This document shows, in pieces, positions 1 through 64,000 of a stretch of DNA of 64,000 nt (its first letter is position 1; every line of letters begins with the position of its first letter). The DNA is from Pseudomonadota bacterium. Lineage in GTDB: Bacteria; Pseudomonadota; Alphaproteobacteria; Caulobacterales; Caulobacteraceae. Under the pieces are notes generated by a model. The model saw only the letters and a program-made list of their open reading frames with translations, searched no databases and had not been told where the DNA came from. The stretch spans positions 18,109 through 82,108 of the forward strand of contig JAZKHQ010000022.1 of the NCBI GenBank assembly GCA_040385285.1, read 5' to 3'. A program made the translations under genes and the position numbers.

Positions 1-2
1 AC

Positions 3-785
3 TATGCGCTGGACGCCCAGGCGGTCTGGGACATCAATCTGGAGGGGGCGAAGCTGGCTCGCGCCGCCGCCGACCGCTGGACGGAGAAGGAGCCGACGAA
101 GCCGCGCTTCGCCGCCGGCTCCATCGGGCCGCTGAACAAGATGCTGTCGATGTCGTCCGACGTGAACGACCCCGGCGCCCGCCTCGTCACCTTCGACCAG
201 GTCTATGAGGCCTATCGCCATCAGGTCATGGCCCTGCACGAGGGCGGCGTTCACCTGTTCCTGATCGAGACCATCACCGACACCCTGAACTGCAAGGCCG
301 CGATCAAGGCGATCAAGGATCTGGAGGATGAGGGGTATGAGCCCCTGCCCATCTGGATTTCAGGCACCATCACCGACCGCTCGGGCCGGACGCTCAGCGG
401 CCAGACGGCTGAGGCGTTCTGGAACAGCGTGCGCCACGCCAAACCCTTCGCCGTCGGGTTCAACTGCGCCCTCGGCGCCGACCTGATGCGGCCCTTCATC
501 GCCGAGTTGAGCCGCGTCGCCGACACCCTGGTCGCCGCCTATCCCAACGCCGGCCTGCCCAACGCCATGGGCCAGTACGACGAGCAGCCGCACCAGACCG
601 CCCACTTCCTCGAGGAGTGGGCGAAATCCGGCCTCGTCAACATCGTCGGCGGCTGCTGCGGCACGACGCCAGACCACATCCGTCACGTCGCTGAGGAGGT
701 CGCCGGCGTGACGCCCCGCGCCATCCCGGAACGGCCGGTGGCGATGCGGCTGTCGGGCCTCGAACCGTTTGAATTGGTAGCCTGA
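3..785 (+). CDS. metH: Methionine synthase, homocysteine-binding (Hcy S-methyltransferase) module; 5'-truncated by the window edge
   Basis: Frame is open from base 3 ([20 protein letters not shown]...[11 protein letters not shown]). Zn-ligand motifs GFNCALG and [11 protein letters not shown], plus YPNAGLPN. Confidence 0.95.
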
Positions 786-786
786 G

Positions 787-3453
<2,667 letters not shown>

Positions 3454-3456
3454 CGC

Positions 3457-4047
3457 CTACTCCAGCCCGACCTCGGCCGGGGTCGCGGGCGGGGTGGTGA
3501 TGTTGTCGAAAAGACGCCGCGCGGCGTGCTCGCACCGTCCCGGCAGACCGAAGAACAGGCCGAACGCCTGGTCCCTGGCCAGATCCTCGGCGGTCATCAG
3601 GGCGGTCCAGCGCGAGGCCCCTTGGGCGGCGGCCGCACGAGCAGCTTCCTTGACCGCCGGCGTCTGGCGGGCCTCGGAGCGATTGAGCGCCGCGCGGAAG
3701 TTGTCGGCCTCGATCCGGCCCAGCCGCAGGATGTCGCGGTCCAGATCGTCGGGGTCCGTCAGGGTCTCGCCCAGCGCCACATGGCCGCGCACCAGCGCCT
3801 CGCACCAGGCGACCAGAGGGTAATCGCCCTCGGGCGCGCCGTTGGGCATCGGATTGGCGTAGGCGATGGCCTCCCGTAACCGCAACGCGTCCGGGCTCTC
3901 GGCGGCGATGACGGTGCCGCCGGTGACGATCACCTCGTCCTGGGGCTGGACCGCGCCGGTGACGATCACCTCGCTCTGGCTCTGGGCAAAGGCGGGCCCG
4001 GCGCTCAGGGCGGCGAACAGGGCGAGGCTGGCGAGGCGAAGGGTCAT
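3457..4047 (-). CDS. Exported hypothetical protein with two EVIVTG (TonB-box-like) repeats after the signal peptide
   Basis: Signal peptide ending AFA|Q, host-like codon usage, two Cys; duplicated 18-nt segment CCGGTGACGATCACCTCG. Confidence 0.8.
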   Translation of the reverse strand: MTLRLASLALFAALSAGPAFAQSQSEVIVTGAVQPQDEVIVTGGTVIAAESPDALRLREAIAYANPMPNGAPEGDYPLVAWCEALVRGHVALGETLTDPDDLDRDILRLGRIEADNFRAALNRSEARQTPAVKEAARAAAAQGASRWTALMTAEDLARDQAFGLFFGLPGRCEHAARRLFDNITTPPATPAEVGLE

Positions 4048-4133
4048 GCAGGGTCCAAAGCAACAACCGGACCAGAGGCGTCCGGCACACGGTAACGCTT
4101 GATCGCGGCAATGGTTTTTCTGCGGCGCCGCTC

Positions 4134-4174
4134 TTTTGCAAAAGAAAAGGGCGGCGGACCGAAGTCCGCCGCCC
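4134..4174 (-). terminator. Rho-independent terminator of the TonB-dependent receptor
   Basis: Perfect 11-bp stem GGGCGGCGGAC/GTCCGCCGCCC with TTCG loop on the minus strand, followed by a T-rich tract. Confidence 0.9.
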
Positions 4175-4198
4175 GATCCTTGATCGTCTAACCGCGGA

Positions 4199-7100
4199 TT
4201 AGAAGCGGTAGGCGATGCTGAAGCGAACCGTGCGAGGCGCCTGGTAGGCGGTCACGCGGCCATAGTTCGGATCAGCCGACGACGGCAGGTTCGGGTTGAC
4301 CCCGACGAAGCCGGCAGCGGCGATATCGCCCAGTTGGCCGAACTCGTTGAAGTCCTGCTCCGACTGGAAGTCGAACACGTTGAAGATGTCCGCCCGAAGG
4401 GTCAGGCCTTCACCCGGCATGTTGAACGCTTCGCCCAGGTTGTAGGAGAAGGTCAGGTCCAGGTTCTTCAGCCAGTCGCTTTCGAACTGCGAACCACGCG
4501 GGGTCGGCGTCAGGGTGCCGTTCCGGTCGAGGTCGCAGAACCAGGACGCCGCGGCGTACTGATAGGCGAAGTCGTCGGTCGCGTGTTCGCCCTGGCAGCC
4601 GAACTTGCGCGGCGACTGGATGAGCAGGTTGGCGCCGATGTTCAGGTTCGGCGTCGCCTGCCAGTTGCCGAACACCTTGAACGAATGTTCGCGGTGGTTC
4701 GGCAGGAAGCCGTAGGCGCCGTCCGTCAGGCCAGGCTGGTCGAAGTCCTGCGACAGACCGGGGTCGGTCTGGCCGTTGTCGGACTTCAGCGCGCCTTCGT
4801 AGTTACCCTTGGATTGCGACCAGACGTAGCTGAAGCGAGCGCCCCAGACGCCGTCGAAGGCCTTCTCCATCGAGAGTTCGACGGCCTTGTAGGTGCGGTC
4901 CGGCGTCGGATAACCGAGCTGGTCGGCCGTGAGGGTGATCTCACGATCCGCCGTGATCAGGCCGCCCGTGGCGTTCGACAGGTCGGCGCCCGAGAGGGTG
5001 ATGACCATGTCTTCGCCGGGGTTCGTCAGCACGTACTGGTGGAAGCCGTACCACACGTTGTAGCAGACGGCCGCCGAGAGGCCGCCACCCGCCGCTTCGC
5101 AGTACTCCAGCACGGCGGCGTCGATGGCGACGTCGTCGATGGCGGTGCCCAGCTCACGGTAGGTGCCCTTCAGGCCGAAGGTCCAGCCGTTGTCCATCTG
5201 GCGCTCGTAGCCGAGGATGAACTCGTCCACGAACATCGGATCCAGCTCCTTGTCGACCTGGGTCGAGATGGGCTTGACCGAGCCGTCCGCCAGCGTGGAG
5301 GTGCCGAGCAGCGAGCCCAGGATGGGCTCGTCGGTGGTGTCGTGGATGCCGTCGGCGTTGAGGTCGTTCGGGCCGCCCGTCTGGTTCAGGCTCCAGGTGT
5401 CCGAGATGAAGAACTCGGCACCGGCCAGACGCTGGTTGGTGTTGACGGCGACCGGCAGGTAGTACTTGCCCCAGAAGCCGAACAGCTTGGACGAACGGTC
5501 GCCCGTGACGTCGTAGGTGAAGCCCAGACGCGGAGCCCACTGGTTCTGCAGATCGACGAAGGCGACGCCGGCGATGTTCTCGTTCTCGAAGCCTTCGTTG
5601 CGGATGCCCAGGTTCAGGGTCAGCCGATCCGTGATTTCCCACGAGTCCTGCAGGTAGTAGGCGTTCTGGGTCGAGGACCAGGCGCCGTCGTTGTCATAGG
5701 CGCGGATACGAACGCGACGCGGCTGACCGATCAGGTCAGTACGGACGCCGGCCGTCGCTGCGGTATGCAGCGTCTGGTAGCGGTACCAGAGACCACCGGT
5801 GACTTCGCCGGTGCAGGTGATGCCGTTGGCGAAGCCGCCGGGACGGCAGTAGCTGTAGCCCGAGCCGGAGTAGTCGAGCAGCTGGCTGGCTTCGAGCTTC
5901 TCCTGGTCGATGCCGACGCGGAAGTGGTGCTCGCCCCACAGGCTGGCGTAGATGTCCACGTCAGCGCGCAGGATCGTGCGCTCGTCCTCGTTCGTGGACG
6001 GCTGGCCCACGCCCCAGATGCCGCGGCGCGGGAAGCCCGGCAGCTGATCGGTGATCAGGGCGCCTGCGTCACCCGGCGAGTAGTTGTATTCGTTGTATTC
6101 GTTGACGCCGTACGACAGCGAAGTCGTCAGCCAGTCGGTCCAGATGCCGGTGTAGCGGGCGATCCAGTTCGTGCCGCCGAACTCGAAGGTCGAGGGCGTG
6201 AAGGTGGCGACCCGCTCACCGCTGCTGTCGACGTAGTAGTTGTCGGTTTCCTGCGACTGTTCGTCGGAGAAGTAGGTGAACTCCAGACGGTGATCGTCGT
6301 TGATCAGGAAGTCGACCTTGGCGCCGTAGAACGGATCGTCCGAGGTGACCGTCGTGGCGTTGGCGCCGGTGCCGAGGCCGCCGCTGTTCGCGGCTGAAAT
6401 CGGGGCGCCGACGTTGGTCGCTTCCCGATCACGGAAGTTGTACAGGCCGAAGATGAACAGACGGTCCTGGATGATCGGGCCGCCGAAGTCGAAGATGTAG
6501 TCGGTGGCCGACGTTTCATCGAAGTTGTTCTGGGCCAGATAGGTGTTCGGCGAGTCGGAACGCATGCTGTCCGGCGACCAGTAGGCGGTCAGGCCGAATT
6601 CCCACTCGTTGCCGCCCGACTTGGTCGTGCCGTTCAGCACGCCGCCGGTGCCGCGGCCGAATTCCGACGAATAGCCGCCGGTCTTGGTTTCCAGCGTCTG
6701 GTAGAACTCGAACGGAACGATCGACGAACCGGTGAAGTCACGGAATTTCGTGATGTTCAGGCCGTTGATGAAGTAGGTGTTTTCACCGGCCGACGCGCCG
6801 CCAATGGTCGGGATGTTGCCGAAGGCGCCGTCCGAGGCGGTCACGCCCGGAGCCAGCAGGGCCACCGAGCTGGCGTCGCGGGCGATCGGGATGTTGCGCG
6901 ACAGCTCTTCCACGTTGACGGTCAGACCGGTCGTGGTGGCGTCGAACTCCGAAACGGCCTGACGCACGCCGACGACGACGATTTCATCGACGTCCGAAGC
7001 GGCGTCCGACGAACCCACCGTGAAGGTGAACGACGTGGTGCCGCCCGCGTTGACGTTCAGGGTTTCGACCAGCGAGTTGAAGCCCGAGGCGTTGACGGTG

Positions 7101-7393
7101 GCTTCATACTGGCCCGGGGGCAGCGCGACGGCGCGGAACGAGCCCGAGGCGTCCGTGGAATAGGTGCGGGAGAAGCCCTGCGAAACCGACTGCAGCGTAA
7201 CGCTTGCGCCCGAGATCGGAGTGCCGGCCTGGTTGGCCACGGTGCCGGAAACGGCGCCTTGAGCCAAGTTTTGAGCGGCGGCGACCGTCGGCGTCAGCAT
7301 GACGGCGGCGGGCGCGGCGACCAGCGCAAGAAGCGCGGTGCCCCCGATCATCGTCGACTGAAGCAGACGCTGTCTGATGGTGTGGGTTTTCAA
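4199..7393 (-). CDS. TonB-dependent receptor, Oar-like, with N-terminal carboxypeptidase-regulatory-like domain
   Basis: TTG start at 7393 after an AGGAGG RBS; signal peptide; TonB box DEIVVVG; plug motif ENTYFINGLNIT; GRGTGGVLN; C-terminal YRF. Confidence 0.92.
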   Translation of the reverse strand: MKTHTIRQRLLQSTMIGGTALLALVAAPAAVMLTPTVAAAQNLAQGAVSGTVANQAGTPISGASVTLQSVSQGFSRTYSTDASGSFRAVALPPGQYEATVNASGFNSLVETLNVNAGGTTSFTFTVGSSDAASDVDEIVVVGVRQAVSEFDATTTGLTVNVEELSRNIPIARDASSVALLAPGVTASDGAFGNIPTIGGASAGENTYFINGLNITKFRDFTGSSIVPFEFYQTLETKTGGYSSEFGRGTGGVLNGTTKSGGNEWEFGLTAYWSPDSMRSDSPNTYLAQNNFDETSATDYIFDFGGPIIQDRLFIFGLYNFRDREATNVGAPISAANSGGLGTGANATTVTSDDPFYGAKVDFLINDDHRLEFTYFSDEQSQETDNYYVDSSGERVATFTPSTFEFGGTNWIARYTGIWTDWLTTSLSYGVNEYNEYNYSPGDAGALITDQLPGFPRRGIWGVGQPSTNEDERTILRADVDIYASLWGEHHFRVGIDQEKLEASQLLDYSGSGYSYCRPGGFANGITCTGEVTGGLWYRYQTLHTAATAGVRTDLIGQPRRVRIRAYDNDGAWSSTQNAYYLQDSWEITDRLTLNLGIRNEGFENENIAGVAFVDLQNQWAPRLGFTYDVTGDRSSKLFGFWGKYYLPVAVNTNQRLAGAEFFISDTWSLNQTGGPNDLNADGIHDTTDEPILGSLLGTSTLADGSVKPISTQVDKELDPMFVDEFILGYERQMDNGWTFGLKGTYRELGTAIDDVAIDAAVLEYCEAAGGGLSAAVCYNVWYGFHQYVLTNPGEDMVITLSGADLSNATGGLITADREITLTADQLGYPTPDRTYKAVELSMEKAFDGVWGARFSYVWSQSKGNYEGALKSDNGQTDPGLSQDFDQPGLTDGAYGFLPNHREHSFKVFGNWQATPNLNIGANLLIQSPRKFGCQGEHATDDFAYQYAAASWFCDLDRNGTLTPTPRGSQFESDWLKNLDLTFSYNLGEAFNMPGEGLTLRADIFNVFDFQSEQDFNEFGQLGDIAAAGFVGVNPNLPSSADPNYGRVTAYQAPRTVRFSIAYRF

Positions 7394-7617
7394 CTGTGGT
7401 CCTCCTGAGACCGCCCCGAAGTCCCCGATGACGGGTTCCCCTCCTGGTGCGGCAACCAACATCCGCGAGCCCCAATGCACGCAGATTGCCTGAGAGCTTA
7501 GTCTGGCGATCCGGCCGTCGCACTATAATTACAGCCAAGTAACCCCGACAACGCTCGATTGTCGTAATCTCGCCACACCCAGCTTGGCCGTTCTGATTTT
7601 GATAGGGAATTTGTCAC

Positions 7618-8031
7618 TTGCCGCACCACTATTCAGCCATTGACGACGGCGTTTTCGTCTCGGGGCAGCTCCGGCCCGAAAATGTGGGCGAATTGACCGC
7701 CCAGGGGTTCGCCTGGTTGGTGAATCACCGGCCTGACGGCGAAGAGCCCGGCCAGCCCTCCGCTGCGGCCGTTTCCGAGGCGGCTTCGCTGGCCGGAATG
7801 AAGGTGGTTCATGCCCCCGTGCGCGGCCTGCCTGACGCCGATGCGGTGGCCGCCACGGCCCGGGTTCTGGCCGCCCTGAAGCCGGGGGAGAAGGTGCTCA
7901 TGTTCTGCCGCTCGGGCATGCGCTCCAGCGCCGCTTGGGCCATGGCGCGCGCGCAGGAGGGCGCTCCGGCGGATGAACTGCGCACCAAGGCTGCGGCGGC
8001 AGGCTACGATCTCAGCCGCGTTCCGCTCTAG
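7618..8031 (+). CDS. TIGR01244-family sulfur transferase / phosphatase-like protein
   Basis: VSGQL, VNHRPDGEEPGQP and FCRSGMRS catalytic loop typical of the family. Confidence 0.85.
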   Translation: MPHHYSAIDDGVFVSGQLRPENVGELTAQGFAWLVNHRPDGEEPGQPSAAAVSEAASLAGMKVVHAPVRGLPDADAVAATARVLAALKPGEKVLMFCRSGMRSSAAWAMARAQEGAPADELRTKAAAAGYDLSRVPL

Positions 8032-8174
8032 CGGAGGATGGCCACGCGGCTCGCATACGGCGCCGGCTCGGGGGTGCAGGAGGCGACGACAAGTTGCGCC
8101 GCCATGAGACACAGGATGGCCGCCATGACGGGCTGGAGCCGATTTGATACAGCCAGGGCGATGGAAACGGCCAC
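8028..8174 (-). CDS. Putative 48-aa hydrophobic small protein or lipoprotein (not in the supplied ORF track)
   Basis: GTG start 8 nt after GGAG; MAVSIALAVSNRLQPVMAAILCLMAAQLVVASCTPEPAPYASRVAILR; fills an otherwise empty gap. Confidence 0.35.
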   Translation of the reverse strand: MAVSIALAVSNRLQPVMAAILCLMAAQLVVASCTPEPAPYASRVAILR

Positions 8175-8252
8175 GATGCGCACTCCGAAGGGGGTTTACG
8201 ACCTCTTAACGCAAGGGTCGGGCCGCCCCGGCCAGCGCCCGGGACGGGCGTC

Positions 8253-9155
8253 ATGATCCCCTTCGTGCGGCTGACGGATCCGGCCTACGGGCGATGCGAA
8301 CAGGTCTCGCCGTTGATCCGGCGCGTGATCGCGGACAATCCCGGGCCGTTCACCTACACCGGGACCGGGACCTACATCGTCGGGCGGCCCGATCCGGGCG
8401 CGACGTTGGCCGTGATCGATCCCGGTCCACTGGACGAGCGGCACCTGCAGGCCCTGCTGGCGGCGGTGGCCGGCCAGACGGTCAGCCATGTGCTGGTGAC
8501 CCACACCCACCGCGACCACGCCCCGCTCGCCCGCCCCTTCGCCGGAGCCGTGAGGGCCGAGATCGTGGCCGCCCCGCCGCCCCTCCGGACGACCCACGCC
8601 TCGGCCGGCATGGATGAGGACGACGACGAGGATTTCCGTCCTGACCGGGTGCTGGGCGATGGCGACGTCGTCGCGGGCGACGGCTGGACGCTGGAGACCC
8701 TGGCCACCCCGGGCCATGCCTCGAACCATCTATGCTTCGCCCTGCTGGAGGAGAACGCGCTGTTCAGCGGCGATCACGTGATGGGCTGGTCCACCACCAT
8801 CGTCGCCCCGCCAGACGGCGACATGGCCGCCTACATGGCCAGTCTGGAGCGGGTGATCGCGCGCGGCTTCTCGACCCTGTGGCCCACACACGGCGCGCCG
8901 GTGACCGATCCGGGACCGTTCCTGGCCGCCTATCGCGCGCACCGGCTGGAGCGCGAGGGCCAGATCCTGGCCGCCCTGACGCCCGGGGGCGTTCGTATCG
9001 CCGACATCGTGCCGACGCTCTATGCGGCGGTGGACCCGCGCCTGTGGCCGGCGGCCAGCCTGTCAGTGCTGGCGCACCTCATCGCCTTGACGCGGCAGGG
9101 ACGCGCCGTCGCCGATGGCGAACCGACGCTGCAGACGGTCTATCGCCCGGCCTGA
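8253..9155 (+). CDS. MBL-fold metallo-hydrolase (LACTB2/glyoxalase II-like)
   Basis: THTHRDH, PGHASNH, FSGDHVMG, WPTHG motifs; NPGPFTYTGTGTY N-terminus. Confidence 0.9.
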   Translation: MIPFVRLTDPAYGRCEQVSPLIRRVIADNPGPFTYTGTGTYIVGRPDPGATLAVIDPGPLDERHLQALLAAVAGQTVSHVLVTHTHRDHAPLARPFAGAVRAEIVAAPPPLRTTHASAGMDEDDDEDFRPDRVLGDGDVVAGDGWTLETLATPGHASNHLCFALLEENALFSGDHVMGWSTTIVAPPDGDMAAYMASLERVIARGFSTLWPTHGAPVTDPGPFLAAYRAHRLEREGQILAALTPGGVRIADIVPTLYAAVDPRLWPAASLSVLAHLIALTRQGRAVADGEPTLQTVYRPA

Positions 9156-9832
9156 AGCGAAGCGACGATCGCGCCGGCCAGACGGCAGGCCTCGGGGCCC
9201 TGGGCCACATCCTCTCGCGCCACGACGCGCACGTCGGTCTGGCCGGGGCGGATGCGGATCACGGCGTCATGGGTCAGGCCGAACCAGAAACCCACACGCG
9301 ACCCCTCGGCCCGGAACGGCGCGACGCCGACCACGCTGAAGCCCGCGGCCTTCAAGGCTTCGCGCGCCTTCTCCGGCGTGACCTGGGTCGGCAGGGCGGT
9401 CGCTGCGGTGCAGGTCGCCGGGGCAGTCAGCGCCATCGCCTTGTCCTCGGTCCGACGGCCTTCCAGCAGGCGCGAGAAGCCGGGCGGCTCGGACAGGTCG
9501 GTCGAGATGTCATTGGGCGCCGTCCCGAACTTCGCCTGTTGCGTCAGGAAGGCCGTCAGGGTCACGCCCGCGACCACCACGGACAGCACGGCGAAGAACC
9601 AGCGGCCTCGGGGCTGCTTCACCGCCAGGACCACGGCCAGGGCCGCCGCGCCGACCCCCGCCAGCGCCAGATAGCGCGCGACGGTCAGGGTCAGGGTCTC
9701 GAAAGCGAAATCCGCGCCCCATAGCCCCGTCCGCACGCCCCCGGCCGCGATCAGCACCAGCAACGGCGCGGCCGCCGTCACGGCGGTCAGGATCTGAACC
9801 CCGTCGCCGCCCTTGCCCTGTTTGTCCGCCAT
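9140..9832 (-). CDS. DUF1499-like membrane protein
   Basis: Three N-terminal TM segments followed by NDISTD and GFWFGLTHDAVIRIR motifs. Confidence 0.75.
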   Translation of the reverse strand: MADKQGKGGDGVQILTAVTAAAPLLVLIAAGGVRTGLWGADFAFETLTLTVARYLALAGVGAAALAVVLAVKQPRGRWFFAVLSVVVAGVTLTAFLTQQAKFGTAPNDISTDLSEPPGFSRLLEGRRTEDKAMALTAPATCTAATALPTQVTPEKAREALKAAGFSVVGVAPFRAEGSRVGFWFGLTHDAVIRIRPGQTDVRVVAREDVAQGPEACRLAGAIVASLQAGR

Positions 9833-9854
9833 CGTCGTCTCCCCGGATCGCGCC

Positions 9855-11486
<1,632 letters not shown>

Positions 11487-11644
11487 CGCAATCCCTCAAT
11501 CCGCATCGGCTTTTGCGACGCTTGAGCCCACGCTATCGGGGTGATCGGCGATAATCAACGTGACGCTAGGTCATCCCCGGCGCGCGTCCATGGCGTTCAC
11601 AGTCCTATGCGGCTAATCAGGCCGGGTTCGTCGTCGGAGGCCGC

Positions 11645-12289
11645 ATGTCCATTCTCGTCGCCATCACCGGCGGGTCCGGGTCGGGCAAGAGCACCCTGGC
11701 CGAGGCGGTCGTCTCGGCCCTGCCGCCCGGGACCGCCGTCCTGCTGCGCGAGGACTCCTATTACCGCGATGCGGCAAGCCTGCCCGAATTCGACCCGGCG
11801 ACCTTCGACTTCGACGACGTGGCGGCGCGCGACCACGAACTGATGATCCGTGACCTGACGGCGCTCAAGGCCGGCCGGGACATAACCGCCCCCCTCTATT
11901 CCTTCATCCACCACGGACGCGAGCCGGGCGGCGAGCCGGTGCGCGCCGCCGAGGTGGTGGTGGTCGAGGGCACGCATGTGCTGTGCACGCCCGAGCTGGT
12001 CGACCTGTTCGACATCCGGGTGTTCGTCGATACGCCCGCCGACATCCGTTTCATCCGCCGCCTGCTGCGCGACCAGGCCGAGCGGGGCCGCACCCCGGAT
12101 TCCGTCATCGGTCAGTATCTGGCCACCGTCCGTCCGGGCCACGAGCGCCTGACCGAACCGTCGAAGACCCACGCCGACTTCATCGTCGCCGACGCCACCG
12201 CCGCCGTGCGCCTGGAGGACGCCCAGGCCGTGGTCCGTCTGGCCGCTCCGCTGCTGGCCCATCCCCTGCTGGCGCGCTTCCGCGGCTGA
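11645..12289 (+). CDS. udk: Uridine kinase
   Basis: Walker A GGSGSGKST, EDSYYRD, VEGTH, DIRFIRRLLRD. Confidence 0.85.
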   Translation: MSILVAITGGSGSGKSTLAEAVVSALPPGTAVLLREDSYYRDAASLPEFDPATFDFDDVAARDHELMIRDLTALKAGRDITAPLYSFIHHGREPGGEPVRAAEVVVVEGTHVLCTPELVDLFDIRVFVDTPADIRFIRRLLRDQAERGRTPDSVIGQYLATVRPGHERLTEPSKTHADFIVADATAAVRLEDAQAVVRLAAPLLAHPLLARFRG

Positions 12290-12365
12290 TCCGCATTCGC
12301 GGAACAATGGTTGGGGGCTTGCACTAACCGATTGAACGCGCAAGCATCGGGGCCATCACCCCCTG

Positions 12366-13010
12366 ATGAATTTGCCTGACCCCATGATCGCCTCCGGCGC
12401 CTGCGCCGCCCCCACCGACCCCCGCCGCGACGCCGTCCTGAAGCACGCTCGCCGTCACTTCACGACCTTGGGTTTCGCCGCAGCAAAGATGGAGCCGATC
12501 GCCCGCGAGGCCTCGGTATCGACCGCCACCCTCTACGGCTATTTCGATTCCAAGGACGCGCTGTTCAAGGCGGTCATCGAGGACGCCTCCAACGACTTCG
12601 CCTGTCAGATGGACGCGGTCAAAGGCCTCGACGGCCCCGCGCGTCAGCAGCTGAGCACCTTCATCGCCGCATACGCCGCCTTCATGAGCGACCCGTTCGT
12701 GCGTTCGATCTTCCGTCTGGTGATGGCCGAGCGCCCGCGCTTCGGCGAAGTCGCCATGCGCTTCTTCGAGCGCGGCCGCAGCATATTCGGCGCGGCCCTG
12801 ATCGGTTCGATCGTCGAGCTGACCGAACGGGGCGAGCTGAACTGCGAAAAACCCTCCTGGGCCGCCGGCCAGTTGATGGGCCTGGTCGAGCATCCGGTGT
12901 TCTTCGTGCCTCTGGTCACCGGCGACGAGGTGAAGACGCGCCGCTCAATCGAGATGATCGCCGACGACGCGGTCGAGACCTTCCTGGCCCGCTACGGCGC
13001 TCAGGGATAA
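12366..13010 (+). CDS. TetR/AcrR family transcriptional regulator
   Basis: N-terminal HTH ([23 protein letters not shown]) and AefR-like C-terminal domain. Confidence 0.9.
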
Positions 13011-13675
13011 AGCCGGCCCCGGCTCCAGCCCTCGCCCGCCCGCTCATACCGCATCCGGTCGTGCAGCCTGAACGGCCGGTCGCGCCAGAATTCGATGCTT
13101 TCAGGGATCAGCCGCCAGCCGCTCCAGCGTTCGGGGCGGGGCACGTCCTGACCCTCAAACCGCGCTGTCTCGCGCGCCACGGCGGCCTCCAGCTCGGCCC
13201 GGCCCTCCAGCGGCCGTGACTGGTCCGAGGCCCAGGCCCCGATGCGGCTCTCCCGCGCCCGTTCGGCGAAATAGGCGTCGGCCTCCGCCTCGCTCACCGG
13301 CTCGACCCGGCCCCGCACCCGCACCTGTCGGCGCAGCGTCTTCCAGTGGAACAGCAGCGCCGTCCCCGGATGCGCCGCCAACTGCTCGCCCTTGGCGCTC
13401 TCGCGGTTGGAATAGAAGGTGAATCCCGTCGCATCGACGTCCTTAAGCAGCACCATCCGGCAGTCCGGCAGCCCGTCCGCATCGACGGTGGCCAGCGCCA
13501 TGGCGTTGGCGTCGTTGGGCTCATGCCTCAACGCCTCGGCCAGCCAGTCAGTGAACAGCCCGATAGGATCGTCCCGATCAAACGCCGCCTCGTCCCCATT
13601 GGCCGCCAGGGCGGCGGCGTAGTCGCGGGCATAGTCTTCACGGCTGGGGCTGGGCGGTATCACGGGCGCGGTCAT
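13001..13675 (-). CDS. pdxH: Pyridoxamine 5'-phosphate oxidase
   Basis: [38 protein letters not shown]. Confidence 0.95.
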
Positions 13676-13712
13676 TGGGCCGCTATACGCCGCGCTCAGC
13701 CCGCCGCAAAGA

Positions 13713-14132
13713 TCACCCGCCTGAACGCTCGCGCAGTTCCTGTTCCTTGGCGGCCAGTTCCGGGGTGATGTTGTCGAAGTCCTCGAACGTCACGAACGGC
13801 CGGATCTCGACTTCGCCGTGCAGGTTGTCGGTGTTGGGGATGCGGCGCGCCCATTCGACGGCGGTATCCATGTCCTTGACCTCCCACACCCAGTAGCCGG
13901 CGATCAGCTCCTTGGTCTCAGCGAACGGGCCGTCATAGACGGTCGGCGCGGCGTTCGGCGAGAACACGACCCGCTTGCCTTTCGATGAGGGCTGCAGGCC
14001 GTCGCCGCCCAGCATCATGCCGGCGTTCACCAGCTCCTCGTTGAAGGCCATCATCTCGGTCATCAGGGCTTCGGAGGGCTGCACGCCCTGCTCGATCGCT
14101 TCCGTGCCCTTCATCATCACCATGACCCGCAT
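13713..14132 (-). CDS. YciI/DGPF-domain protein
   Basis: [16 protein letters not shown] motif; start placed at MRVMVMMK with an upstream GGAGAG RBS. Confidence 0.88.
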
Positions 14133-14255
14133 GTCGTCTCTCCCTCGGCTGGCCGGTCCCGGTCCGTCCGGGCGCGTCGGCTCTCTGATGACACGTCGAA
14201 CGGCGCCGCGCGATTCCGACAGGGGCGCCAAAATTTCACGGCGGCGCCGTCACGG

Positions 14256-14274
14256 TTAACCCGGCCTTGACCAT
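14256..14274 (+). promoter_or_regulatory. CtrA-like binding site upstream of the DnaJ-like gene
   Basis: TTAA-N7-TTGA(CCAT), one mismatch from the TTAA-N7-TTAA consensus. Confidence 0.5.
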
Positions 14275-14294
14275 GCCGCCCCAAGGGTCTGCGG

Positions 14295-15011
14295 ATGCGC
14301 GCCGACACGCCAACCCTTGAGCAAGCCCGGGCCCTGCTCGGTCTCAACGGCCCGACCGGGCCGGAGACGGCGGCCGCGGCCTTCCGCGCGGCGGTCAAGG
14401 CGGCGCGCCCGGACCAGCCCGGCGGCGACGCCGAACACTTCCGCCAGATCATCGCCGCCTACCGTGTGCTCCAGGCCCGGGGTCTGCACCCCGCCCTGCC
14501 CGCGCCGAAACGCCGCCCCGCGCCTGCGCCCGTCGTCACCCTGACCCCGCTCGAAGCCATCGCCGGGGCGACGAAGACGGTCATGTATCGCCGCCGCAAG
14601 CTTCAGGTCCGCATCCCCGCCGGCCTGCGCTCGGGCGAGCATCTGCGTCTCCGGGACGCCGGCCAGGACGGCGCCGACCTCTATCTGCCGGTGCTGATCC
14701 GCGCGGCGGGCGGGCTGTCGGTGCTGGGCGCCGACCTGTTCATGACCGCGCCCGTCTCCGAGCGCGTGCTTCAGGACGGCGGGCGGGTCGAGATCGAGAC
14801 CCACGCCGGTTCCCGCACCGCCTGGGTCGTCGCCGGGCTGCAGTCGCCGGTGCGCCTGTGCCTGAAAGGTCTGGGCCTGCCTGCGCGCGGCGCCCGTCCC
14901 GCAGGCCGGCTGTTCGTCACCCTGACGCCCGCCGCCGACGCCCCCTCCGCCGCCGAGGACCTGCTGGCGCGCTTCACCCGGGTCTGGACGCCGGAGCGTC
15001 TGGCCGCGTAA
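14295..15011 (+). CDS. DnaJ-class protein: degenerate J-domain (RPD) plus DnaJ C-terminal domain
   Basis: ARALLGL...[18 protein letters not shown]-like helices; [17 protein letters not shown] and LKGLGLP C-terminal motifs. Confidence 0.8.
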
Positions 15012-15024
15012 GCCTTTTCGCGCC

Positions 15025-16116
15025 ATGTCGCACAACACCTTCGGCCATCTGTTTCGCGTGACCACCTGGGGCGAGAGCCACGGGCCGGCCATCGGCTGCG
15101 TCATCGACGGCTGCCCGCCCCTGATCCCCCTGACCGAAGCCGACCTCCAGCCCTGGCTGGACCGGAGGAAGCCCGGCGGCAGCCGCTTCGTCACCCAGCG
15201 CAATGAAAGCGACACGGCCCGCATCCTGTCCGGCGTCTTCGACGATGGGAATGGTCCGGTCACGACCGGCACGCCCATCGCCATCGAGATCCAGAACGAG
15301 GACGCCCGGTCCAAGGACTATGGCGAGATCGCCCGCGCCTACCGCCCCGGCCACGCCGACCTGACTTATCAGGCCAAATACGGCGTGCGCGACCATCGTG
15401 GCGGCGGCCGTTCCTCGGCCCGCGAGACCGCCATGCGCGTCGCCGCCGGGGCCGTGGCGCGGAAGGTTCTGGGCGACAGCGTCCGCATTCGTGCGGGCGT
15501 GGTCCAGTTGGGTCCGCATCGCATCGCACCCAACGCCATCGATTTCGAAGCCGTCTATGACAACGCCCTGTTCGCCGCCTCGGCCGACGTCGTCCCCGCC
15601 TGGGAGGCCTATCTCGACGGGGTGCGCAAGGCCGGTTCGTCCATCGGCGCCGTCGTGGCGCTGGAGGTCACGGGCGTCCCCGCCGGCTGGGGCGCGCCCA
15701 TCTATGGCAAGCTCGACGCCGAACTGGCCGCCGCCATGATGTCCATCAATGCGGTCAAGGGAGTCGAGATCGGCGCGGGCTTCGCCTCAGCTGAACTGTC
15801 GGGCGAGGACAACGCCGATGAAATGCGCCTCGGCCCCGACGGCGGCATCGTCTTCGGCTCCAACCACGCCGGTGGCGTGCTGGGCGGCATCTCGACCGGC
15901 CAGCCGCTGATCGCTCGCGTCGCCTTCAAGCCCACCTCATCCATCCTGACCCCGCGCCAGACCGTCACCCGCGACGGCACGGAAACCGACCTGCGCACCA
16001 AGGGCCGTCACGACCCCTGCGTCGCCCTGCGCGGCGTTCCGGTGGTCGAGGCCATGGCCGCCTGTGTGCTCGCCGACGCGATGCTGAGGCACCGGGCGCA
16101 GGTTGTAAGGAGCTGA
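15025..16116 (+). CDS. aroC: Chorismate synthase
   Basis: [30 protein letters not shown]. Confidence 0.97.
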
Positions 16117-16119
16117 GCT

Positions 16120-16563
16120 ATGGGCGGCATCAATGCCAGAAGCGAACTCGCTGATGTCCAAGAGCTGGAGTACATCTGCTCTCAAATCAAGGAATGCAGT
16201 TCCCGACTTGACCGCGCCTATGAGATATTTATCCAACTTTGCGTCGCCATAGTTGGCGGAAGCATTTGGCTTAGCATCCAAGATGGAATTGAGCAGCAAC
16301 AGGCCTTGTGGTTTAGCTGGCTTTCAACCCTTGCCATGTTTGGACTTGCCAGTCTTTCCACGGCGATGATGCTGGGCCAGCTATTCGCGTGGCGGAGATT
16401 TCGAGTGACACTCTCGGATTTGCGCGGGCGGAATGAAGACGGCTCTCATCGAGTTGCGCTTCCTCCGAGGTTCCCGCTCGGCCTACATCACATGGCGATG
16501 ATCGTTTCTGTTTGGGCAATCGCTGTTGGATTTGCCCTCTTCAATCCATTCTTCCTCTCATAA
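16120..16563 (+). CDS. Low-GC hypothetical membrane protein (about 3 TM), probably horizontally acquired
   Basis: 147-aa ORF; about 52% GC in a sampled 60-nt line; many A/T-ending codons; hydrophobic segments. Confidence 0.65.
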   Translation: MGGINARSELADVQELEYICSQIKECSSRLDRAYEIFIQLCVAIVGGSIWLSIQDGIEQQQALWFSWLSTLAMFGLASLSTAMMLGQLFAWRRFRVTLSDLRGRNEDGSHRVALPPRFPLGLHHMAMIVSVWAIAVGFALFNPFFLS

Positions 16564-16575
16564 GCGTCCCCTTCC

Positions 16576-16592
16576 GTAACCGATACGGTTAC
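16576..16592 (+). promoter_or_regulatory. Palindromic putative operator upstream of pirin
   Basis: GTAACCG-ATA-CGGTTAC perfect inverted repeat about 60 nt before the start codon. Confidence 0.5.
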
Positions 16593-16653
16593 CTATATAT
16601 CCCCCGAACCGGCGCGCCCTATCGTGTGAGGCGCCCATGAGGGAGACCGCATC

Positions 16654-17349
16654 ATGATCGACGTCAGACCTTTCAGCAGCCTCGGCGGCGCGGACCACGG
16701 CTGGCTGAAGGCCAAACACCACTTCTCGTTCGCCGGCTACTACGACCCCGCCCGCATGAGCTGGGGCCGCCTGCGCGTCTGGAACGACGACGAGATCGCC
16801 GCCCAGTCGGGCTTTCCGCCCCACCCCCATTCGGACATGGAGATCATCACCTATGTCCGCACCGGCGCCATCACCCATGAGGACTCCATGGGCAACAAGG
16901 GCCGCACCGCCGCCGGCGACGTCCAGGTGATGAGCGCGGGCACCGGCGTGCGTCACGCCGAATACAATCTCGAAGACGAGACCACGACCCTGTTCCAGAT
17001 CTGGATCGAGGCCGACAAGCGTGGCGCGACGCCGTCGTGGGGCGCGCAGGTCTTTCCCAGGAGCGACCGGACCGGCAAGTTCTCGGTCCTGGCCTCGGGC
17101 GATCCGGATGACGGCGCCCTGACCATCAACGCCGACGCCCGCGTGCTGGGCGCGACCCTCAACGCGGGCGAAAGCCTGACCTACAGCCTCGGCGCCGGCC
17201 GCCACGCCTATCTGGTGCCCGCCGTGGGTGCGGTCGAGGTCAACGGCATCACTCTCAACGCCCGCGACGGAGCGGCCATCAAGGACGTGGCCGAGATCAC
17301 CGTCACGGCGAAAGCCGACGCCGAACTGGTGATGGTCGACAGCCTCTAG
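16654..17349 (+). CDS. Pirin family protein (YhhW-like)
   Basis: HHFSFAGYYD, PHPHSDMEIITYV, GVRHAEYN, LFQIWI. Confidence 0.93.
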   Translation: MIDVRPFSSLGGADHGWLKAKHHFSFAGYYDPARMSWGRLRVWNDDEIAAQSGFPPHPHSDMEIITYVRTGAITHEDSMGNKGRTAAGDVQVMSAGTGVRHAEYNLEDETTTLFQIWIEADKRGATPSWGAQVFPRSDRTGKFSVLASGDPDDGALTINADARVLGATLNAGESLTYSLGAGRHAYLVPAVGAVEVNGITLNARDGAAIKDVAEITVTAKADAELVMVDSL

Positions 17350-17391
17350 GGCGGCCTTCTCGGCCATGGCGGGGCGGGGTATGCACGGCGC

Positions 17392-18384
17392 ATGACCTCC
17401 GCCCCCCTGCCCGACGCCGGATCCAACTGGGTCGACCGCCACGCACCCGAGCCGCTGAAGCCCTGGCTCAAGCTCGGGCGCTTCGACCGGCCCATCGGCA
17501 TCTGGCTGTTGCTGCTGCCCGGCTGGCAGGGAATCGCGCTGGCGCTGGCGATGTATCGCAAGGCGCCGGACCTCTATGACGCCTGGCTGTTCGCCGGCTT
17601 CGCCATCGGCGCCTGCCTGATGCGCGCCGCCGGCTGCGCCTTCAATGACATCGTCGACCGCGACATCGACGCCAAGGTCGCTCGCACGGCGCTGCGTCCC
17701 ATACCGTCGGGCCGCATCAGCGTGAAGCAGGCCTGGGGCTTCGTGATCGGCTGCTCGCTGGTCAGCCTGCTGATCCTGCTGACCCTGAACCTCACCGCCG
17801 TGCTGCTGGGCGTCGCCTCGCTGGCGCTGGTGGCCATCTACCCCTTCATGAAGCGCATCACCTGGTGGCCGCAGGCCTGGCTGGGCCTGACCTTCAACTG
17901 GGGCGCGCTGATGGGGTTTGCAGCGGCCTTCTCGATGGCCGCGCTGACCGAACATCTGATGAGGCAAACGGGCTCGACCAACATCTATATCAGCCTGCCG
18001 GCCATCTACGCCCTCCCGGCCCTCCTCCTCTACCTCGGCGGGGTGTTCTGGACCCTCGGCTACGACACCATCTACGCGCTGCAGGACATTGAGGACGACG
18101 CCATGGTCGGGGTGAAGTCCTCGGCCCGGCGGCTCGGATCGGGCCTCCGCACCGGCGTTGGCGTCTTCTACGCCCTGGCCGGGCTGCTGGCGACCGCTGC
18201 GGGATATATGGCCGGCCTCGGCCCCCTGTTCTGGCTCGGCCTCGCCGCCTATGCGGGCCATCTGGCGCTCCAGACCCTGCGCATCCGCCGCGACGACCCG
18301 GCCCTCGCTTTGAAGCTGTTCAAGTCGAACCGCGACGCCGGCGTGATCCTGCTGGCCGCCATCGTCATGGGCGGGTTAAGCTGA
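17392..18384 (+). CDS. ubiA: 4-hydroxybenzoate polyprenyltransferase
   Basis: RFDRPIG, NDIVDRDIDAKVART, YDTIYALQDIEDD. Confidence 0.95.
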   Translation: MTSAPLPDAGSNWVDRHAPEPLKPWLKLGRFDRPIGIWLLLLPGWQGIALALAMYRKAPDLYDAWLFAGFAIGACLMRAAGCAFNDIVDRDIDAKVARTALRPIPSGRISVKQAWGFVIGCSLVSLLILLTLNLTAVLLGVASLALVAIYPFMKRITWWPQAWLGLTFNWGALMGFAAAFSMAALTEHLMRQTGSTNIYISLPAIYALPALLLYLGGVFWTLGYDTIYALQDIEDDAMVGVKSSARRLGSGLRTGVGVFYALAGLLATAAGYMAGLGPLFWLGLAAYAGHLALQTLRIRRDDPALALKLFKSNRDAGVILLAAIVMGGLS

Positions 18385-18410
18385 GGCGTTCCTCCCCCGG
18401 AGTTCCCGTC

Positions 18411-19241
18411 ATGTCCGCCGCCCGCCTTTTGCTTCTCTCCGCCGCCGTCGCCCTGACGCTCAGCGCCTGCAACCGCGACAAGGACAAGCCGGCGGCCCCG
18501 CCGCCCGTCGTCGTCACCGACGGCGCCGTCATCCCGGCCGACGCGGCCGCCCCCATGGGCTTCGAGCAGAAGACCGAGTTCGCCACGGTCCGCCTGACCC
18601 TGCCCGCCGCGATCAAGCCCCAGACCGACCTGCACGCCCGCATCTACGCCCAGGAGGTCCGCACCCTTCGTCAGTTCATGGAGGGAGCCCAGGCCGATCG
18701 CTCGGAGGCAGGCAGCGAGGAGGGCCTGCCCGCCTACGAAAAGACCGTCACCTTCCAGACCGCGCTCGAGACCGGCAAGCTGTTCAGCCTGCAGCGCGTG
18801 GATTTCGACTTCTCCGGCGGCGCCCACCCCAACACCGTCTCGACCGGCGTCCTGTGGGACAAGGCGCTGAAGCGGGTGCTGACCCCCGCCGATCTGTTCC
18901 GCAAGGGCGCGGACCTCTCGGTGCTGGACCAGGCCCTGTGCAGCGCCATCAACGCCGCCAAGCGCGCCCGCGTGCCGGATTCGGCCAGCGTGACCCTGGG
19001 CGAGGGCGACTTCTCCTGCCCGCTGGCCATCGACACGCCCTTCGTTCTCGCCCCCGGAACCACGCCCGGCAAGGCGGGTGGGCTGATCTTCCTGATCGGC
19101 CCCTATCAGGTCGGCCCCTATGTCGAGGGCGCCTATGAGATTGCCATTCCGGCCGCCATCTTCCGCTCGCTGCTGGCCCCCGCCTATGCCGACGAATTCG
19201 CCGGCCAGCCGGTGAAGGCGGGGGACGTCACCAAACCCTAG
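18411..19241 (+). CDS. DUF3298/DUF4163 (RsiV/PdaC-like) lipoprotein
   Basis: Lipobox LSAC; FSGGAHPN; PYQVGPYVEG. Confidence 0.8.
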   Translation: MSAARLLLLSAAVALTLSACNRDKDKPAAPPPVVVTDGAVIPADAAAPMGFEQKTEFATVRLTLPAAIKPQTDLHARIYAQEVRTLRQFMEGAQADRSEAGSEEGLPAYEKTVTFQTALETGKLFSLQRVDFDFSGGAHPNTVSTGVLWDKALKRVLTPADLFRKGADLSVLDQALCSAINAAKRARVPDSASVTLGEGDFSCPLAIDTPFVLAPGTTPGKAGGLIFLIGPYQVGPYVEGAYEIAIPAAIFRSLLAPAYADEFAGQPVKAGDVTKP

Positions 19242-20173
19242 TCCGCCAGGAACCGATCCACGATCTCGCCGAACCGCTCGGGCTGGTCGGCCATGATGAA
19301 GTGGCGGCTGCCGTCCACCCGGATCAGGGTCACGCCCGGCAGGCGCGCATACTCCCGGCCCCACATCGCGTCGGCCATCGCGGCGGGCGCGCCGCCGTCG
19401 GCGTCCGAGGCGTATACAGCCCAGACCGGCGTGGTCATGGCCGCGAGGCCGGGCCGGGTGTCGGTGGTCATCACATCGCGGATCGCCGCGGCCATGGCGT
19501 GGCGGTCGGAGGCCACTGACCACTCGACCATCGCCGCCTGCGTCGCCGGGGTGTTGCTGTAGCCGACGGCGGCCTGTGCCTGACCGGCGCGGAAGCCCGC
19601 GTCGTCGGCGGCGAGAATGCCTGCCGCCGCCTGATCGGCGAAGGGCGCGGCGCTCTGGGCCGTCACTTGCGGCCCGTAGAGGGCGCTGAAGAACGGCAGG
19701 CTGTCGACGCTCATCACCCGGCCCACCAGCTCCGGATGCTGTTGCGCCAGCATGACGGCGCTCAGCCCGCCCATGGAGTGGCCGATCACCGCCGGATGCT
19801 CCAGTCCGGCCTGTTCCACATAGTCCGCCAGGGCGTCGACCGCCGGCTGGACGAACGGCCCGTCGCCGTGGCTCCACGGCTCGCCGGCGAAGCCCGCGAG
19901 CTGAACCAGATGCACCCGATGCGTGGCCGCCAGTCGCTCGGCCAACGGACGCCAGACATCGCGCGAGGAGCCGAAGCCGGGGATCAGTATGACGTCGGGG
20001 CCGGTCCCGATCACCACGACCGACAGGCGGTCGGAGGTGAAAGCCGTCTGCACGGCGGCGACAGGCTCGGCGCGGACGGCCAGGGCGATGCTCCCGGCGG
20101 CGAGGCCGACGGCCGAGGCCAGGAACAGGGCGCGCAGGGTCGAGCGCCCGACGAAGTGGCGGAGATGCAGCAT
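19238..20173 (-). CDS. Exported alpha/beta hydrolase
   Basis: GHSMGG nucleophile elbow, LIPGFGS oxyanion loop, SRHFIM; N-terminal signal peptide. The longer track ORF is a read-through of the upstream gene. Confidence 0.88.
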   Translation of the reverse strand: MLHLRHFVGRSTLRALFLASAVGLAAGSIALAVRAEPVAAVQTAFTSDRLSVVVIGTGPDVILIPGFGSSRDVWRPLAERLAATHRVHLVQLAGFAGEPWSHGDGPFVQPAVDALADYVEQAGLEHPAVIGHSMGGLSAVMLAQQHPELVGRVMSVDSLPFFSALYGPQVTAQSAAPFADQAAAGILAADDAGFRAGQAQAAVGYSNTPATQAAMVEWSVASDRHAMAAAIRDVMTTDTRPGLAAMTTPVWAVYASDADGGAPAAMADAMWGREYARLPGVTLIRVDGSRHFIMADQPERFGEIVDRFLAD

Positions 20174-20192
20174 GACGATGTGTCCTTGGGGT

Positions 20193-20208
20193 GTAAGGTT
20201 ATACTGAC
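20193..20208. promoter_or_regulatory. Putative XRE operator, site 3
   Basis: GTAAGG-TTAT-ACTGAC matches the two upstream sites (GTMAKG-N4-MCTKAC). Confidence 0.55.
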
Positions 20209-20214
20209 TTGCCG

Positions 20215-20412
20215 TCAGCGATGCGGGTTCTCGAAGATGTCCTCGACCGGCTGGCCGAAGACGGCGGCGATGCGATAGGCGAGGTCCAGCGACGGGTCGT
20301 GCTTCTCGGTCTCCAGCGCGTTCACCGCCTGGCGCGACACGCCCAGGGCGTCGCCCAGCTGTTCCTGGGTCCAGCCCTTGCCGGCGCGCAGGACTTTCAG
20401 GGTGTTCTTCAT
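20215..20412 (-). CDS. XRE-family (HTH_3) transcriptional regulator
   Basis: MKNTLKVLRAGKGWTQEQLGDALGVSRQAVNALETEKHDPSLDLAYRIA; start overlaps the stop of the upstream gene. Confidence 0.92.
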   Translation of the reverse strand: MKNTLKVLRAGKGWTQEQLGDALGVSRQAVNALETEKHDPSLDLAYRIAAVFGQPVEDIFENPHR

Positions 20413-20816
20413 CAGCGGCTGCTCCGGATGAAGGGCGCGACGACGCCGAAGCAGGCCCAGAACAGCGGGTAGACGATCCATGCCGGGATGTGCGGCGCGT
20501 CGGCGTAGCTCTCACCGAAACCCCAGACGGTGGCGATGGCCATGGCGAGGCCGGCGGCAAGGATGAACTGCTTGGCGATCACCGCCCGCACGAACTCATC
20601 GGAGTCCCGCATCAGCGACAGGGTGGCCCAGATCTGGCCCACCACGGGCGCCGAGACGGTCAGCGCCAGACCCCAGGCGGCGGGGGTGGAGGCGATGTCG
20701 TCGAAGGCGCCGAAGATGGCCGCGACATTGACCGCCACATAGCCGGACATGAAGGCCATGGTGCGGAAGACGTATTTGCGGCCGGCGGTGGTGTTCTGTT
20801 TTCCGAGGGTGAGCAT
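20412..20816 (-). CDS. Small multi-pass membrane protein co-transcribed with the XRE regulator
   Basis: About 4 hydrophobic segments, SDEF-R motif; translationally coupled to the HTH gene. Confidence 0.8.
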   Translation of the reverse strand: MLTLGKQNTTAGRKYVFRTMAFMSGYVAVNVAAIFGAFDDIASTPAAWGLALTVSAPVVGQIWATLSLMRDSDEFVRAVIAKQFILAAGLAMAIATVWGFGESYADAPHIPAWIVYPLFWACFGVVAPFIRSSR

Positions 20817-20837
20817 GTGAGGCGTTCCTGACGTTTT

Positions 20838-20880
20838 GTAAGGACTACCTTACTCGCTGTATTTGTCATGTCAACCTGAC
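20838..20880. promoter_or_regulatory. Putative XRE operator, sites 1 and 2
   Basis: GTAAGG-ACTA-CCTTAC (20838-20853, perfect palindrome) and GTCATG-TCAA-CCTGAC (20865-20880). Confidence 0.6.
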
Positions 20881-20965
20881 TTTTTGTCAGGAGTGGAAAA
20901 CATTCCAAACCTGACGGCCCACGCACGGCGGTCGCGTCCTTTGGAAAACGCGTTATCTTGCCGCC

Positions 20966-21907
20966 ATGCCCGCCGCGCCCCGCATATCGCCGACCGCCCT
21001 GTTCTCTCAGGACGACTGGGCGCCCTTCCAGGAACGGTCCCGCGCCGCGGGCCCGTGGCTGGTGCTGCATTGCTGGGGCGTGATCGGACTTACCATGGCG
21101 GCGGGGGTCGTCTGGCCGATCCTGATCCCGCTGTGTGTCGCCGTCATCGGCACGCGCCAGCTGGGCCTCGCCATCCTGATGCATGAAGCGGCGCACGGCG
21201 GCCTGTCGTCGAACCGCTCGCTGAACGACTGGCTGGGCCACTGGCTGTGCGCCGTGCCCGTGGGCGCGGATATGAACCAGTACCGGCCCTATCACCTGTC
21301 GCACCACAAGTATGCGCAGCAACCCGAGGACCCGGACCTGGTCCTGTCGGCGCCCTTCCCCGTCACCCCCGCCTCGCTGCGGCGCAAGATCATCCGCGAC
21401 CTGACCGGCCAGACCTTCTTCAAGCAGCGGGTGCTGTTCGCGTTGCGCTCAAGTAGCCCGACGGGCGATAGCGCGAAAGAGAATGTCGAGGGGGCCGTGG
21501 TCACCGGCAAGTCGGTCGCGCCCTTCCTGTTGTTCAACGCCGCCCTGCTGATCAGCCTGACCCTGGCCGGGTTCTGGTGGGCGTATTTCGTCCTGTGGCT
21601 GCTGCCGCTGGCGACCTGGTTCCCCATGGTCACGCGCATCCGCAACATCGCCGAGCACGCCTGCGTCGAGGGCTCGGCCGACGACGCCTTCCGCGCCGCC
21701 CGCACCACCCGCGCCAACTGGCTGGAGCGCGCCTTCATCGCCCCCTACTGGGTCAATTTCCACGCCGAGCACCACCTTTTCATGCACGTCCCCTGCTGGC
21801 GGCTGGCGAGGCTGCACAAGGCCGTGCGGGCCAAGGCTGAGGGTGAGCGGATGGAGGTGGCGGGGGGTTATGGCGCTGTTCTTCGCGGGGTCACGCGGCA
21901 GGCATAG
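20966..21907 (+). CDS. Membrane fatty acid desaturase family protein
   Basis: Three His boxes: HEAAH, HLSHH, HAEHH. Confidence 0.9.
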   Translation: MPAAPRISPTALFSQDDWAPFQERSRAAGPWLVLHCWGVIGLTMAAGVVWPILIPLCVAVIGTRQLGLAILMHEAAHGGLSSNRSLNDWLGHWLCAVPVGADMNQYRPYHLSHHKYAQQPEDPDLVLSAPFPVTPASLRRKIIRDLTGQTFFKQRVLFALRSSSPTGDSAKENVEGAVVTGKSVAPFLLFNAALLISLTLAGFWWAYFVLWLLPLATWFPMVTRIRNIAEHACVEGSADDAFRAARTTRANWLERAFIAPYWVNFHAEHHLFMHVPCWRLARLHKAVRAKAEGERMEVAGGYGAVLRGVTRQA

Positions 21908-21947
21908 GCCGAGGCGGAAAGCGGACCTTCCTGACGCTCAGTTCACG

Positions 21948-21987
21948 CAGCAAAAAGCCGGCGGGGGTGATGCGCCCCCGCCGGCCT
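21948..21987 (-). terminator. Terminator of autotransporter 1; exact 40-nt copy at 38520-38559
   Basis: Stem GCCGGCGGGGG/CCCCCGCCGGC with a T5 tract on the minus strand. Confidence 0.88.
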
Positions 21988-22015
21988 CTTTGGTTTCAGT
22001 GGAAGTTCAGTGTGA

Positions 22016-25000
22016 TCAGAACTTCCTGGACAGCAGGAACCGGATGGTTCCGAGCGTCTGGCCGGTGGAGAAGCGTCCGCCCAGTTCGCCGGTGGCCTTC
22101 CAGCCGCTGGAGGTGGTCACGTTCAGCCCCAGGTCGAGGACGAACTCGCTGCGGTCCCAGCCGGTGGACTGGATCTGGTAGACCGGACCCGCCGCCCAGT
22201 CGGCGTACTGCAGGGACTGCAGGCCGCCGTCGGCGAACTCGTGCCGGTACTCGATGCGGAAGCTCGGCGTCCAGACGCTGTCGCGTTCCTCATGAGCCCA
22301 GGCGTAGCGGGCGCCGAGGACGCCTTGCAGGCTTTCGACGTCACGCTCGGCGTAGCTGAGCGCCCAGAGCGCCGAGCCGGTTTCCGTGTAGGCGTCCAGT
22401 TCGGCCTCGATCGATTCAACGCGGCCGTAGGCGTTGACGTGGCCGACCGCGACCGAGTGGTCGAAGCCCAGCCCGACGGAGCCGAACACCGCCGTGCCGT
22501 CGCGCTGGCCGGTCACCAGGCTGTTGTCGCCCGTGGCCCGCCGCTGCAGGTCGAACTCAAGCGAGCCGTAGCCCAGCATGGCGTCCAGATAGATGCCCGG
22601 CTGGGGCCGCCAGCTGCCGTAGGCCATGCCCACGAACTGACGGCTTTCGACCGACGAGTCCGCCGAGCCGATGTCGGCGCTTTCCTCACCGAAGCCGCCG
22701 GCGAGGCCGAAGTCCAGGGTCGGCGACAGGGCCATGTCAGCCCCGACGCTGAGCCCGCCCGAGTGGATCGAGAACTTGGACTGACCCGTTTCCGCGTCAC
22801 GCTGGCCGAAGGAGATCGCGCCGCCGGTCCAGAAGCGCAAGCCCCCCGAAGGACCGTCGCCCGACGGGGTCGGCGCCGCGTTCAGGCCGTCGACGCCCAT
22901 GCCCGTGTTCGAGCCGAAGCCCGCCTTGTCAGACGCGCCGCCGAAGGCCGTGGCGTCGGCCGACCAGAGCATGGCGTTCAGCTCGGCCCGGTCCGGGTCG
23001 GCCATCTGGCGGTCGAACATCCGGCCGCCGCCCAGCTGGGTGCGCAGGTCGGCTGCACGGCCCAGTTCGGCCACGCCCGAGTTCAGGTTGAGGCCCATGC
23101 TCATCGGCTGGTTTCCGGCGCCCGAGTGCAGTTGCTCGAGGCGGCGGTTGACGTTGTCGATCTGCACCGTGGCCAGGCGACGGGTGGCGTCGGCCTGGGC
23201 CGCGTCCAGGCCCCGCACGTCCGGGTCCGCCGACGGATCGGGACGGGCCAGGATGTTCAGGACCACCGAGACCGTGCCGGTGTTGCCGAAGGCGTCGGTC
23301 GCACGGACGGTGATCGGATAGCTGCCGACCGCATAGGACGTGCCCGACAGGCGACCCGTCGACGACAGGGTGATGCCCGCGGGCAGGGCGCCCGAGGTCA
23401 CCGCGTAGGTGTAGGCGCCCGAACCGCCCGTGGCGCTGAACGAGCGGTCATAGGCGACCCCCGCCATCACCCCCGGCAGCGCCGTCGGCGTCACCGTGAT
23501 GGTCGCCGCATTGACCACCAGGGTCAGGCTGACGTCACCCGAGAAGGGGCCCGAACCGGTGGCCTGGTCCGTAGCCCGGACGGTGAAGGTGAACGTCCCG
23601 GTCCCGGTCGGCGTGCCCGAGAGCACGCCCGTCGAGGACAGGGTCACGCCCGGAGGCAGGGCGCCGGCCGAGACGGTGTAGCTGTAGGTCCCGACGCCGC
23701 CCGTGGCCGAGAAAGTCTGGCTGTAGGCAAAGCCGCGTGTGGCCGCCGGCACCGTGGCCGGGGTGACCACAATGGCCGCCGCATTAACGGTCAGGCTGTA
23801 GGCCCGGCTGCCGGTATAGGGACCCGAGCCCGTCGAGCTGTCGGTCGCCGTGACGGTGAAGTTGAACACGCCCCCTGCGGTCGGGGTGCCGGAAAGCACC
23901 CCGCCCGAGGTCAGGCTCATCCCCGCCGGAAGTGCCCCGGCGGTGAGGGCGTAGGTGTAGGTCGCCGTGCCGCCCGTGGCCGTGATGGTCTGGCTGTAAC
24001 CTGCCACTGCCACGGTCGGGTTCGACAAGGAGGCCGGCGACAGGGTGATGGTCGGAGCCACGATTGCCAGGGTGTAGGCGCCCGTGATCGTGAACGGTCC
24101 CGTTCCGGTGGAGCTGTCGGTCGCCGTCACCGAGAAGCTGAAGTCCCCCCCTGCGGTCGGCGTGCCCGAGATCACGCCTGCGCTCGACAGGGTGACTCCC
24201 GCCGGAAGCGCGCCCGCCGTCAGGGCATAGGTGTAGGGTGCAGTGCCGCCCGAAGCGGACAGGGCCTGGCTGTAGGCTGAGGCCACCGAACCGCCTGGCA
24301 GGGTGCCGCCCGGCAGGGCTAGCACCGGATCCGGGATGGTGATGGTGATGGTAGCCGGCGCCGATTCCGACGGTGGGTTGGAGCCATCGGCGTAGCCAAC
24401 GGCCTTGAAGGTGAAGGTCACGACGCCGAAGTAGCCCGGCTCAGGCGTGTAGTTGACGGTGAAGCCGCTGACCGTCGCCGTGCCGTGGGCCGGCGGGCTG
24501 ACGATCTCGATCGATGCCGCGTTGCCGACAGACCCGGACAGGTTGATGCCCTGGCTTCCACCGGTTCCTGTGACCGTGGCGCTACCCGGGTTCGCCGTCG
24601 GCGGCGCGGGTGCGGCCACCGGGATGCTGTAGGCCGACGAGGCCGTCAGGCTGCTGTTGTCGGTGACGGTGACGGTGAAGTTGAAGGCGCCCGAGGCGGT
24701 CGGTGTGCCGGACAGCGCGCCGCCCGACGACAGGGTGATCCCCGGCGGCAGCGCGCCGGCGGTCACGGCATAGCCGTAGGGGGCCGTTCCGCCCGTGGCG
24801 GTGACGGACGCCGAATAACCGACCCCCACCTGGCCACCCGAAAGCGCTCCGCCCGGAAGCGACAGGGGCGAATAGGTGAAGGTGTTGGTGTTGGACGTCG
24901 CGGAGGTGTTGCCCGCCGCATCGGTGGCCGTGGCCCGCACGGTATGCGACCCCACCGACAGGGCCGAGGTGGTGAAGGCCCAGTTGCCCGACCCGTCCGC

Positions 25001-26698
25001 CGTGGTGGTGCCCGCAACCGAACCGTCCACAATCACGGCCACCGTCGAAGCCGCTTCCGCCGTACCCGTCACGGTCGACACGGCATTGTTGGTCAGGGAC
25101 CCGCTCGCCGGGGTGAGAGTCACCGGCGGCGGCGGCGGCGTGGTGTCCACAGTGAAGGTGTTGATGTTCGAGGAGGCCGAGGTTCCGCCGACGTTGGTCG
25201 TGGCCGCCGCGAAGGTGTGAGGGCCGTCGGCGAACGGGAACGGCAGGGTCCAGGACCAGTTGCCGGCCCCGTCAGACGTGGTGGCAAGGCCGCTGGAAAC
25301 GCTGTCGAAGTAAACGATGATGTCCGTATTGGCGGGTGCCGTACCGGTCACGGTTGGGGTGTTGTCACTGGTCAGCGATCCGTTCGCCGGGGTGACAACC
25401 ACCGGAACCGCCGGCACGGCGACGTAGGTGTAGTCGTTGCCCGTACCGCTTGCAGAACTGGTGCCCCCCGCCGTGGTGACCTGCACATCGACCGTACCGG
25501 CCACACCTGCAGGAATCATCACTGACATCGTGGTCGGACTGTCGACCCCGAAGGTGACCGCCGGCGTACCGCCGAAGGTCACCGCCGTCGCACCCGAGAG
25601 GTTCGTGCCACCCAGGCTCATGACGTGGCCGCCGGAAAGCCGACCCGAAGACGGGTTCAACGACGTCACCGTCGGGGCCGCGACATAGGTGAACCGATCC
25701 GCTGCGCTGGTGGCGCTGGTCCCGCCCGCCGTGGTGACGCGCACGTCCACCGTGCCGGTTCCGGCAGGAGCTGTGGCCGTGATCTGGGTCGCGCTGTTGA
25801 ACGTGAAGCCGGTCGCCGGAGTCGCGCCGAAGTCGACTGCAGTCGCGCCCGTGAAATCCGTGCCAGTGATCGTGACGACCGTGCCGCCCGAAGTCGGGCC
25901 ACTGGATGGTGATACGGCGGTGACCGCCGGAGCCGCTGGGTTCACGGTGACGGTGAAGCTGGCGGTGGAGGTGTTTCCGGCGACGTCGGTTGAGGAGTAG
26001 CTGTTGGTGGTGACGCCGATGGGGAAGGTGGCGCCTGACCCCAGGCCGGCGGTCTGGGTCACCGGACGGGCGCCGTCGACGGCGTCATTGGCGGTTACAG
26101 CGGGGAAGGTGATGGTGGCGCCCGATGCGCCCGAAGCCGCCGTGACCACAATGTTCGACGGCACGGTGATGACCGGGGGGGTGGTGTCAGCCGGTGCGCC
26201 GTTGACGTTGATTACCAAGCGTCGACCGGGAGAAACCGTCACGCCCTGCATGTCAATACGCACGGCATTCGACGTTGTAGAGACAGCGTTAACTCCCAAA
26301 TCGCTGGAGGAATCGACGCTTGCCGAAGTTATCGCTATGTTAAAGGTAAGAATAGGCCCGTTAAAACTGACTGGACTACTAAACGTAGCGTTGCCTATTC
26401 CAGTAACAATGATCTGATTCGAGGTTACGTCGATTGACATAAGTCCGCCTTGGGCGGACGTAAACTCAACACTACTGCCGACCGTTACGGGGCCTTGCGC
26501 GTAGAACAAGCTCCCAATGTTTGGGAAGTTTTGAGCATACGAAACCTGGGCACCGGTCAAGCTCTGGGCGGATGCCGCGCCCGGAAGCGCCAGGCCCGCC
26601 ATGACGAACACCGCCACGAACAGCATCGTCAAGGATGCAAGCGACCGGCTCGCAACACCACCTGCACGCGCCGCCGCGCGACATACCATCGAGATCAT
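22016..26698 (-). CDS. Autotransporter adhesin 1 (variable tip, HYR, 2x IPT/TIG, 2x bacterial Ig-like, multiple putative-Ig repeats, beta-barrel)
   Basis: Long signal peptide; DTTPPVITVP HYR; P.VT..SP.SG IPT/TIG; YSYAVTAGALP.G.TLS putative-Ig; barrel ending SRKF. Confidence 0.92.
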   Translation of the reverse strand: MISMVCRAAARAGGVASRSLASLTMLFVAVFVMAGLALPGAASAQSLTGAQVSYAQNFPNIGSLFYAQGPVTVGSSVEFTSAQGGLMSIDVTSNQIIVTGIGNATFSSPVSFNGPILTFNIAITSASVDSSSDLGVNAVSTTSNAVRIDMQGVTVSPGRRLVINVNGAPADTTPPVITVPSNIVVTAASGASGATITFPAVTANDAVDGARPVTQTAGLGSGATFPIGVTTNSYSSTDVAGNTSTASFTVTVNPAAPAVTAVSPSSGPTSGGTVVTITGTDFTGATAVDFGATPATGFTFNSATQITATAPAGTGTVDVRVTTAGGTSATSAADRFTYVAAPTVTSLNPSSGRLSGGHVMSLGGTNLSGATAVTFGGTPAVTFGVDSPTTMSVMIPAGVAGTVDVQVTTAGGTSSASGTGNDYTYVAVPAVPVVVTPANGSLTSDNTPTVTGTAPANTDIIVYFDSVSSGLATTSDGAGNWSWTLPFPFADGPHTFAAATTNVGGTSASSNINTFTVDTTPPPPPVTLTPASGSLTNNAVSTVTGTAEAASTVAVIVDGSVAGTTTADGSGNWAFTTSALSVGSHTVRATATDAAGNTSATSNTNTFTYSPLSLPGGALSGGQVGVGYSASVTATGGTAPYGYAVTAGALPPGITLSSGGALSGTPTASGAFNFTVTVTDNSSLTASSAYSIPVAAPAPPTANPGSATVTGTGGSQGINLSGSVGNAASIEIVSPPAHGTATVSGFTVNYTPEPGYFGVVTFTFKAVGYADGSNPPSESAPATITITIPDPVLALPGGTLPGGSVASAYSQALSASGGTAPYTYALTAGALPAGVTLSSAGVISGTPTAGGDFSFSVTATDSSTGTGPFTITGAYTLAIVAPTITLSPASLSNPTVAVAGYSQTITATGGTATYTYALTAGALPAGMSLTSGGVLSGTPTAGGVFNFTVTATDSSTGSGPYTGSRAYSLTVNAAAIVVTPATVPAATRGFAYSQTFSATGGVGTYSYTVSAGALPPGVTLSSTGVLSGTPTGTGTFTFTVRATDQATGSGPFSGDVSLTLVVNAATITVTPTALPGVMAGVAYDRSFSATGGSGAYTYAVTSGALPAGITLSSTGRLSGTSYAVGSYPITVRATDAFGNTGTVSVVLNILARPDPSADPDVRGLDAAQADATRRLATVQIDNVNRRLEQLHSGAGNQPMSMGLNLNSGVAELGRAADLRTQLGGGRMFDRQMADPDRAELNAMLWSADATAFGGASDKAGFGSNTGMGVDGLNAAPTPSGDGPSGGLRFWTGGAISFGQRDAETGQSKFSIHSGGLSVGADMALSPTLDFGLAGGFGEESADIGSADSSVESRQFVGMAYGSWRPQPGIYLDAMLGYGSLEFDLQRRATGDNSLVTGQRDGTAVFGSVGLGFDHSVAVGHVNAYGRVESIEAELDAYTETGSALWALSYAERDVESLQGVLGARYAWAHEERDSVWTPSFRIEYRHEFADGGLQSLQYADWAAGPVYQIQSTGWDRSEFVLDLGLNVTTSSGWKATGELGGRFSTGQTLGTIRFLLSRKF

Positions 26699-26699
26699 A

Positions 26700-26990
26700 T
26701 CAGATTCCCCACCCTGAATTACTGAATTCTATATCAGGCCGGGGAATAGGCAACGGGGTTCGCTGACGCGGAGAATCGCTGGGCGGCACAGAGCTGCACG
26801 GCCGCCCTGCCAGGAGCGCGAACACCCCACGCCTCAACCCGCCCGGCGCCGCGTCGGCGGAGGCCTGATCCAGGGTGACCGTGTCGACCAGGTTCAGCGC
26901 GCCGTCCTCCGCGGCTGCGGGCGGCGACACAGCAACAGTGGCGGTGGGCGTAACGGGGTCTGAACCGCGACAGTTACGACGCTGCCGACG
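26700..26990 (-). pseudogene. Possible gene fragment (lipoprotein-like) with no clear start
   Basis: Host-like codons encoding ...CRGSDPVTPTATVAVSPPAAAEDGALNLVDTVTLDQASADAAPGGLRRGVFALLAG...; stop codon in frame upstream next to the palindrome. Confidence 0.25.
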
Positions 26991-27013
26991 ACCGTTATCA
27001 ATGGGGCAGCCTC

Positions 27014-27043
27014 AACGTCCGCTTTGGGTCGATAGCGGACATT
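27014..27043 (+). repeat. Dispersed 30-bp palindrome (GTCCGCT-N10-AGCGGAC family), copy A
   Basis: AACGTCCGCTTTGGGTCGATAGCGGACATT; 29/30 identical to the reverse complement of 56837-56866. Confidence 0.9.
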
Positions 27044-27100
27044 CGCTTCATGCCGCAAAGGAGACGGCCGGACGAGGGCGAAGTCGTGTATCGCCAGCCG

Positions 27101-27748
27101 ATGACCATCCCCGACCCTGCCGCCTTCATCGCCGCCAACACCCGGCTCCAGGCCGTGCCGCATGCGCCCGAGATTTCGCTGTGGCTGGCGGACGAGGTGA
27201 CCCCGATCTGGCGGCTGACGGAGGAGGAACTGGGCGAGTTGGGCCTGCCGCCGCCGTTCTGGGCCTTCGCCTGGGCGGGAGGCCAGGCGCTGGCGCGCTG
27301 GCTGCTGGACAATCCGCACGAAGTCGCCGGCAGGCGGGTGCTGGATTTTGCCGCAGGGTCCGGGCTGGTCGGCATCGCGGCGATGCAGGCGGGGGCGGCC
27401 AGCGTGCTCAGCGCCGACATCGATCCCTTCTGCGGCGCGGCGGTCCGGCTGAACGCCGCCGCCAACGGCGTCGAGCTCGGCTTCACCGACGCCGACCTGC
27501 TGGATGGCCCGCCGCCGGATGTGGACGTGATATGCGCCGGCGATGTCTGCTACGAGGGGCCCATGACCGACCGGGTGCTGGGCTGGCTGCACGCCGCCAA
27601 GGCCAGGGACGCCCGCGTCCTGATCGGCGACCCCGGGCGCACTTATTTCCCGAAGACGGGCCTGACCTTCCTCGCCGAATACCAGGTGCCGACCACGCGC
27701 GAGCTGGAGGATTTCGCGGTCAAGCGCACCTCGGTCTGGGCTCTCTGA
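27101..27748 (+). CDS. Class I SAM-dependent methyltransferase (Nnt1/METTL21-like protein methyltransferase family)
   Basis: PPPFWAFAWAGG, VLDFAAGSGLVG, AGDVCYE, GDPGRTY; start at MTIPDP. Confidence 0.9.
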   Translation: MTIPDPAAFIAANTRLQAVPHAPEISLWLADEVTPIWRLTEEELGELGLPPPFWAFAWAGGQALARWLLDNPHEVAGRRVLDFAAGSGLVGIAAMQAGAASVLSADIDPFCGAAVRLNAAANGVELGFTDADLLDGPPPDVDVICAGDVCYEGPMTDRVLGWLHAAKARDARVLIGDPGRTYFPKTGLTFLAEYQVPTTRELEDFAVKRTSVWAL

Positions 27749-27752
27749 GACC

Positions 27753-27787
27753 GGCGCCCGCCGCACCCGTTTTCGGATGCGGCGGGG
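27753..27787. terminator. Hairpin between the convergent methyltransferase and autotransporter 2
   Basis: CCGCCGCACCCG-TTTT-CGGATGCGGCGG stem-loop; no strong U tract. Confidence 0.5.
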
Positions 27788-27793
27788 TTCAGA

Positions 27794-30700
27794 TCAGAAG
27801 CGCGTCGACAGCTTGACCTGGACGCCATGGCTGATGGTGTCCGAGCTGGTCGTGCCGCGATAGCCGGCGGTCAGTTCCATGTTTTCGAAGACCCAGCGGC
27901 CTTCCAGGTCAAGCGCGAAGCGGTTCCGCGCCCAGCTGTCGAGCTCCAACCCGTAGCGGGGGCTGGCCAGCCAGTCGGCGTAGGAGACCGTCTGCGATCC
28001 CACCTCGTCGAACTGGTGCGCCCATTCGAAGCGCAGGCTCGGCGCGAACAGGCTGTCACGGCTCTGAATCCGCCAGTCCATCCGCATCCCCACGGTCGAG
28101 GACAGGGCGTCGAACTCAAGCGCGTCATAGGTCAGGGCGTAGATCCCCGCCCCGGTCTCTGTGAAGCCGTCCAGAGTCACCGACTGGGCGTCGATCCGGG
28201 CGTAGAGCGACCGGTTCATGCCCTCTGACCGGTGCTCCTGGGCCAGGCCGATCGATCCGAACGTCATGTCGCCCGACCGCTCGCCGAAGGCGAAGGCCGA
28301 CGCCGCCGTCGACCAGCGCTTCGAGTCGTAGTCCAGCGACCCGTAGCCGAACACCCCTTCGAGATGGATGTCGTTCGGCGCCTGCCAGGCGGCGTAGAGG
28401 GCGCCGACCGTGCTGGTCCCGTCCGAGGTGGTGTCGTTGGAGCCGATCCGCGTGCGGTCATCGCCATAGCCCAGGCCTGCCCCGACGATCAGGGCGTCGG
28501 TGAGCTTGACGTCCACCCCCGCACTGACCCCCGAGGTGGTGAACCGGGTGTCGCGCTGGCCATCGGCCTCACGCCGGCCCCAGTCGATGCCGCCGCCGGC
28601 CCAGACGCCCACACTGTGGCCGCCTTGAGCGTCTTCGCCTTGCGACCGCGAGGGTGCGGCGCCGAGCGCCGGAGCATCCATGGCTTCAACCGAAGCGGTC
28701 AGACCGCCCCGACCGCCGAACTGGGCGAAGGCGTCCGCTTCCTCGTCGCGGGCGCGCGTCTCCATCAGGCTCAGACCGTCCTCACTCGCCTGCTGGTCGC
28801 CCAGCCGGCGCCGCGCCGCGGCCCGCGGATCGATGTCGTTCGCTCCGCCCATGTTCAGGTTCAGCGACAGGTTGGAGGCGCTGTCGTTGTCTCCGTCCCG
28901 GATCTGCTCCAGCCGGCGGTGGAAGTTGCTGATCTGGGTGTCAGCGAAGCGCAGGGCGCTGTCGACCTGTGAGCTGACCAGCCCGCGCACGTCCGGATCC
29001 ATGGACGGATCGGGACGCGACGTCACCGTCACCTGCACCACGCCGCCTTCGGTGGCGAAGGCGTTGGTCAGGGTGAAGTTCACGTCCACCCGGCCCGTGA
29101 AGGTTCCGGCCGGCGTGAAGGTCAGGTCATAGGTCCGGTTTCCGGCCGTCCCGCCCTGGGTGAGGACCGCGGCCCCCGCCGTCGGGATGGACAGGTTGAC
29201 GATCGCCGCCCCCGTGAAGGGCCCGCCCACCGCGTTGGCTGTCAGGCTGACGGTTACCGGCCGACCCGCGGGTGTGGAGACGACCAGCGTCTGGGCCCCC
29301 GGCGCGCGGTTGACCGTGTAATCGATGCGGCCGACCGCCGAGACGCCGCCCGGGGTGGTGATCGTATACTCCAGATACGTCGGCCCGTTGTTGGCCGCGC
29401 CCGGGGTGAACACGATGTTCAGCCCCGACACCACGGCCGTGCCGAAGCCCGGAGCGCGGGTGATCTGCACGCTGTTGAACGGCCCGCCCGTCAGCCCCGA
29501 GGTCGTATCGATCGTCGAGACGGCGTTCGACGCGACGGTCGCGGTCCGGTTGGGCGCCATGCCCGGGACCTGGAAGGTGAAGGTCACCGGCGCCGAGTCG
29601 CCGCCGGGGCCTTCGGCCACCAGGGTGACCGTGTCGGTTCCCATGAAGCCGGCCGTGGGCGTGTAGCGCAGGCTCAGGGCCGGACCCGTGGCCTGCGGTC
29701 CCTCGCCCGGCATGGCGGCCGGGGCCGGGGCCGGTCCGGCGCCTTCGATCACCGCCGCCCCATGGATCGGAGCGATGGTGATGCGCCAGCCGGTCACCAC
29801 GCCGCCCACCTGGGTCTGCAGGTCGACGGTGGATGAGCCGCCCGTGGTCGGAGGCACCGGCGTCGGCGGGGTCGGCGTCACCACCGGCGGCGGCGGCGTC
29901 GCCACACTCAGGCTGACCGTGGCCGGGGCGGACGAACCGCCGGGGCCGTTGGCCGTGTAGGTGAAGCTGTCGGCGCCGAAGTAGCCGGCTGCGGGCGTGT
30001 AGGTGATCACATAGCCCGCAATGCTGGTCGTTCCGTGCGACGGCGCCGAAGCGACGCTGACGCCGGTCGAGACGCCCGCCACGCGGCTGGTCAGATCGAT
30101 GGCCGTGCCGGCGCTGGCGTAGGGAACGGAGACCGAGGTCCCGGTCGCCGTCGGCGCGGGCGGCAGGCCCACCGTCACCGTCACCGTGGCCGGAACCGAC
30201 GTGCCGCTGCCGTTGGTGGCGGTGTAGGTGAAGCTGTCGGCCCCGAAGTAGCCGGCCGCCGGGGTGTAGGTGATCGACAGGCCCGAGACCGTCGCCGTCC
30301 CGTGCGCGGGCGCGGTTCCGATGGCGAGGCTGTTCGCCGCCCCGCCCGTCAGGTTCAGCGTCACCGGATTGTCGGCGCTGCCATAGGCGACGCTCACCGA
30401 CACCGGGTTCGCCGTCGGCGGATCCAGGGCGATGAACAGGCTGTAGGCGCGCGATCCGGCGTAGGGGCCGTTGCCCGTGGCGCTGTCGGTCGCGGTCACT
30501 GTGAAGTTGAAGGTCCCGTTGTCGCTCGGCGTGCCCGAAAGCACCCCGGTCGAGGGCGACAGCGTCAGGCCGTTCGGCAGGACGCCCGCGGTCACCGCAT
30601 AGCTGTACGGCGCCACCCCGCCCGAGGCCGCGATGACCTGGGAATAGGCGATGGCCTTGGTCCCGTCCGGCAGCGTCGTCGGGCCGACCGTGACGGCCGG

Positions 30701-33700
30701 TGCCGCAATGGCGATGCTGTAGGTCTGGGTCGTGGAATACGGCCCCGAACCGGTCGAACTGTCGGTCGCCCGGGCGTTGAAGAAGAAGGTCCCGCCGCCG
30801 GTCGGCGTGCCCGAAAGCGCGCCGGTCGGGGACAAGGTCACCCCCGGAGGCAGATCCCCGGCCGTGAAGGCATAGCTGTAGGGCGCCGTGCCGCCGGTCG
30901 CGGCCGGCAGTTGGCCGCTGTAGGGCACGGTGACCGCGCCCGCAGGCAGGCTTGCCGTCGGCAGGACGATGGTCGCGGCGGCGACAGGAAGGCTATAGGC
31001 GCGGCTGCCGCTGTACGGCGCGCCGGTCCCTGTCGAGCTGTCGGTCGCCGTGATGGTGAAGTTGAACGTCCCGCCCGCCGTCGGCGTGCCCGTAAGCTGG
31101 CCGTTCGAAGCCAGGGTCATGCCCGCGGGCAGGGCGCCCGCCGTGATGGCGAAGCTGTAGGGCCCCGTGCCGCCGATCGCGCTGAAGGTGTTGCTGAAGG
31201 ACGCACCCACCGTCGCCGTCGTGCTCATCGGGCTGACGCTGATGGTCGGGGCGGCGACGTTCAGACTATAGGCACGCGCCGTGGTGAACGGCGCCGACGG
31301 CCCGTTCGACGAGTCGGTCGCCGTGACGGTGAAGTTGAACGTCCCGCCCGCGGTCGGCGTGCCCGAAAGCACGCCCCCCGCCGACAGGGTCAGCCCCGCC
31401 GGAAGCGCGCCGGCGGTCCGGGCATAGCTGTAAGGCGCAGCCCCGCCCGAAGCGGTCAGCGTCTGGCTGTAGGCCGTCCCCACCGTCGCCGCCGGAACCG
31501 TGGCCGGATTCAGCGTCAGGGTGGGCATGCTCACCGTGATGGTCGCCGTGGCCGGGCTCGACGTGCCACCGGCGTTGGTCGCCGTATAGGTGAAGCTGTC
31601 CGGGCCGGCATAGCCGGCCGCCGGGGTGTAGGTGATCGATGCGCCCGAAGCCGTGGCCACGCCGTTCGTCGCCTGCACCGCGATGGCGACGCTATCCGCC
31701 GAGCCGCCCGACAGGTTGAGGGTGATCGGGTTGGCGCTGCTGCCATAGGCGACCGTCGCCGACACCGCGCCCGTCACCGGCGCGAACGGCACGACGGTGA
31801 ATGTGTTGGTTCCGGAGTTCGGCGAGGAATTGCCGGCCGCATCCGCTGCGCTCGCCCGCACGGTGTGCGCCGCCAGGGTCAGCGGCGTCGGCTGGGTCAG
31901 GCTCCAGTTCCCCGAGCCATCCGCCGTGGTCGTCCCGATCGCGGAGCCGTCAACAGCCACCGTGACGGTCGAGGCAGGCTCGGCCGTGCCCGTATAGACC
32001 GGGTTCAGGTTGGTGGTGCTGGAGCCATTCGCGGGGGCCGTCACGACCGGAGCCGCCGGCGCCACGCTATCGACCGTAAAGGTGTTGGTGTTCGATGACG
32101 GCGAGGGGCCGCCGCTGTTGGTCGCTACGGAACGAACGGTGTGCGGACCCTCGGACAGGGGCGCGTAGGACGAGAAGAACCAGTTCCCACCGCCATTGGA
32201 GGCCGTCGTACCCACTGATGCGCCATCGATGATCACATCGATGATCACGCCGGGGTCCGACGTGCCCGAAATGGTCGGATGATTGTCGCTGGTGACCAGC
32301 CCATTGGCGGGTGTGGTCGTCACCGGCGCCGAGGGCGGCGCGACATCGTCGTTGACGATCGTGCCGAGGCCCTGATTGTCGGCGAACGACGCGTTGCTGG
32401 CCGCAGACAGATTGAAGGCGAAGGTTTCGTCCGGCTCCAGCGTCGTGTCGCCGTTCACCAGGACCGTGGCGGTCTTGATCGTTTCGCCCGGCGCAAAAGT
32501 GAAGGTGCCGGACGGTGCGGAATAGTCGGAGCCGTCGGTCGCCGTCAGACCGACCGTGCCGTAATCGACGGTGACGGCAAGGGCGCTGGGCGCGCTCAGC
32601 GAGGCCGTGAAGACAAAGGCGGTCGTGCCGGCGTTTCCTTCATTCAGCGTGACGTCATTGACCGACAGGAACGGCATGGCGTCGTCGTTCACGATCGTGC
32701 CGACACCCTGTCCATCAGAGATGCCTGCGTCCACAGCACTGCTGAGGTTGACGAAGAAGGCCTCGTTGTTCTCGTACAGCAGGTCGCCCGACACCGCGAC
32801 CGTCACACTGTGCGCGGTATCGGACGGGTTGAACGTCAGGGTTCCGCTGGTCGCGAAGTAATCATTGCCCGCGACCGTGGCTGTGCCGTCCGCCGTGGCG
32901 AAGTTGACGGTCGAGGCCAGCTGGGTGTCCCCCGTCTTCGCAACGGTGAAGGTGAAGGCCGTCGTGCCCGCGCTTCCTTCTGACATGGTCACGTCATTGA
33001 TCGTGAATGCCGGCGCGGTGTCATCATTGGTGATGGTCCCGACACCTTCGGCATCGGCCACCACGGCACCGGTGACGTTGGCGACGGTAGCGGTGAAGGT
33101 CTCGCTCAACTCATAGAGGGCGTCGTCGACGGCGTTGATCGAGACGAGGTGGCTGCTCTGTCCCTCCGGGATCGTGAGACCGGTCAGCGGCGGGGCTATG
33201 AAGTCAGACACGCTCGCCGTGCCGGGGGCGACATTGACGTCAAAGGTGACGCCACCCGGCCCCGCAGGGCCGTCCAGGCTGACGGTGAAGTTCGCCACGT
33301 TGCCTTCGGTGACAGTCACGTCGTTGATCGAGAGGTTCGGCTCCACATAGACCGTGAAGGTGTTGCCGCCGGAATAGTTGGACTGATTACCCGCGGCGTC
33401 CGTGGCCCGGGCCTGCACTACGTGCGAGCCGACAGCCAGGATGGTGGGCTCGGTGATCGACCAGGCACCGGTTCCGTCTGCGGTGGTCGTGCCGACGAAA
33501 TTGGAGGACACCGTGACCTCGATCGCCGCGTTCGCCTCTGCCGTGCCGGTATAGGTCGGCGAACGGTTGGTCGTCGCCGAACCATCGGCGGGCGCGTCTA
33601 TCACCGGCGCGTTCGGCGCCGTCGAATCGAAGGTGAAGGTGACGATGTTGGAGTCCGGCGACGTGCCGCCGTCGGTGGTGACACTGGCGCGCAGCGTGTG

Positions 33701-36700
33701 CTCGCCCTCCGGCACGTTCAGCACGCCCGGCACGGCCCAGTTACCGCTTCCGTCAGCGTTGACACTCGTCAGAGGTGAACCGTTCAGGAACAGGTTGACG
33801 AAGGTATTGGGGTCCGCCGTGCCCGACACTGTCGGGTAGGAGTTGATGAAGGATCCGTTGGTCGGCGAGTTGATCACCGGCGCACTGGGGCGCGGCACAT
33901 AGGTGAACTGAACCCCCGGAACAACGTCCGTGATCCCGCCCGTGTTCGAGACACGAACGTCCACCGTTCCGGTCCCGGCAGGAGACTGCACGAACAGCTG
34001 GTTTGTGCTCACGTAGGTGATGCTTGCAGCGGAAACGCCGCCGAATGTCACCGCCACGTCGGGCGTGAAGTTCGAACCGACGATCAGCACATTGGTGCCG
34101 CCTGCTTCCGGTCCGGTAGGCGGTCCGAGGAGCGTGATCTCGGGCCGCTCGACATAGGTGAAGTCGTCCGCCGACGTGTTGGCGCTGGTTCCCGCAATGT
34201 TGGTCACGGAAACATCGATCGTGCCTGAGCCTGCCGGGCTGACGGCGGAGAGGGCAGTCGCGCTGATAAACGACACGGACGTCCCGGGCGTGCCGCCGAA
34301 GCTGACGGTCGAAGCCGGCGTGAAGTTCGAGCCGGTGATGTTGACGCTCGTTCCGCCGGCGACAGGCCCCGCCTGCGGCGAAATCGTGCTGATGATCGGC
34401 GTGGCGACAACGGTCAGGGCGGGAACCGACACCGAACCGGTCACGGACGCGCCGTTGGTGAGCAGCACATAGCCGACGTCAGCGAGGTTATAGGTTCCGC
34501 TGCTCGCCGAGGTCAGCTCAACCGTGGTCGAGCAGGTCGTGCCGCTGTTGGCGGGAAGCTGCAACCAAAGCGCCTGGCCCTGGTCCCCGCTGAAGCTGTT
34601 GGACCCGCCGCAGTTGATGGCGCCGACGCCGGAAACCGTGACGCCCGCAGGCAGGGCGTAGTTCTGGAAGTTGGGGTTGCCGGCAAAGCCGAATACGCCT
34701 CCCAGCAGCGCGTCATTGGGATTGGTCATCGACAGCGTCAGGGTCGTCGTTTGACCCGCTAGAATAGTCGTGTCCGACAGGGTGACGGACACGACCGGCG
34801 GCGTCGGAACGACTGACAGGGTGGCATTCGCGGACGTCCCTGAGCCACCCGCATTGGTGAACACCGCGCGATAGAGGAGCAGATGACGGCTCATCTGGCC
34901 GGTGACGGTCAGGGTGTTGGTGGTTGCGCCGGCATAGGCGCCGGGCGTGTTGGATATGTCGACGAAGGCGCTGCCACTGCCATCGGTGGACACCTGCCAC
35001 TGGACGGAAGGCGAACCCGAGGCCGAGGCGGTGAAGGTGGTGGTCGAGCCGGCGTTGACGCTGGTATTGGACGGGTCGCCCGTGACCGACGGTGCCGCGA
35101 CATAGGTGTACTGATCTGCTGCACTGGTCGCGCTGGTCCCCGTGACGTTCGTCACCTGAACATCGACCGTGCCGGAACCCGCCGGCGCCGTGGCCGTGAT
35201 CTGGGTCGTGCTGTTGACTACGTGGGCGGCCGCGACGCCGCCGAAGGTCACGCCGCTGACCGAGCTGAAGTTCGTGCCGGTGATGACGACCGACCCCCCG
35301 CCCGCGAGCGGTCCGCTGGTCGGGCTGACGGCGGTCACCGTCGGCGCCGCCGGATTGACGGTCAGGACGTTGGACGTGGCGCCGGGGCCGGTGGGGTTGC
35401 CCTGGTCGATCGCCTGGATCGTGCCCACCGAGAACTGGTAGGTATTCGGCTGGAAGCCGCGCATCACCATCGTATAGGTGCACGAACCACCGGCGGGGAC
35501 CGTGTAGCCCCCGGTCGAAAGGCCGGCGGGGCCATAGCTCAAGCCTCCCGCTCCCCCGCACGTCGTGTCGATAGTGGAATTGAGGCCCAGATAGTCCGGA
35601 CCCGGTATGGGCGCCATCGCCACCCTGGTCAGGGCGACCGTGGGATTGGGGTTCGTCAGGGTGATGGTCAGGGTCGAGTTCTGCAGCGTGACCACTGACG
35701 ACGGGCTGAACACCAGCGATGCGGTCGGCGGCGCGACATAGGTGATGTCATCGGCCGCGGTGTTAGCGGTCGTCCCGCCCGGGGTCGTCACCCGGATGTC
35801 GACCACGCCCATGGCATGGGCCGGCGCGACGGCGGTGATCTGGCTGTTGCTGTTGACCACATAGCTGGTCGCGTTCACGCCGTCGAAGGTGACGGCGGTG
35901 GCTCCGGTCAGGTCGGAACCGGTGATGACGATGCTGTTGCCGCCGGTGACGCGCGCATGGGCGGTGACGGCGCTGACCGAAGGCGCCGGCGGCGTCACCG
36001 TATAGGTGTTCGAGGTCGCACCGGCGCCGGTAAGGCCGCCGGGGTTCGCAAAGGTCGAGGCGATGCTGACGGTGTAGACGCCCGCAGCGAAACCGCGCAC
36101 CGGCGCGGTGATCACGCAGGTCCCGTTCGCCGGCACATTGCCGCTGTTCGAATTGATGCCCGAGGACCCGGAGGTGAAGTTGCCGCCGCAGCCGTTGGTC
36201 GGCGGCCCGTTGAGCCCGAAGTTCGCGGCGAAGGGGATCCCCGTCATCCCGAACTGGGTCAGGGCCACGCTGTTGGGGTTCGTGACCGTCATCGTCATGG
36301 TCGCGCTGTCGGTCGTCAGACCCGAAGACGGGCTGATGACGATCGAAAGCGTCGGCGGGGCCAGATAGGTGAAGTCGTCCGCCGAGGTGTTGGCGCTTGT
36401 TCCACCGCCGGTCGTCACGCGGACGTCGGTCAGACCGGCGGCATGCGCCGGGGTCGTAACGTGGATCTGGGTCGCGCTGTCTACGACGATGCCGGTCGCC
36501 GCCGTGCCGCCGATGGTGACGCCGGTCACGCCGGTCAGATCGGTCCCGTCGATGTACAGCGTCTGGCCGCCCGCGATTGATCCGTAGACGGACGACAGGC
36601 TGGTCACGGCCGGAACCGGCGGGGCGATGGCGGTGATGCTGCCCGGTGAACCCAGGTCGCCGGTTGGGAAGAATCCAACCCCGCCCACGACGAGGCCCGA

Positions 36701-37240
36701 TCCGACGTTGGAGAAGCTTTTCACACCTGCGGTCGAGGCGACCAGACGGACGGCCAGGGTGCAGGTCGTGCCTTGCGGAACATTGCTGCCCAAGGCCGAG
36801 AACCCACCACTGCCGGCCGCCACGCCGTTCAGGAACAGATTGCAGTCGTTGGTGACGGGCGTGGACGAGGAAACCGTGACGCCGGACGGCAGGGCATAGG
36901 CCGAGTTGGGAGAGCCGAGGGCGCCGATATAGGTATTGGTCGATGCGCCGGGATCGTTCTGGGTGACCTGGATGGTCAGTGTGAACGGTGTTCCCGTGGC
37001 GATTGTGCTGTCGGACAGGGACGCCGACCCGGTCGGCACGGCCTGGGCCGCAGCGCCCGAAGCAAGACCCGCCGCCATGGCGAACCCCAGGATCGACGTG
37101 ATCAGCGCGGCGGGGCGACGCCCGCGCGGCCTCGCGATGTCGCGGCTAGGCTGCGCTTCAGTGGCGCGGGCCTGGCCCGGCTGCGGCTTGAAGACGGTCT
37201 CACGGGCCCAGCGGCACGCACGCGTAATGGCATCGAACAT
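27794..37240 (-). CDS. Giant autotransporter adhesin 2, 3148 aa (DUF11-like Cys-containing domains alternating with IPT/TIG; bacterial Ig; 3x Calx-beta; putative-Ig; cadherin-like tandem repeats; beta-barrel)
   Basis: Intact ORF; LSINDVT..EGN Calx-beta; YTPAAGY.G.DSFTYTA cadherin-like repeats; RPDPS.DPDVRGL linker; barrel ending STRF. Confidence 0.92.
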   Translation of the reverse strand: MFDAITRACRWARETVFKPQPGQARATEAQPSRDIARPRGRRPAALITSILGFAMAAGLASGAAAQAVPTGSASLSDSTIATGTPFTLTIQVTQNDPGASTNTYIGALGSPNSAYALPSGVTVSSSTPVTNDCNLFLNGVAAGSGGFSALGSNVPQGTTCTLAVRLVASTAGVKSFSNVGSGLVVGGVGFFPTGDLGSPGSITAIAPPVPAVTSLSSVYGSIAGGQTLYIDGTDLTGVTGVTIGGTAATGIVVDSATQIHVTTPAHAAGLTDVRVTTGGGTSANTSADDFTYLAPPTLSIVISPSSGLTTDSATMTMTVTNPNSVALTQFGMTGIPFAANFGLNGPPTNGCGGNFTSGSSGINSNSGNVPANGTCVITAPVRGFAAGVYTVSIASTFANPGGLTGAGATSNTYTVTPPAPSVSAVTAHARVTGGNSIVITGSDLTGATAVTFDGVNATSYVVNSNSQITAVAPAHAMGVVDIRVTTPGGTTANTAADDITYVAPPTASLVFSPSSVVTLQNSTLTITLTNPNPTVALTRVAMAPIPGPDYLGLNSTIDTTCGGAGGLSYGPAGLSTGGYTVPAGGSCTYTMVMRGFQPNTYQFSVGTIQAIDQGNPTGPGATSNVLTVNPAAPTVTAVSPTSGPLAGGGSVVITGTNFSSVSGVTFGGVAAAHVVNSTTQITATAPAGSGTVDVQVTNVTGTSATSAADQYTYVAAPSVTGDPSNTSVNAGSTTTFTASASGSPSVQWQVSTDGSGSAFVDISNTPGAYAGATTNTLTVTGQMSRHLLLYRAVFTNAGGSGTSANATLSVVPTPPVVSVTLSDTTILAGQTTTLTLSMTNPNDALLGGVFGFAGNPNFQNYALPAGVTVSGVGAINCGGSNSFSGDQGQALWLQLPANSGTTCSTTVELTSASSGTYNLADVGYVLLTNGASVTGSVSVPALTVVATPIISTISPQAGPVAGGTSVNITGSNFTPASTVSFGGTPGTSVSFISATALSAVSPAGSGTIDVSVTNIAGTSANTSADDFTYVERPEITLLGPPTGPEAGGTNVLIVGSNFTPDVAVTFGGVSAASITYVSTNQLFVQSPAGTGTVDVRVSNTGGITDVVPGVQFTYVPRPSAPVINSPTNGSFINSYPTVSGTADPNTFVNLFLNGSPLTSVNADGSGNWAVPGVLNVPEGEHTLRASVTTDGGTSPDSNIVTFTFDSTAPNAPVIDAPADGSATTNRSPTYTGTAEANAAIEVTVSSNFVGTTTADGTGAWSITEPTILAVGSHVVQARATDAAGNQSNYSGGNTFTVYVEPNLSINDVTVTEGNVANFTVSLDGPAGPGGVTFDVNVAPGTASVSDFIAPPLTGLTIPEGQSSHLVSINAVDDALYELSETFTATVANVTGAVVADAEGVGTITNDDTAPAFTINDVTMSEGSAGTTAFTFTVAKTGDTQLASTVNFATADGTATVAGNDYFATSGTLTFNPSDTAHSVTVAVSGDLLYENNEAFFVNLSSAVDAGISDGQGVGTIVNDDAMPFLSVNDVTLNEGNAGTTAFVFTASLSAPSALAVTVDYGTVGLTATDGSDYSAPSGTFTFAPGETIKTATVLVNGDTTLEPDETFAFNLSAASNASFADNQGLGTIVNDDVAPPSAPVTTTPANGLVTSDNHPTISGTSDPGVIIDVIIDGASVGTTASNGGGNWFFSSYAPLSEGPHTVRSVATNSGGPSPSSNTNTFTVDSVAPAAPVVTAPANGSSTTNLNPVYTGTAEPASTVTVAVDGSAIGTTTADGSGNWSLTQPTPLTLAAHTVRASAADAAGNSSPNSGTNTFTVVPFAPVTGAVSATVAYGSSANPITLNLSGGSADSVAIAVQATNGVATASGASITYTPAAGYAGPDSFTYTATNAGGTSSPATATITVSMPTLTLNPATVPAATVGTAYSQTLTASGGAAPYSYARTAGALPAGLTLSAGGVLSGTPTAGGTFNFTVTATDSSNGPSAPFTTARAYSLNVAAPTISVSPMSTTATVGASFSNTFSAIGGTGPYSFAITAGALPAGMTLASNGQLTGTPTAGGTFNFTITATDSSTGTGAPYSGSRAYSLPVAAATIVLPTASLPAGAVTVPYSGQLPAATGGTAPYSYAFTAGDLPPGVTLSPTGALSGTPTGGGTFFFNARATDSSTGSGPYSTTQTYSIAIAAPAVTVGPTTLPDGTKAIAYSQVIAASGGVAPYSYAVTAGVLPNGLTLSPSTGVLSGTPSDNGTFNFTVTATDSATGNGPYAGSRAYSLFIALDPPTANPVSVSVAYGSADNPVTLNLTGGAANSLAIGTAPAHGTATVSGLSITYTPAAGYFGADSFTYTATNGSGTSVPATVTVTVGLPPAPTATGTSVSVPYASAGTAIDLTSRVAGVSTGVSVASAPSHGTTSIAGYVITYTPAAGYFGADSFTYTANGPGGSSAPATVSLSVATPPPPVVTPTPPTPVPPTTGGSSTVDLQTQVGGVVTGWRITIAPIHGAAVIEGAGPAPAPAAMPGEGPQATGPALSLRYTPTAGFMGTDTVTLVAEGPGGDSAPVTFTFQVPGMAPNRTATVASNAVSTIDTTSGLTGGPFNSVQITRAPGFGTAVVSGLNIVFTPGAANNGPTYLEYTITTPGGVSAVGRIDYTVNRAPGAQTLVVSTPAGRPVTVSLTANAVGGPFTGAAIVNLSIPTAGAAVLTQGGTAGNRTYDLTFTPAGTFTGRVDVNFTLTNAFATEGGVVQVTVTSRPDPSMDPDVRGLVSSQVDSALRFADTQISNFHRRLEQIRDGDNDSASNLSLNLNMGGANDIDPRAAARRRLGDQQASEDGLSLMETRARDEEADAFAQFGGRGGLTASVEAMDAPALGAAPSRSQGEDAQGGHSVGVWAGGGIDWGRREADGQRDTRFTTSGVSAGVDVKLTDALIVGAGLGYGDDRTRIGSNDTTSDGTSTVGALYAAWQAPNDIHLEGVFGYGSLDYDSKRWSTAASAFAFGERSGDMTFGSIGLAQEHRSEGMNRSLYARIDAQSVTLDGFTETGAGIYALTYDALEFDALSSTVGMRMDWRIQSRDSLFAPSLRFEWAHQFDEVGSQTVSYADWLASPRYGLELDSWARNRFALDLEGRWVFENMELTAGYRGTTSSDTISHGVQVKLSTRF

Positions 37241-37387
37241 GGATTACTCCCCCACCTTCTACCTTCCCACGGGGGCCGCGACCGAGTCCTTGCCTTACAG
37301 TCAAGCTTCTATTGACCCAGCGTCTCAACCTTGACCCTTGTTCGGCGAACATCGGCGGAGATTCTCGTTTTCGAATAGATTAGACGC

Positions 37388-38488
37388 TTGACGTCCGCCA
37401 GCGGACACAAGCAAATCCCGTCCTCGGCCGGGGGCGTGCCGACGTTTCGGGGAGCGCCGTTGAACGGCTCGGCAGGGGGGAAACCCCAGCGCACATTGTG
37501 GGAGCTGTCGGCGGAGACCACGCCCGACGCCGCCGACCGCTACCGCGCGGCGGTCGCCCACCTGTTCCAAATCGAGCTCAATGGCGCCGACGCCGATTTT
37601 CGTAACCGCCTCGAGGGTTACGACCTCGGCGAACTGGCCATGGGCCGGTGTCAGGGCGTCGCTCAGACCTTCATCCGTACACGGACTCAGGCCCACCGCG
37701 GCGTCGACCACGTGCAGGTCATCCTTCAGCTGTCCGACAGCGCCTGGACGGGCGATTACGACGGACGGCGGATCGACCATTCCATGGGACGGCTGCGGAT
37801 CGTCGACATGGCCCGGCCGTTCGAGGCCCACGGCGCCGATTTCGAAACCCTGAACCTGATGATCCCCCGGGCCCGGCTGGGCGAGGTCGCGGACCATGAC
37901 GTCCACGGCATGGTGGTGGCGGAAACCGATCCCGGCGCCCGGCTGTTGTTCGCGCACATGCTGGGTCTTTGGGAACAGCTTCCCGGGATGAAGATGGAGC
38001 AGGCCGTGGCCGGCGCCCGGGCCCTGATCGCGCTGCTCGCCGGCGTCATCGCGGGCGCAGCCCGGGGTCGGCGAACCGAAAGCCGCCCCCTGGAGCGCAC
38101 CCTGTTCGGTCTCGCGCGCGACCACATCGACGCCAACCTGGGAGACGTGAACCTCACGCCCGAAAGCCTGAGGCTTCATCTGGGTGTGTCGCGGCCGATG
38201 CTCTATCGGATCCTCGCCCCCGCCGGCGGGGTGTCCAGCTTCATCCAGACGCGGCGGCTGGACCATGCCTTCGACGCCGTCGCCGCCGCTTCCCGCACCA
38301 ACCTCAGCCTGGCGCAGATCGCCTTCGCCCACGGCTTCCGCTCCGACGCCCATTTCAGCCGCGCCTTCCGCAAGCGCTTCGGCATGTCGCCCGGCGAGCT
38401 CAAGGCGGTCGAGCGGCGCGGATCGCCGCCCCCGCCTCTGGCCGCAGATGATGTGGAACGCGTCTTCGACTGGTTCAGGCGGCTCTGA
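37388..38488 (+). CDS. AraC family transcriptional regulator, divergent from autotransporter 2 (true start uncertain)
   Basis: C-terminal double HTH (LHLGVSRPMLYRIL...IAFAHGFRSDAHFSRAFRKRFGMSP); FeaR-like N-terminal domain. Confidence 0.9.
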   Translation: MTSASGHKQIPSSAGGVPTFRGAPLNGSAGGKPQRTLWELSAETTPDAADRYRAAVAHLFQIELNGADADFRNRLEGYDLGELAMGRCQGVAQTFIRTRTQAHRGVDHVQVILQLSDSAWTGDYDGRRIDHSMGRLRIVDMARPFEAHGADFETLNLMIPRARLGEVADHDVHGMVVAETDPGARLLFAHMLGLWEQLPGMKMEQAVAGARALIALLAGVIAGAARGRRTESRPLERTLFGLARDHIDANLGDVNLTPESLRLHLGVSRPMLYRILAPAGGVSSFIQTRRLDHAFDAVAAASRTNLSLAQIAFAHGFRSDAHFSRAFRKRFGMSPGELKAVERRGSPPPPLAADDVERVFDWFRRL

Positions 38489-38519
38489 CGCTATCCGGAT
38501 GAGTTGAACGCCCCCCATT

Positions 38520-38559
38520 CAGCAAAAAGCCGGCGGGGGTGATGCGCCCCCGCCGGCCT
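38520..38559 (-). terminator. Terminator of autotransporter 3; identical to 21948-21987
   Basis: CAGCAAAAAGCCGGCGGGGGTGATGCGCCCCCGCCGGCCT exact duplicate. Confidence 0.88.
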
Positions 38560-38587
38560 GTTTGTCGTCAGTCGTGGCTCAGACGGA

Positions 38588-41500
38588 TCAGAACTTTTTC
38601 GACAGCATGAACCGAAGCGTTCCGAGGGTCTGGCCGTTGGCGAAGCGTCCGCCGACCTCGCCGGTGGCGGTCCAGCCGCCGGTGGTGGTCATGTTCAGCC
38701 CCAGGTCGAGGGCGAACTCGCTGCGGTCCCAGCCGGTCGACTGGATCTGGTAGGTCGGTCCGCTCAGCCAGTCGGCGTACTGCAGGCTCTGGATCCCGCC
38801 GTCGGCGAACTCGTGCCGGTACTCGACGCGGAAGCTGGGGGTCCACTGGCTGTCCCGTTCCTCGTGGGTCCAGGCGTAGCGGGCGCCCAGCACCCCTTGC
38901 AGGCTTTCGACGTCGCGGGCGTCATAGCTGAGCGCCCACAGCGGCGAACCGCTTTCGGTGTAGGCGTCCAGCTCGGCGTTCATCGACTCGATGCGGGTGT
39001 AGGCGTTGACGTGCCCGATCGCGACCGGCCGGTCGTAGCCGAGACCCACCGAGCCGAACACCGCCGTGCCGTCGCGCGAGCCCGTCACCAGGCTGTTGTC
39101 GGCGGTCACCCGGCGCTGCAGGTCGAACTCAAGCGTGCCATAGCCCAGCATGGCGTCCAGATAGACGCCGCCCCGGGGCCGCCAGCTGCCGTAGACCACG
39201 CCTACGAAGCTGGTCGAGTCCACGCTGGAGTCGGCCACGCCCACATCGGCGCTCTCCTCGCCGAAGCCGCCGCCGATGCCGATGTCCAGGGTCGGCGACA
39301 CGGCCATGTCGGCCCCCAGGCTGATCCCGCCCGAGCGCACCGCGAACTTCGACTGGCCCGTGTCCCCGTCACGCTCGCCGAAGGCGATCGCGCCGCCGGT
39401 CCAGAAGCGCAGGCCGCCCGAAGGACCGCCGTCGCCCGATTGAACCGGCGCGGCGTTCAGGCCGCCGACGCCCATGCCCGTGTTCGAGCCGAAGCCCGCC
39501 TTCCCGGACGCGCCTGCGAGGGCAAGCCCCTCGGCGTTCGCGTCACGCCACAGCATGGCGTTCAGCTCGGCCCGGTCCGGGTCGGCCATCGACTGCCGGC
39601 CGAACATCCGCCCGCCGGCCAGCTGGGTGCGCAGGTCGGCCTCGCGGCCCAGCTCGGTCACGCCCGAGTTCAGGCTCAGGCCCATGCTCATGGTCTGGGC
39701 TCCGCCGCCCGAGTGCAGCTGCTCCAGCCGGCGGTTGAAGTTGCCGATCTGGGTCTCGGTCAGGCGGCGGGTGGCCTCCGCCTGGGCCGCGTCCAGCCCC
39801 CGCACGTCCGGGTCCGCCGACGGATCGGGACGGGCCATGATCGTGATGCGCAGCACAACCGTGCCGGTGTTGCCGAAGGCGTCGGTCGCCGTGACCGTGA
39901 AGGGATAGCTCCCCACCGCATACGACGTGCCCGAGATCCGGCCCGCCGTGGTCAGGGTGATCCCCGCCGGCAGCGCCCCCGAAGTGACCGCATAGGTCAC
40001 CGCGCCGGAACCGCCCGTCGACGACAGCTGCTGATTATACGCAACCCCCGCCATCACCCCAGGCAACGCCGTCGGCGTCACCGTCAGCGTCGCCGCATTG
40101 ACCACCAGGGTCACGGAGACGTCGGTATAGTAGGGGCCGGTTCCGGCCGCGAGCGGCCCGTCGGAGCCCTTGCCGATAGCGCCGCCGCCGCCCGTTCCCG
40201 TCGAACTGTCGGTCACCCGGATCACGAGCGGGAAGCTGCCCGTGACCGTCGGCGTGCCCGCGAGCACGCCCGCCGAGGTCAGGGTGATCCCCGCCGGGAG
40301 CGGACCCGACTGAAGCGAGAAGGTGTAGGGCGCGGTGCCGCCGGATCCGGTCAGGGTCTGGCTGTAGGCCGAGCCGCGGGTGGCGGCCGGCAACGTGGTG
40401 GGGGTGAACGTCACCGTGGGCGCATTCACGGTCAGGCTGAAGGCGCGGCTGGCGGTCGCCCCGCTGGCCCCGCCGTCGGTCGCCGTGACCGTGAAGTTGA
40501 AGTTTCCGCCCTGGGTCGGGGTGCCCGAAAGCACCCCCGCCGACGACAGGGTCAGGCCCGCCGGCAGCACGCCGCCCGTCACCGCGAAGGTGCAGGGGCC
40601 GACGCAGTCCGTGGCGGTCAGCGCGGCGCTGTAGCTCGCGGCCACCGTGGCGTTGGACAAAGTCGTCGGGGTTATGCCGGTGACGCCCAGGTAGGTGTAG
40701 TCGTTGCCCGTCCCCGCCGCGGCGCTGGTTCCCCCGGCCGTCGTCACCGTGACGTCGAACGGCCCGGTGGCGTGCGCCGGGGTCGTCGCCGTGATCGAGG
40801 TGTCGCTGTTGACGGTGAAGACCGCCGCGGCGCCGCCGAAGCTGACCGCCGTCGCGCCGGTGAAGCCCGTGCCCGTGATGGTCACCACGGTTCCGCCTGC
40901 GCGCGCGCCGCTGGAGGGCGACAGCCCTGTGACGACCGGAGCCGCGAAATCGTCGTTGGTGATGGTCCCGGCGCCCTGGGCGTCGCCCACGGTCGCGCCC
41001 GTCACATTGGTGACGTTGACGAAGAAGCTCTCATTCGGCTCGACCCCGAGATCGCCGAGAACCGCAACATTGAATGTATAGCTCGTGCCGCCCTGCGGGA
41101 TCGTCTGCCCCGTAAGCGACGAGGCGGTGAAGTCATTGCCCGCCGCGGTCGCCGTGCCGTCGGCGGTGGCGATATCGAAGGTGACGCCTCCGGGTCCGGC
41201 GGCAGCGTCGAGGCTGACGGTGAAGACCGCGTTCACCGTCCCGGAGTTGCCCTCCGTGACAGTGGCGTCGTTGATGTTCAGCACGACCGGCGCGGCGTTC
41301 ACCGTGACGGTGAAGCTGTTGCTGGCGCTGTTGCCCGACAGGTCGACCGAGCTGAAGGTGTTGGTGGTCACGCCGACCGGGAAGCTCGCGCCCGACCCCA
41401 GACCGGCGGTCTGGGTCACGGGGCGCGCGCCGTCCACCGCGTCATTGGCGGTCGGAGCGGCGTAGGTGACCACGGCGGAGGATTGACCCGAGGCGGCCGT

Positions 41501-42055
41501 GACCGTGATGTTGCTCGGCACCGTGATGACGGGCGGGGTCGTGTCGCCCGGAATGACATACGACGCGGCCGAGAACAGGACAGTGTAGCCCGTGCCGTTC
41601 GAAGTCATCGAGACGTCGAAATGCGAACCATCCGAGAAGGTGAAGACGTAGGCGCAGGTCCGGTTGGTCCCATACGGGAAGGCGACGCGTCCCGCATTGG
41701 CCGTCAGGAATGTAGAGCACCCGCCGGTCACCGACTGACTGGCGTAGGTCACGCCGGAGACGACGAGGCTGGAGTTGTCGTCATCGAAGGAGATCGAGGA
41801 CGTCAGGCCGGCCCCCGGCGCGGCGGCACAGCCGGTCGCCGAGAAATAGTAGGTGTAATTGTTGGCCGTGCCTGTCCCCGTGATGTTCGGACAGGCCACC
41901 GTCTGGGCGCTGGCCGCCGTCGGCAAGGCGACGTTCACCGCCACGCCCGCGCCCGTCATGAGGATGAAGGCTGTGGCGATCGTCGCCAGACCGCCGATCA
42001 TCTTGCGTGAAGCCGAGGCGAATTGCGCCGAAAGACGAGACACAAGCGAGACCAT
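38588..42055 (-). CDS. Autotransporter adhesin 3 (Cys-containing tip, HYR, Calx-beta, IPT/TIG, putative-Ig repeats, beta-barrel)
   Basis: Start MVSLVSRL after a GGGGGA RBS; C-terminal about 500 aa closely homologous to autotransporter 1; ends SKKF. Confidence 0.92.
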   Translation of the reverse strand: MVSLVSRLSAQFASASRKMIGGLATIATAFILMTGAGVAVNVALPTAASAQTVACPNITGTGTANNYTYYFSATGCAAAPGAGLTSSISFDDDNSSLVVSGVTYASQSVTGGCSTFLTANAGRVAFPYGTNRTCAYVFTFSDGSHFDVSMTSNGTGYTVLFSAASYVIPGDTTPPVITVPSNITVTAASGQSSAVVTYAAPTANDAVDGARPVTQTAGLGSGASFPVGVTTNTFSSVDLSGNSASNSFTVTVNAAPVVLNINDATVTEGNSGTVNAVFTVSLDAAAGPGGVTFDIATADGTATAAGNDFTASSLTGQTIPQGGTSYTFNVAVLGDLGVEPNESFFVNVTNVTGATVGDAQGAGTITNDDFAAPVVTGLSPSSGARAGGTVVTITGTGFTGATAVSFGGAAAVFTVNSDTSITATTPAHATGPFDVTVTTAGGTSAAAGTGNDYTYLGVTGITPTTLSNATVAASYSAALTATDCVGPCTFAVTGGVLPAGLTLSSAGVLSGTPTQGGNFNFTVTATDGGASGATASRAFSLTVNAPTVTFTPTTLPAATRGSAYSQTLTGSGGTAPYTFSLQSGPLPAGITLTSAGVLAGTPTVTGSFPLVIRVTDSSTGTGGGGAIGKGSDGPLAAGTGPYYTDVSVTLVVNAATLTVTPTALPGVMAGVAYNQQLSSTGGSGAVTYAVTSGALPAGITLTTAGRISGTSYAVGSYPFTVTATDAFGNTGTVVLRITIMARPDPSADPDVRGLDAAQAEATRRLTETQIGNFNRRLEQLHSGGGAQTMSMGLSLNSGVTELGREADLRTQLAGGRMFGRQSMADPDRAELNAMLWRDANAEGLALAGASGKAGFGSNTGMGVGGLNAAPVQSGDGGPSGGLRFWTGGAIAFGERDGDTGQSKFAVRSGGISLGADMAVSPTLDIGIGGGFGEESADVGVADSSVDSTSFVGVVYGSWRPRGGVYLDAMLGYGTLEFDLQRRVTADNSLVTGSRDGTAVFGSVGLGYDRPVAIGHVNAYTRIESMNAELDAYTESGSPLWALSYDARDVESLQGVLGARYAWTHEERDSQWTPSFRVEYRHEFADGGIQSLQYADWLSGPTYQIQSTGWDRSEFALDLGLNMTTTGGWTATGEVGGRFANGQTLGTLRFMLSKKF

Positions 42056-42252
42056 GTCGGATTCCCCCATCCAGAGAAGAGAAGTTAACGCCAATTAATC
42101 TGGATTGGCAAACCGCGTTCGACGAACCCCCGCCCACGCCCAAAACTGCTTGCATTGCATAAATTTAAGGAGTGGCGCGGCCTCGCACCCGCTACAGACG
42201 GCGCGGGTGCGCCGGGGGGCGTAAACCGCCGCGATCTTTCCAGGTGAGTCTC

Positions 42253-44469
42253 ATGTCGTACCGCAAGCTGTTGATGACGACGGCGATGGCGCTGTTGTCC
42301 GTCGCGTCCCTGACCGCCACGGCGGCCGCCGCGCAGACACGGCCGCAAACGCCGCCGACTCCGCCCGCCCCGGCCCAGACGCCGCCCGCGGAAGAAGAGT
42401 CGGCCGTCGACGAGGTCGTGGTCCAGGGTCAGCGCCCGGACATCATCTCGGCCTCCGACCGGATGATCTATAACGTCTCCAATGACCTGCAGGCCCAGAC
42501 CGGCACCATCGCCGACGCCCTGCGCAACGTGCCGGGCGTGGAGGTCGACCTGCAGGGCAACGTCAGCCTGCGGGGCGATTCCAACGTCACCATCCTGATC
42601 GACGGCCGGCCGTCGGGCGTCCTCAGCGGCGGTTCGCGCGGCGATGCGCTGCAGGCCATGTCGGCCAGCGGCATCGAGCGCGTCGAGGTGATCACCAATC
42701 CGTCCGCCGCCTTCAGCCCCGAAGGCAGCGGCGGCATCATCAACCTGGTCTCCAAGCCCACGCGCCAGGCCACCAGCAACGGCACGGTCCGCGGCCAATG
42801 GGACGGCGAGGAACGCGGCGGCGTCTCCTTCAGCGGCAGCCGCACGGCCGGCGACCTGACCCTGGCCGGCGACATCGGCTATCGCCGCGACAACCGCGAG
42901 ATCACCACTGAACAGGATCGCACCCGCCCCGGCGCCTCCCCCGCCACGACCACGGTCGAGCACGGCGAGAGCCAGGGCCTGAACGCCAACGAGATGGGCC
43001 AGGGGCGTCTGGCCATCGACTACAACCTGAACGCCACCGACCGGCTGAGCGGCGAAGTCACCCTGCGCGGCATCAATGGCGAGAACGAGGGGCAGGAGAC
43101 CTTCGAACGCGCCAACGGCCTGGGCGTGACCTCGTATCAATACGAGCGGGATTCCGACACGGGCTTCGAGAACTCGGGCGTCTCGGCCCGCAGCTCGTGG
43201 CGGCGCAAATTCTCCGGCGACCAGCATGAGCTGGTGGCGGACCTGGAGTTCGACCACAACACCGGCGAACGCACGCTGGACGCCTTCACCGACATCCAGG
43301 TCGGCGCCGGCTCGGACTTCTACGAGGCCATCCGCAATGAGCAAACGCGCGACGCCTATGGCCTGAAGGTCGACTACACCCGCCCCATGGGCGAGGGGCA
43401 GACGCTGAAGGTCGGCTATGAGGGCGACCTGACCCTGGACGACTTCGACAGCTTCGGCTCGCGCGGCTCGACCCTCGGCACGATGGCCCCCGTCGCGTCC
43501 CTGACCAACCAGTTCGAATACGACCAGGCGATCCACGCCGCCTACCTCACCTATGACCGGGCGTACGGCGAGAAGCTGACGGCGCAGCTGGGCCTGCGCG
43601 TGGAACAGGTCGATTTCGAGCTGAACCAGATCACCGACGGCATCGTGGTCAACCGCGACTACCTGCGCGCCTATCCGACCATTCACCTGGCCTATGACCT
43701 GACCGACAGCCAGAAGCTGCGCGGCAGCTACAGCCGGCGCATCCAGCGTCCGTCGCCCCAGGATCTGAACCCCTACACGATCTATCTGGACCCGCAGAAC
43801 CTGCGGCGAGGCAACCCGGACCTCGATCCGGAGATCACCGACTCGTTCGAGGCCATGTGGCAGCTGCGGTCGCAGGGGACCTTCTATTCATTGACCGCCT
43901 TCTACCGCACCAGCGAGGGCGGCGTGACCGACGTGGCCCAGGATCTGGGCGGCGGCGTCGTGCTGGTCACGCGCGAAAATCTGGCCTCCAGCGACCGCAT
44001 CGGCGCCGAGTTCATCGCCAACGGCAAACTCCACCCGACGCTCAGCTACAACGTCTCGGGCGCCTATTACCGCAACGAGATCTCCACGCCCGGCTATGCC
44101 GACCAGAGCGGCGTGACCGGCACGGTGCGGGCCTCGATGAATTGGCAGCCGACGCCGGAAGACTTCTTCCAGCTGAACGGCTTCTACATCGGCGAGCAGG
44201 TCCAGGCCCAGGGCGCCCGCGAGCCCTTCGGCACCCTGAACCTGGGCTATCGCCGCAAGGTCACCGACAACCTCAGCCTGATGGTCACCGGCGCCAACAT
44301 CCTGGACAGCGCCGAGCAGAAGGTGCGGATCGACACCACGACCTTCAACGACCGCACCACGGTTCAGTTCGGGCAGCCGGTCTGGTTCATCGGCTTCAGC
44401 TTCTCCTTCGGCGGCGGCCAGCGCCGTCCGGAAGGCTTCGACTTCGGCTCGCCCACCGGCCCGGGCTGA
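42253..44469 (+). CDS. TonB-dependent receptor (outer membrane beta-barrel family)
   Basis: Signal peptide; DEVVVQG TonB box; LRNVPGVEVD plug; IERVEVITNPSA..EGSGGIINLV. Confidence 0.92.
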   Translation: MSYRKLLMTTAMALLSVASLTATAAAAQTRPQTPPTPPAPAQTPPAEEESAVDEVVVQGQRPDIISASDRMIYNVSNDLQAQTGTIADALRNVPGVEVDLQGNVSLRGDSNVTILIDGRPSGVLSGGSRGDALQAMSASGIERVEVITNPSAAFSPEGSGGIINLVSKPTRQATSNGTVRGQWDGEERGGVSFSGSRTAGDLTLAGDIGYRRDNREITTEQDRTRPGASPATTTVEHGESQGLNANEMGQGRLAIDYNLNATDRLSGEVTLRGINGENEGQETFERANGLGVTSYQYERDSDTGFENSGVSARSSWRRKFSGDQHELVADLEFDHNTGERTLDAFTDIQVGAGSDFYEAIRNEQTRDAYGLKVDYTRPMGEGQTLKVGYEGDLTLDDFDSFGSRGSTLGTMAPVASLTNQFEYDQAIHAAYLTYDRAYGEKLTAQLGLRVEQVDFELNQITDGIVVNRDYLRAYPTIHLAYDLTDSQKLRGSYSRRIQRPSPQDLNPYTIYLDPQNLRRGNPDLDPEITDSFEAMWQLRSQGTFYSLTAFYRTSEGGVTDVAQDLGGGVVLVTRENLASSDRIGAEFIANGKLHPTLSYNVSGAYYRNEISTPGYADQSGVTGTVRASMNWQPTPEDFFQLNGFYIGEQVQAQGAREPFGTLNLGYRRKVTDNLSLMVTGANILDSAEQKVRIDTTTFNDRTTVQFGQPVWFIGFSFSFGGGQRRPEGFDFGSPTGPG

Positions 44470-44508
44470 CGCGATCACGCGCCGGCCTTGCAAGGGGCCT
44501 GCGCGGCT

Positions 44509-44727
44509 TCAGAAAGTGCGTGGCTCGGCCAGGCGCAGACCGCCGCCGATCTGCGCGTGCTGGCAACGGATACGCTGGCGCGTGCGGATGACAGCGTGAA
44601 GCACGTCGGCGAGGTCCAGCACCTGGCCGTCGCACATCCGGTCGCACATGTTCAGCAGCTTGGTCTGCACGACCTCGAACTGCCGGCTCGACAGGTTCTC
44701 CGGTCTGATCTCGTTGACATGGCCCAT
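44509..44727 (-). CDS. Small hypothetical protein (72 aa, CxxxC motif)
   Basis: MGHVNEIRPENLSSRQFEVVQTKLLNMCDRMCDGQ...; GC3-rich host-like codons; divergent from the reductase. Confidence 0.55.
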   Translation of the reverse strand: MGHVNEIRPENLSSRQFEVVQTKLLNMCDRMCDGQVLDLADVLHAVIRTRQRIRCQHAQIGGGLRLAEPRTF

Positions 44728-44862
44728 GACGTTCGTCCGAAAGTCGTCTAGCGGACACAACGGCGGTTTATCAGGGATGTTCCGCGCAATGAGGGTTAAC
44801 GCCGGGAACCCTCGCGCAACCCGCTGAATGCGCTATCAACGGGTGGGACTTAGGGAGCCGGA

Positions 44863-46098
44863 ATGTCGTCGAGGGTCGTGATCGTGGGCGCGGGTCATGC
44901 GGGCGGAACCGCCGCGGCCCAGCTGCGCCAGTTCGGCTTCGACGGCGAGATCGTCCTGATCGGCGACGAGGCCGTGGCCCCCTATCAGCGCCCGCCCCTG
45001 TCCAAGGCGTATCTGAAGGACGACGCCGACCTCGAGTCACTGAAACTCCGCCCCGACAGTTTCTACGACGAACAGGGCATCAGCCTGCACCTCGGCGCCC
45101 ATGTGGACGCCGTCGACACCGCCGCCCGCATTGTGCGTTTCGGCGGCGGGGGCGAGGTCTCCTACGACTTCCTGATCCTGGCCACCGGTTCGAAGACTCG
45201 CCGCCTTGCCGTCCCCGGCTCGGAGCTCAAGGGCCTGCACCAGCTGCGCACGGTCAAGGACGCCGAAGGACTGCGCGAGGCCATCGGCCCCGGCCGCCGC
45301 CTGGCCGTCGTCGGCGCCGGCTATGTGGGGCTCGAGGCCGCCGCTTCCGCCCGCGCCCACGGCTGCGAGGTGACAGTGATCGAGCGCGAGGACCGGGTGC
45401 TGGCCCGCGTCGCCGCCGAACCCCTGTCACGCTTTTTCGAGCGCTATCACCGGGCACAGGGCGTCGAGATCCTGACCGGCGTGAGCGTCGCCGCCTTCGA
45501 GGGCGGAGCCGACAGCTTCGTCCGCGCCGTGCGCCTCGCCGATGGACGCGAGATCTCCTGCGACGCCGCCCTGGTCGGGGTCGGCGCCGACGCCAACGAC
45601 GACCTCGCCCGAGCGGCCGGCCTGACCTGCGATCACGGCGTGGTGGTGGACGAGCAAGCCCGCACGTCCGTCCCCTCGATCTTCGCCATCGGCGATGTCG
45701 CGCGCCGCCCCATGCCGCTCTACGACGGGCGGATGCACCGGCTGGAGAGCGTGCCCAATGCGCTGGAACAGGCGAAACAGGCCGCCGCCGCCATCGTCGG
45801 CCGCGCCCCCCCGCCCCACGAGGTGCCGTGGTTCTGGTCCGACCAGTACGACCTCAAGCTCCAGATCGCGGGCGCGCCGTTCGACGGCGACCGCATCGTC
45901 GTGCGCGGCGACATGGACGCGGCCCGCTTCTCGCTCTGCCACCTGCGCGGCGACCGGCTGCTGTGCGTCGAGGCTTGCAACGCGCCCGCCGACTTCATGG
46001 CCGGAAAGCTGCTGATCGGGCGCGGCGCCCGGGTCGATCTCGACCGCCTGGCCGACGCCTCCCAGCCGCTGAAGTCGCTCGAGGTCACGGCCGCATGA
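44863..46098 (+). CDS. FAD/NAD(P)-dependent oxidoreductase (ferredoxin/putidaredoxin reductase family)
   Basis: GAGHAG, PYQRPPLSK, GAGYVGLE, FAIGDVA, VPWFWSDQY. Confidence 0.92.
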   Translation: MSSRVVIVGAGHAGGTAAAQLRQFGFDGEIVLIGDEAVAPYQRPPLSKAYLKDDADLESLKLRPDSFYDEQGISLHLGAHVDAVDTAARIVRFGGGGEVSYDFLILATGSKTRRLAVPGSELKGLHQLRTVKDAEGLREAIGPGRRLAVVGAGYVGLEAAASARAHGCEVTVIEREDRVLARVAAEPLSRFFERYHRAQGVEILTGVSVAAFEGGADSFVRAVRLADGREISCDAALVGVGADANDDLARAAGLTCDHGVVVDEQARTSVPSIFAIGDVARRPMPLYDGRMHRLESVPNALEQAKQAAAAIVGRAPPPHEVPWFWSDQYDLKLQIAGAPFDGDRIVVRGDMDAARFSLCHLRGDRLLCVEACNAPADFMAGKLLIGRGARVDLDRLADASQPLKSLEVTAA

Positions 46099-47048
46099 TC
46101 GACCGGCGGGCGCTCCTTGCGGCGCTCGCGGCCGGCGCCTGTTCGCCCCGCCCGGCGGAGCCGAGCGCAGGCGCGGCCGGCCCGGTCCTCGCCGCCGGCC
46201 AGCCCGCCGCCCTCCTGATCTGGGCCTTGGCCCCCGAGCGCCTGATAGGCTGGCCCCGCCAGCCTTCAGCCAGCGGCCTCGCCCTGCTCCCGCCCGCCGC
46301 CGCGTCCCTGCCCGAGACCGGTGCCCTCGCCGGGGGCGGGGCGCCGATGAGCCTCGAGGCCGCCGCCGCCCTGCGCCCCGACTTCATCCTCGACTACGGC
46401 GACCGGGACGCCGCCGACCTCGATCTGGCCGAGCGGATTCACCGGCGGATCGGCCGCCCCTACTATCTCATCGATGGCGACCTGATGCGCATGCCCGACG
46501 CCTTGCGAGAGGCGGGCCAGCTCCTCGGCGTCAAGGCGCGTGGCGAGCAGTTCGCCGACATGGCCGAGCGATTGATCACCGAGTGGCAGCGCCCGCGTCA
46601 GTCCGGTCCGGCCTTCTATTACGCGCGCGGAGCCGACGGGCTGGAGACCGCCTTCAGGGGCGCGCTGGCCACCGAAGTTCTGGAGGGCGGCGCCTGGCGC
46701 AACGTCGCCGTCGGCGGCCGCGACATCGGCCGCGTCTCGCGTGAACAGGTCGTCGCCTGGGATCCCGAAGCAGTCGTCACCCTCGACCGCCGCTTCGCCG
46801 AGTCGGCCGCCGACGATCCTGTCTGGCGCCGCCGCCCGGACGGATCGCGCCGCCGCCTGACCCTGCTGCCGGACCAGCCCTTCGGCTGGATCGACCGCCC
46901 GCCCTCGGTGAACCGCCTGCTGGGCGTCCACTGGGCTGCCTTCGGCGACCGCGCGCCCGCCGGCATCGCGGCTCTGATGGGCGACCTGTATGGGCGAGTT
47001 CCCACGGCTACGGAACTGGCCGACCTCACGCCCCGCGACATCCCGTGA
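46095..47048 (+). CDS. ABC transporter substrate-binding lipoprotein, class III (iron-chelate/cobalamin, BtuF-like)
   Basis: MIDRRALLAALAAGAC twin-Arg/lipobox leader; PDFILDYG; PFGWIDRPPSVNRLLG; ATGA overlap with the reductase. Confidence 0.8.
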   Translation: MIDRRALLAALAAGACSPRPAEPSAGAAGPVLAAGQPAALLIWALAPERLIGWPRQPSASGLALLPPAAASLPETGALAGGGAPMSLEAAAALRPDFILDYGDRDAADLDLAERIHRRIGRPYYLIDGDLMRMPDALREAGQLLGVKARGEQFADMAERLITEWQRPRQSGPAFYYARGADGLETAFRGALATEVLEGGAWRNVAVGGRDIGRVSREQVVAWDPEAVVTLDRRFAESAADDPVWRRRPDGSRRRLTLLPDQPFGWIDRPPSVNRLLGVHWAAFGDRAPAGIAALMGDLYGRVPTATELADLTPRDIP

Positions 47049-48028
47049 GCCGGTTCGCCGCCCTCACCCTCGGCCTCGGCGCGCTGCTGGTGCTCGCCGT
47101 CATCGCGTCCCTCGCCAGCGGCCCGCTCGCCGTTTCGCCAGACGACCTGATCAAGGCCCTCCTGGGGTCCGGCCCGCCCGATGCGGAGACGGCGCTGGCG
47201 CTGCGCGGCCCCCGTGTCGCCACCGCCGTCCTGACCGGCGCCGCCCTCGCCGGAGCCGGCGCGGCGTTCCAGATCCTGTTCCGCAATCCGCTGGTGGCGC
47301 CCGACCTTCTCGGCGTCTCGTCCGGCGCGGGCCTCGGCGCCGCCCTGGCCCTCATCGCCGGCGGATCCGCCCTCATGATCCAGGGTTCCGCCTTCGCCGG
47401 GGGCCTCGCCGCCGCCGCCCTGGCCCTGACCTGCGCCGCCGCCGCGCGGGGGCATGAGCCGCGCCTGTCGCTGGTTCTGTGCGGACTGGTGACCGGCGCC
47501 CTGGCCTCGGCCGGCCTGTCGCTGGCGGTCGTGCTGGCCGAGCCCTATTCGCAGCTTCCGGCCCTGACTTACTGGCTGCTCGGCGCCTTCTCCCGCGCCA
47601 CGGCGGGCGAGGTGGCGCTCGGCGCCGTTCCCATCACCCTCGGCGTCGCGACCTTGCTCTGCCTCGGCTTCCGCCTCGACGTCCTGTCGCTGGGCGACGA
47701 GCAGGCGCGCTCGCTCGGCCTGCCCGCGCCCCGCCTGCGCCTCCTCGCCGTCGTCGCGGCCAGCCTGATGACCTCATCGGCCGTGGCGCTCACCGGCGTC
47801 GTCGGCTGGATCGGTCTGCTCGCCCCCCACGCGGCGCGACTCGTTGTCGGCCCGCAGGCCTCGCGGCTGCTGCCCGCCAGTCTCCTGACCGGCGCCCTGT
47901 TCGCCCTCGCCGTCGATCGCCTGACCACCGCCTTCGGCCCTGCCGAACTGCCGGTCGGCCTCGTCGCCGCCGCGCTCGGCGCCCCCGCCTTCCTCGCCCT
48001 GTTCGTCATGACCGGGCTACGCGCATGA
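47045..48028 (+). CDS. FecCD/BtuC-family ABC permease
   Basis: FRNPLVAPDLLGVSSGA, LSLGDEQARSLG, GWIGLLAPH, ELPVG. Confidence 0.9.
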   Translation: MSRFAALTLGLGALLVLAVIASLASGPLAVSPDDLIKALLGSGPPDAETALALRGPRVATAVLTGAALAGAGAAFQILFRNPLVAPDLLGVSSGAGLGAALALIAGGSALMIQGSAFAGGLAAAALALTCAAAARGHEPRLSLVLCGLVTGALASAGLSLAVVLAEPYSQLPALTYWLLGAFSRATAGEVALGAVPITLGVATLLCLGFRLDVLSLGDEQARSLGLPAPRLRLLAVVAASLMTSSAVALTGVVGWIGLLAPHAARLVVGPQASRLLPASLLTGALFALAVDRLTTAFGPAELPVGLVAAALGAPAFLALFVMTGLRA

Positions 48029-48777
48029 GCGGCCTCAGCACCACAGACCTCACCGTCGGCCGCCCCGGCTTCCGCCTCGGCCCCGCCACCTTCGAGGCGC
48101 GCCCCGGCACGATCACCGCCGTCGTCGGCCCCAACGGCTCGGGCAAGACCACCCTGCTCAAGACCCTCGCCGGCCTGATCCCGCCCATCGCGGGCCAGAT
48201 CGAGACAACCGCCCGCCCGGCCCTTCTGCCCGCCCCCGGCTCGGTCCAGGCGGCCTTCAGCACCGTGCATCTGGTCGCCCTCGGACGCGCCGCCCGCCGC
48301 CCCTTCGCCCTCAGCCTGTCGTCCGACGACCACGCCGCCGCCCGGGACGCCCTCGCCGCCGTCGGCCTGTCCGACCTCGCGGGCAGGCCCTTTGACCACC
48401 TGTCCAGCGGCCAGCAGCAACTGGCCCTCCTCGCCCGTCTGACGGTTCAGGACGCACAGGTCTGCCTGCTCGACGAGCCCACCGCCCTGCTCGACCCGGC
48501 CCACCGCCATCAGGTCGAGGCCGCCATCCGCGCCCTTGCCGACGCAGGCCGCACCGTCATAGTCGCCACCCACGGCCTCGATCTCGCGGCGCAGGCGGAT
48601 CAAGTCCTGCTCGCCGCCGATCCCGCCGCCATCGGTCCGCCCGAGGCCATGCTGACCGCTGAGCGCCTCTCCGCCCTGTTCGGCGCGCCGTTGGAGGTCT
48701 GCCCCTGCTGTGGTCAGCCAGGGTTTGCCGCTGCGCGCGGGGTGGGCCTTGCCGCCCGCCCGCCGCATCCGCCATAG
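48025..48777 (+). CDS. ABC transporter ATP-binding protein (FecE/BtuD-like)
   Basis: GPNGSGKT, LSSGQQQ, LLDEPT, VATH. Confidence 0.88.
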   Translation: MSGLSTTDLTVGRPGFRLGPATFEARPGTITAVVGPNGSGKTTLLKTLAGLIPPIAGQIETTARPALLPAPGSVQAAFSTVHLVALGRAARRPFALSLSSDDHAAARDALAAVGLSDLAGRPFDHLSSGQQQLALLARLTVQDAQVCLLDEPTALLDPAHRHQVEAAIRALADAGRTVIVATHGLDLAAQADQVLLAADPAAIGPPEAMLTAERLSALFGAPLEVCPCCGQPGFAAARGVGLAARPPHPP

Positions 48778-48784
48778 AGCCCCC

Positions 48785-50173
48785 ATGACCGGCAAGTTCG
48801 AAACGCCCTCACGGGCCGAGTGGGAAATCCTCGCCACCAGGGCGCTGAAGGGCGCGCCGCTGGACACCCTGGCCCGCATCGACGCGGACGGCCTCAAAGT
48901 CGCGCCTCTCTACGCCGCCGACGACGCGGTTCAGCCCGTCTTCGTTCCTCGTTCGACCGACGCCGACGGCCGTCCCTGGGACCTGCGGACCCTGGTCGAG
49001 GGGGACGATCCCGCCGCCGTCAACGCGGCCATCCTGGCTGATCTCGAAGGCGGCGCCGCCTCCATCCTGATCAAGGGCGCCGTCACCGCCGATCCTGAGC
49101 CGCTGGCCCGCGCCCTGAACGGCGTCGCCCTCGAACTGGCCCCCGTGGCGCTGGACGCCGGCCTCGACGGCCCCGACGCCGCCAGCGCCCTCGCCGTCGT
49201 CGCCAAGGGTTCGCCGCGGGCCAGACTGCGCCTGCACATGGATCCGCTGGGCGCCTTCGCCGAGGCCGGCGCCGCGCCGCGCTCGATCGCCGAACACATC
49301 AGCCTCGCCGCCAATACCGCCGCGCGCCACGCCGGGGCCTATCCCGACGCGACCTTCTTCCTCGCCTCGGGCCGCGTGGCCCACGAAGCCGGAGGAACCG
49401 CCGCCCAGTCGCTGGGCTTCGCCGCCGCCGCCGCCGTGGCCTATGTCCGCGCAGGCGCCGAGGCGGGGCTCACCTTCGAACAGGCCCTGCGCGGCACGGT
49501 TCTGGGCGTCGCCGTCGACGCCGAATATTTCGACGCCCTCGCCACCGTCCGGGCGCTCCGTCTGATCTGGAACGACGTCGCCAGCGCCTTCGGCGTTTCG
49601 GTACCCGCCGTCATCGAGGCGCGCTCGTCGCGGCGGATGCTGTCGGCCCGCGATCCCTGGCCCAATCTGCTGCGCCTGACCGCCGCCGGGTTCGCGGGTG
49701 CGGTCGGCGGCGCCGACGTCGTGGTCCTGGACGGCTTCACCCGCGCGCGCGGCCTGCCCGACGCCTTCGCCCGGCGGCAGGCCCGCAACACCCAACTGGT
49801 GCTGATGGAGGAAGCCAACCTCGGCCGCGTCGACGACCCCGCCGCCGGATCGTGGTTCCTCGACGCCCGCACCCGCGATCTCGCCGCCGCCGGGTGGGCC
49901 GAGTTGCAGCGCATCGAGGCCGAAGGCGGCTTGCCCGCCGCCCTCCTGTCCGGCGCGCCCCAGACCCGCATCGCCGCCGCCCGCGCCGCGCTCGAAGCCG
50001 CCATGGCCGAGGGCCGCATTCCCATGGTCGGCATCACGAAGTTCGTCGATCCCGATGTCCGCCCCGCCGCGACCGAACCCACGCCGATTCCACAACCCGC
50101 AACCGGCGGCGACACGTGCGAGGCCCTGACGCCCTTCCGCCTTGCCTCTGTGAACGAGGAGGCCGCGGCATGA
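48785..50173 (+). CDS. mutA: Methylmalonyl-CoA mutase small (beta) subunit
   Basis: [35 protein letters not shown]; ATGA overlap with the large subunit. Confidence 0.85.
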
Positions 50174-52314
50174 CCGGCTTCCCCGATTTCACCCGCATCG
50201 TCCCCGACTTCGCCTCCGCCGCATCAGTCCCCGCGCGCGACCCGTGGAAGACCCCCGAGGGCATCCCGGTTCAGCCGTCCTACGGCCCCGCCGACCTCGC
50301 CGGCCTCGACTTCATCCGCGGCTTGCCCGGCGTCGCGCCCTATCTGCGCGGCCCCTATCCGACCATGTACGCGGGCAATCCCTGGACCATCCGCCAGTAC
50401 GCCGGCTTCTCGACCGCAGAGGACTCCAACGCCTTCTATCGCAGGAACCTCGCGGCCGGTCAGAAGGGCCTCAGCATCGCCTTCGACCTGGCCACTCACC
50501 GGGGCTACGACTCGGACCACCCGCGTGTCGCCGGCGACGTCGGCATGGCGGGCGTGGCCATCGACTCGATCCTCGACATGCGGACCCTGTTCGACGGCAT
50601 CCCGCTGGACCAGATGTCGGTGTCGATGACCATGAACGGCGCCGTCCTGCCGATCCTGGCCCTCTATGTCGTCGCCGCCGAGGAGCAGGGCGTGCCGCAC
50701 GCGGCCCTGACCGGGACCATCCAGAACGACATCCTCAAGGAGTTCATGGTCCGCAACACCTACATCTACCCGCCCGGGCCCTCGATGCGGATCATCGCCG
50801 ACATCTTCGCCTGGACGGCGCAGGAGACGCCGAAGTTCAACTCCATCTCGATCTCCGGCTACCACATGCAGGAGGCCGGAGCCTCGGCCGACATCGAGCT
50901 GGCCTACACCCTCGCCGACGGCATTGAATACCTGCGCGCGGGCAAGGCGGCGGGCATGGCCATCGACCGGTTCGCCCCGCGCCTGAGCTTCTTCTGGGCC
51001 ATCGGCATGAACTACTTCATGGAGGTGGCCAAGATGCGCGCCGCCCGCCTGCTGTGGGCCGAGGCCGTCGCCGCCGAGGGCGCGACCGATCCCAAGTCCC
51101 TCAGCCTGCGCGCCCACTGCCAGACCTCGGGCTGGTCGCTGGCGGCCCAGGATGTGTTCAACAACGTGCCGCGCACCATGGTCGAGGCCATGGCGGCGGC
51201 CGGCGGCCAGACCCAGTCCCTGCACACCAATGCGCTGGACGAGGCGCTGGCCCTGCCCACCGATTTTTCGGCCCGGATCGCCCGCAACACCCAGCTGCTG
51301 TTGCAGATGGAGACCGGCCTGACCCGCGTCATCGACCCTTGGGGCGGCAGCTTCTACGTCGAGCGTCTGACCCATGAACTGGCCCAGCGCGCCCGCGCCC
51401 TGATGGCCGAAGTCGAGGCTCTGGGCGGCATGGCCAGGGCCATCGAGGCCGGCATTCCCAAGCTGCGCATCGAGGAGTCGGCGGCGAAGACCCAGGCCCG
51501 CATCGACACGGGCCAGCAGACCGTGGTCGGCGTGAACCGCTACCTGTCCGACGTCGCCGACGACATCCCGATGCTGAAGGTCGACAACGCCCGCGTCCGC
51601 GCCGGCCAGATCGAGAAGCTGAAACGTCTGCGTGCTGAACGGGACGAGGCCGCCTGTCAGGCCGCGCTGGACACGCTCACCGAGGGAGCCCGCGGAACCG
51701 CCAACCTGCTCGAACTCTCCGTCCGCGCCGCCCGCGCCCACGCCACCGTCGGCGAAATCTCTGACGCGCTTGAGGCCGCCTTCGGCCGTCACATTGCCTC
51801 AGTCCAGACCGTCTCCGGCGTCTATGCGAAAGAGGCCGGCGCCGATCCGAAGATCGGCCGGGCCCGCCAGATGGTCGCCGCCTTCATCGAGAACGACGGC
51901 GGCCCGCCGCGCATCCTGATCGCCAAGCTGGGCCAGGACGGCCATGACCGGGGCCAGAAGGTCATCGCCACCGCCTATGGCGACCTCGGCCTCGACGCGA
52001 CCGCAGGCGCCCTGTTCCAGACGCCCGCCGAGGCTGCGCGCGACGCTGTGGAAAACAACGTCCACGCCGTCGGCGCCTCATCGCTCGCCGCCGGCCACCT
52101 GACCCTGGTGCCCGAGCTGAAGGCGGAGCTGGAGCGGCTGGGCCGTCCCGACATCATGATCGTGGTCGGTGGGGTGATCCCGCCGTCGGACGTCCAGACC
52201 CTGATCGACATGGGCGCGGCCGCCGTCTATCCGCCCGGCTCGGTCATCGCCGACACGGCCATCGACCTGATCGAGAAGCTGAACCAGCGGCTGGGTTACG
52301 CGCAGAAGGCGTGA
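50170..52314 (+). CDS. scpA: Methylmalonyl-CoA mutase large subunit (B12-dependent)
   Basis: [36 protein letters not shown]12 motif. Confidence 0.96.
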
Positions 52315-52333
52315 TCCGAAAAGCGGGCGCCGG

Positions 52334-52756
52334 CTAGTTCGGGCGCAGACGGTCGGGCAGCGCCGCGACCTCCTCATCCGTCAGCTTGCGAGCGACCTGG
52401 GCCCGGCAGGGGACATTGGTGCTGTCGTCGAGGCTCGGCGCCGAGGCGATCACATCGACCGTGTCGCCGACGCAGGCGCGCGATCCCATGCCGGGGGTTT
52501 CGCTGATCGCCAGGCTCCGCGCCGCTGACAGACCGCGGCAGAAACCCGCCGCGCGCAGTTCATAGACCTCGTTCCGGCCAGCCTTGATGTAGGCGATGTT
52601 GTCCCCGCTGGTGCGGAAGTTGACCAGGGTGCTCGGATAGAAACAGGCCCGCGCGGGCGCTTCGCCGCCCATGTCAGGCCCAGGCGTCGGCGCGCACGAC
52701 GCCATGCCCGCGCCCGCAACGACCAGGGACAGGGCGGAAATAATCTGGAGACGCAT
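52334..52756 (-). CDS. Small lipoprotein (DUF6491-like), paralog 1
   Basis: Lipobox MASC; CFYP...C..C...C..D...C pattern shared with the adjacent gene. Confidence 0.75.
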   Translation of the reverse strand: MRLQIISALSLVVAGAGMASCAPTPGPDMGGEAPARACFYPSTLVNFRTSGDNIAYIKAGRNEVYELRAAGFCRGLSAARSLAISETPGMGSRACVGDTVDVIASAPSLDDSTNVPCRAQVARKLTDEEVAALPDRLRPN

Positions 52757-52776
52757 CGGAAACTCCTGAACTGAAC

Positions 52777-53181
52777 TCAACGACGCGGCAGGGCCGCGAT
52801 CTCTTCCTCGGACAGCTTGTGGGTCACCCGGGCCCGGCACGTTCCCGCAGGAGCCGTCGAGCCCTGGACAGCGACCTGGGTCCAGTCCCCGGTGCACAGC
52901 CGCTCAGAGCCGCGCGTGAAGGGAAGCAGAGCCACGCCGAAAGTGCTGTCGATGTCGTTGCAGGCGCCGGACGTCTGCAGCTGGAACACGGACCCGTCAT
53001 AGGCCGTGACGTACAGGGTCTGGTTCCGCTCCACATGGAAGTCCCTCAGCCGGTCGGCGTCGAAACACTGGCGCTCGGGCCGGGCGCCGGCGTCGGCGAC
53101 GGTCTGGCCGTCAGAGACGGGGGCGCAGGCGCTCAATACAGAGGCCGCGGCCAGCAGGGTGATTGAGGCGAAGGCGCGCAT
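52777..53181 (-). CDS. Small lipoprotein (DUF6491-like), paralog 2
   Basis: Lipobox LSAC; CFDA...C...C..D...CRARVTHKLSEEEIAALP matches paralog 1. Confidence 0.75.
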   Translation of the reverse strand: MRAFASITLLAAASVLSACAPVSDGQTVADAGARPERQCFDADRLRDFHVERNQTLYVTAYDGSVFQLQTSGACNDIDSTFGVALLPFTRGSERLCTGDWTQVAVQGSTAPAGTCRARVTHKLSEEEIAALPRR

Positions 53182-53243
53182 GGGGGGAACTCCTCGGGAT
53201 GCTCAGGCTAAGCGTCCATCGCCACGCTTCGTTGCGCAAGAGC

Positions 53244-55025
53244 TCATGTGCTGAAGCGGTCCGGCGAAACCCGCGCCGCCAGCGCCACAGGCAGGGGCGA
53301 CGGCGCCCCCGTGATCAGGGCCGCGACATGCTGCGCCAGCAACGGCGCATGGCAGAAGCCGCGCGACCCCAGCCCGCCCAGCACATGCAGACCCGGCCGC
53401 CCCGGAACCGCTCCGGCCAGAGGCAGCCGATCCGGCGTCGTCGCCCGGATCGCGGCGCGGCGCCGTGTCGCGTCCTGAACCTGCGCCGCCAGCGCCGGAA
53501 GCCGTGCGGTCACGGTCGCCCGGTTCTTCTCGCTCGCCGCATCGCTGACCCGGACATCGGTCTCGCCCCGCTCGTGCGTCGCGCCGAACAGCAGCCCCGC
53601 CGCCGTCGGAACCGCATAGCCGCCCCAGGCCACGGGCGCGGTCGTCACGCCTTCGACCCAGTCCGCCTGCCCTCGCACAGGAGATAACGGCAGGTCCGCC
53701 AGTCCGGCGGCGCCCCAGCCGGCGGCCAGCACCACGGCGTCCGCCTCAAGCACTGTCGCGCCGTCGCCATCGACCAGCCGCCAGCCATCGTCGACAGGCT
53801 CCAGCCCCGCGACCCGCGCCGTCACCCGCGCCGCGCCCTCCAGCCAGGCTTCCAGCACCCGCGACGGCGCAATCGCGCCCGCGTCCCGCATCATCAGCCC
53901 CCCGGCCACGACAGGCTCGCCCAGCCGCGCGGAGCAGGCGTCAGCGTCCAGAACCGTCATGGCCCCTTCGGGCCAGATCGCCTGCCCCGCGATCCTGGCG
54001 AACCGCCCCGCATCGCGCGGCGCCTGCTCCAGCTGCAGCACGCCCTCGGCCACAACGGCGCCCGCCTCACGATAGCCCGCCATCGCGGTCCGCAGCGCCT
54101 GGGCGTTCAGCGCCGCGATCTCCCGGTCTCCCGCATCCAGCCTCGGCGTCACCAGCGACGCGGGAAAGCCCGAGGCGCCCGCGCCGGATCCTTCCGCCTC
54201 CACCACCGAGACCTCGGCGCCCACGGCCCTCAGCGCCCGCGCCACGGCAGCGCCCGCGATCCCGGCCCCGATCACCGCCACGCGCGGCGGCGCCCGCTCG
54301 GCCTGCGCCGCCCCGGTCCGGCGCGCCTCCAGCCGTTCGCGCTTGCGGCCGTGGCCGGGTTTCTTCTCGACCGCGAAGCCGCGCTCGGCCAGCGCTCGCC
54401 GCACCGCCCCGGCCACGGTGAAGGTCGCGACCCGCGCATCGGCCGCCGAGCGTACCGCGATCCGGTCCATCACCGCGTCCGACCACATGGCCGGGTTGGT
54501 CGAGGGTGCGAACCCGTCCAGGAACCAGGCGTCGGCCCGGCCCGCCCATTCCGCCAGCGCCCATTCCACCTCGCCGATCGCCACGTCCACCGTCGCCCGG
54601 AAATCCGGCAGGTCGATGCGGTGGAACCCCGGCGTTCCGTCCGGCCATTGCGCCAGCAGCGCCGTCGCGACCTCCGACAACTCCGGCCAGGCAGACAGCG
54701 CCCGCGCCGCCTCCGCCGCCGTCAGCGGATAGCCCTCGACCGTGAACACATGCAGCCGCCCGACGGCCGGTCCCTCGCGCCGCCACAGGTCCAGCAGCGC
54801 CGCGATGTTCAGCCCCGTGCCGAAGCCCAGCTCGGCCACCGTGAACCCCCCGCGCCCGGCCCAGGCCTGCGGCAGGCCGCACCCGGCCAGGAACACCGCG
54901 CGGCTCTCGGCCAGCCCGTCCTCCTTCGAGAAATAGACGTCGCCGAACCGGCCCGACCGCGGTGAACCGTCTTCGGCCCAGACCAGCAGGGGAGAGGCGT
55001 CGGGGGCGGGCGTGTCGGCGCTCAT
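53244..55025 (-). CDS. mnmC: Bifunctional tRNA mnm5s2U biosynthesis protein (methyltransferase plus FAD oxidoreductase)
   Basis: FGDVYFS, ELGFGTGLN, WFLDGFAP, GAGIAG, GLGSRG. Confidence 0.93.
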   Translation of the reverse strand: MSADTPAPDASPLLVWAEDGSPRSGRFGDVYFSKEDGLAESRAVFLAGCGLPQAWAGRGGFTVAELGFGTGLNIAALLDLWRREGPAVGRLHVFTVEGYPLTAAEAARALSAWPELSEVATALLAQWPDGTPGFHRIDLPDFRATVDVAIGEVEWALAEWAGRADAWFLDGFAPSTNPAMWSDAVMDRIAVRSAADARVATFTVAGAVRRALAERGFAVEKKPGHGRKRERLEARRTGAAQAERAPPRVAVIGAGIAGAAVARALRAVGAEVSVVEAEGSGAGASGFPASLVTPRLDAGDREIAALNAQALRTAMAGYREAGAVVAEGVLQLEQAPRDAGRFARIAGQAIWPEGAMTVLDADACSARLGEPVVAGGLMMRDAGAIAPSRVLEAWLEGAARVTARVAGLEPVDDGWRLVDGDGATVLEADAVVLAAGWGAAGLADLPLSPVRGQADWVEGVTTAPVAWGGYAVPTAAGLLFGATHERGETDVRVSDAASEKNRATVTARLPALAAQVQDATRRRAAIRATTPDRLPLAGAVPGRPGLHVLGGLGSRGFCHAPLLAQHVAALITGAPSPLPVALAARVSPDRFST

Positions 55026-55049
55026 GGCGTCCCTATAGCAGCGCGCACG

Positions 55050-55076
55050 AAAAAGGGGCCGCCGAGGCGACCCCTT
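55050..55076 (-). terminator. Rho-independent terminator
   Basis: AAGGGGCCGCC-GA-GGCGACCCCTT stem with an A5 run (T5 on the minus strand). Confidence 0.75.
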
Positions 55077-55119
55077 CCGTCACGGACCCGAAGGGCCGCG
55101 ATCAGCTTGTCAGAAGCGC

Positions 55120-55380
55120 TTAGTGAGCGGCTTCTTCCTTGGCGGCCGGAGCCATCGCGGCGCCTTCGGCCGGAGCGGCAGCAGCGGCGGTCGCTTCGCC
55201 GGCGGCGGCCGAAGCGTCGGTCGCGGCGGCCGTGGCCGTGTCAGCAGCGGCGGTCGCCGTGTCGGCGGCCATCGTGGCGTCGGCGGCGGCCTCGTCGGCC
55301 TTGTCGGCTTCAGCGGCGGGTTGGCAGGCGGCCAGGGCCAGAGCGGCGCCGGCAGCGGCGATCAGAGCGGTCATACGCAT
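55120..55380 (-). CDS. Small Ala-rich lipoprotein (86 aa)
   Basis: MRMTALIAAAGAALALAAC lipobox; GGAG RBS. Confidence 0.8.
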   Translation of the reverse strand: MRMTALIAAAGAALALAACQPAAEADKADEAAADATMAADTATAAADTATAAATDASAAAGEATAAAAAPAEGAAMAPAAKEEAAH

Positions 55381-55518
55381 AGGTGAATCCTCCCATGGAT
55401 CATCGGGGACTTTAAGTCCCTCGACCCGGAGGTAACGCCCGCGTGAAGCGAACCGCAAGCGATTTTTCACGCCTTCGTGATCACGATTCCGGCCCATCGC
55501 CGGCGAAGCCAGCGGGCG

Positions 55519-55779
55519 TCAGGGCTGGGGCGGCGGAGAGCCCGTCGAGGGGTTCATCCCCGTCTGGTCCTCGGGCAGGGTCGGGGGCGGATCCGCCGGT
55601 TGCATCACCCCCGCCTCACCCGCCGAGGGGACCGAATCAGTCCTCGCCGGTTCGCTCACGGCCGGGGCGGGCGTCGCGGCCGGCGCGGGTTCGGGATCAG
55701 GCGTCGCGGGTTCGGTCTTCTGCCCGCAGGCGGCCAGGGCCAGCGCGGCGCACAGCGGGATCAGGCTTGTCGATCTCAT
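55519..55779 (-). CDS. Small Pro-rich lipoprotein (86 aa)
   Basis: MRSTSLIPLCAALALAAC lipobox; GGAGG RBS. Confidence 0.75.
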   Translation of the reverse strand: MRSTSLIPLCAALALAACGQKTEPATPDPEPAPAATPAPAVSEPARTDSVPSAGEAGVMQPADPPPTLPEDQTGMNPSTGSPPPQP

Positions 55780-55846
55780 GAGGTTTCCTCCGTCCGGAGA
55801 GGAAAACCCGCCGCGTCCCGGCCCGTTCCGGATCAGGCGGCCGCCG

Positions 55847-56716
55847 TCACGCCTCGGTCGGGGCGTTCGACAGGGCCTCTTCCATCTCGGCGAAGGACGG
55901 CTGGGCGCTGGAGGGAATGTCGCCGCGCCCGATCTCGACCGAGATCTGCGCCGCATTGCCGTGCAGGTGGGCCACCAGCACCGACTGGATGATCTTGTAG
56001 AAGGCGCTCTCCTCATCGACGATCGCCTTCAGCCGCGTGGCGATCGGGCCGACCAGTCCGTAGGCCAGGAACACGCCCAGGAAGGTGCCGACCAGCGCCC
56101 CGCCGATCATCCCGCCCAGGATCTCGGGCGGCTCGGTGATCGAGCCCATGGTCTTGATGACCCCCAGCACGGCCGCGACGATGCCCAGCGCCGGCAGGGC
56201 GTCGGCCAGGTTGGTCAGGGCGTGGGGCGCCTCCAGCGCCTCGTGGTGGTGCTTCTCAAGCTGCTTTTCCATCGCGTCCTCGATCTGGTGAGGATCCTCG
56301 AGGTTCATCGTCATCATCCGCAGGGTGTCGCAGATGAAGTCGGTGGCGAAATGGTCCTTCAGCACCTTGGGGTACTTCTGGAAGATGGTGCTCTCGGCGG
56401 GCTTCTCGATGTGGCTTTCCAGAGCGATGACGCCCTTGGACTTCATCGTCTTGGTCAGCTGGAACAGCAGGCCCAGCAGGTCCTTGTAGTCCTGCTTCTT
56501 CCATTTCGGCCCGCCGAACGCCTTGCCCAGCCCGCCCAGCGTCGCCTTCATCGTGGTGACGCTGTTCGAGATCAGGAAGGCCGCCACCCCGGCGCCGCCG
56601 ATGGCCATCATCTCATGCGGCAGGGCGTGCATGATGACTTCCATCTTGCCGCCGGAGATCAGGTAGCTGCCGAACACGAGGCCGAACAGCAGGGCGATGC
56701 CGATGATCTGGAACAT
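55847..56716 (-). CDS. motA: Flagellar motor stator protein MotA
   Basis: GVIALESHIEKP, DALPALGIVAAVLG, GTFLGVFLAYG, VEIGR. Confidence 0.95.
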   Translation of the reverse strand: MFQIIGIALLFGLVFGSYLISGGKMEVIMHALPHEMMAIGGAGVAAFLISNSVTTMKATLGGLGKAFGGPKWKKQDYKDLLGLLFQLTKTMKSKGVIALESHIEKPAESTIFQKYPKVLKDHFATDFICDTLRMMTMNLEDPHQIEDAMEKQLEKHHHEALEAPHALTNLADALPALGIVAAVLGVIKTMGSITEPPEILGGMIGGALVGTFLGVFLAYGLVGPIATRLKAIVDEESAFYKIIQSVLVAHLHGNAAQISVEIGRGDIPSSAQPSFAEMEEALSNAPTEA

Positions 56717-56810
56717 GGACGGACGGGAATCCTGACGCGCGGGAGATGCGCCAGATATCGCCGTTAATCATTAAGGGCGGGTTGCGAACGGGCGGCGATG
56801 CGATACGCGC

Positions 56811-56866
56811 CAACGTCCGCCTGGAGGCTGGAGGGGAATGTCCGCTATCGACCCAAAGCGGACATT
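56811..56866 (-). repeat. Palindrome family copy B plus adjacent half-site
   Basis: AATGTCCGCT-ATCGACCCAA-AGCGGACATT (56837-56866, perfect 10-bp arms); half-site CAACGTCCGC at 56811-56820. Confidence 0.9.
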
Positions 56867-56893
56867 TGAGTCTGGGTTGGCTAACTTCGCGCA

Positions 56894-57361
56894 ATGAAGA
56901 AGGTCACTGACGAACTGACTGCGCTCCTGCCTGATCTCGCGCTCTGGAATGATGGGCGGGGCATCAGCGCAATGGACTGGCTACTCAGCGAGCCCAAGAT
57001 GGACCTGCCTGTAGCCTACAGCAGCTTGTTCTGGCCGCGTTTCGTCGCTGTCGGCCCCTACGTATTGCGGGAGGGCTTCGATCCCGACAGTCTCAAAGCA
57101 TGGGAAAAATCAGGAGAGCATAGGCGCGGCATCGAAGGTGCAATGAACGTCATCGATACGCTCGACCTGTTGGTTCCGGTGGGTGAAGCGGCGTCCAAGC
57201 TCGCCGAGCGACAGGCGGTCTACATCGGCGGCGTTCTTGCCGACATCCATCGAGTCAAGCTCGCGCAGGACTTCCCAAACAATCGTTTCACTGTCGAGTT
57301 TTGGGACGGCACGCAGGCCCAAGGGGACGATATTTCTCTATCGTTCTGGCAGAACGAATAG
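56894..57361 (+). CDS. Hypothetical protein, cassette-like; resembles orphan toxin-immunity-type proteins
   Basis: Lower GC; FWPRFV...E..N..D....FP..RF.V.F....D..SFWQ pattern; tightly flanked by palindromes. Confidence 0.7.
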   Translation: MKKVTDELTALLPDLALWNDGRGISAMDWLLSEPKMDLPVAYSSLFWPRFVAVGPYVLREGFDPDSLKAWEKSGEHRRGIEGAMNVIDTLDLLVPVGEAASKLAERQAVYIGGVLADIHRVKLAQDFPNNRFTVEFWDGTQAQGDDISLSFWQNE

Positions 57362-57390
57362 CCGCTCGGCGCAGTGCTTCTTTGCTTGCT

Positions 57391-57444
57391 AAGGTCCGCT
57401 AACCGCCGATGAGCGAGTGGCCGCTACCGACCCATAGCGGACGT
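57391..57444 (-). repeat. Palindrome family copy C plus adjacent half-site
   Basis: Half-site AAGGTCCGCT (57391-57400) and AGTGGCCGCTACCGACCCATAGCGGACGT (57416-57444); same layout as copy B. Confidence 0.85.
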
Positions 57445-57537
57445 CCGGTTCCGCCGTGGAGATGATATAGAAGGCCAATGAACCGGTGGCGGCTCCTCAC
57501 AAATGTCGTCCCGTCATTGCGGCAGGAAGGGCGAACT

Positions 57538-58314
57538 CTAGGTTTGAGCGGATCTAGGATTGATCATGACGCTATGGGTCGCGTGGCCGAACGTGCCGAC
57601 GCAATCGCCCAGCACGGTGACACATACGGTGCGCCCCCCTGCATGAGGCAGCCAATGCGATTTCAGCAGTATCCATCCTCCTTCAGGCGGTCGGACGAAG
57701 CCTACGGACAGGTCCAGCGACGGGAAGGTCCAATCCTCAAAGGACAGGTCTGCCGCGATGCCGCTCCCGAAGTCCGCTGATGCAACCGCTCGGCCGATGG
57801 CGTTCGGAAGCTGCTGATCGATCAGCGGGCTTTCCATTCGAAACCAGGCCTGGGCTGGCCCCAAATGCCCAAAGCCGCCGAGGCGGGGCAAGATGTTGAA
57901 CTGTTCGGCGAACCCGCCGGGAATAGGGCAAGGAGGACCGTCCGCCTGCGGCTGCACAGATGCGCCGTTCAGAGTTCCTGGATCTTCAGTCTGGCGAACG
58001 AGCAAGGCGGTCGCGCGAGCAAGAAGCTGATCGTCTGTCAGCAGTTCAAGCTCGATCGCTCGCGCTTGCCTGCCAGCTCGCACGACCTTTGTGCGAACCT
58101 CCAACGCAGCATCGATCGGCGTTGGGCGCAGGAAGTCGATAGTGAACCGCACGACCGACATTGGACTGTCCGACGCCTGCGCCTCAGCTATATGCGCTAG
58201 CAAGCCGGCTGGCGCACCGCCATGGCATTGGCTTGCGATCCATGGACCGCTGGCGGCGGGCGTTGCCATGAACCGGCCGGGTTGATCACAAGTAACAAAG
58301 ATCGGGCCGCTCAT
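57538..58314 (-). CDS. Thioesterase family protein (double hot-dog, TesB-like)
   Basis: GPW...CHGGAPAGLL, DFLRPTP, ADFGSG, FPSLDLSV..RPP.G.WI. Confidence 0.85.
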   Translation of the reverse strand: MSGPIFVTCDQPGRFMATPAASGPWIASQCHGGAPAGLLAHIAEAQASDSPMSVVRFTIDFLRPTPIDAALEVRTKVVRAGRQARAIELELLTDDQLLARATALLVRQTEDPGTLNGASVQPQADGPPCPIPGGFAEQFNILPRLGGFGHLGPAQAWFRMESPLIDQQLPNAIGRAVASADFGSGIAADLSFEDWTFPSLDLSVGFVRPPEGGWILLKSHWLPHAGGRTVCVTVLGDCVGTFGHATHSVMINPRSAQT

Positions 58315-58626
58315 GCACACCGCGCTTCTGAACTGGTTGAGAAGAAGTATCCTGAAGGATTCAGTCAGGTCACCGCCAGTGGGGGATTGGACACCCAACG
58401 AGGACGATGAGACATGCCATCGACCATAATCTTCCCCCTGACCGCTCCGCTGGCCTCGGGCGTAGCCATCACGATCGATGTGCTGGCGATGGCCACTCAC
58501 GCCCACAGCTGATCTTGACAATGCCCGGGCCAATATCGCCAAAGCGCAGCGGTGCACTTGTCAGCGCCGCCCAACTCTCCAACGTAAAGAGCGAATGCCG
58601 GGGACCGCCCGCCGAAGGAGAATGAC

Positions 58627-58914
58627 ATGAGAGCCTTGGTCGTCGCAGTTTTGAAAATAACAGATCCAGCGAGCTATGGTCGCTATGTTGCGGCATTCCC
58701 TGCGGTCTTTGCCCGTCACGAGGGTTCAGTCTTGGCAGCCGACCCGGCGCCAGAGCGTTTAGAAGGGGTCGCAACGGACAAGATCGTGGTGATGTCCTTC
58801 CCCGATGTCGCTGCAGCTCGGCGCTTCCTCGAAGACCCTGATTATCAGGCGATCTCTGCCGATCGCCGGCAAGGCGCTGTTGTCGATGCTTGGCTCGTGC
58901 AGGGTTACGCCTGA
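58627..58914 (+). CDS. DUF1330 domain protein
   Basis: ITDPASYGRY, LEG....VVMSFPD..AARRF..DPDYQ; GAAGGAG RBS. Confidence 0.88.
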   Translation: MRALVVAVLKITDPASYGRYVAAFPAVFARHEGSVLAADPAPERLEGVATDKIVVMSFPDVAAARRFLEDPDYQAISADRRQGAVVDAWLVQGYA

Positions 58915-59096
58915 GCTACTGCGAGCAGGCATGCCGGAGTCAGTCGGCTCGCAGTCATGGACCTCTACGACACCTCTGGCGGCGTCATGACGGCCGAGCT
59001 CGTATGCTCGATCAATGTGTACGAAGCGGGCGCTCCAACCGCAGGGATCAGCGTCAGCCTAAGTCAACCAACTTCGCCTCGCATCAACCTTGCTGC

Positions 59097-59210
59097 TGGA
59101 AGCGGACGATCTTAACGACCGCTTCGAGTCAGAAGCAGACCTTGCGCCGTCAACCGCCGTCTAGCGTCTGCTAACCTCCCATAGCGGACCTGATCAGCGT
59201 CCGCTTCGGG
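59097..59210. repeat. Cluster of palindrome-family copies (E, D) and half-sites
   Basis: AACGACCGCTTCGAGTCAGAAGCAGACCTT (59114-59143); GCGTCTGCTAACCTCCCATAGCGGACC (59164-59190); half-sites GGAAGCGGAC (about 59098) and AGCGTCCGCTT (about 59196). Confidence 0.8.
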
Positions 59211-59214
59211 CGGC

Positions 59215-61011
59215 CTAGAATCGATTCGATCCGTCCAGCACCGCGGCCAGGGCCGTCGGCGTCAGCTTCTGGTAGCCGTTCTTGCCGCCGCGCACGAACA
59301 GCTGGCCCGTCACCTTTTCGGGATCGAACCCGTCGGCGACCAGGTCGACCTTGCGGTATTTGAAGGTGCCGGTGGTGTCGGCCGCCTTGATGATCCGCAC
59401 GAACACCGGACGCGCATAGGCCGGCAGCTCAGCCTCGGCCCGCGCGGCGAAGGCGGCGGCGTCGAACTTGCCCTCGACCACCAGCGCGGCCATCCCGGCC
59501 TTGCCCTCCTGGTGCGGCACCGGCACGCCGTAGGCGATGACCTCCTTCACGCCCGGCGCATCGGCCAGCCGCTGTTCGACCTCTGCGGTCGAGACGTTCT
59601 CGCCCTTCCAGCGGAAGGTGTCGCCGATCCGGTCGACGAAGTAGAAATAGCCCTCGCGGTCCTGGCGCATCAGGTCGCCGGTGCGGAACCAGCGGTCGCC
59701 GGGCTTGAACACGTCGGTCAGGATCTTCTTCTCCGACGCCGCCTTGTCGGCATAGCCCGAGAAGTCGTGGCGGGTGTCGTCGCCGATCATGCCGATGGCC
59801 TCGCCGATCTCGCCGGTGGACGCCAGGCGGCAACGCCCGTCCGGCCCGCGCAACGGCTCGTCGTTCTCATCCAGCGGGATCAGACGGATGTTGACCTTGT
59901 TCTTGATGAACCACGGCGCGCGTCCGATCGACCCGGCCCGGCCGTCGAAGTTGAAGACCGAGACGTTGCCCTCGGTCGAGCCGTAGAACTCCAGGATGTC
60001 GGGGATGGCGAACCGGCTCTGGAACTCCTTCCATACATCGGGGCGCAGGCCGTTGCCGTATGCGAGGCGCAGCTTGTGCGCCCGCTCGTCCTCATGCGGC
60101 GGACAGTTGACCAGATACCGGCACAGCTCGCCGATATAGACGAACAGGGTGGCGCCGCTGGCCTTCACGTCGGGCCAGAAGGCGTTGGCCGAGAACCGCT
60201 TGCGGATCACCAGCCTGCCGCCGTTCAGCAGCGCCGGCCCGATGCCCACCAGCCCGCCGGTCGAGTGATAGAGCGGCAGGACGTTGAAGGTGACGTCCTT
60301 CTCGGTCGCCCGGGTCGCCCCGGCAAAGGCGCGCATATAGGTCCGCGCCCGCGAATGCGGCACCCGCGCCGCTTTCGGCAGTCCCGTGGTCCCCGAGGTG
60401 TAGATGTAGAGCGCCGTCGAGCGGTTGGTCAGACCCGTCCGCCCCGACCGCGGCGGCCGCACCGAGGATGCGCCCTGCAACGGCTTGTCCAGCCCGCGCC
60501 GGTCGCTGGTCTCGTCGGCGTCGTTGAGGCCCAGCACCCACAGCATCAGGTTCCGGCCCGTGAACTCGCGCGCCTCCTCGACCTTGCGCCAGTGATCCTC
60601 GTCGACGATCACCTGCGACGCGCCCGAGATCGACAGGCAGTGGGCCAGAGCCTGGCCGGTCAGGTTGGTGTTGATCAGGGCCGTGGCCACGCCGACCTTG
60701 GAGAAGCCCATCCACGCGGCCAGGTATTCCACCCGGTTGGCCATCACCATGGCGACCGTATCGCCGCGCTTCAGGTTGCGCCCTCGCGCCCAGTGGCCGA
60801 ACCGGTTCGCCATCCCATCGAACTCGCGGTAGGTCAGACTGCGGCGTTCGTCCTCGACGGCGACATTCTCGGCGTATTTGTCGACGGCCTCCTCAAGATC
60901 GTCGCAGACCAGCACCTCGCTATCCAGCTCGATCGGCTTGATGCGCTTCAGCAGACGGCTCAGCCCGCCCGCGAACCGCATGTCGCGCCGGATGTTCGCC
61001 ATCAAACCCAT
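59215..61011 (-). CDS. Long-chain acyl-CoA synthetase (FATP/FACL-like)
   Basis: YTSGTTGLPKAA, YIGELCRYL, EFYGSTEGN, WFRTGDL, DRIGDTFRWKGENVST. Confidence 0.93.
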   Translation of the reverse strand: MGLMANIRRDMRFAGGLSRLLKRIKPIELDSEVLVCDDLEEAVDKYAENVAVEDERRSLTYREFDGMANRFGHWARGRNLKRGDTVAMVMANRVEYLAAWMGFSKVGVATALINTNLTGQALAHCLSISGASQVIVDEDHWRKVEEAREFTGRNLMLWVLGLNDADETSDRRGLDKPLQGASSVRPPRSGRTGLTNRSTALYIYTSGTTGLPKAARVPHSRARTYMRAFAGATRATEKDVTFNVLPLYHSTGGLVGIGPALLNGGRLVIRKRFSANAFWPDVKASGATLFVYIGELCRYLVNCPPHEDERAHKLRLAYGNGLRPDVWKEFQSRFAIPDILEFYGSTEGNVSVFNFDGRAGSIGRAPWFIKNKVNIRLIPLDENDEPLRGPDGRCRLASTGEIGEAIGMIGDDTRHDFSGYADKAASEKKILTDVFKPGDRWFRTGDLMRQDREGYFYFVDRIGDTFRWKGENVSTAEVEQRLADAPGVKEVIAYGVPVPHQEGKAGMAALVVEGKFDAAAFAARAEAELPAYARPVFVRIIKAADTTGTFKYRKVDLVADGFDPEKVTGQLFVRGGKNGYQKLTPTALAAVLDGSNRF

Positions 61012-61309
61012 GGTGCCTTCGTATCCCTTCGCGCCGTCTGTTCCTGATGGCCGCGCCGGTCCTCCGGGTCAACCGCGAGGGGAATTCACAGCCGCGTGTG
61101 AGGCGCTTTGTCCCGCGACGTTGCGCCGGCGCCCCGGTGACGCTGCGTAAACCGGGAACGATGCTGTATAATAATATTGAGCAACCACTTTCAGGATAAG
61201 CTTTCGCCACACTTGCGGCGACAACAGTATATGTTGAAGGCGAAGGCACTTTTCACGGAACCGGGTTCGCACCAGCCCCGTTGTTAGGCTCCAAGTTCAG
61301 GAGTCCGAT

Positions 61310-61837
61310 ATGACCTATACTTACAGTGACGACCTCAAACCCCATCCGGTGACCAGCACCACCGAGCCCGGCTTCACGCCCGTCTATGCCCGCAAGACCG
61401 GCGGCAAGAAGGCTGTAAAGACCTGGATGATCCTGGCCCCGGTCGGCGTCCTGGCCCTCGCCGCCGGCGCCGCGACCATGCTGATGAACCCCAAGGACGC
61501 CACGCCCTTCGCCGAACCGGCCGCCCCGGCGTCCAGCCTCAGCACGCCGGCCCGGATCGAAACCCCGGCCGCGCCCGTCGAGGCCGCGCCGCTGGTGATC
61601 GAGAACGCGACAGTTGAACCCGCGCCCGCGCCGGTCCGCACCGTTCGTCCGGCCGCGCCCGCCGCCCGCCGCGCCGCCCCGGCCCCCACGACCACGCCGC
61701 GCGTCGAGACGCCGCCGCAACCCGCCGGCCTTCAACCCTATACGGGCAATCTGAATACGGCGCCGACCACCTCGACGCCCACGACCCCGGCCCCGACGAC
61801 CCCGCCTCCGGTGGTCGTGATCACACCCCAGGGCTAA
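61310..61837 (+). CDS. Single-TM Pro/Thr/Ala-rich hypothetical protein
   Basis: AGGAG RBS; one TM segment (WMILAPVGVLALAAGAATMLM); low-complexity C-terminal tail. Confidence 0.8.
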   Translation: MTYTYSDDLKPHPVTSTTEPGFTPVYARKTGGKKAVKTWMILAPVGVLALAAGAATMLMNPKDATPFAEPAAPASSLSTPARIETPAAPVEAAPLVIENATVEPAPAPVRTVRPAAPAARRAAPAPTTTPRVETPPQPAGLQPYTGNLNTAPTTSTPTTPAPTTPPPVVVITPQG

Positions 61838-61853
61838 GTCTTCCCGCGCCGCC

Positions 61854-61940
61854 GCCCTCAAGCAGCGAGCCGCCGCGCGGCGAGCGTTAGGGCAAAATCG
61901 CCCCTCAAGCAGCGAGGCTCCGCGAGCCGAGCGTTAGGGC
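61854..61940 (+). repeat. Tandem doublet of a ~40-nt structured repeat (REP/BIME-like)
   Basis: CCCTCAAGCAGCGA-[5-bp stem, CGC loop]-GAGCGTTAGGGC twice; the inner stem differs by compensatory changes. Confidence 0.85.
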
Positions 61941-61949
61941 GAAAGTCGG

Positions 61950-61983
61950 CAAAGGCCCCGCATGTCCTCCCCGGGGCCTTTGT
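61950..61983. terminator. Bidirectional terminator
   Basis: CAAAGGCCCCG...CGGGGCCTTTG between convergent genes. Confidence 0.8.
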
Positions 61984-61995
61984 CATGTCTGCGGG

Positions 61996-63321
61996 TCAGC
62001 TCGCCGGCGTCACCCGCCAGATCACATTGCCCACGTCATCGGCCACCAGCAGGCCCCCCCGGGCGTCGAACTGCACCCCTACGGGCCGCCCCATGGCCTG
62101 ACCTTCCTCATTGAGGAAGCCGGTCAGCACCTTGACCGGCGCACCGTTCGGCATGCCGCCGGCGAAGGGCACGAAGATCACCTGATAGCCGTTCCGGGGA
62201 TTGCGGTTCCACGACCCGTGCTGGCCCACATAGGCGCCGTTGCGCATCGCCAATGGCATCAGCGTCCCCTCGCCGAACGTCAGCCCCAGCGACGCCGTAT
62301 GCGCCCCCAGCGCGTAATCCGGCCGGATGGCGCGGGCGACCATGTCCGGCCGCGCGGGCTCGACCCGCTCATCGACGTGGTCGCCGTAATAGCTCCACGG
62401 CCAGCCGTAGAAGGCCCCCGGTGTCACCGAGGTCATGTAGTCGGGCACCAGGTCCGGCCCCAGTTCGTCCCGCTCGTTGACCGACACCCACAGCTTGCCG
62501 CTCTCGGGGTTCCAAGCCAGCCCGACCGGGTTGCGCAGGCCGGACGCATAGATGCGCCGCGCGCCCGTCGCCGGATCGATCTCCAGGATCGCCGCCCGCT
62601 CGACCTCCTCGTTCAGGCCGTTCTCCCCGACGTTGGAGTTCGACCCGACCCCCACATACAGCCGCGACCCGTCGGCCGAGGCGACCAGGCTCTTGGTCCA
62701 GTGGTGGTTCCGCCCGGCCGGCAGGTCCGCCACCTTCACCGCCGCCGCATCGATGCGCGTCTGGCCGGTCATGTAGGGGAAGGCCACCACGGCGTCCGCG
62801 TTGGCGACATAGAGCCGGTCGCCGACCAGAACCATGCCGAACGGCGACATCAGGTTCTCGAGGAACGGCGTCTTCAGCTCCGCCACGCCGTCGCCGTCCG
62901 CGTCGCGCAGCAGGGTGATGCGGTCGGCGCTGGGAACCCGCGCTCCCGCCTTCTTCATGAACAGGCCCTGGAACCAGCCGCGGATGCCGCCCTCGCCCTT
63001 GGCCTCCAGCCCCTCGGGCTTCGGCGGCGCATTGGACTCCGCCACCAGGATGTCGCCGTTGGGCAGACGGTAGAGCCAGCGCGGGTGATCCAGCCCCTCG
63101 GCGAAGGCCGCGACCCTGAGCCCCGCCGCCGCGACCGGCGTCCGCCCCTCGGGCCAGCCGATCGCGTCCGCCACCTTCACCTGCGGGATCAGGGCGTGCG
63201 CCGGCTCCGGCAGGGTCGGGTTCGGCCCGAACCCGGACTCGGGCGGCAGCGCCGCGGGCCCTCCACATGCCGCCAGCGTCAGGGCGGCCGCCGAAACGGC
63301 CAGCAGGGAACGCGTGGACAT
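61996..63321 (-). CDS. Sorbosone dehydrogenase-family (PQQ-dependent sugar dehydrogenase) lipoprotein
   Basis: Lipobox LAAC; GLDHPRW; NHHWTK; GLRNPVG; GRPVGV. Confidence 0.88.
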   Translation of the reverse strand: MSTRSLLAVSAAALTLAACGGPAALPPESGFGPNPTLPEPAHALIPQVKVADAIGWPEGRTPVAAAGLRVAAFAEGLDHPRWLYRLPNGDILVAESNAPPKPEGLEAKGEGGIRGWFQGLFMKKAGARVPSADRITLLRDADGDGVAELKTPFLENLMSPFGMVLVGDRLYVANADAVVAFPYMTGQTRIDAAAVKVADLPAGRNHHWTKSLVASADGSRLYVGVGSNSNVGENGLNEEVERAAILEIDPATGARRIYASGLRNPVGLAWNPESGKLWVSVNERDELGPDLVPDYMTSVTPGAFYGWPWSYYGDHVDERVEPARPDMVARAIRPDYALGAHTASLGLTFGEGTLMPLAMRNGAYVGQHGSWNRNPRNGYQVIFVPFAGGMPNGAPVKVLTGFLNEEGQAMGRPVGVQFDARGGLLVADDVGNVIWRVTPAS

Positions 63322-63335
63322 GGCGAGGCTCCGGG

Positions 63336-63872
63336 TCAGAAGGCGGGAAACTCAAGTCGGGATGTGTCGTAGCCCAGCGCCCGCGCCCGGGCCACGAGCC
63401 GATCGCGCTCGGCGGCCGAGGGAACCTCGCGGGTGTAGATCCACAGCTTGTCGAAGGTCGGATCGGCCGAGATGAACCAGGTGTAGGCCTCGTCGTGATC
63501 CAGCACCCAGTAGTCCCAGGTGATCAGGCCCGCGACATAACGCACCCGCAGCTTGGCGTTGGTCCCGGGGTCGAGAACTTCGCCCCGGCCGCCGATGGCT
63601 TTCTCGCGCCCCTGCGGCGAGCCGACCTGGCAGGTGTCGCGCACATCCACCCGCGTCGGATTGACGACGACGTAATTCGTCGCCCCGGCCACGCATCCGT
63701 CGGTCAGGCTCATGGGCAGACGCGCGATTTCGAGCCACCGGCCGGAATAGAACCGCTCCAGATCCACGGCCCGCGCCGGCTGCGGCGCCCGCACATCCTC
63801 GGGACGGGGTCCGGAGGCGCAGGCGGCGGCCGCCAGAAGCATCAGCAAGGCGGCGAGACGGGGGATTTTCAT
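63336..63872 (-). CDS. Lipocalin family lipoprotein (Blc-like)
   Basis: Lipobox AAAC; FYSGRWLEIAR; DYWVLD; LWIYTR. Confidence 0.88.
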   Translation of the reverse strand: MKIPRLAALLMLLAAAACASGPRPEDVRAPQPARAVDLERFYSGRWLEIARLPMSLTDGCVAGATNYVVVNPTRVDVRDTCQVGSPQGREKAIGGRGEVLDPGTNAKLRVRYVAGLITWDYWVLDHDEAYTWFISADPTFDKLWIYTREVPSAAERDRLVARARALGYDTSRLEFPAF

Positions 63873-63936
63873 GACAGCTCCGGGCGATGACCTAACCACG
63901 AAATACGGCCCCGGTTCCCCAGAGACGCAAGGCGGC

Positions 63937-63999
63937 TCAAATCAGATCCTTCGGCGGCTTTATGCGCCGGAACCACCCCTCGATCATGGAGAAGGCTCC
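63937..63999 (-). CDS. 3' end of an unidentified gene running off the window
   Basis: ...GAFSMIEGWFRRIKPPKDLI* with host-like codons. Confidence 0.5.
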   Translation of the reverse strand, partial: GAFSMIEGWFRRIKPPKDLI

Positions 64000-64000
64000 G

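Follow-up and report, generated by a model that had tools for sequence, protein, structure and literature searches.

Ig-like stalks of the intimin/invasin type carry a variable terminal domain, and the heads and passengers of autotransporter adhesins are mosaics. The passenger of a type Va autotransporter is oriented with its N terminus farthest from the cell. Recombination is described for BadA (PMC8859334), and for Campylobacter autotransporter genes, decay and a distribution associated with lineage are described (PMC7168839). The substrates of PEP-CTERM and PEPxxWA-CTERM sorting include floc-forming proteins of the PepA type (PMC9850573, PMC9012009). The gene considered here, AT1, has points in common with each of these groups. 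It lies in a draft Brevundimonas genome (85 contigs, 2.76 Mb, 68.4% GC, 95.4% complete), within a 64,000-nucleotide stretch of DNA that was analysed as a whole and is called the window below. Its features are as follows.

22016 to 26698, minus strand: AT1, a classical (type Va) autotransporter of 1,560 aa, assigned from the open reading frame, its translation, and Pfam

26567 to 26698, minus strand: putative signal peptide of 44 aa, which is conserved and adjoins the variable tip on its 5' side

26195 to 26566, minus strand: the tip, which is the first mature domain (124 aa, residues 45 to 168), predicted to be all-beta

26213 to 26554, minus strand: low-GC3 patch, codons 49 to 162, the maximum-likelihood extent from a two-change-point fit

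25940 to 26194, minus strand: HYR domain, which starts at an ADTTPP linker and is the conserved 3' flank of the tip

26175 to 26181, minus strand: run of seven C (seven G on the plus strand), coding for PP of DTTPP at the tip/HYR junction

The domain order in AT1 (Pfam) is signal peptide, tip, HYR, two TIG, two Big_13, one Big_9, five He_PIG, and beta-barrel. The C-terminal 12-strand beta-barrel by which type Va is recognized is present as a match to PF03797 (residues 1289 to 1538, E of 7.2e-42). Residues 1 to 44 form a hydrophobic leader ending in A-S-A-Q, read from the translation and conserved in relatives; its GC3 is 0.75. The HYR domain matches PF02494 at residues 171 to 252 (E of 7.5e-18, 65.1 bits against a gathering cut-off of 21.7) and has a GC3 of 0.87. 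Given the orientation of a type Va passenger, the 124-aa domain is its distal tip, and we consider this tip likely to be a specificity-determining binding module, an assignment drawn from type Va topology and architecture.

The tip is set apart from the rest of AT1 by its composition. In 150-nt windows, GC is 0.43 to 0.51 across positions 26250 to 26549 and 0.64 to 0.74 in the rest of the gene. The sliding GC3 analysis proposed in an earlier reading of the sequence alone (the sequence-only reading) bore out the difference: in windows of 30 to 40 codons, GC3 falls to 0.40 to 0.42 in the tip versus 0.8 to 0.9 elsewhere. The two-change-point likelihood fit places GC3 at 0.526 inside the patch and 0.871 outside it, with a logLR of 35.7, whereas the maximum in 200 permutations was 11.8. 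The patch matches the first mature domain, beginning just past the predicted leader cleavage site and ending at the last strand of the tip domain (R-L-V-I-N-V-N). Observed tip GC is 0.51, compared to the 0.63 predicted from its amino acids with host codon usage. The patch is the sole stretch with GC3 below 0.68 in the three clustered autotransporters and one of 14 sites in the genome where GC over 300 nt is 0.50 or less (0.13% of windows). Of the codons that the sequence-only reading had associated with this low GC, ATA and GTA occur three times each, together with TTT, CAA, CCA, TCT, and CGA, all rare in the reference set, but no TTA is in frame in the patch. The break in composition fits the foreign origin that was proposed for the tip.

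At higher window coordinates lie two further autotransporters, one of which shares the domain that follows the AT1 tip.

27794 to 37240, same orientation as AT1: AT2, an autotransporter

38588 to 42094, same orientation as AT1: AT3, an autotransporter

41546 to 41908, minus strand: AT3 tip, with four Cys, of an unrelated fold family and with host-like GC3 (0.84)

41290 to 41545, minus strand: AT3 HYR domain, a paralogue of the AT1 HYR (PF02494, E of 4e-18)

The close resemblance claimed for the two HYR domains is real (76% protein and 75% DNA identity), as is the lack of relation between the tips that precede them: the four Cys of the AT3 tip were counted, and its comparison with the AT1 tip family gave an hhalign probability of 0.9%. 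The N-terminal dip in GC is not seen in AT2. The barrel family has at least five copies in this genome (AT1 to AT3, AT4 on contig C40, and AT5 on contig C39) and is present in 18 of 100 Brevundimonas genomes, usually as a single copy; the arrangement of signal peptide, tip, and HYR occurs in 2 of 276 species genomes of the genus, namely, this one and G247. With such frequencies, the adhesin is not simply host-like, as it had been called. The AT1 tip was not found in the 36 Brevundimonas genomes searched for it. Because the flanks of the autotransporter cluster are not adjacent in relatives, no empty site can be demonstrated. A protein search with AT1 residues 1 to 260 returned mostly multi-HYR proteins of other phyla and no orthologue with the AT1 tip, and a metagenome scan with the HYR domain returned distant HYR domains only (full-domain identities of 59% or less), with no new orthologues.

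Five related N-termini were nevertheless recovered, and they carry the case that tips are replaced.

L006, on a Logan contig: AT1-like signal peptide; tip with 44% protein identity to that of AT1 and GC3 of 0.75; a frameshift in the C run, then HYR

L008, on contig C9 of G247: AT1-like signal peptide; tip 36% identical, GC3 of 0.79; HYR, in frame

L143, on contig C17 of G247: AT1-like signal peptide; a third tip subtype, GC3 of 0.72

L007, on a Logan contig: AT1-like signal peptide; an unrelated tip; HYR

L005, on an ENA scaffold: AT1-like signal peptide; tip 81% identical, GC3 of 0.47

The L143 tip is followed by DTTPP and a Big_13-type domain, with no HYR, and the L005 tip by unrelated low-GC sequence. 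The homopolymer tract that would be at issue in any phase variation of AT1 has seven C here but six C in L006, which is frameshifted at that point. Signal peptide DNA is 74 to 86% identical to that of AT1 in L006, L007, L008, and L143 and 70% identical in L005, and HYR DNA is 71 to 82% identical in L006, L007, and L008. Between these flanks, the tip DNA of L006, L007, L008, and L143 is only 51 to 57% identical to that of AT1, which is the level of noise (51% in a shuffled control). For AT1 and L006, identity runs from 84% in the signal peptide to 57% in the tip and back to 82% in the HYR domain. The clearest pair is L007 and L008, with DNA identities of 93% upstream, 83% in the signal peptide, and 88% in the HYR domain, but with tips at 55% (shuffled control, 51%), which is noise. 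As these tips are not homologous even though the upstream DNA is 93% identical, tip replacement is real. This pair and the identity profiles bear out what the sequence-only reading had predicted: orthologues differ in their tips, and the difference stops abruptly where HYR begins. Replacement can also reach beyond the tip: G247 has loci with flanks 86 to 91% identical to those on C40 and C39 of this genome, and the autotransporters at these matching loci have completely different leaders as well as tips.

Part of the mechanism that had been suggested, recombinational swapping of tips with the HYR segment as homology anchor, is upheld by the exchange between conserved flanks in L007 and L008. 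The other part needs amendment, as L143 makes clear that HYR is not the only 3' junction. On sequence evidence, the signal peptide is the apparent 5' anchor of exchange, and HYR is a plausible recombination anchor. No near-identical flanks indicative of recent homologous exchange were found, the best flank identity between the recovered loci and AT1 being 82 to 87%.

The structure prediction that had been recommended for the AT1 tip yielded, when AlphaFold2 was run on a 17-row alignment, a confident all-beta model with roughly ten strands (pLDDT of 92.3, pTM of 0.86). A sequence-profile search of the PDB with the tip gave nothing below an E of 0.38, and a Foldseek search of the PDB with the model gave nothing at E of 0.001 or less (best E of 0.049, best TM of 0.41); the weak fold resemblances were to beta-sandwich accessory domains of glycosidases. 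Residues 45 to 168 of AT1 match no Pfam or NCBIfam model. In a search of 1.8 billion representative proteins, however, the tip has 60 matches at E of 1e-3 or less covering its residues 1 to 123, with E-values for family membership reaching 7e-13. The closest of these outside the autotransporters is 43% identical to the AT1 tip. Nearly all are proteins of about 170 to 200 aa that consist of a short signal peptide, the tip domain, and a PEP-CTERM or PEPxxWA-CTERM sorting signal; one, from Sandaracinobacter, is named a PEPxxWA-CTERM protein by NCBI. In the family alignment (26 to 43% identity, with near-invariant G5, P15, V29, E34, N69-G70, and G108), the AT1 domain stops exactly at the point where its homologues begin the PEP-CTERM linker. 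Family members give weak, partial NCBIfam matches to the FxDxF, NF038129, and PepA models. AT1 itself has no PEP-CTERM match in the tip or the whole protein, and the exosortase PF09721 was not found in this 95.4%-complete genome; PF07589 was not found in it either, a result of little weight, since its control matched nowhere. We conclude from these comparisons that the AT1 tip is a member of an unnamed beta-sandwich family otherwise found in small PEP-CTERM proteins. This domain family, common to exosortase substrates and autotransporter tips, is previously undescribed.

No second copy of the tip was found in the genome, including by blastn at word size 7. A role for the tip as the target of a diversity-generating retroelement was rejected because the genome has no template repeat copy of the tip DNA.

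In a maximum-likelihood tree built from 44 PEP-CTERM family members and the tips of the five autotransporters, these five tips group in one clade (support of 94/91; 95% of bootstrap trees). As they form a single clade, the autotransporter family probably captured the tip domain once, and the AT1 tip is, by its placement in the tree, best described as a divergent allele of the autotransporter-tip clade and not as a fresh capture from an exosortase substrate. Its closest relative is the L005 tip, with 75% nucleotide identity, dN of 0.14, dS of 1.25, and omega of 0.11 (dS for the signal peptides of the two is 0.94). The low omega indicates that the tip is under purifying selection and therefore in use, and the high dS indicates an old split between the two alleles. 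A recent import is not demonstrated, with the nearest relative at a dS of about 1.25 and the tips in one clade that offers no sign of separate captures. The AT1 and L005 tips keep GC3 near 0.5 (0.47 to 0.56) despite this divergence. The sister tips in the clade have GC3 of 0.72 to 0.79, also below the 0.87 to 0.89 of their genes. If the divergence were wholly neutral in a 68% GC host, a two-state amelioration model would put ancestral tip GC3 at 0.09 to 0.32. The simplest reading is that the lineage of the AT1 allele belonged to a lower-GC pool for a large part of its history; either there is a source pool outside the chromosome, or selection maintains the low GC3 of the tip. The donor of the AT1 tip was not found, the best non-autotransporter match being the one at 43% identity. 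Two PEP-CTERM homologues considered as donors were ruled out, as their genes are 58 to 59% GC on contigs of 58 to 62% GC.

With moderate confidence, we favor the explanation that the tip is a divergent allele of the autotransporter-tip clade that came from a lower-GC pool and was placed in AT1 by recombination in the conserved flanks. The tip clade would derive from the beta-sandwich family that is usual in small exosortase-sorted (PEP-CTERM) surface proteins, and the AT1 allele would have evolved, or resided for a long time, in a gene pool with a far lower GC content. It would have come to sit in frame between the signal peptide and DTTPP/HYR, the slot in which relatives carry other tips, and we infer that recombination in those conserved flanks is the most likely route of replacement. 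A resolvase-bearing island of about 57 to 60% GC may have been the vehicle, given that the sole close relative of the tip adjoins the resolvase of that island.

The strongest alternative, which we nevertheless regard as unlikely, is that there was no import: the tip family would always have been present in these autotransporters, and its low GC3 would be held by selection. Candidate reasons include slow translation or weak mRNA structure (export requires the domain to be still unfolded), a regulatory site inside the gene, and binding of a silencing protein. Such selection would account for the depressed GC3 of all five family tips relative to their genes (0.47 to 0.79 versus 0.87 to 0.89), for the values near 0.5 in both AT1 and L005 at such a high dS, and for the single clade. 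However, GC3 varies widely within that clade (0.47 to 0.56 versus 0.72 to 0.79), unrelated tips in the same position are host-like (0.84 in AT3, no dip in AT2), and the patch ends exactly at the domain boundaries. Moreover, at codons for identical amino acids, the third-base GC class of AT1 and L005 agrees in 68% of cases (expected, 49%), and common descent accounts for this modest excess.

A single old capture is rather improbable as well. The donor would have had a GC3 of 0.1 to 0.3, the capture would predate the split of AT1 and L005, and slow amelioration with no later exchange would have followed. The ancestral GC3 given by the model is possible for a donor of 30 to 38% GC, and the signal peptides and tips of AT1 and L005 have diverged to a similar degree (70% and 75% nucleotide identity). 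But the sister tips, at GC3 of 0.72 to 0.79, would then be of equal age and would have ameliorated very unequally, and L005 lies in a lower-GC mobile context.

L005 is a single 2.2-kb metagenome scaffold (ENA ERZ28573549) on which an open reading frame with signal peptide and tip directly follows a resolvase. The resolvase region is 90.7% identical in nucleotides to positions 22225 to 23050 of contig C14 of this genome (protein identity of 95.6%, dS of 0.37), which lie inside an island of about 20 kb with GC of 0.55 to 0.63. The link between tip and resolvase is a lead and not a finding because it comes from one 2.2-kb scaffold, which could be misassembled. The 33-aa tail of the L005 open reading frame loosely resembles a membrane anchor, and no sorting-signal model matches it. 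Units of signal peptide plus tip might be cargo of the 57 to 60% GC resolvase island and form a store of orphan cassettes from which autotransporter tips are replaced, although we give this extension little credence. The orphan cassettes would recombine in the conserved signal peptide and DTTPP segments. If the idea is true, the adhesins of a free-living alphaproteobacterium would have their own equivalent of Rhs orphan tips or silent pilin cassettes.

The window also holds two palindromes that bear on how a tip might move.

26443 to 26459, no strand: the 17-nt palindrome GTCCGCCTTGGGCGGAC, with 7-nt arms and a 3-nt spacer, inside the tip

27017 to 27040, no strand: member of the dispersed 24-nt palindrome family, outside the tip and 319 nt ahead of the AT1 start codon

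The dispersed family is a 24-nt site composed of GTCCGCT, a conserved 10-nt spacer, and AGCGGAC, with about 20 copies in the genome; three of these are in the C14 island near the resolvase. The island lies next to 24-nt palindrome sites and a small recombinase-like open reading frame. It is very improbable that the tip is a site-specific cassette moved by this palindrome system, with the mini-palindrome as a relic. The shared GTCCGC, TTGGG, and CGGAC, the true family member upstream of AT1, and the three near the C14 resolvase are what would recommend it. Against it, the in-frame palindrome, which codes for S-A-Q-G-G, departs from the family in its 3-nt rather than 10-nt spacer and in having C for T at position 7, and the window holds its only copy in the genome. 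Its position is central in both the low-GC patch and the stretch homologous to L005, away from any junction; no conservation of its arms is seen in L005, and a match with at most one mismatch arises in 12% of shuffles. The mini-palindrome is present where the sequence-only reading had placed it, but its short spacer and uniqueness set it outside the dispersed family that it was said to resemble, and its occurrence in the tip is probably chance.

An assembly chimera or contaminant fragment is hardly credible: this is a draft of 85 contigs, and the adhesin family is hard to assemble because an end repeat of contig C39 is 100% identical to part of AT1, but the reading frame is open across both tip junctions, L005 gives an independent view of the junction between signal peptide and tip, and the architecture is found again in L008 and L143, where it is in frame, and in L006, where the junction is frameshifted.

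Module swapping in AT1 is an ordinary, if clear, case within its adhesin family, and mosaic adhesins as a matter of wider biology are already well known. What AT1 adds is a clean and quantified example in which environmental surface adhesins would change binding specificity by exchange of a whole distal domain. It also links two routes of export, as one uncharacterised beta-sandwich is displayed in some proteins through exosortase/PEP-CTERM sorting and in others at an autotransporter tip. Neither Pfam nor NCBIfam has a model for the tip family and none of its relatives is solved, yet its fold is predicted with confidence, which makes it tractable for structural and ligand work; because its PEP-CTERM relatives are tied to floc formation, extracellular polysaccharide is one candidate ligand.

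Like the known mosaic adhesins, AT1 has a long stalk of Ig-like repeats, a variable distal domain, and conserved flanks, and its paralogues and orthologues differ by whole modules. It differs from those of the intimin/invasin and BadA types in its classical type Va PF03797 barrel, and hence in the N-terminal position of its tip. Its passenger of Ig-like domains, with no beta-helix, its tip family common to exosortase substrates, and its environmental alphaproteobacterial host also distinguish it from the mosaic adhesins cited above. With the PEP-CTERM substrates, which are surface proteins linked with aggregation, AT1 shares a homologous globular domain, but it has no PEP-CTERM signal, no exosortase was found in its genome, and the domain is instead displayed by the autotransporter. 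A further parallel is with the Rhs and CdiA polymorphic toxins, which likewise combine a conserved trunk with a variable end and a sharp breakpoint between them, and L005, on its one short contig, could correspond to an orphan cassette of that kind, with signal peptide and tip but no trunk, beside a recombinase. Unlike in those toxins, the variable part of AT1 is N-terminal, has no immunity gene, and is predicted to be a binding-type beta-sandwich rather than a toxin.

Beyond the clustered autotransporters AT1, AT2 and AT3, the genome (G000) encodes two further members of this family:

G000 contig C40, 14470-21288, minus strand: AT4, autotransporter
G000 contig C39, 2738-5470, plus strand: AT5, autotransporter

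The flanks of these loci are 86-91% identical to those of loci L008 and L143 in G247, another Brevundimonas genome, yet the leaders and tips are wholly unlike. The AT5 tip is Cys-rich. A third, unrelated tip type occurs on L007 (217-742), where it is broken by a frameshift that may be an error, as the source is a Logan contig.

Sequence is also shared among the paralogues, including across the 3' ends of three of the genes:

Window 21948-22024: AT1, final codons and GC-rich hairpin terminator 3' of the stop
Window 38520-38596: AT3, the same
G000 contig C40, 14399-14475: AT4, the same

These last codons and post-stop hairpins are approximately 86% conserved. At the end of contig C39, positions 5204-5470 show 100% protein identity to the pre-barrel part of AT1 (window 22964-23230), and the assembly break probably falls within a repeat common to paralogues.

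The resolvase adjoining the AT1-like tip on a metagenome scaffold (L005) is 91% identical to one in G000:

G000 contig C14, 22280-28146: island of approximately 60% GC with resolvase

Three copies of the 24-nt palindrome lie in this island (25782, 26529 and 28123), two of them bracketing a small recombinase-like ORF (25860-26498).

Two features lie in and beside AT1:

Window 26175-26181: seven-C run within the codons for DTTPP, the linker between tip and HYR
Window 27102-27748, plus strand: ORF separating AT1 and AT2

The ORF appears by eye to be SAM-dependent methyltransferase-like; Pfam gave no match in the frames scanned. G/C runs of at least seven are rare (80 in the whole genome), and two are within AT1. 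At the site equivalent to the linker run, the related Logan contig L006 (550-560) has six C and a frameshift, a difference that could reflect phase variation or assembly error. Among 185,579 species genomes, the closest relatives of the adjoining AT1 HYR domain (window 25940-26194) outside the lineage are almost all Bacteroidota, at approximately 40-55% identity. The domain itself may be an older import into Brevundimonas, by now at host GC.

Follow-up and report, generated by a model that had tools for sequence, protein, structure and literature searches.

The low-GC block between motA and an acyl-CoA synthetase gene in this strain is probably, though by no means certainly, a short array of mobile gene cassettes that lacks a recombinase of its own and is acted on in trans by a small recombinase encoded elsewhere. 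The array is integron-like, and the class of its host, the Alphaproteobacteria, has been reported to contain neither integrons nor In0 elements nor CALINs (PMC4889954); the complete absence of integrons there has been called "extremely puzzling" (Cury et al., 2016; PMC4889954). The recombinase running the sites is most likely very small, widespread and apparently unstudied, and we found no published description of the system in the literature.

The window, by which we mean the whole stretch of 64,000 nucleotides analyzed here, contains the inserted block at 56797-59214 (2,418 bp). The block, its neighbors and one further site of the same family are made up as follows:

55847-56716, minus strand: motA, left neighbor of the block
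56790-56796: GGGCGGC, left-hand copy of a direct repeat of 7 bp, at the junction of the insertion
56815-56863, minus strand: T-type unit A, core 56840-56863, GTCCGCTTT-GGGTCG-ATAGCGGAC on the minus strand, with an accessory GCGGAC half-site at 56815-56820
56894-57361, plus strand: 155-aa ORF, cassette gene of unknown function belonging to no family
57394-57442, minus strand: T-type unit B, core 57419-57442, GTCCGCTAT-GGGTCG-GTAGCGGCC on the minus strand, with an accessory half-site at 57394-57400
57538-58315, minus strand: acyl-CoA thioesterase-like gene (4HBT_3 + 4HBT_3C, Pfam), cassette gene
58627-58914, plus strand: DUF1330 gene of 95 aa (Pfam, 1.1e-26), cassette gene
59101-59140, plus strand: S-type unit C, accessory AGCGGAC at 59101-59107, a 9-nt gap, then core 59117-59140, GACCGCTTC-GAGTCA-GAAGCAGAC
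59166-59207, minus strand: unit D, of the head type (H), with its core at 59166-59189 (GTCCGCTAT-GGGAGG-TTAGCAGAC, minus-strand reading) and, after a gap of 9 nt, the accessory GAAGCGGAC at 59199-59207
59208-59214: GGGCGGC, right-hand copy of that repeat, immediately ahead of the stop codon of the synthetase gene
59215-61011, minus strand: AMP-binding acyl-CoA synthetase gene, right neighbor of the block (stop codon 59215-59217)
27017-27040, plus strand: solo T-type site, perfect, elsewhere in the window

Read on the minus strand, the block runs from the synthetase stop codon through an H site, an inverted S site, the cassette with the DUF1330 and thioesterase genes, a T site, the cassette with the 155-aa ORF and a second T site to the motA promoter. 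A first-pass annotation of this DNA had reported a fall in GC to about 60% between motA and the synthetase gene, and the measured value is indeed 0.58-0.63 over 56.7-59.2 kb, whereas the genome as a whole has 0.684 and the flanks have 0.69-0.78. It had also taken the cassettes to hold single genes, which is true of the first, with the 155-aa ORF alone, but not of the second, which holds two divergent genes. The thioesterase frame is open over 57538-58557, with the ATG at 58315 as the likely start when read from the sequence; its Pfam matches (1e-15 and 1e-12) lie in domains that begin at residue 104 of the long ORF. The spacing of 27 nt ahead of the ATG of the 155-aa ORF is correct as first given, but the 29 nt counted after its stop codon should be about 32 nt, measured to the next half-site.

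The four palindromes marked in the first-pass annotation all lie where it had placed them, with matches to GTCCGCT-N10-AGCGGAC at 56840 (no mismatch), 57419 (one), 59117 (two) and 59166 (one), and a fifth, perfect copy is present at 27017. Shuffles of the window gave a mean of 0.74 matches, and none reached five. The copies had been treated as one family in which B and C share orientation and layout; they are, however, not of a single type, differing in both their centers and the spacing of their half-sites. Units A and B are co-oriented, with the center GGGTCG (minus strand) and a GTCCGC half-site 18-19 nt away, and units C and D, with centers GAGTCA and GGGAGG, mirror each other and each have an AGCGGAC/GTCCGCT half-site exactly 9 nt away; judged by these centers and spacings, B therefore shares its layout with A and not with C. 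Unit D abuts the synthetase stop codon and is laid out like the heads of arrays elsewhere and like the site that follows the recombinase stop codon, and S-type units such as C are also found upstream of recombinase genes in congeners.

Across the family, the site core comprises 24 bp, with 9-bp inverted arms (GTCCGCTWT) around an asymmetric 6-bp center, and one extra copy of the arm motif (the accessory) lies near each core; the left arm, GTCCGC(T/A)WT, is nearly invariant and the right arm, RRAGCSGAC, is looser. With 9+6+9, the core follows the geometry of simple tyrosine-recombinase core sites, loxP and dif among them. The genome holds 28 sites, compared with one for a reversed control. The first-pass annotation had proposed to look for an enrichment of copies at synteny breaks beside low-GC ORFs, and genome-wide the sites form low-GC, clustered, co-oriented arrays: 23 of the 28 have a neighbor within 3 kb, 20 fall in 1-kb windows whose GC is under the 5th percentile, and adjacent sites share their orientation at a ratio of 68:3 (44:1 for T-T pairs). 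The median gap between sites is 469 bp, usually with a single small ORF in it, on one strand or the other. In the arms it is the sequence that is conserved, mismatches are uncompensated and a perfect 7-bp stem can form in only 30% of the sites; together with the nature of the gene that inverted sites enclose, a tyrosine recombinase, this speaks against the analogy with single-stranded DNA hairpins that had been drawn at first. The palindromes read better as double-stranded recombination sites than as hairpins, the double-stranded substrate itself being an inference. T sites are present in 89 of 150 Brevundimonas species genomes, and the system appears to be common in this genus and to reach beyond it, into beta- and gammaproteobacteria as well as 413 plasmids and viral contigs.

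Comparison with congeners (Brevundimonas) gave the empty alleles whose existence the first-pass annotation had left to be checked. Of 29 congeners, 28 lack the block and have motA next to the synthetase gene at a distance of 71-228 bp; relative to these genomes the block is an insertion. None of the 28 block-less congeners has a family site between the two genes, so that the arrival of the head unit is unexplained; the one congener without the synthetase gene beside motA has no family site either. Where the GGGCGGC repeat sits at the junction, a reading made from the sequence alone, congeners have a single, variable GC-rich 8-9-mer. The repeat may represent a shared crossover region or a target duplication, but the evidence is weak and chance is possible.

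The claim that the palindromes are recombination sites gains support from cassettes common to different arrays of a congener with a complete genome (G023). There, L050 5603-6324 and L051 5785-6506 are 98.1% identical, as are L049 10518-11035 and L051 6497-7014 at 98.3%; the flanks of both shared cassettes are unrelated, and identity begins or ends at the 6-bp site center. Homologues of the 155-aa ORF (69-70% identity) also lie between family sites in contigs L158 and L162, and a further homologue, in L157, is a solo insert in which only the cassette-side arms are kept. Assemblies elsewhere that carry the strain's recombinase contig, C14, are 100% identical to it and are therefore uninformative on strain-level variation.

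No recombinase had been seen near the block, and the window's contig is indeed without any tyrosine recombinase (PF00589) gene; the enzyme had been supposed to be encoded elsewhere, and a candidate flanked by sites is found on contig C14 (G000:C14:25860-26498). Among the enzyme classes named for a search, it is the tyrosine recombinase that lies between inverted sites; the gene is neither RAYT/HUH nor IS110. Its intact ORF encodes 212 aa (208-212 aa across the system) with all catalytic residues and no core-binding domain, leaving the catalytic domain only, and its alpha-, beta- and gammaproteobacterial homologues share R63, K91, H160, R163, H186 and Y195 without variation. The predicted fold is that of the catalytic domain of XerH, XerA and Cre, covering only about 45% of these targets, with residues 1-24 disordered; VchIntIA ranks only 47th by fold match. 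Searches of NCBIfam returned only Xer-type models, far below their cut-offs, and no IntI-specific (TIGR02249-type) match.

In this genome, and likewise in a metagenome contig of 3.2 Mb, the recombinase gene is enclosed exactly by inverted H units, and arrays run outward from the gene and its inverted sites, a layout that recurs in congeners. In seven loci the H site follows the recombinase stop codon by 32-46 nt, and over some 20 loci, viewed in the orientation of the recombinase, the other downstream sites are "+" with one exception and all upstream sites are "-", the recombinase being transcribed towards the array. Membership in a group defined by a recombinase of about 200 aa with a full catalytic set, no core-binding domain and a position nested between inverted cassette-type sites is met. 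Placed between inverted sites, the gene could itself be flipped or moved as a cassette.

In the explanation we propose, a small tyrosine recombinase consisting of the catalytic domain only would bind the arms and exchange strands within the 6-bp center. Two co-oriented T sites would release the intervening DNA as a circle with one rebuilt site, this circle could re-enter at a head site or at another T site, and the recombinase would reach the window's array in trans. The proposal builds on the observed anatomy, clustering and co-orientation of the sites, the insertion relative to congeners, the sharing of cassettes and the nesting of the recombinase gene in sites. The identity of the catalyst, its double-stranded substrate and the circular form of the cassette are inferred, and recombination was not itself observed; for excision as circles and re-insertion, the shared cassettes with their breakpoints at the site center are indirect evidence only. 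Several points count against the explanation: no excised circle, empty T-T joint or single-cassette polymorphism was seen for the window's array, the empty alleles of congeners contain no site, co-occurrence of recombinase and sites among genomes is weak, the cassette ORFs are not uniformly oriented, and the H, T and S sites differ in their centers, which tyrosine recombinases usually need to be identical. The core inference of the first-pass annotation, that the sites bound cassettes in a system which is neither attC/IntI nor a transposon, is supported by the insertion, the arrays, the shared cassettes, the recurring 155-aa gene and the candidate recombinase flanked by sites on another contig.

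For the 155-aa ORF only 17 homologues were found, with no match in Pfam, NCBIfam or PADLOC and no fold match in the PDB for its AF2 model (pLDDT 81); the earlier guess of an immunity protein is neither supported nor excluded. Cassettes in this genus have a mixed content (GNAT, HAD, MerR, sensor kinase, Barstar, thioesterase, DUFs), and a reading of the arrays as defense islands was rejected, with just two weak PADLOC matches among 64 cassette ORFs. With cassette ORFs in both directions, the arrays show no evident promoter logic in common.

Several features are shared with integrons and CALINs: a tyrosine recombinase with a head site by its gene is followed by co-oriented repeated sites; each of these ends a small cassette, mostly of one gene, whose function is unknown or accessory; the recombinase is missing from many arrays, as it is from CALINs; and arrays share cassettes with breakpoints inside the site. 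Unlike in integrons, the recombinase here has 208-212 aa, consists of the catalytic domain only and matches no IntI model; the sites are sequence-conserved 24-bp cores with an accessory motif instead of structure-conserved attC hairpins of 57-141 nt; the cassette ORFs point in either direction; and the recombinase gene, set between inverted sites, can have arrays on both sides. Of the defining features of an integron, neither an IntI with its specific additional domain nor attC sites are met, and the combination of a recombinase, an adjacent primary site and co-oriented cassettes is met, but with ORFs in both directions and the recombinase transcribed towards the array.

Other site-specific systems share single traits. 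The pdif modules of Acinetobacter (XerC/XerD) are likewise gene modules bounded by short double-stranded core sites with a 6-bp center, and their enzyme is not encoded beside the module. However, pdif sites are inverted and alternate, a trait not met here (68 same, 3 opposite), and they depend on the host Xer pair, as opposed to the apparently unrelated GC-rich 9-mer arms and the dedicated small recombinase nested in sites. The geometry of 9-6-9 with GC-rich GTCCGCTWT arms also appears unlike the 11-6-11 of dif-like XerC/XerD sites, whose arms are AT-rich and 11 bp long. Cre/loxP, XerH/difH and XerA/dif have inverted arms and an asymmetric crossover region of 6-8 bp that sets direction, and XerH, XerA and Cre are the closest structural matches of the predicted recombinase. 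Their N-terminal core-binding domain, which clamps DNA, is absent from the recombinase described here, and these systems resolve dimers or plasmids and form no cassette arrays. TnpI of Tn4430 acts at a core of two inverted motifs (IRS) with adjacent direct-repeat accessory motifs, to which our core-plus-accessory units are similar. FimB and FimE are tyrosine recombinases of about 200 aa without a conventional N-terminal domain that act on inverted repeats, and a similar action might occur at the inverted H units around the recombinase gene. Beyond PF00589 there is no sequence-family match to TnpI, FimB or FimE, however, and their systems serve to resolve cointegrates or to invert a promoter, not to delimit mobile gene cassettes.

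The sites might be genuine cassette boundaries and yet be served by another enzyme, either the host XerC/XerD, as for Acinetobacter pdif, or a larger island integrase, with the small recombinase being cargo or a local invertase. We regard this as unlikely, though too plausible to be set aside: T sites occur in 56% of the congeners without a full-length recombinase, against 75% of those with one (Fisher p = 0.09; 150 congeners), six other PF00589 proteins, two of them Xer-like, are encoded in the genome, and the islands that hold the arrays of C7, C29 and C14 also carry other integrases or serine recombinases. At the genome level, the recombinase and the sites co-occur only weakly and without significance among these 150 congeners, and the co-occurrence is not used as support here; in genome G005, 14 sites were counted but no recombinase was detected. 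Loss of a repeat-flanked recombinase gene from draft assemblies may weaken the co-occurrence, and integron CALINs behave likewise, but another enzyme is not excluded. What another enzyme would leave unaccounted for is the precise nesting of the small recombinase gene in sites, with fixed polarity and in many genomes; the GC-rich 9-mer arms also appear unlike AT-rich 11-bp dif arms, and the arrays are co-oriented in contrast to alternating pdif modules; beside the arrays examined, no other gene recurs. We give still less weight to the view that the block is a frozen relic, in which sites that once mediated insertion are no longer recombined in the window copy, units C and D being degenerate and the enzyme distant or silent. 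Core C does have two mismatches and core D one, with the atypical center GGGAGG in D, many congeners carry broken recombinase genes, and the other assemblies carrying the strain's C14 offer no variation, but A and B are near-perfect and co-oriented and the genome's own recombinase ORF is intact with all catalytic residues. A relic in the window would in any case be compatible with our main explanation for the site family.

Very little speaks for selfish palindromes of the REP/REPIN kind, copied as single-stranded hairpins by an HUH (RAYT) or IS200/IS110-type enzyme and accumulating in acquired DNA. The sites are indeed intergenic palindromes, short and rich in GC; there are inverted "empty" pairs reminiscent of REPIN doublets (G000 C7 237084-237202), and one gene has inverted copies on both sides, in the manner of RAYT genes; that gene is, however, a PF00589 tyrosine recombinase and not an HUH Y1 enzyme, and no Y1 transposase occurs among 64 array ORFs. 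In place of the tens to hundreds of copies dispersed between core genes in REP/REPIN systems, there are just 28, clustered in foreign DNA, and the lack of compensatory change or structural covariation, the scarcity of perfect stems and the break of cassette identity at the site center all run counter to copying as hairpins. The notion that the palindromes act at the RNA level, as terminators, stabilizers of mRNA 3' ends or regulatory hairpins that travel with foreign genes, so that the borders are merely ends of transcription units, seems to us most improbable. Several copies, such as those in the C19 array, do follow a stop codon by 2-30 nt, and perfect copies would form stable 9-bp stems. 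The features of an intrinsic terminator, a GC-rich stem with a T tract oriented with the upstream gene, are nevertheless not met: the T tract is absent, none of the four window sites was called terminator-like in a consensus scan, and a search of 56-60 kb against Rfam gave nothing meaningful. Moreover, sequence and not pairing is conserved, site orientation follows the array and not the adjacent gene, because ORFs face both ways, and the accessory half-site and the linkage to a recombinase have no RNA explanation.

Taken beyond the window, the cassette explanation leads to a wider proposal, which we consider about evenly balanced between right and wrong: a Proteobacteria-wide mode of gene capture, analogous to but independent of integrons, in which a catalytic-domain-only recombinase working on lox-like, double-stranded 9-6-9 plus accessory sites allows cassettes to be stored up and traded among chromosomes, plasmids and prophages and fills the role of integrons in the Alphaproteobacteria. 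If true, a compact recombinase of about 200 aa with 24-bp sites would be a possible tool for genome engineering, and would raise the mechanistic question of how DNA is clamped and synapsis achieved without a core-binding domain, for which an invariant and basic stretch near the N-terminus, PWNxGxxxGxKxPL, is a candidate substitute; the sites would also be a new marker by which to find cargo genes whose function is unknown. In textbooks the integron is the device by which single genes are captured and shuffled, and a second, unrelated cassette system would change how the flux of accessory genes in these groups is read.

A scan of the window for the pattern GTCCGCT-N10-AGCGGAC returned four palindromic sites between motA and the acyl-CoA synthetase gene, at 56840 (copy A, no mismatches), 57419 (copy B, one mismatch), 59117 (copy C, two) and 59166 (copy D, one). 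A fifth copy, perfect and solitary (27017-27040), lies about 30 kb from this array near an adhesin gene cluster flagged in the first-pass annotation. Shuffled windows gave a mean of 0.74 matches and none reached five. Over approximately 56.7-59.2 kb the GC content is 0.58-0.63, against an average of 0.684 for the genome (G000; 2.76 Mb in 85 contigs, 95% complete), and no tyrosine recombinase is encoded on the window's contig. The palindromes, low GC and lack of a nearby recombinase proposed in the first-pass annotation are thus borne out. The genes concerned are:

55847-56716, minus strand, motA
56894-57361, plus strand, ORF of 155 aa with no family
57538-58315 (likely extent), minus strand, 4HBT_3 thioesterase gene
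58627-58914, plus strand, DUF1330 gene
59215-61011, minus strand, AMP-binding acyl-CoA synthetase gene

Alignment of all G000 copies resolves the 10-nt "loop" as 2+6+2: each site consists of 9-bp inverted arms (GTCCGCTWT and WWAGCGGAC) flanking an asymmetric 6-bp centre, and a 9-6-9 arrangement is standard among the core sites that simple tyrosine recombinases use, such as loxP, dif and FRT. Three types can be distinguished by their centres: T (GGGTCG; copies A, B and 27017), H or head (GGG[G/T/C/A]GG; copy D) and S (GAGTCA; copy C). One additional copy of the arm motif accompanies each core, 15-19 nt past the right arm in T units and exactly 9 nt ahead of the left arm in H and S units. Across 67 T sites from G000 and from loci of congeners (other Brevundimonas genomes), the left arm is almost invariant and the right arm changes freely with no compensating substitution, position 4 pairing C:G in 37 sites, C:C in 17 and C:A in 8; only 30% of sites form a perfect 7-bp stem. 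These uncompensated changes and the few perfect stems rule against a hairpin under structural selection and, together with the conserved left arm, favor reading the sites, from sequence alone, as the signature of sequence-specific protein binding to duplex DNA. No T tract follows any of the sites, and Rfam gave no match.

A tolerant scan of G000 found 28 sites, against one for the reversed pattern; 23 have a neighboring site within 3 kb and 20 fall in 1-kb windows under the 5th percentile of genomic GC. The arrays are located on contigs C19, C14, C7, C11, C74 and C22, and that on C19 (9.9-12 kb, 58-61% GC) comprises four T sites and one H in a single orientation, with four ORFs of 119-161 aa between them. 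In all DNA analyzed, adjacent sites share orientation rather than oppose it by 68:3 (T-T pairs, 44:1), with a median gap of 469 bp. Polarity is evident, with one H unit at one end followed by T units, in C19, in loci L053-L056 of congener G005 and in L051 of congener G023. Followed along the minus strand, the block in the window obeys this rule, running from H (59166) through inverted S (59117), a two-gene cassette, T (57419) and a one-gene cassette to T (56840). The majority of 64 array ORFs have no Pfam family, the assigned cargo being thioesterase, DUF1330, DUF4279, GNAT, HAD, MerR, PAS kinase, response regulator, SIMPL, Barstar and an IS fragment; PADLOC gave weak hits for only two of the 64. 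On IMG/VR contigs predicted to be viral (57-68% GC; L167, L170, L171, L174, L175), T sites likewise form co-oriented arrays of 3-4, with the small recombinase described below absent from the fetched stretches.

Among 29 congeners fetched via motA, 28 have the synthetase gene at a distance of 71-228 bp from motA, and the interval in these 28 holds only the conserved motA upstream motif and no family site. The 29th has a different motA neighbor, and no family site at motA either. Judged from this comparison, the block represents an insertion relative to 28 of the 29 congeners. The 7-mer GGGCGGC is found at both junctions in G000 (56790-56796 and 59208-59214), and congeners carry a single variable GC-rich 8-9-mer at the insertion spot. 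The right junction, GTCCGCTTC-GGGCGG-CCTAG, looks like a hybrid of family left arm, H-like centre and host DNA, which is suggestive only. Upstream of motA (56762-56789), CGCCGTTAATSMTTAAGG, with the palindromic core TTAATSATTAA, is kept in most of the 28 aligned congener alleles, presumably as a flagellar promoter or regulator site; the inserted block lies just past it and leaves it intact.

In the complete genome of G023, L051 has two adjoining cassettes that are each found apart elsewhere (L050 5603-6324 vs L051 5785-6506, 98.1% identity; L049 10518-11035 vs L051 6497-7014, 98.3%), with unrelated flanks. At each boundary the left arm varies with the upstream neighbor, and the centre, right arm and accessory motif track the downstream cassette, exactly the split that exchange within the 6-bp centre would predict. 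For the rare 155-aa gene, a search of 5.8 billion protein clusters gave 17 homologues. Of those with 69-70% identity, one belongs to a five-cassette array adjoining an H head (L158), another is flanked by T sites within an island that carries an integrase (L162), and a third stands alone among housekeeping-type genes, retaining no more than the two arms on the cassette side (L157). Both the array and the sites are genuine, and the cassette reading put forward at the outset is well supported by the array layout, the insertion relative to congeners, the G023 breakpoints and the recurring 155-aa gene, although no recombination product has been observed.

A candidate enzyme is encoded outside the window, on C14, where a 212-aa PF00589 protein (7e-18) lies precisely between two inverted H units (gene and units, C14:25782-26552; L002 5783-6553), with mirror-image runs of T sites leading away on either side. 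This array sits within an island bearing DNA polymerase B, resolvase and large serine recombinase genes; other assemblies with this contig are identical to it. Homologues of about 208 aa give more than 8,000 matches (the top 120 at 75-84% identity), reach beta- and gammaproteobacteria at 57-65% identity, and occur on 413 plasmids, annotated there only as "tyrosine-type recombinase/integrase"; there is no NCBIfam equivalog for the 212-aa protein. R63, K91, H160, R163, H186 and Y195 are invariant among them. The AF2 model (pLDDT 78) resembles the catalytic domain in each of XerH, XerA, Tn1549 Int and Cre, and since it covers only ~45% of the matched proteins and residues 1-24 are disordered, the protein is predicted to have no core-binding domain.

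Flanking units of the same kind also surround a homologue on a metagenome contig of 3.2 Mb. Recombinase loci from congeners and other Caulobacterales, ~20 in all, were compared in the orientation of the recombinase gene: seven carry an H site 32-46 nt past the stop codon, other downstream sites are nearly all "+" (one exception) and upstream sites all "-". G023 has one recombinase copy followed by seven co-oriented T sites. In beta- and gammaproteobacterial loci (L083-L138), a GC-rich stem-loop 3' of the stop codon precedes a motif such as CGGCCAGAAGCGGYC, suggesting that the head unit differs by lineage; a GTCCGCTAT-GGGTCG-type core is nevertheless retained in Pseudomonas nitroreducens (L132).

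Of 150 congeners, 46 carry the recombinase, at full length in 28, and 89 have T sites (301 sites vs 2 control hits), with no significant association at the genome level; arrays without the enzyme are therefore common. Draft assemblies have probably lost some copies, as many homologues lie on ~1-kb contigs. Many copies in G013, G019, G051, G105 and G133 are split into adjoining fragments or carry stop codons, so that the enzyme gene often decays and the sites remain. On C29 (~60074-60172; L006 3075-3173), directly after a 442-aa phage-type integrase gene, an S-type unit plus ~90 nt is 87% identical to the G023 recombinase leader (L052 4391-4483); no small recombinase follows, and the stretch could be left over from a recombinase module.

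The system is like integrons in its tyrosine recombinase, head site, co-oriented cassette sites and orphan arrays, those without an enzyme recalling CALINs (PMC4889954). However, integron membership fails the defining tests because there is neither IntI nor attC; integrons, In0 and CALINs were absent from all 243 alphaproteobacterial genomes examined by Cury et al. (PMC4889954). Unlike pdif modules, the system has a dedicated enzyme, and its sites are oriented differently; what separates it from REP/RAYT elements is the class of enzyme, the number of copies and the lack of structural covariation. "Empty" inverted H pairs of ~120 bp with no gene inside (C7 237084-237202, L003 8085-8203; G023 L050 ~3130-3250) resemble a MITE or REPIN doublet, or a recombinase module minus its gene. 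Our literature searches found no description of this recombinase-and-site system. That the small recombinase acts on these sites is probable but unproven; recombination between the inverted H units on C14 would invert the recombinase gene itself.
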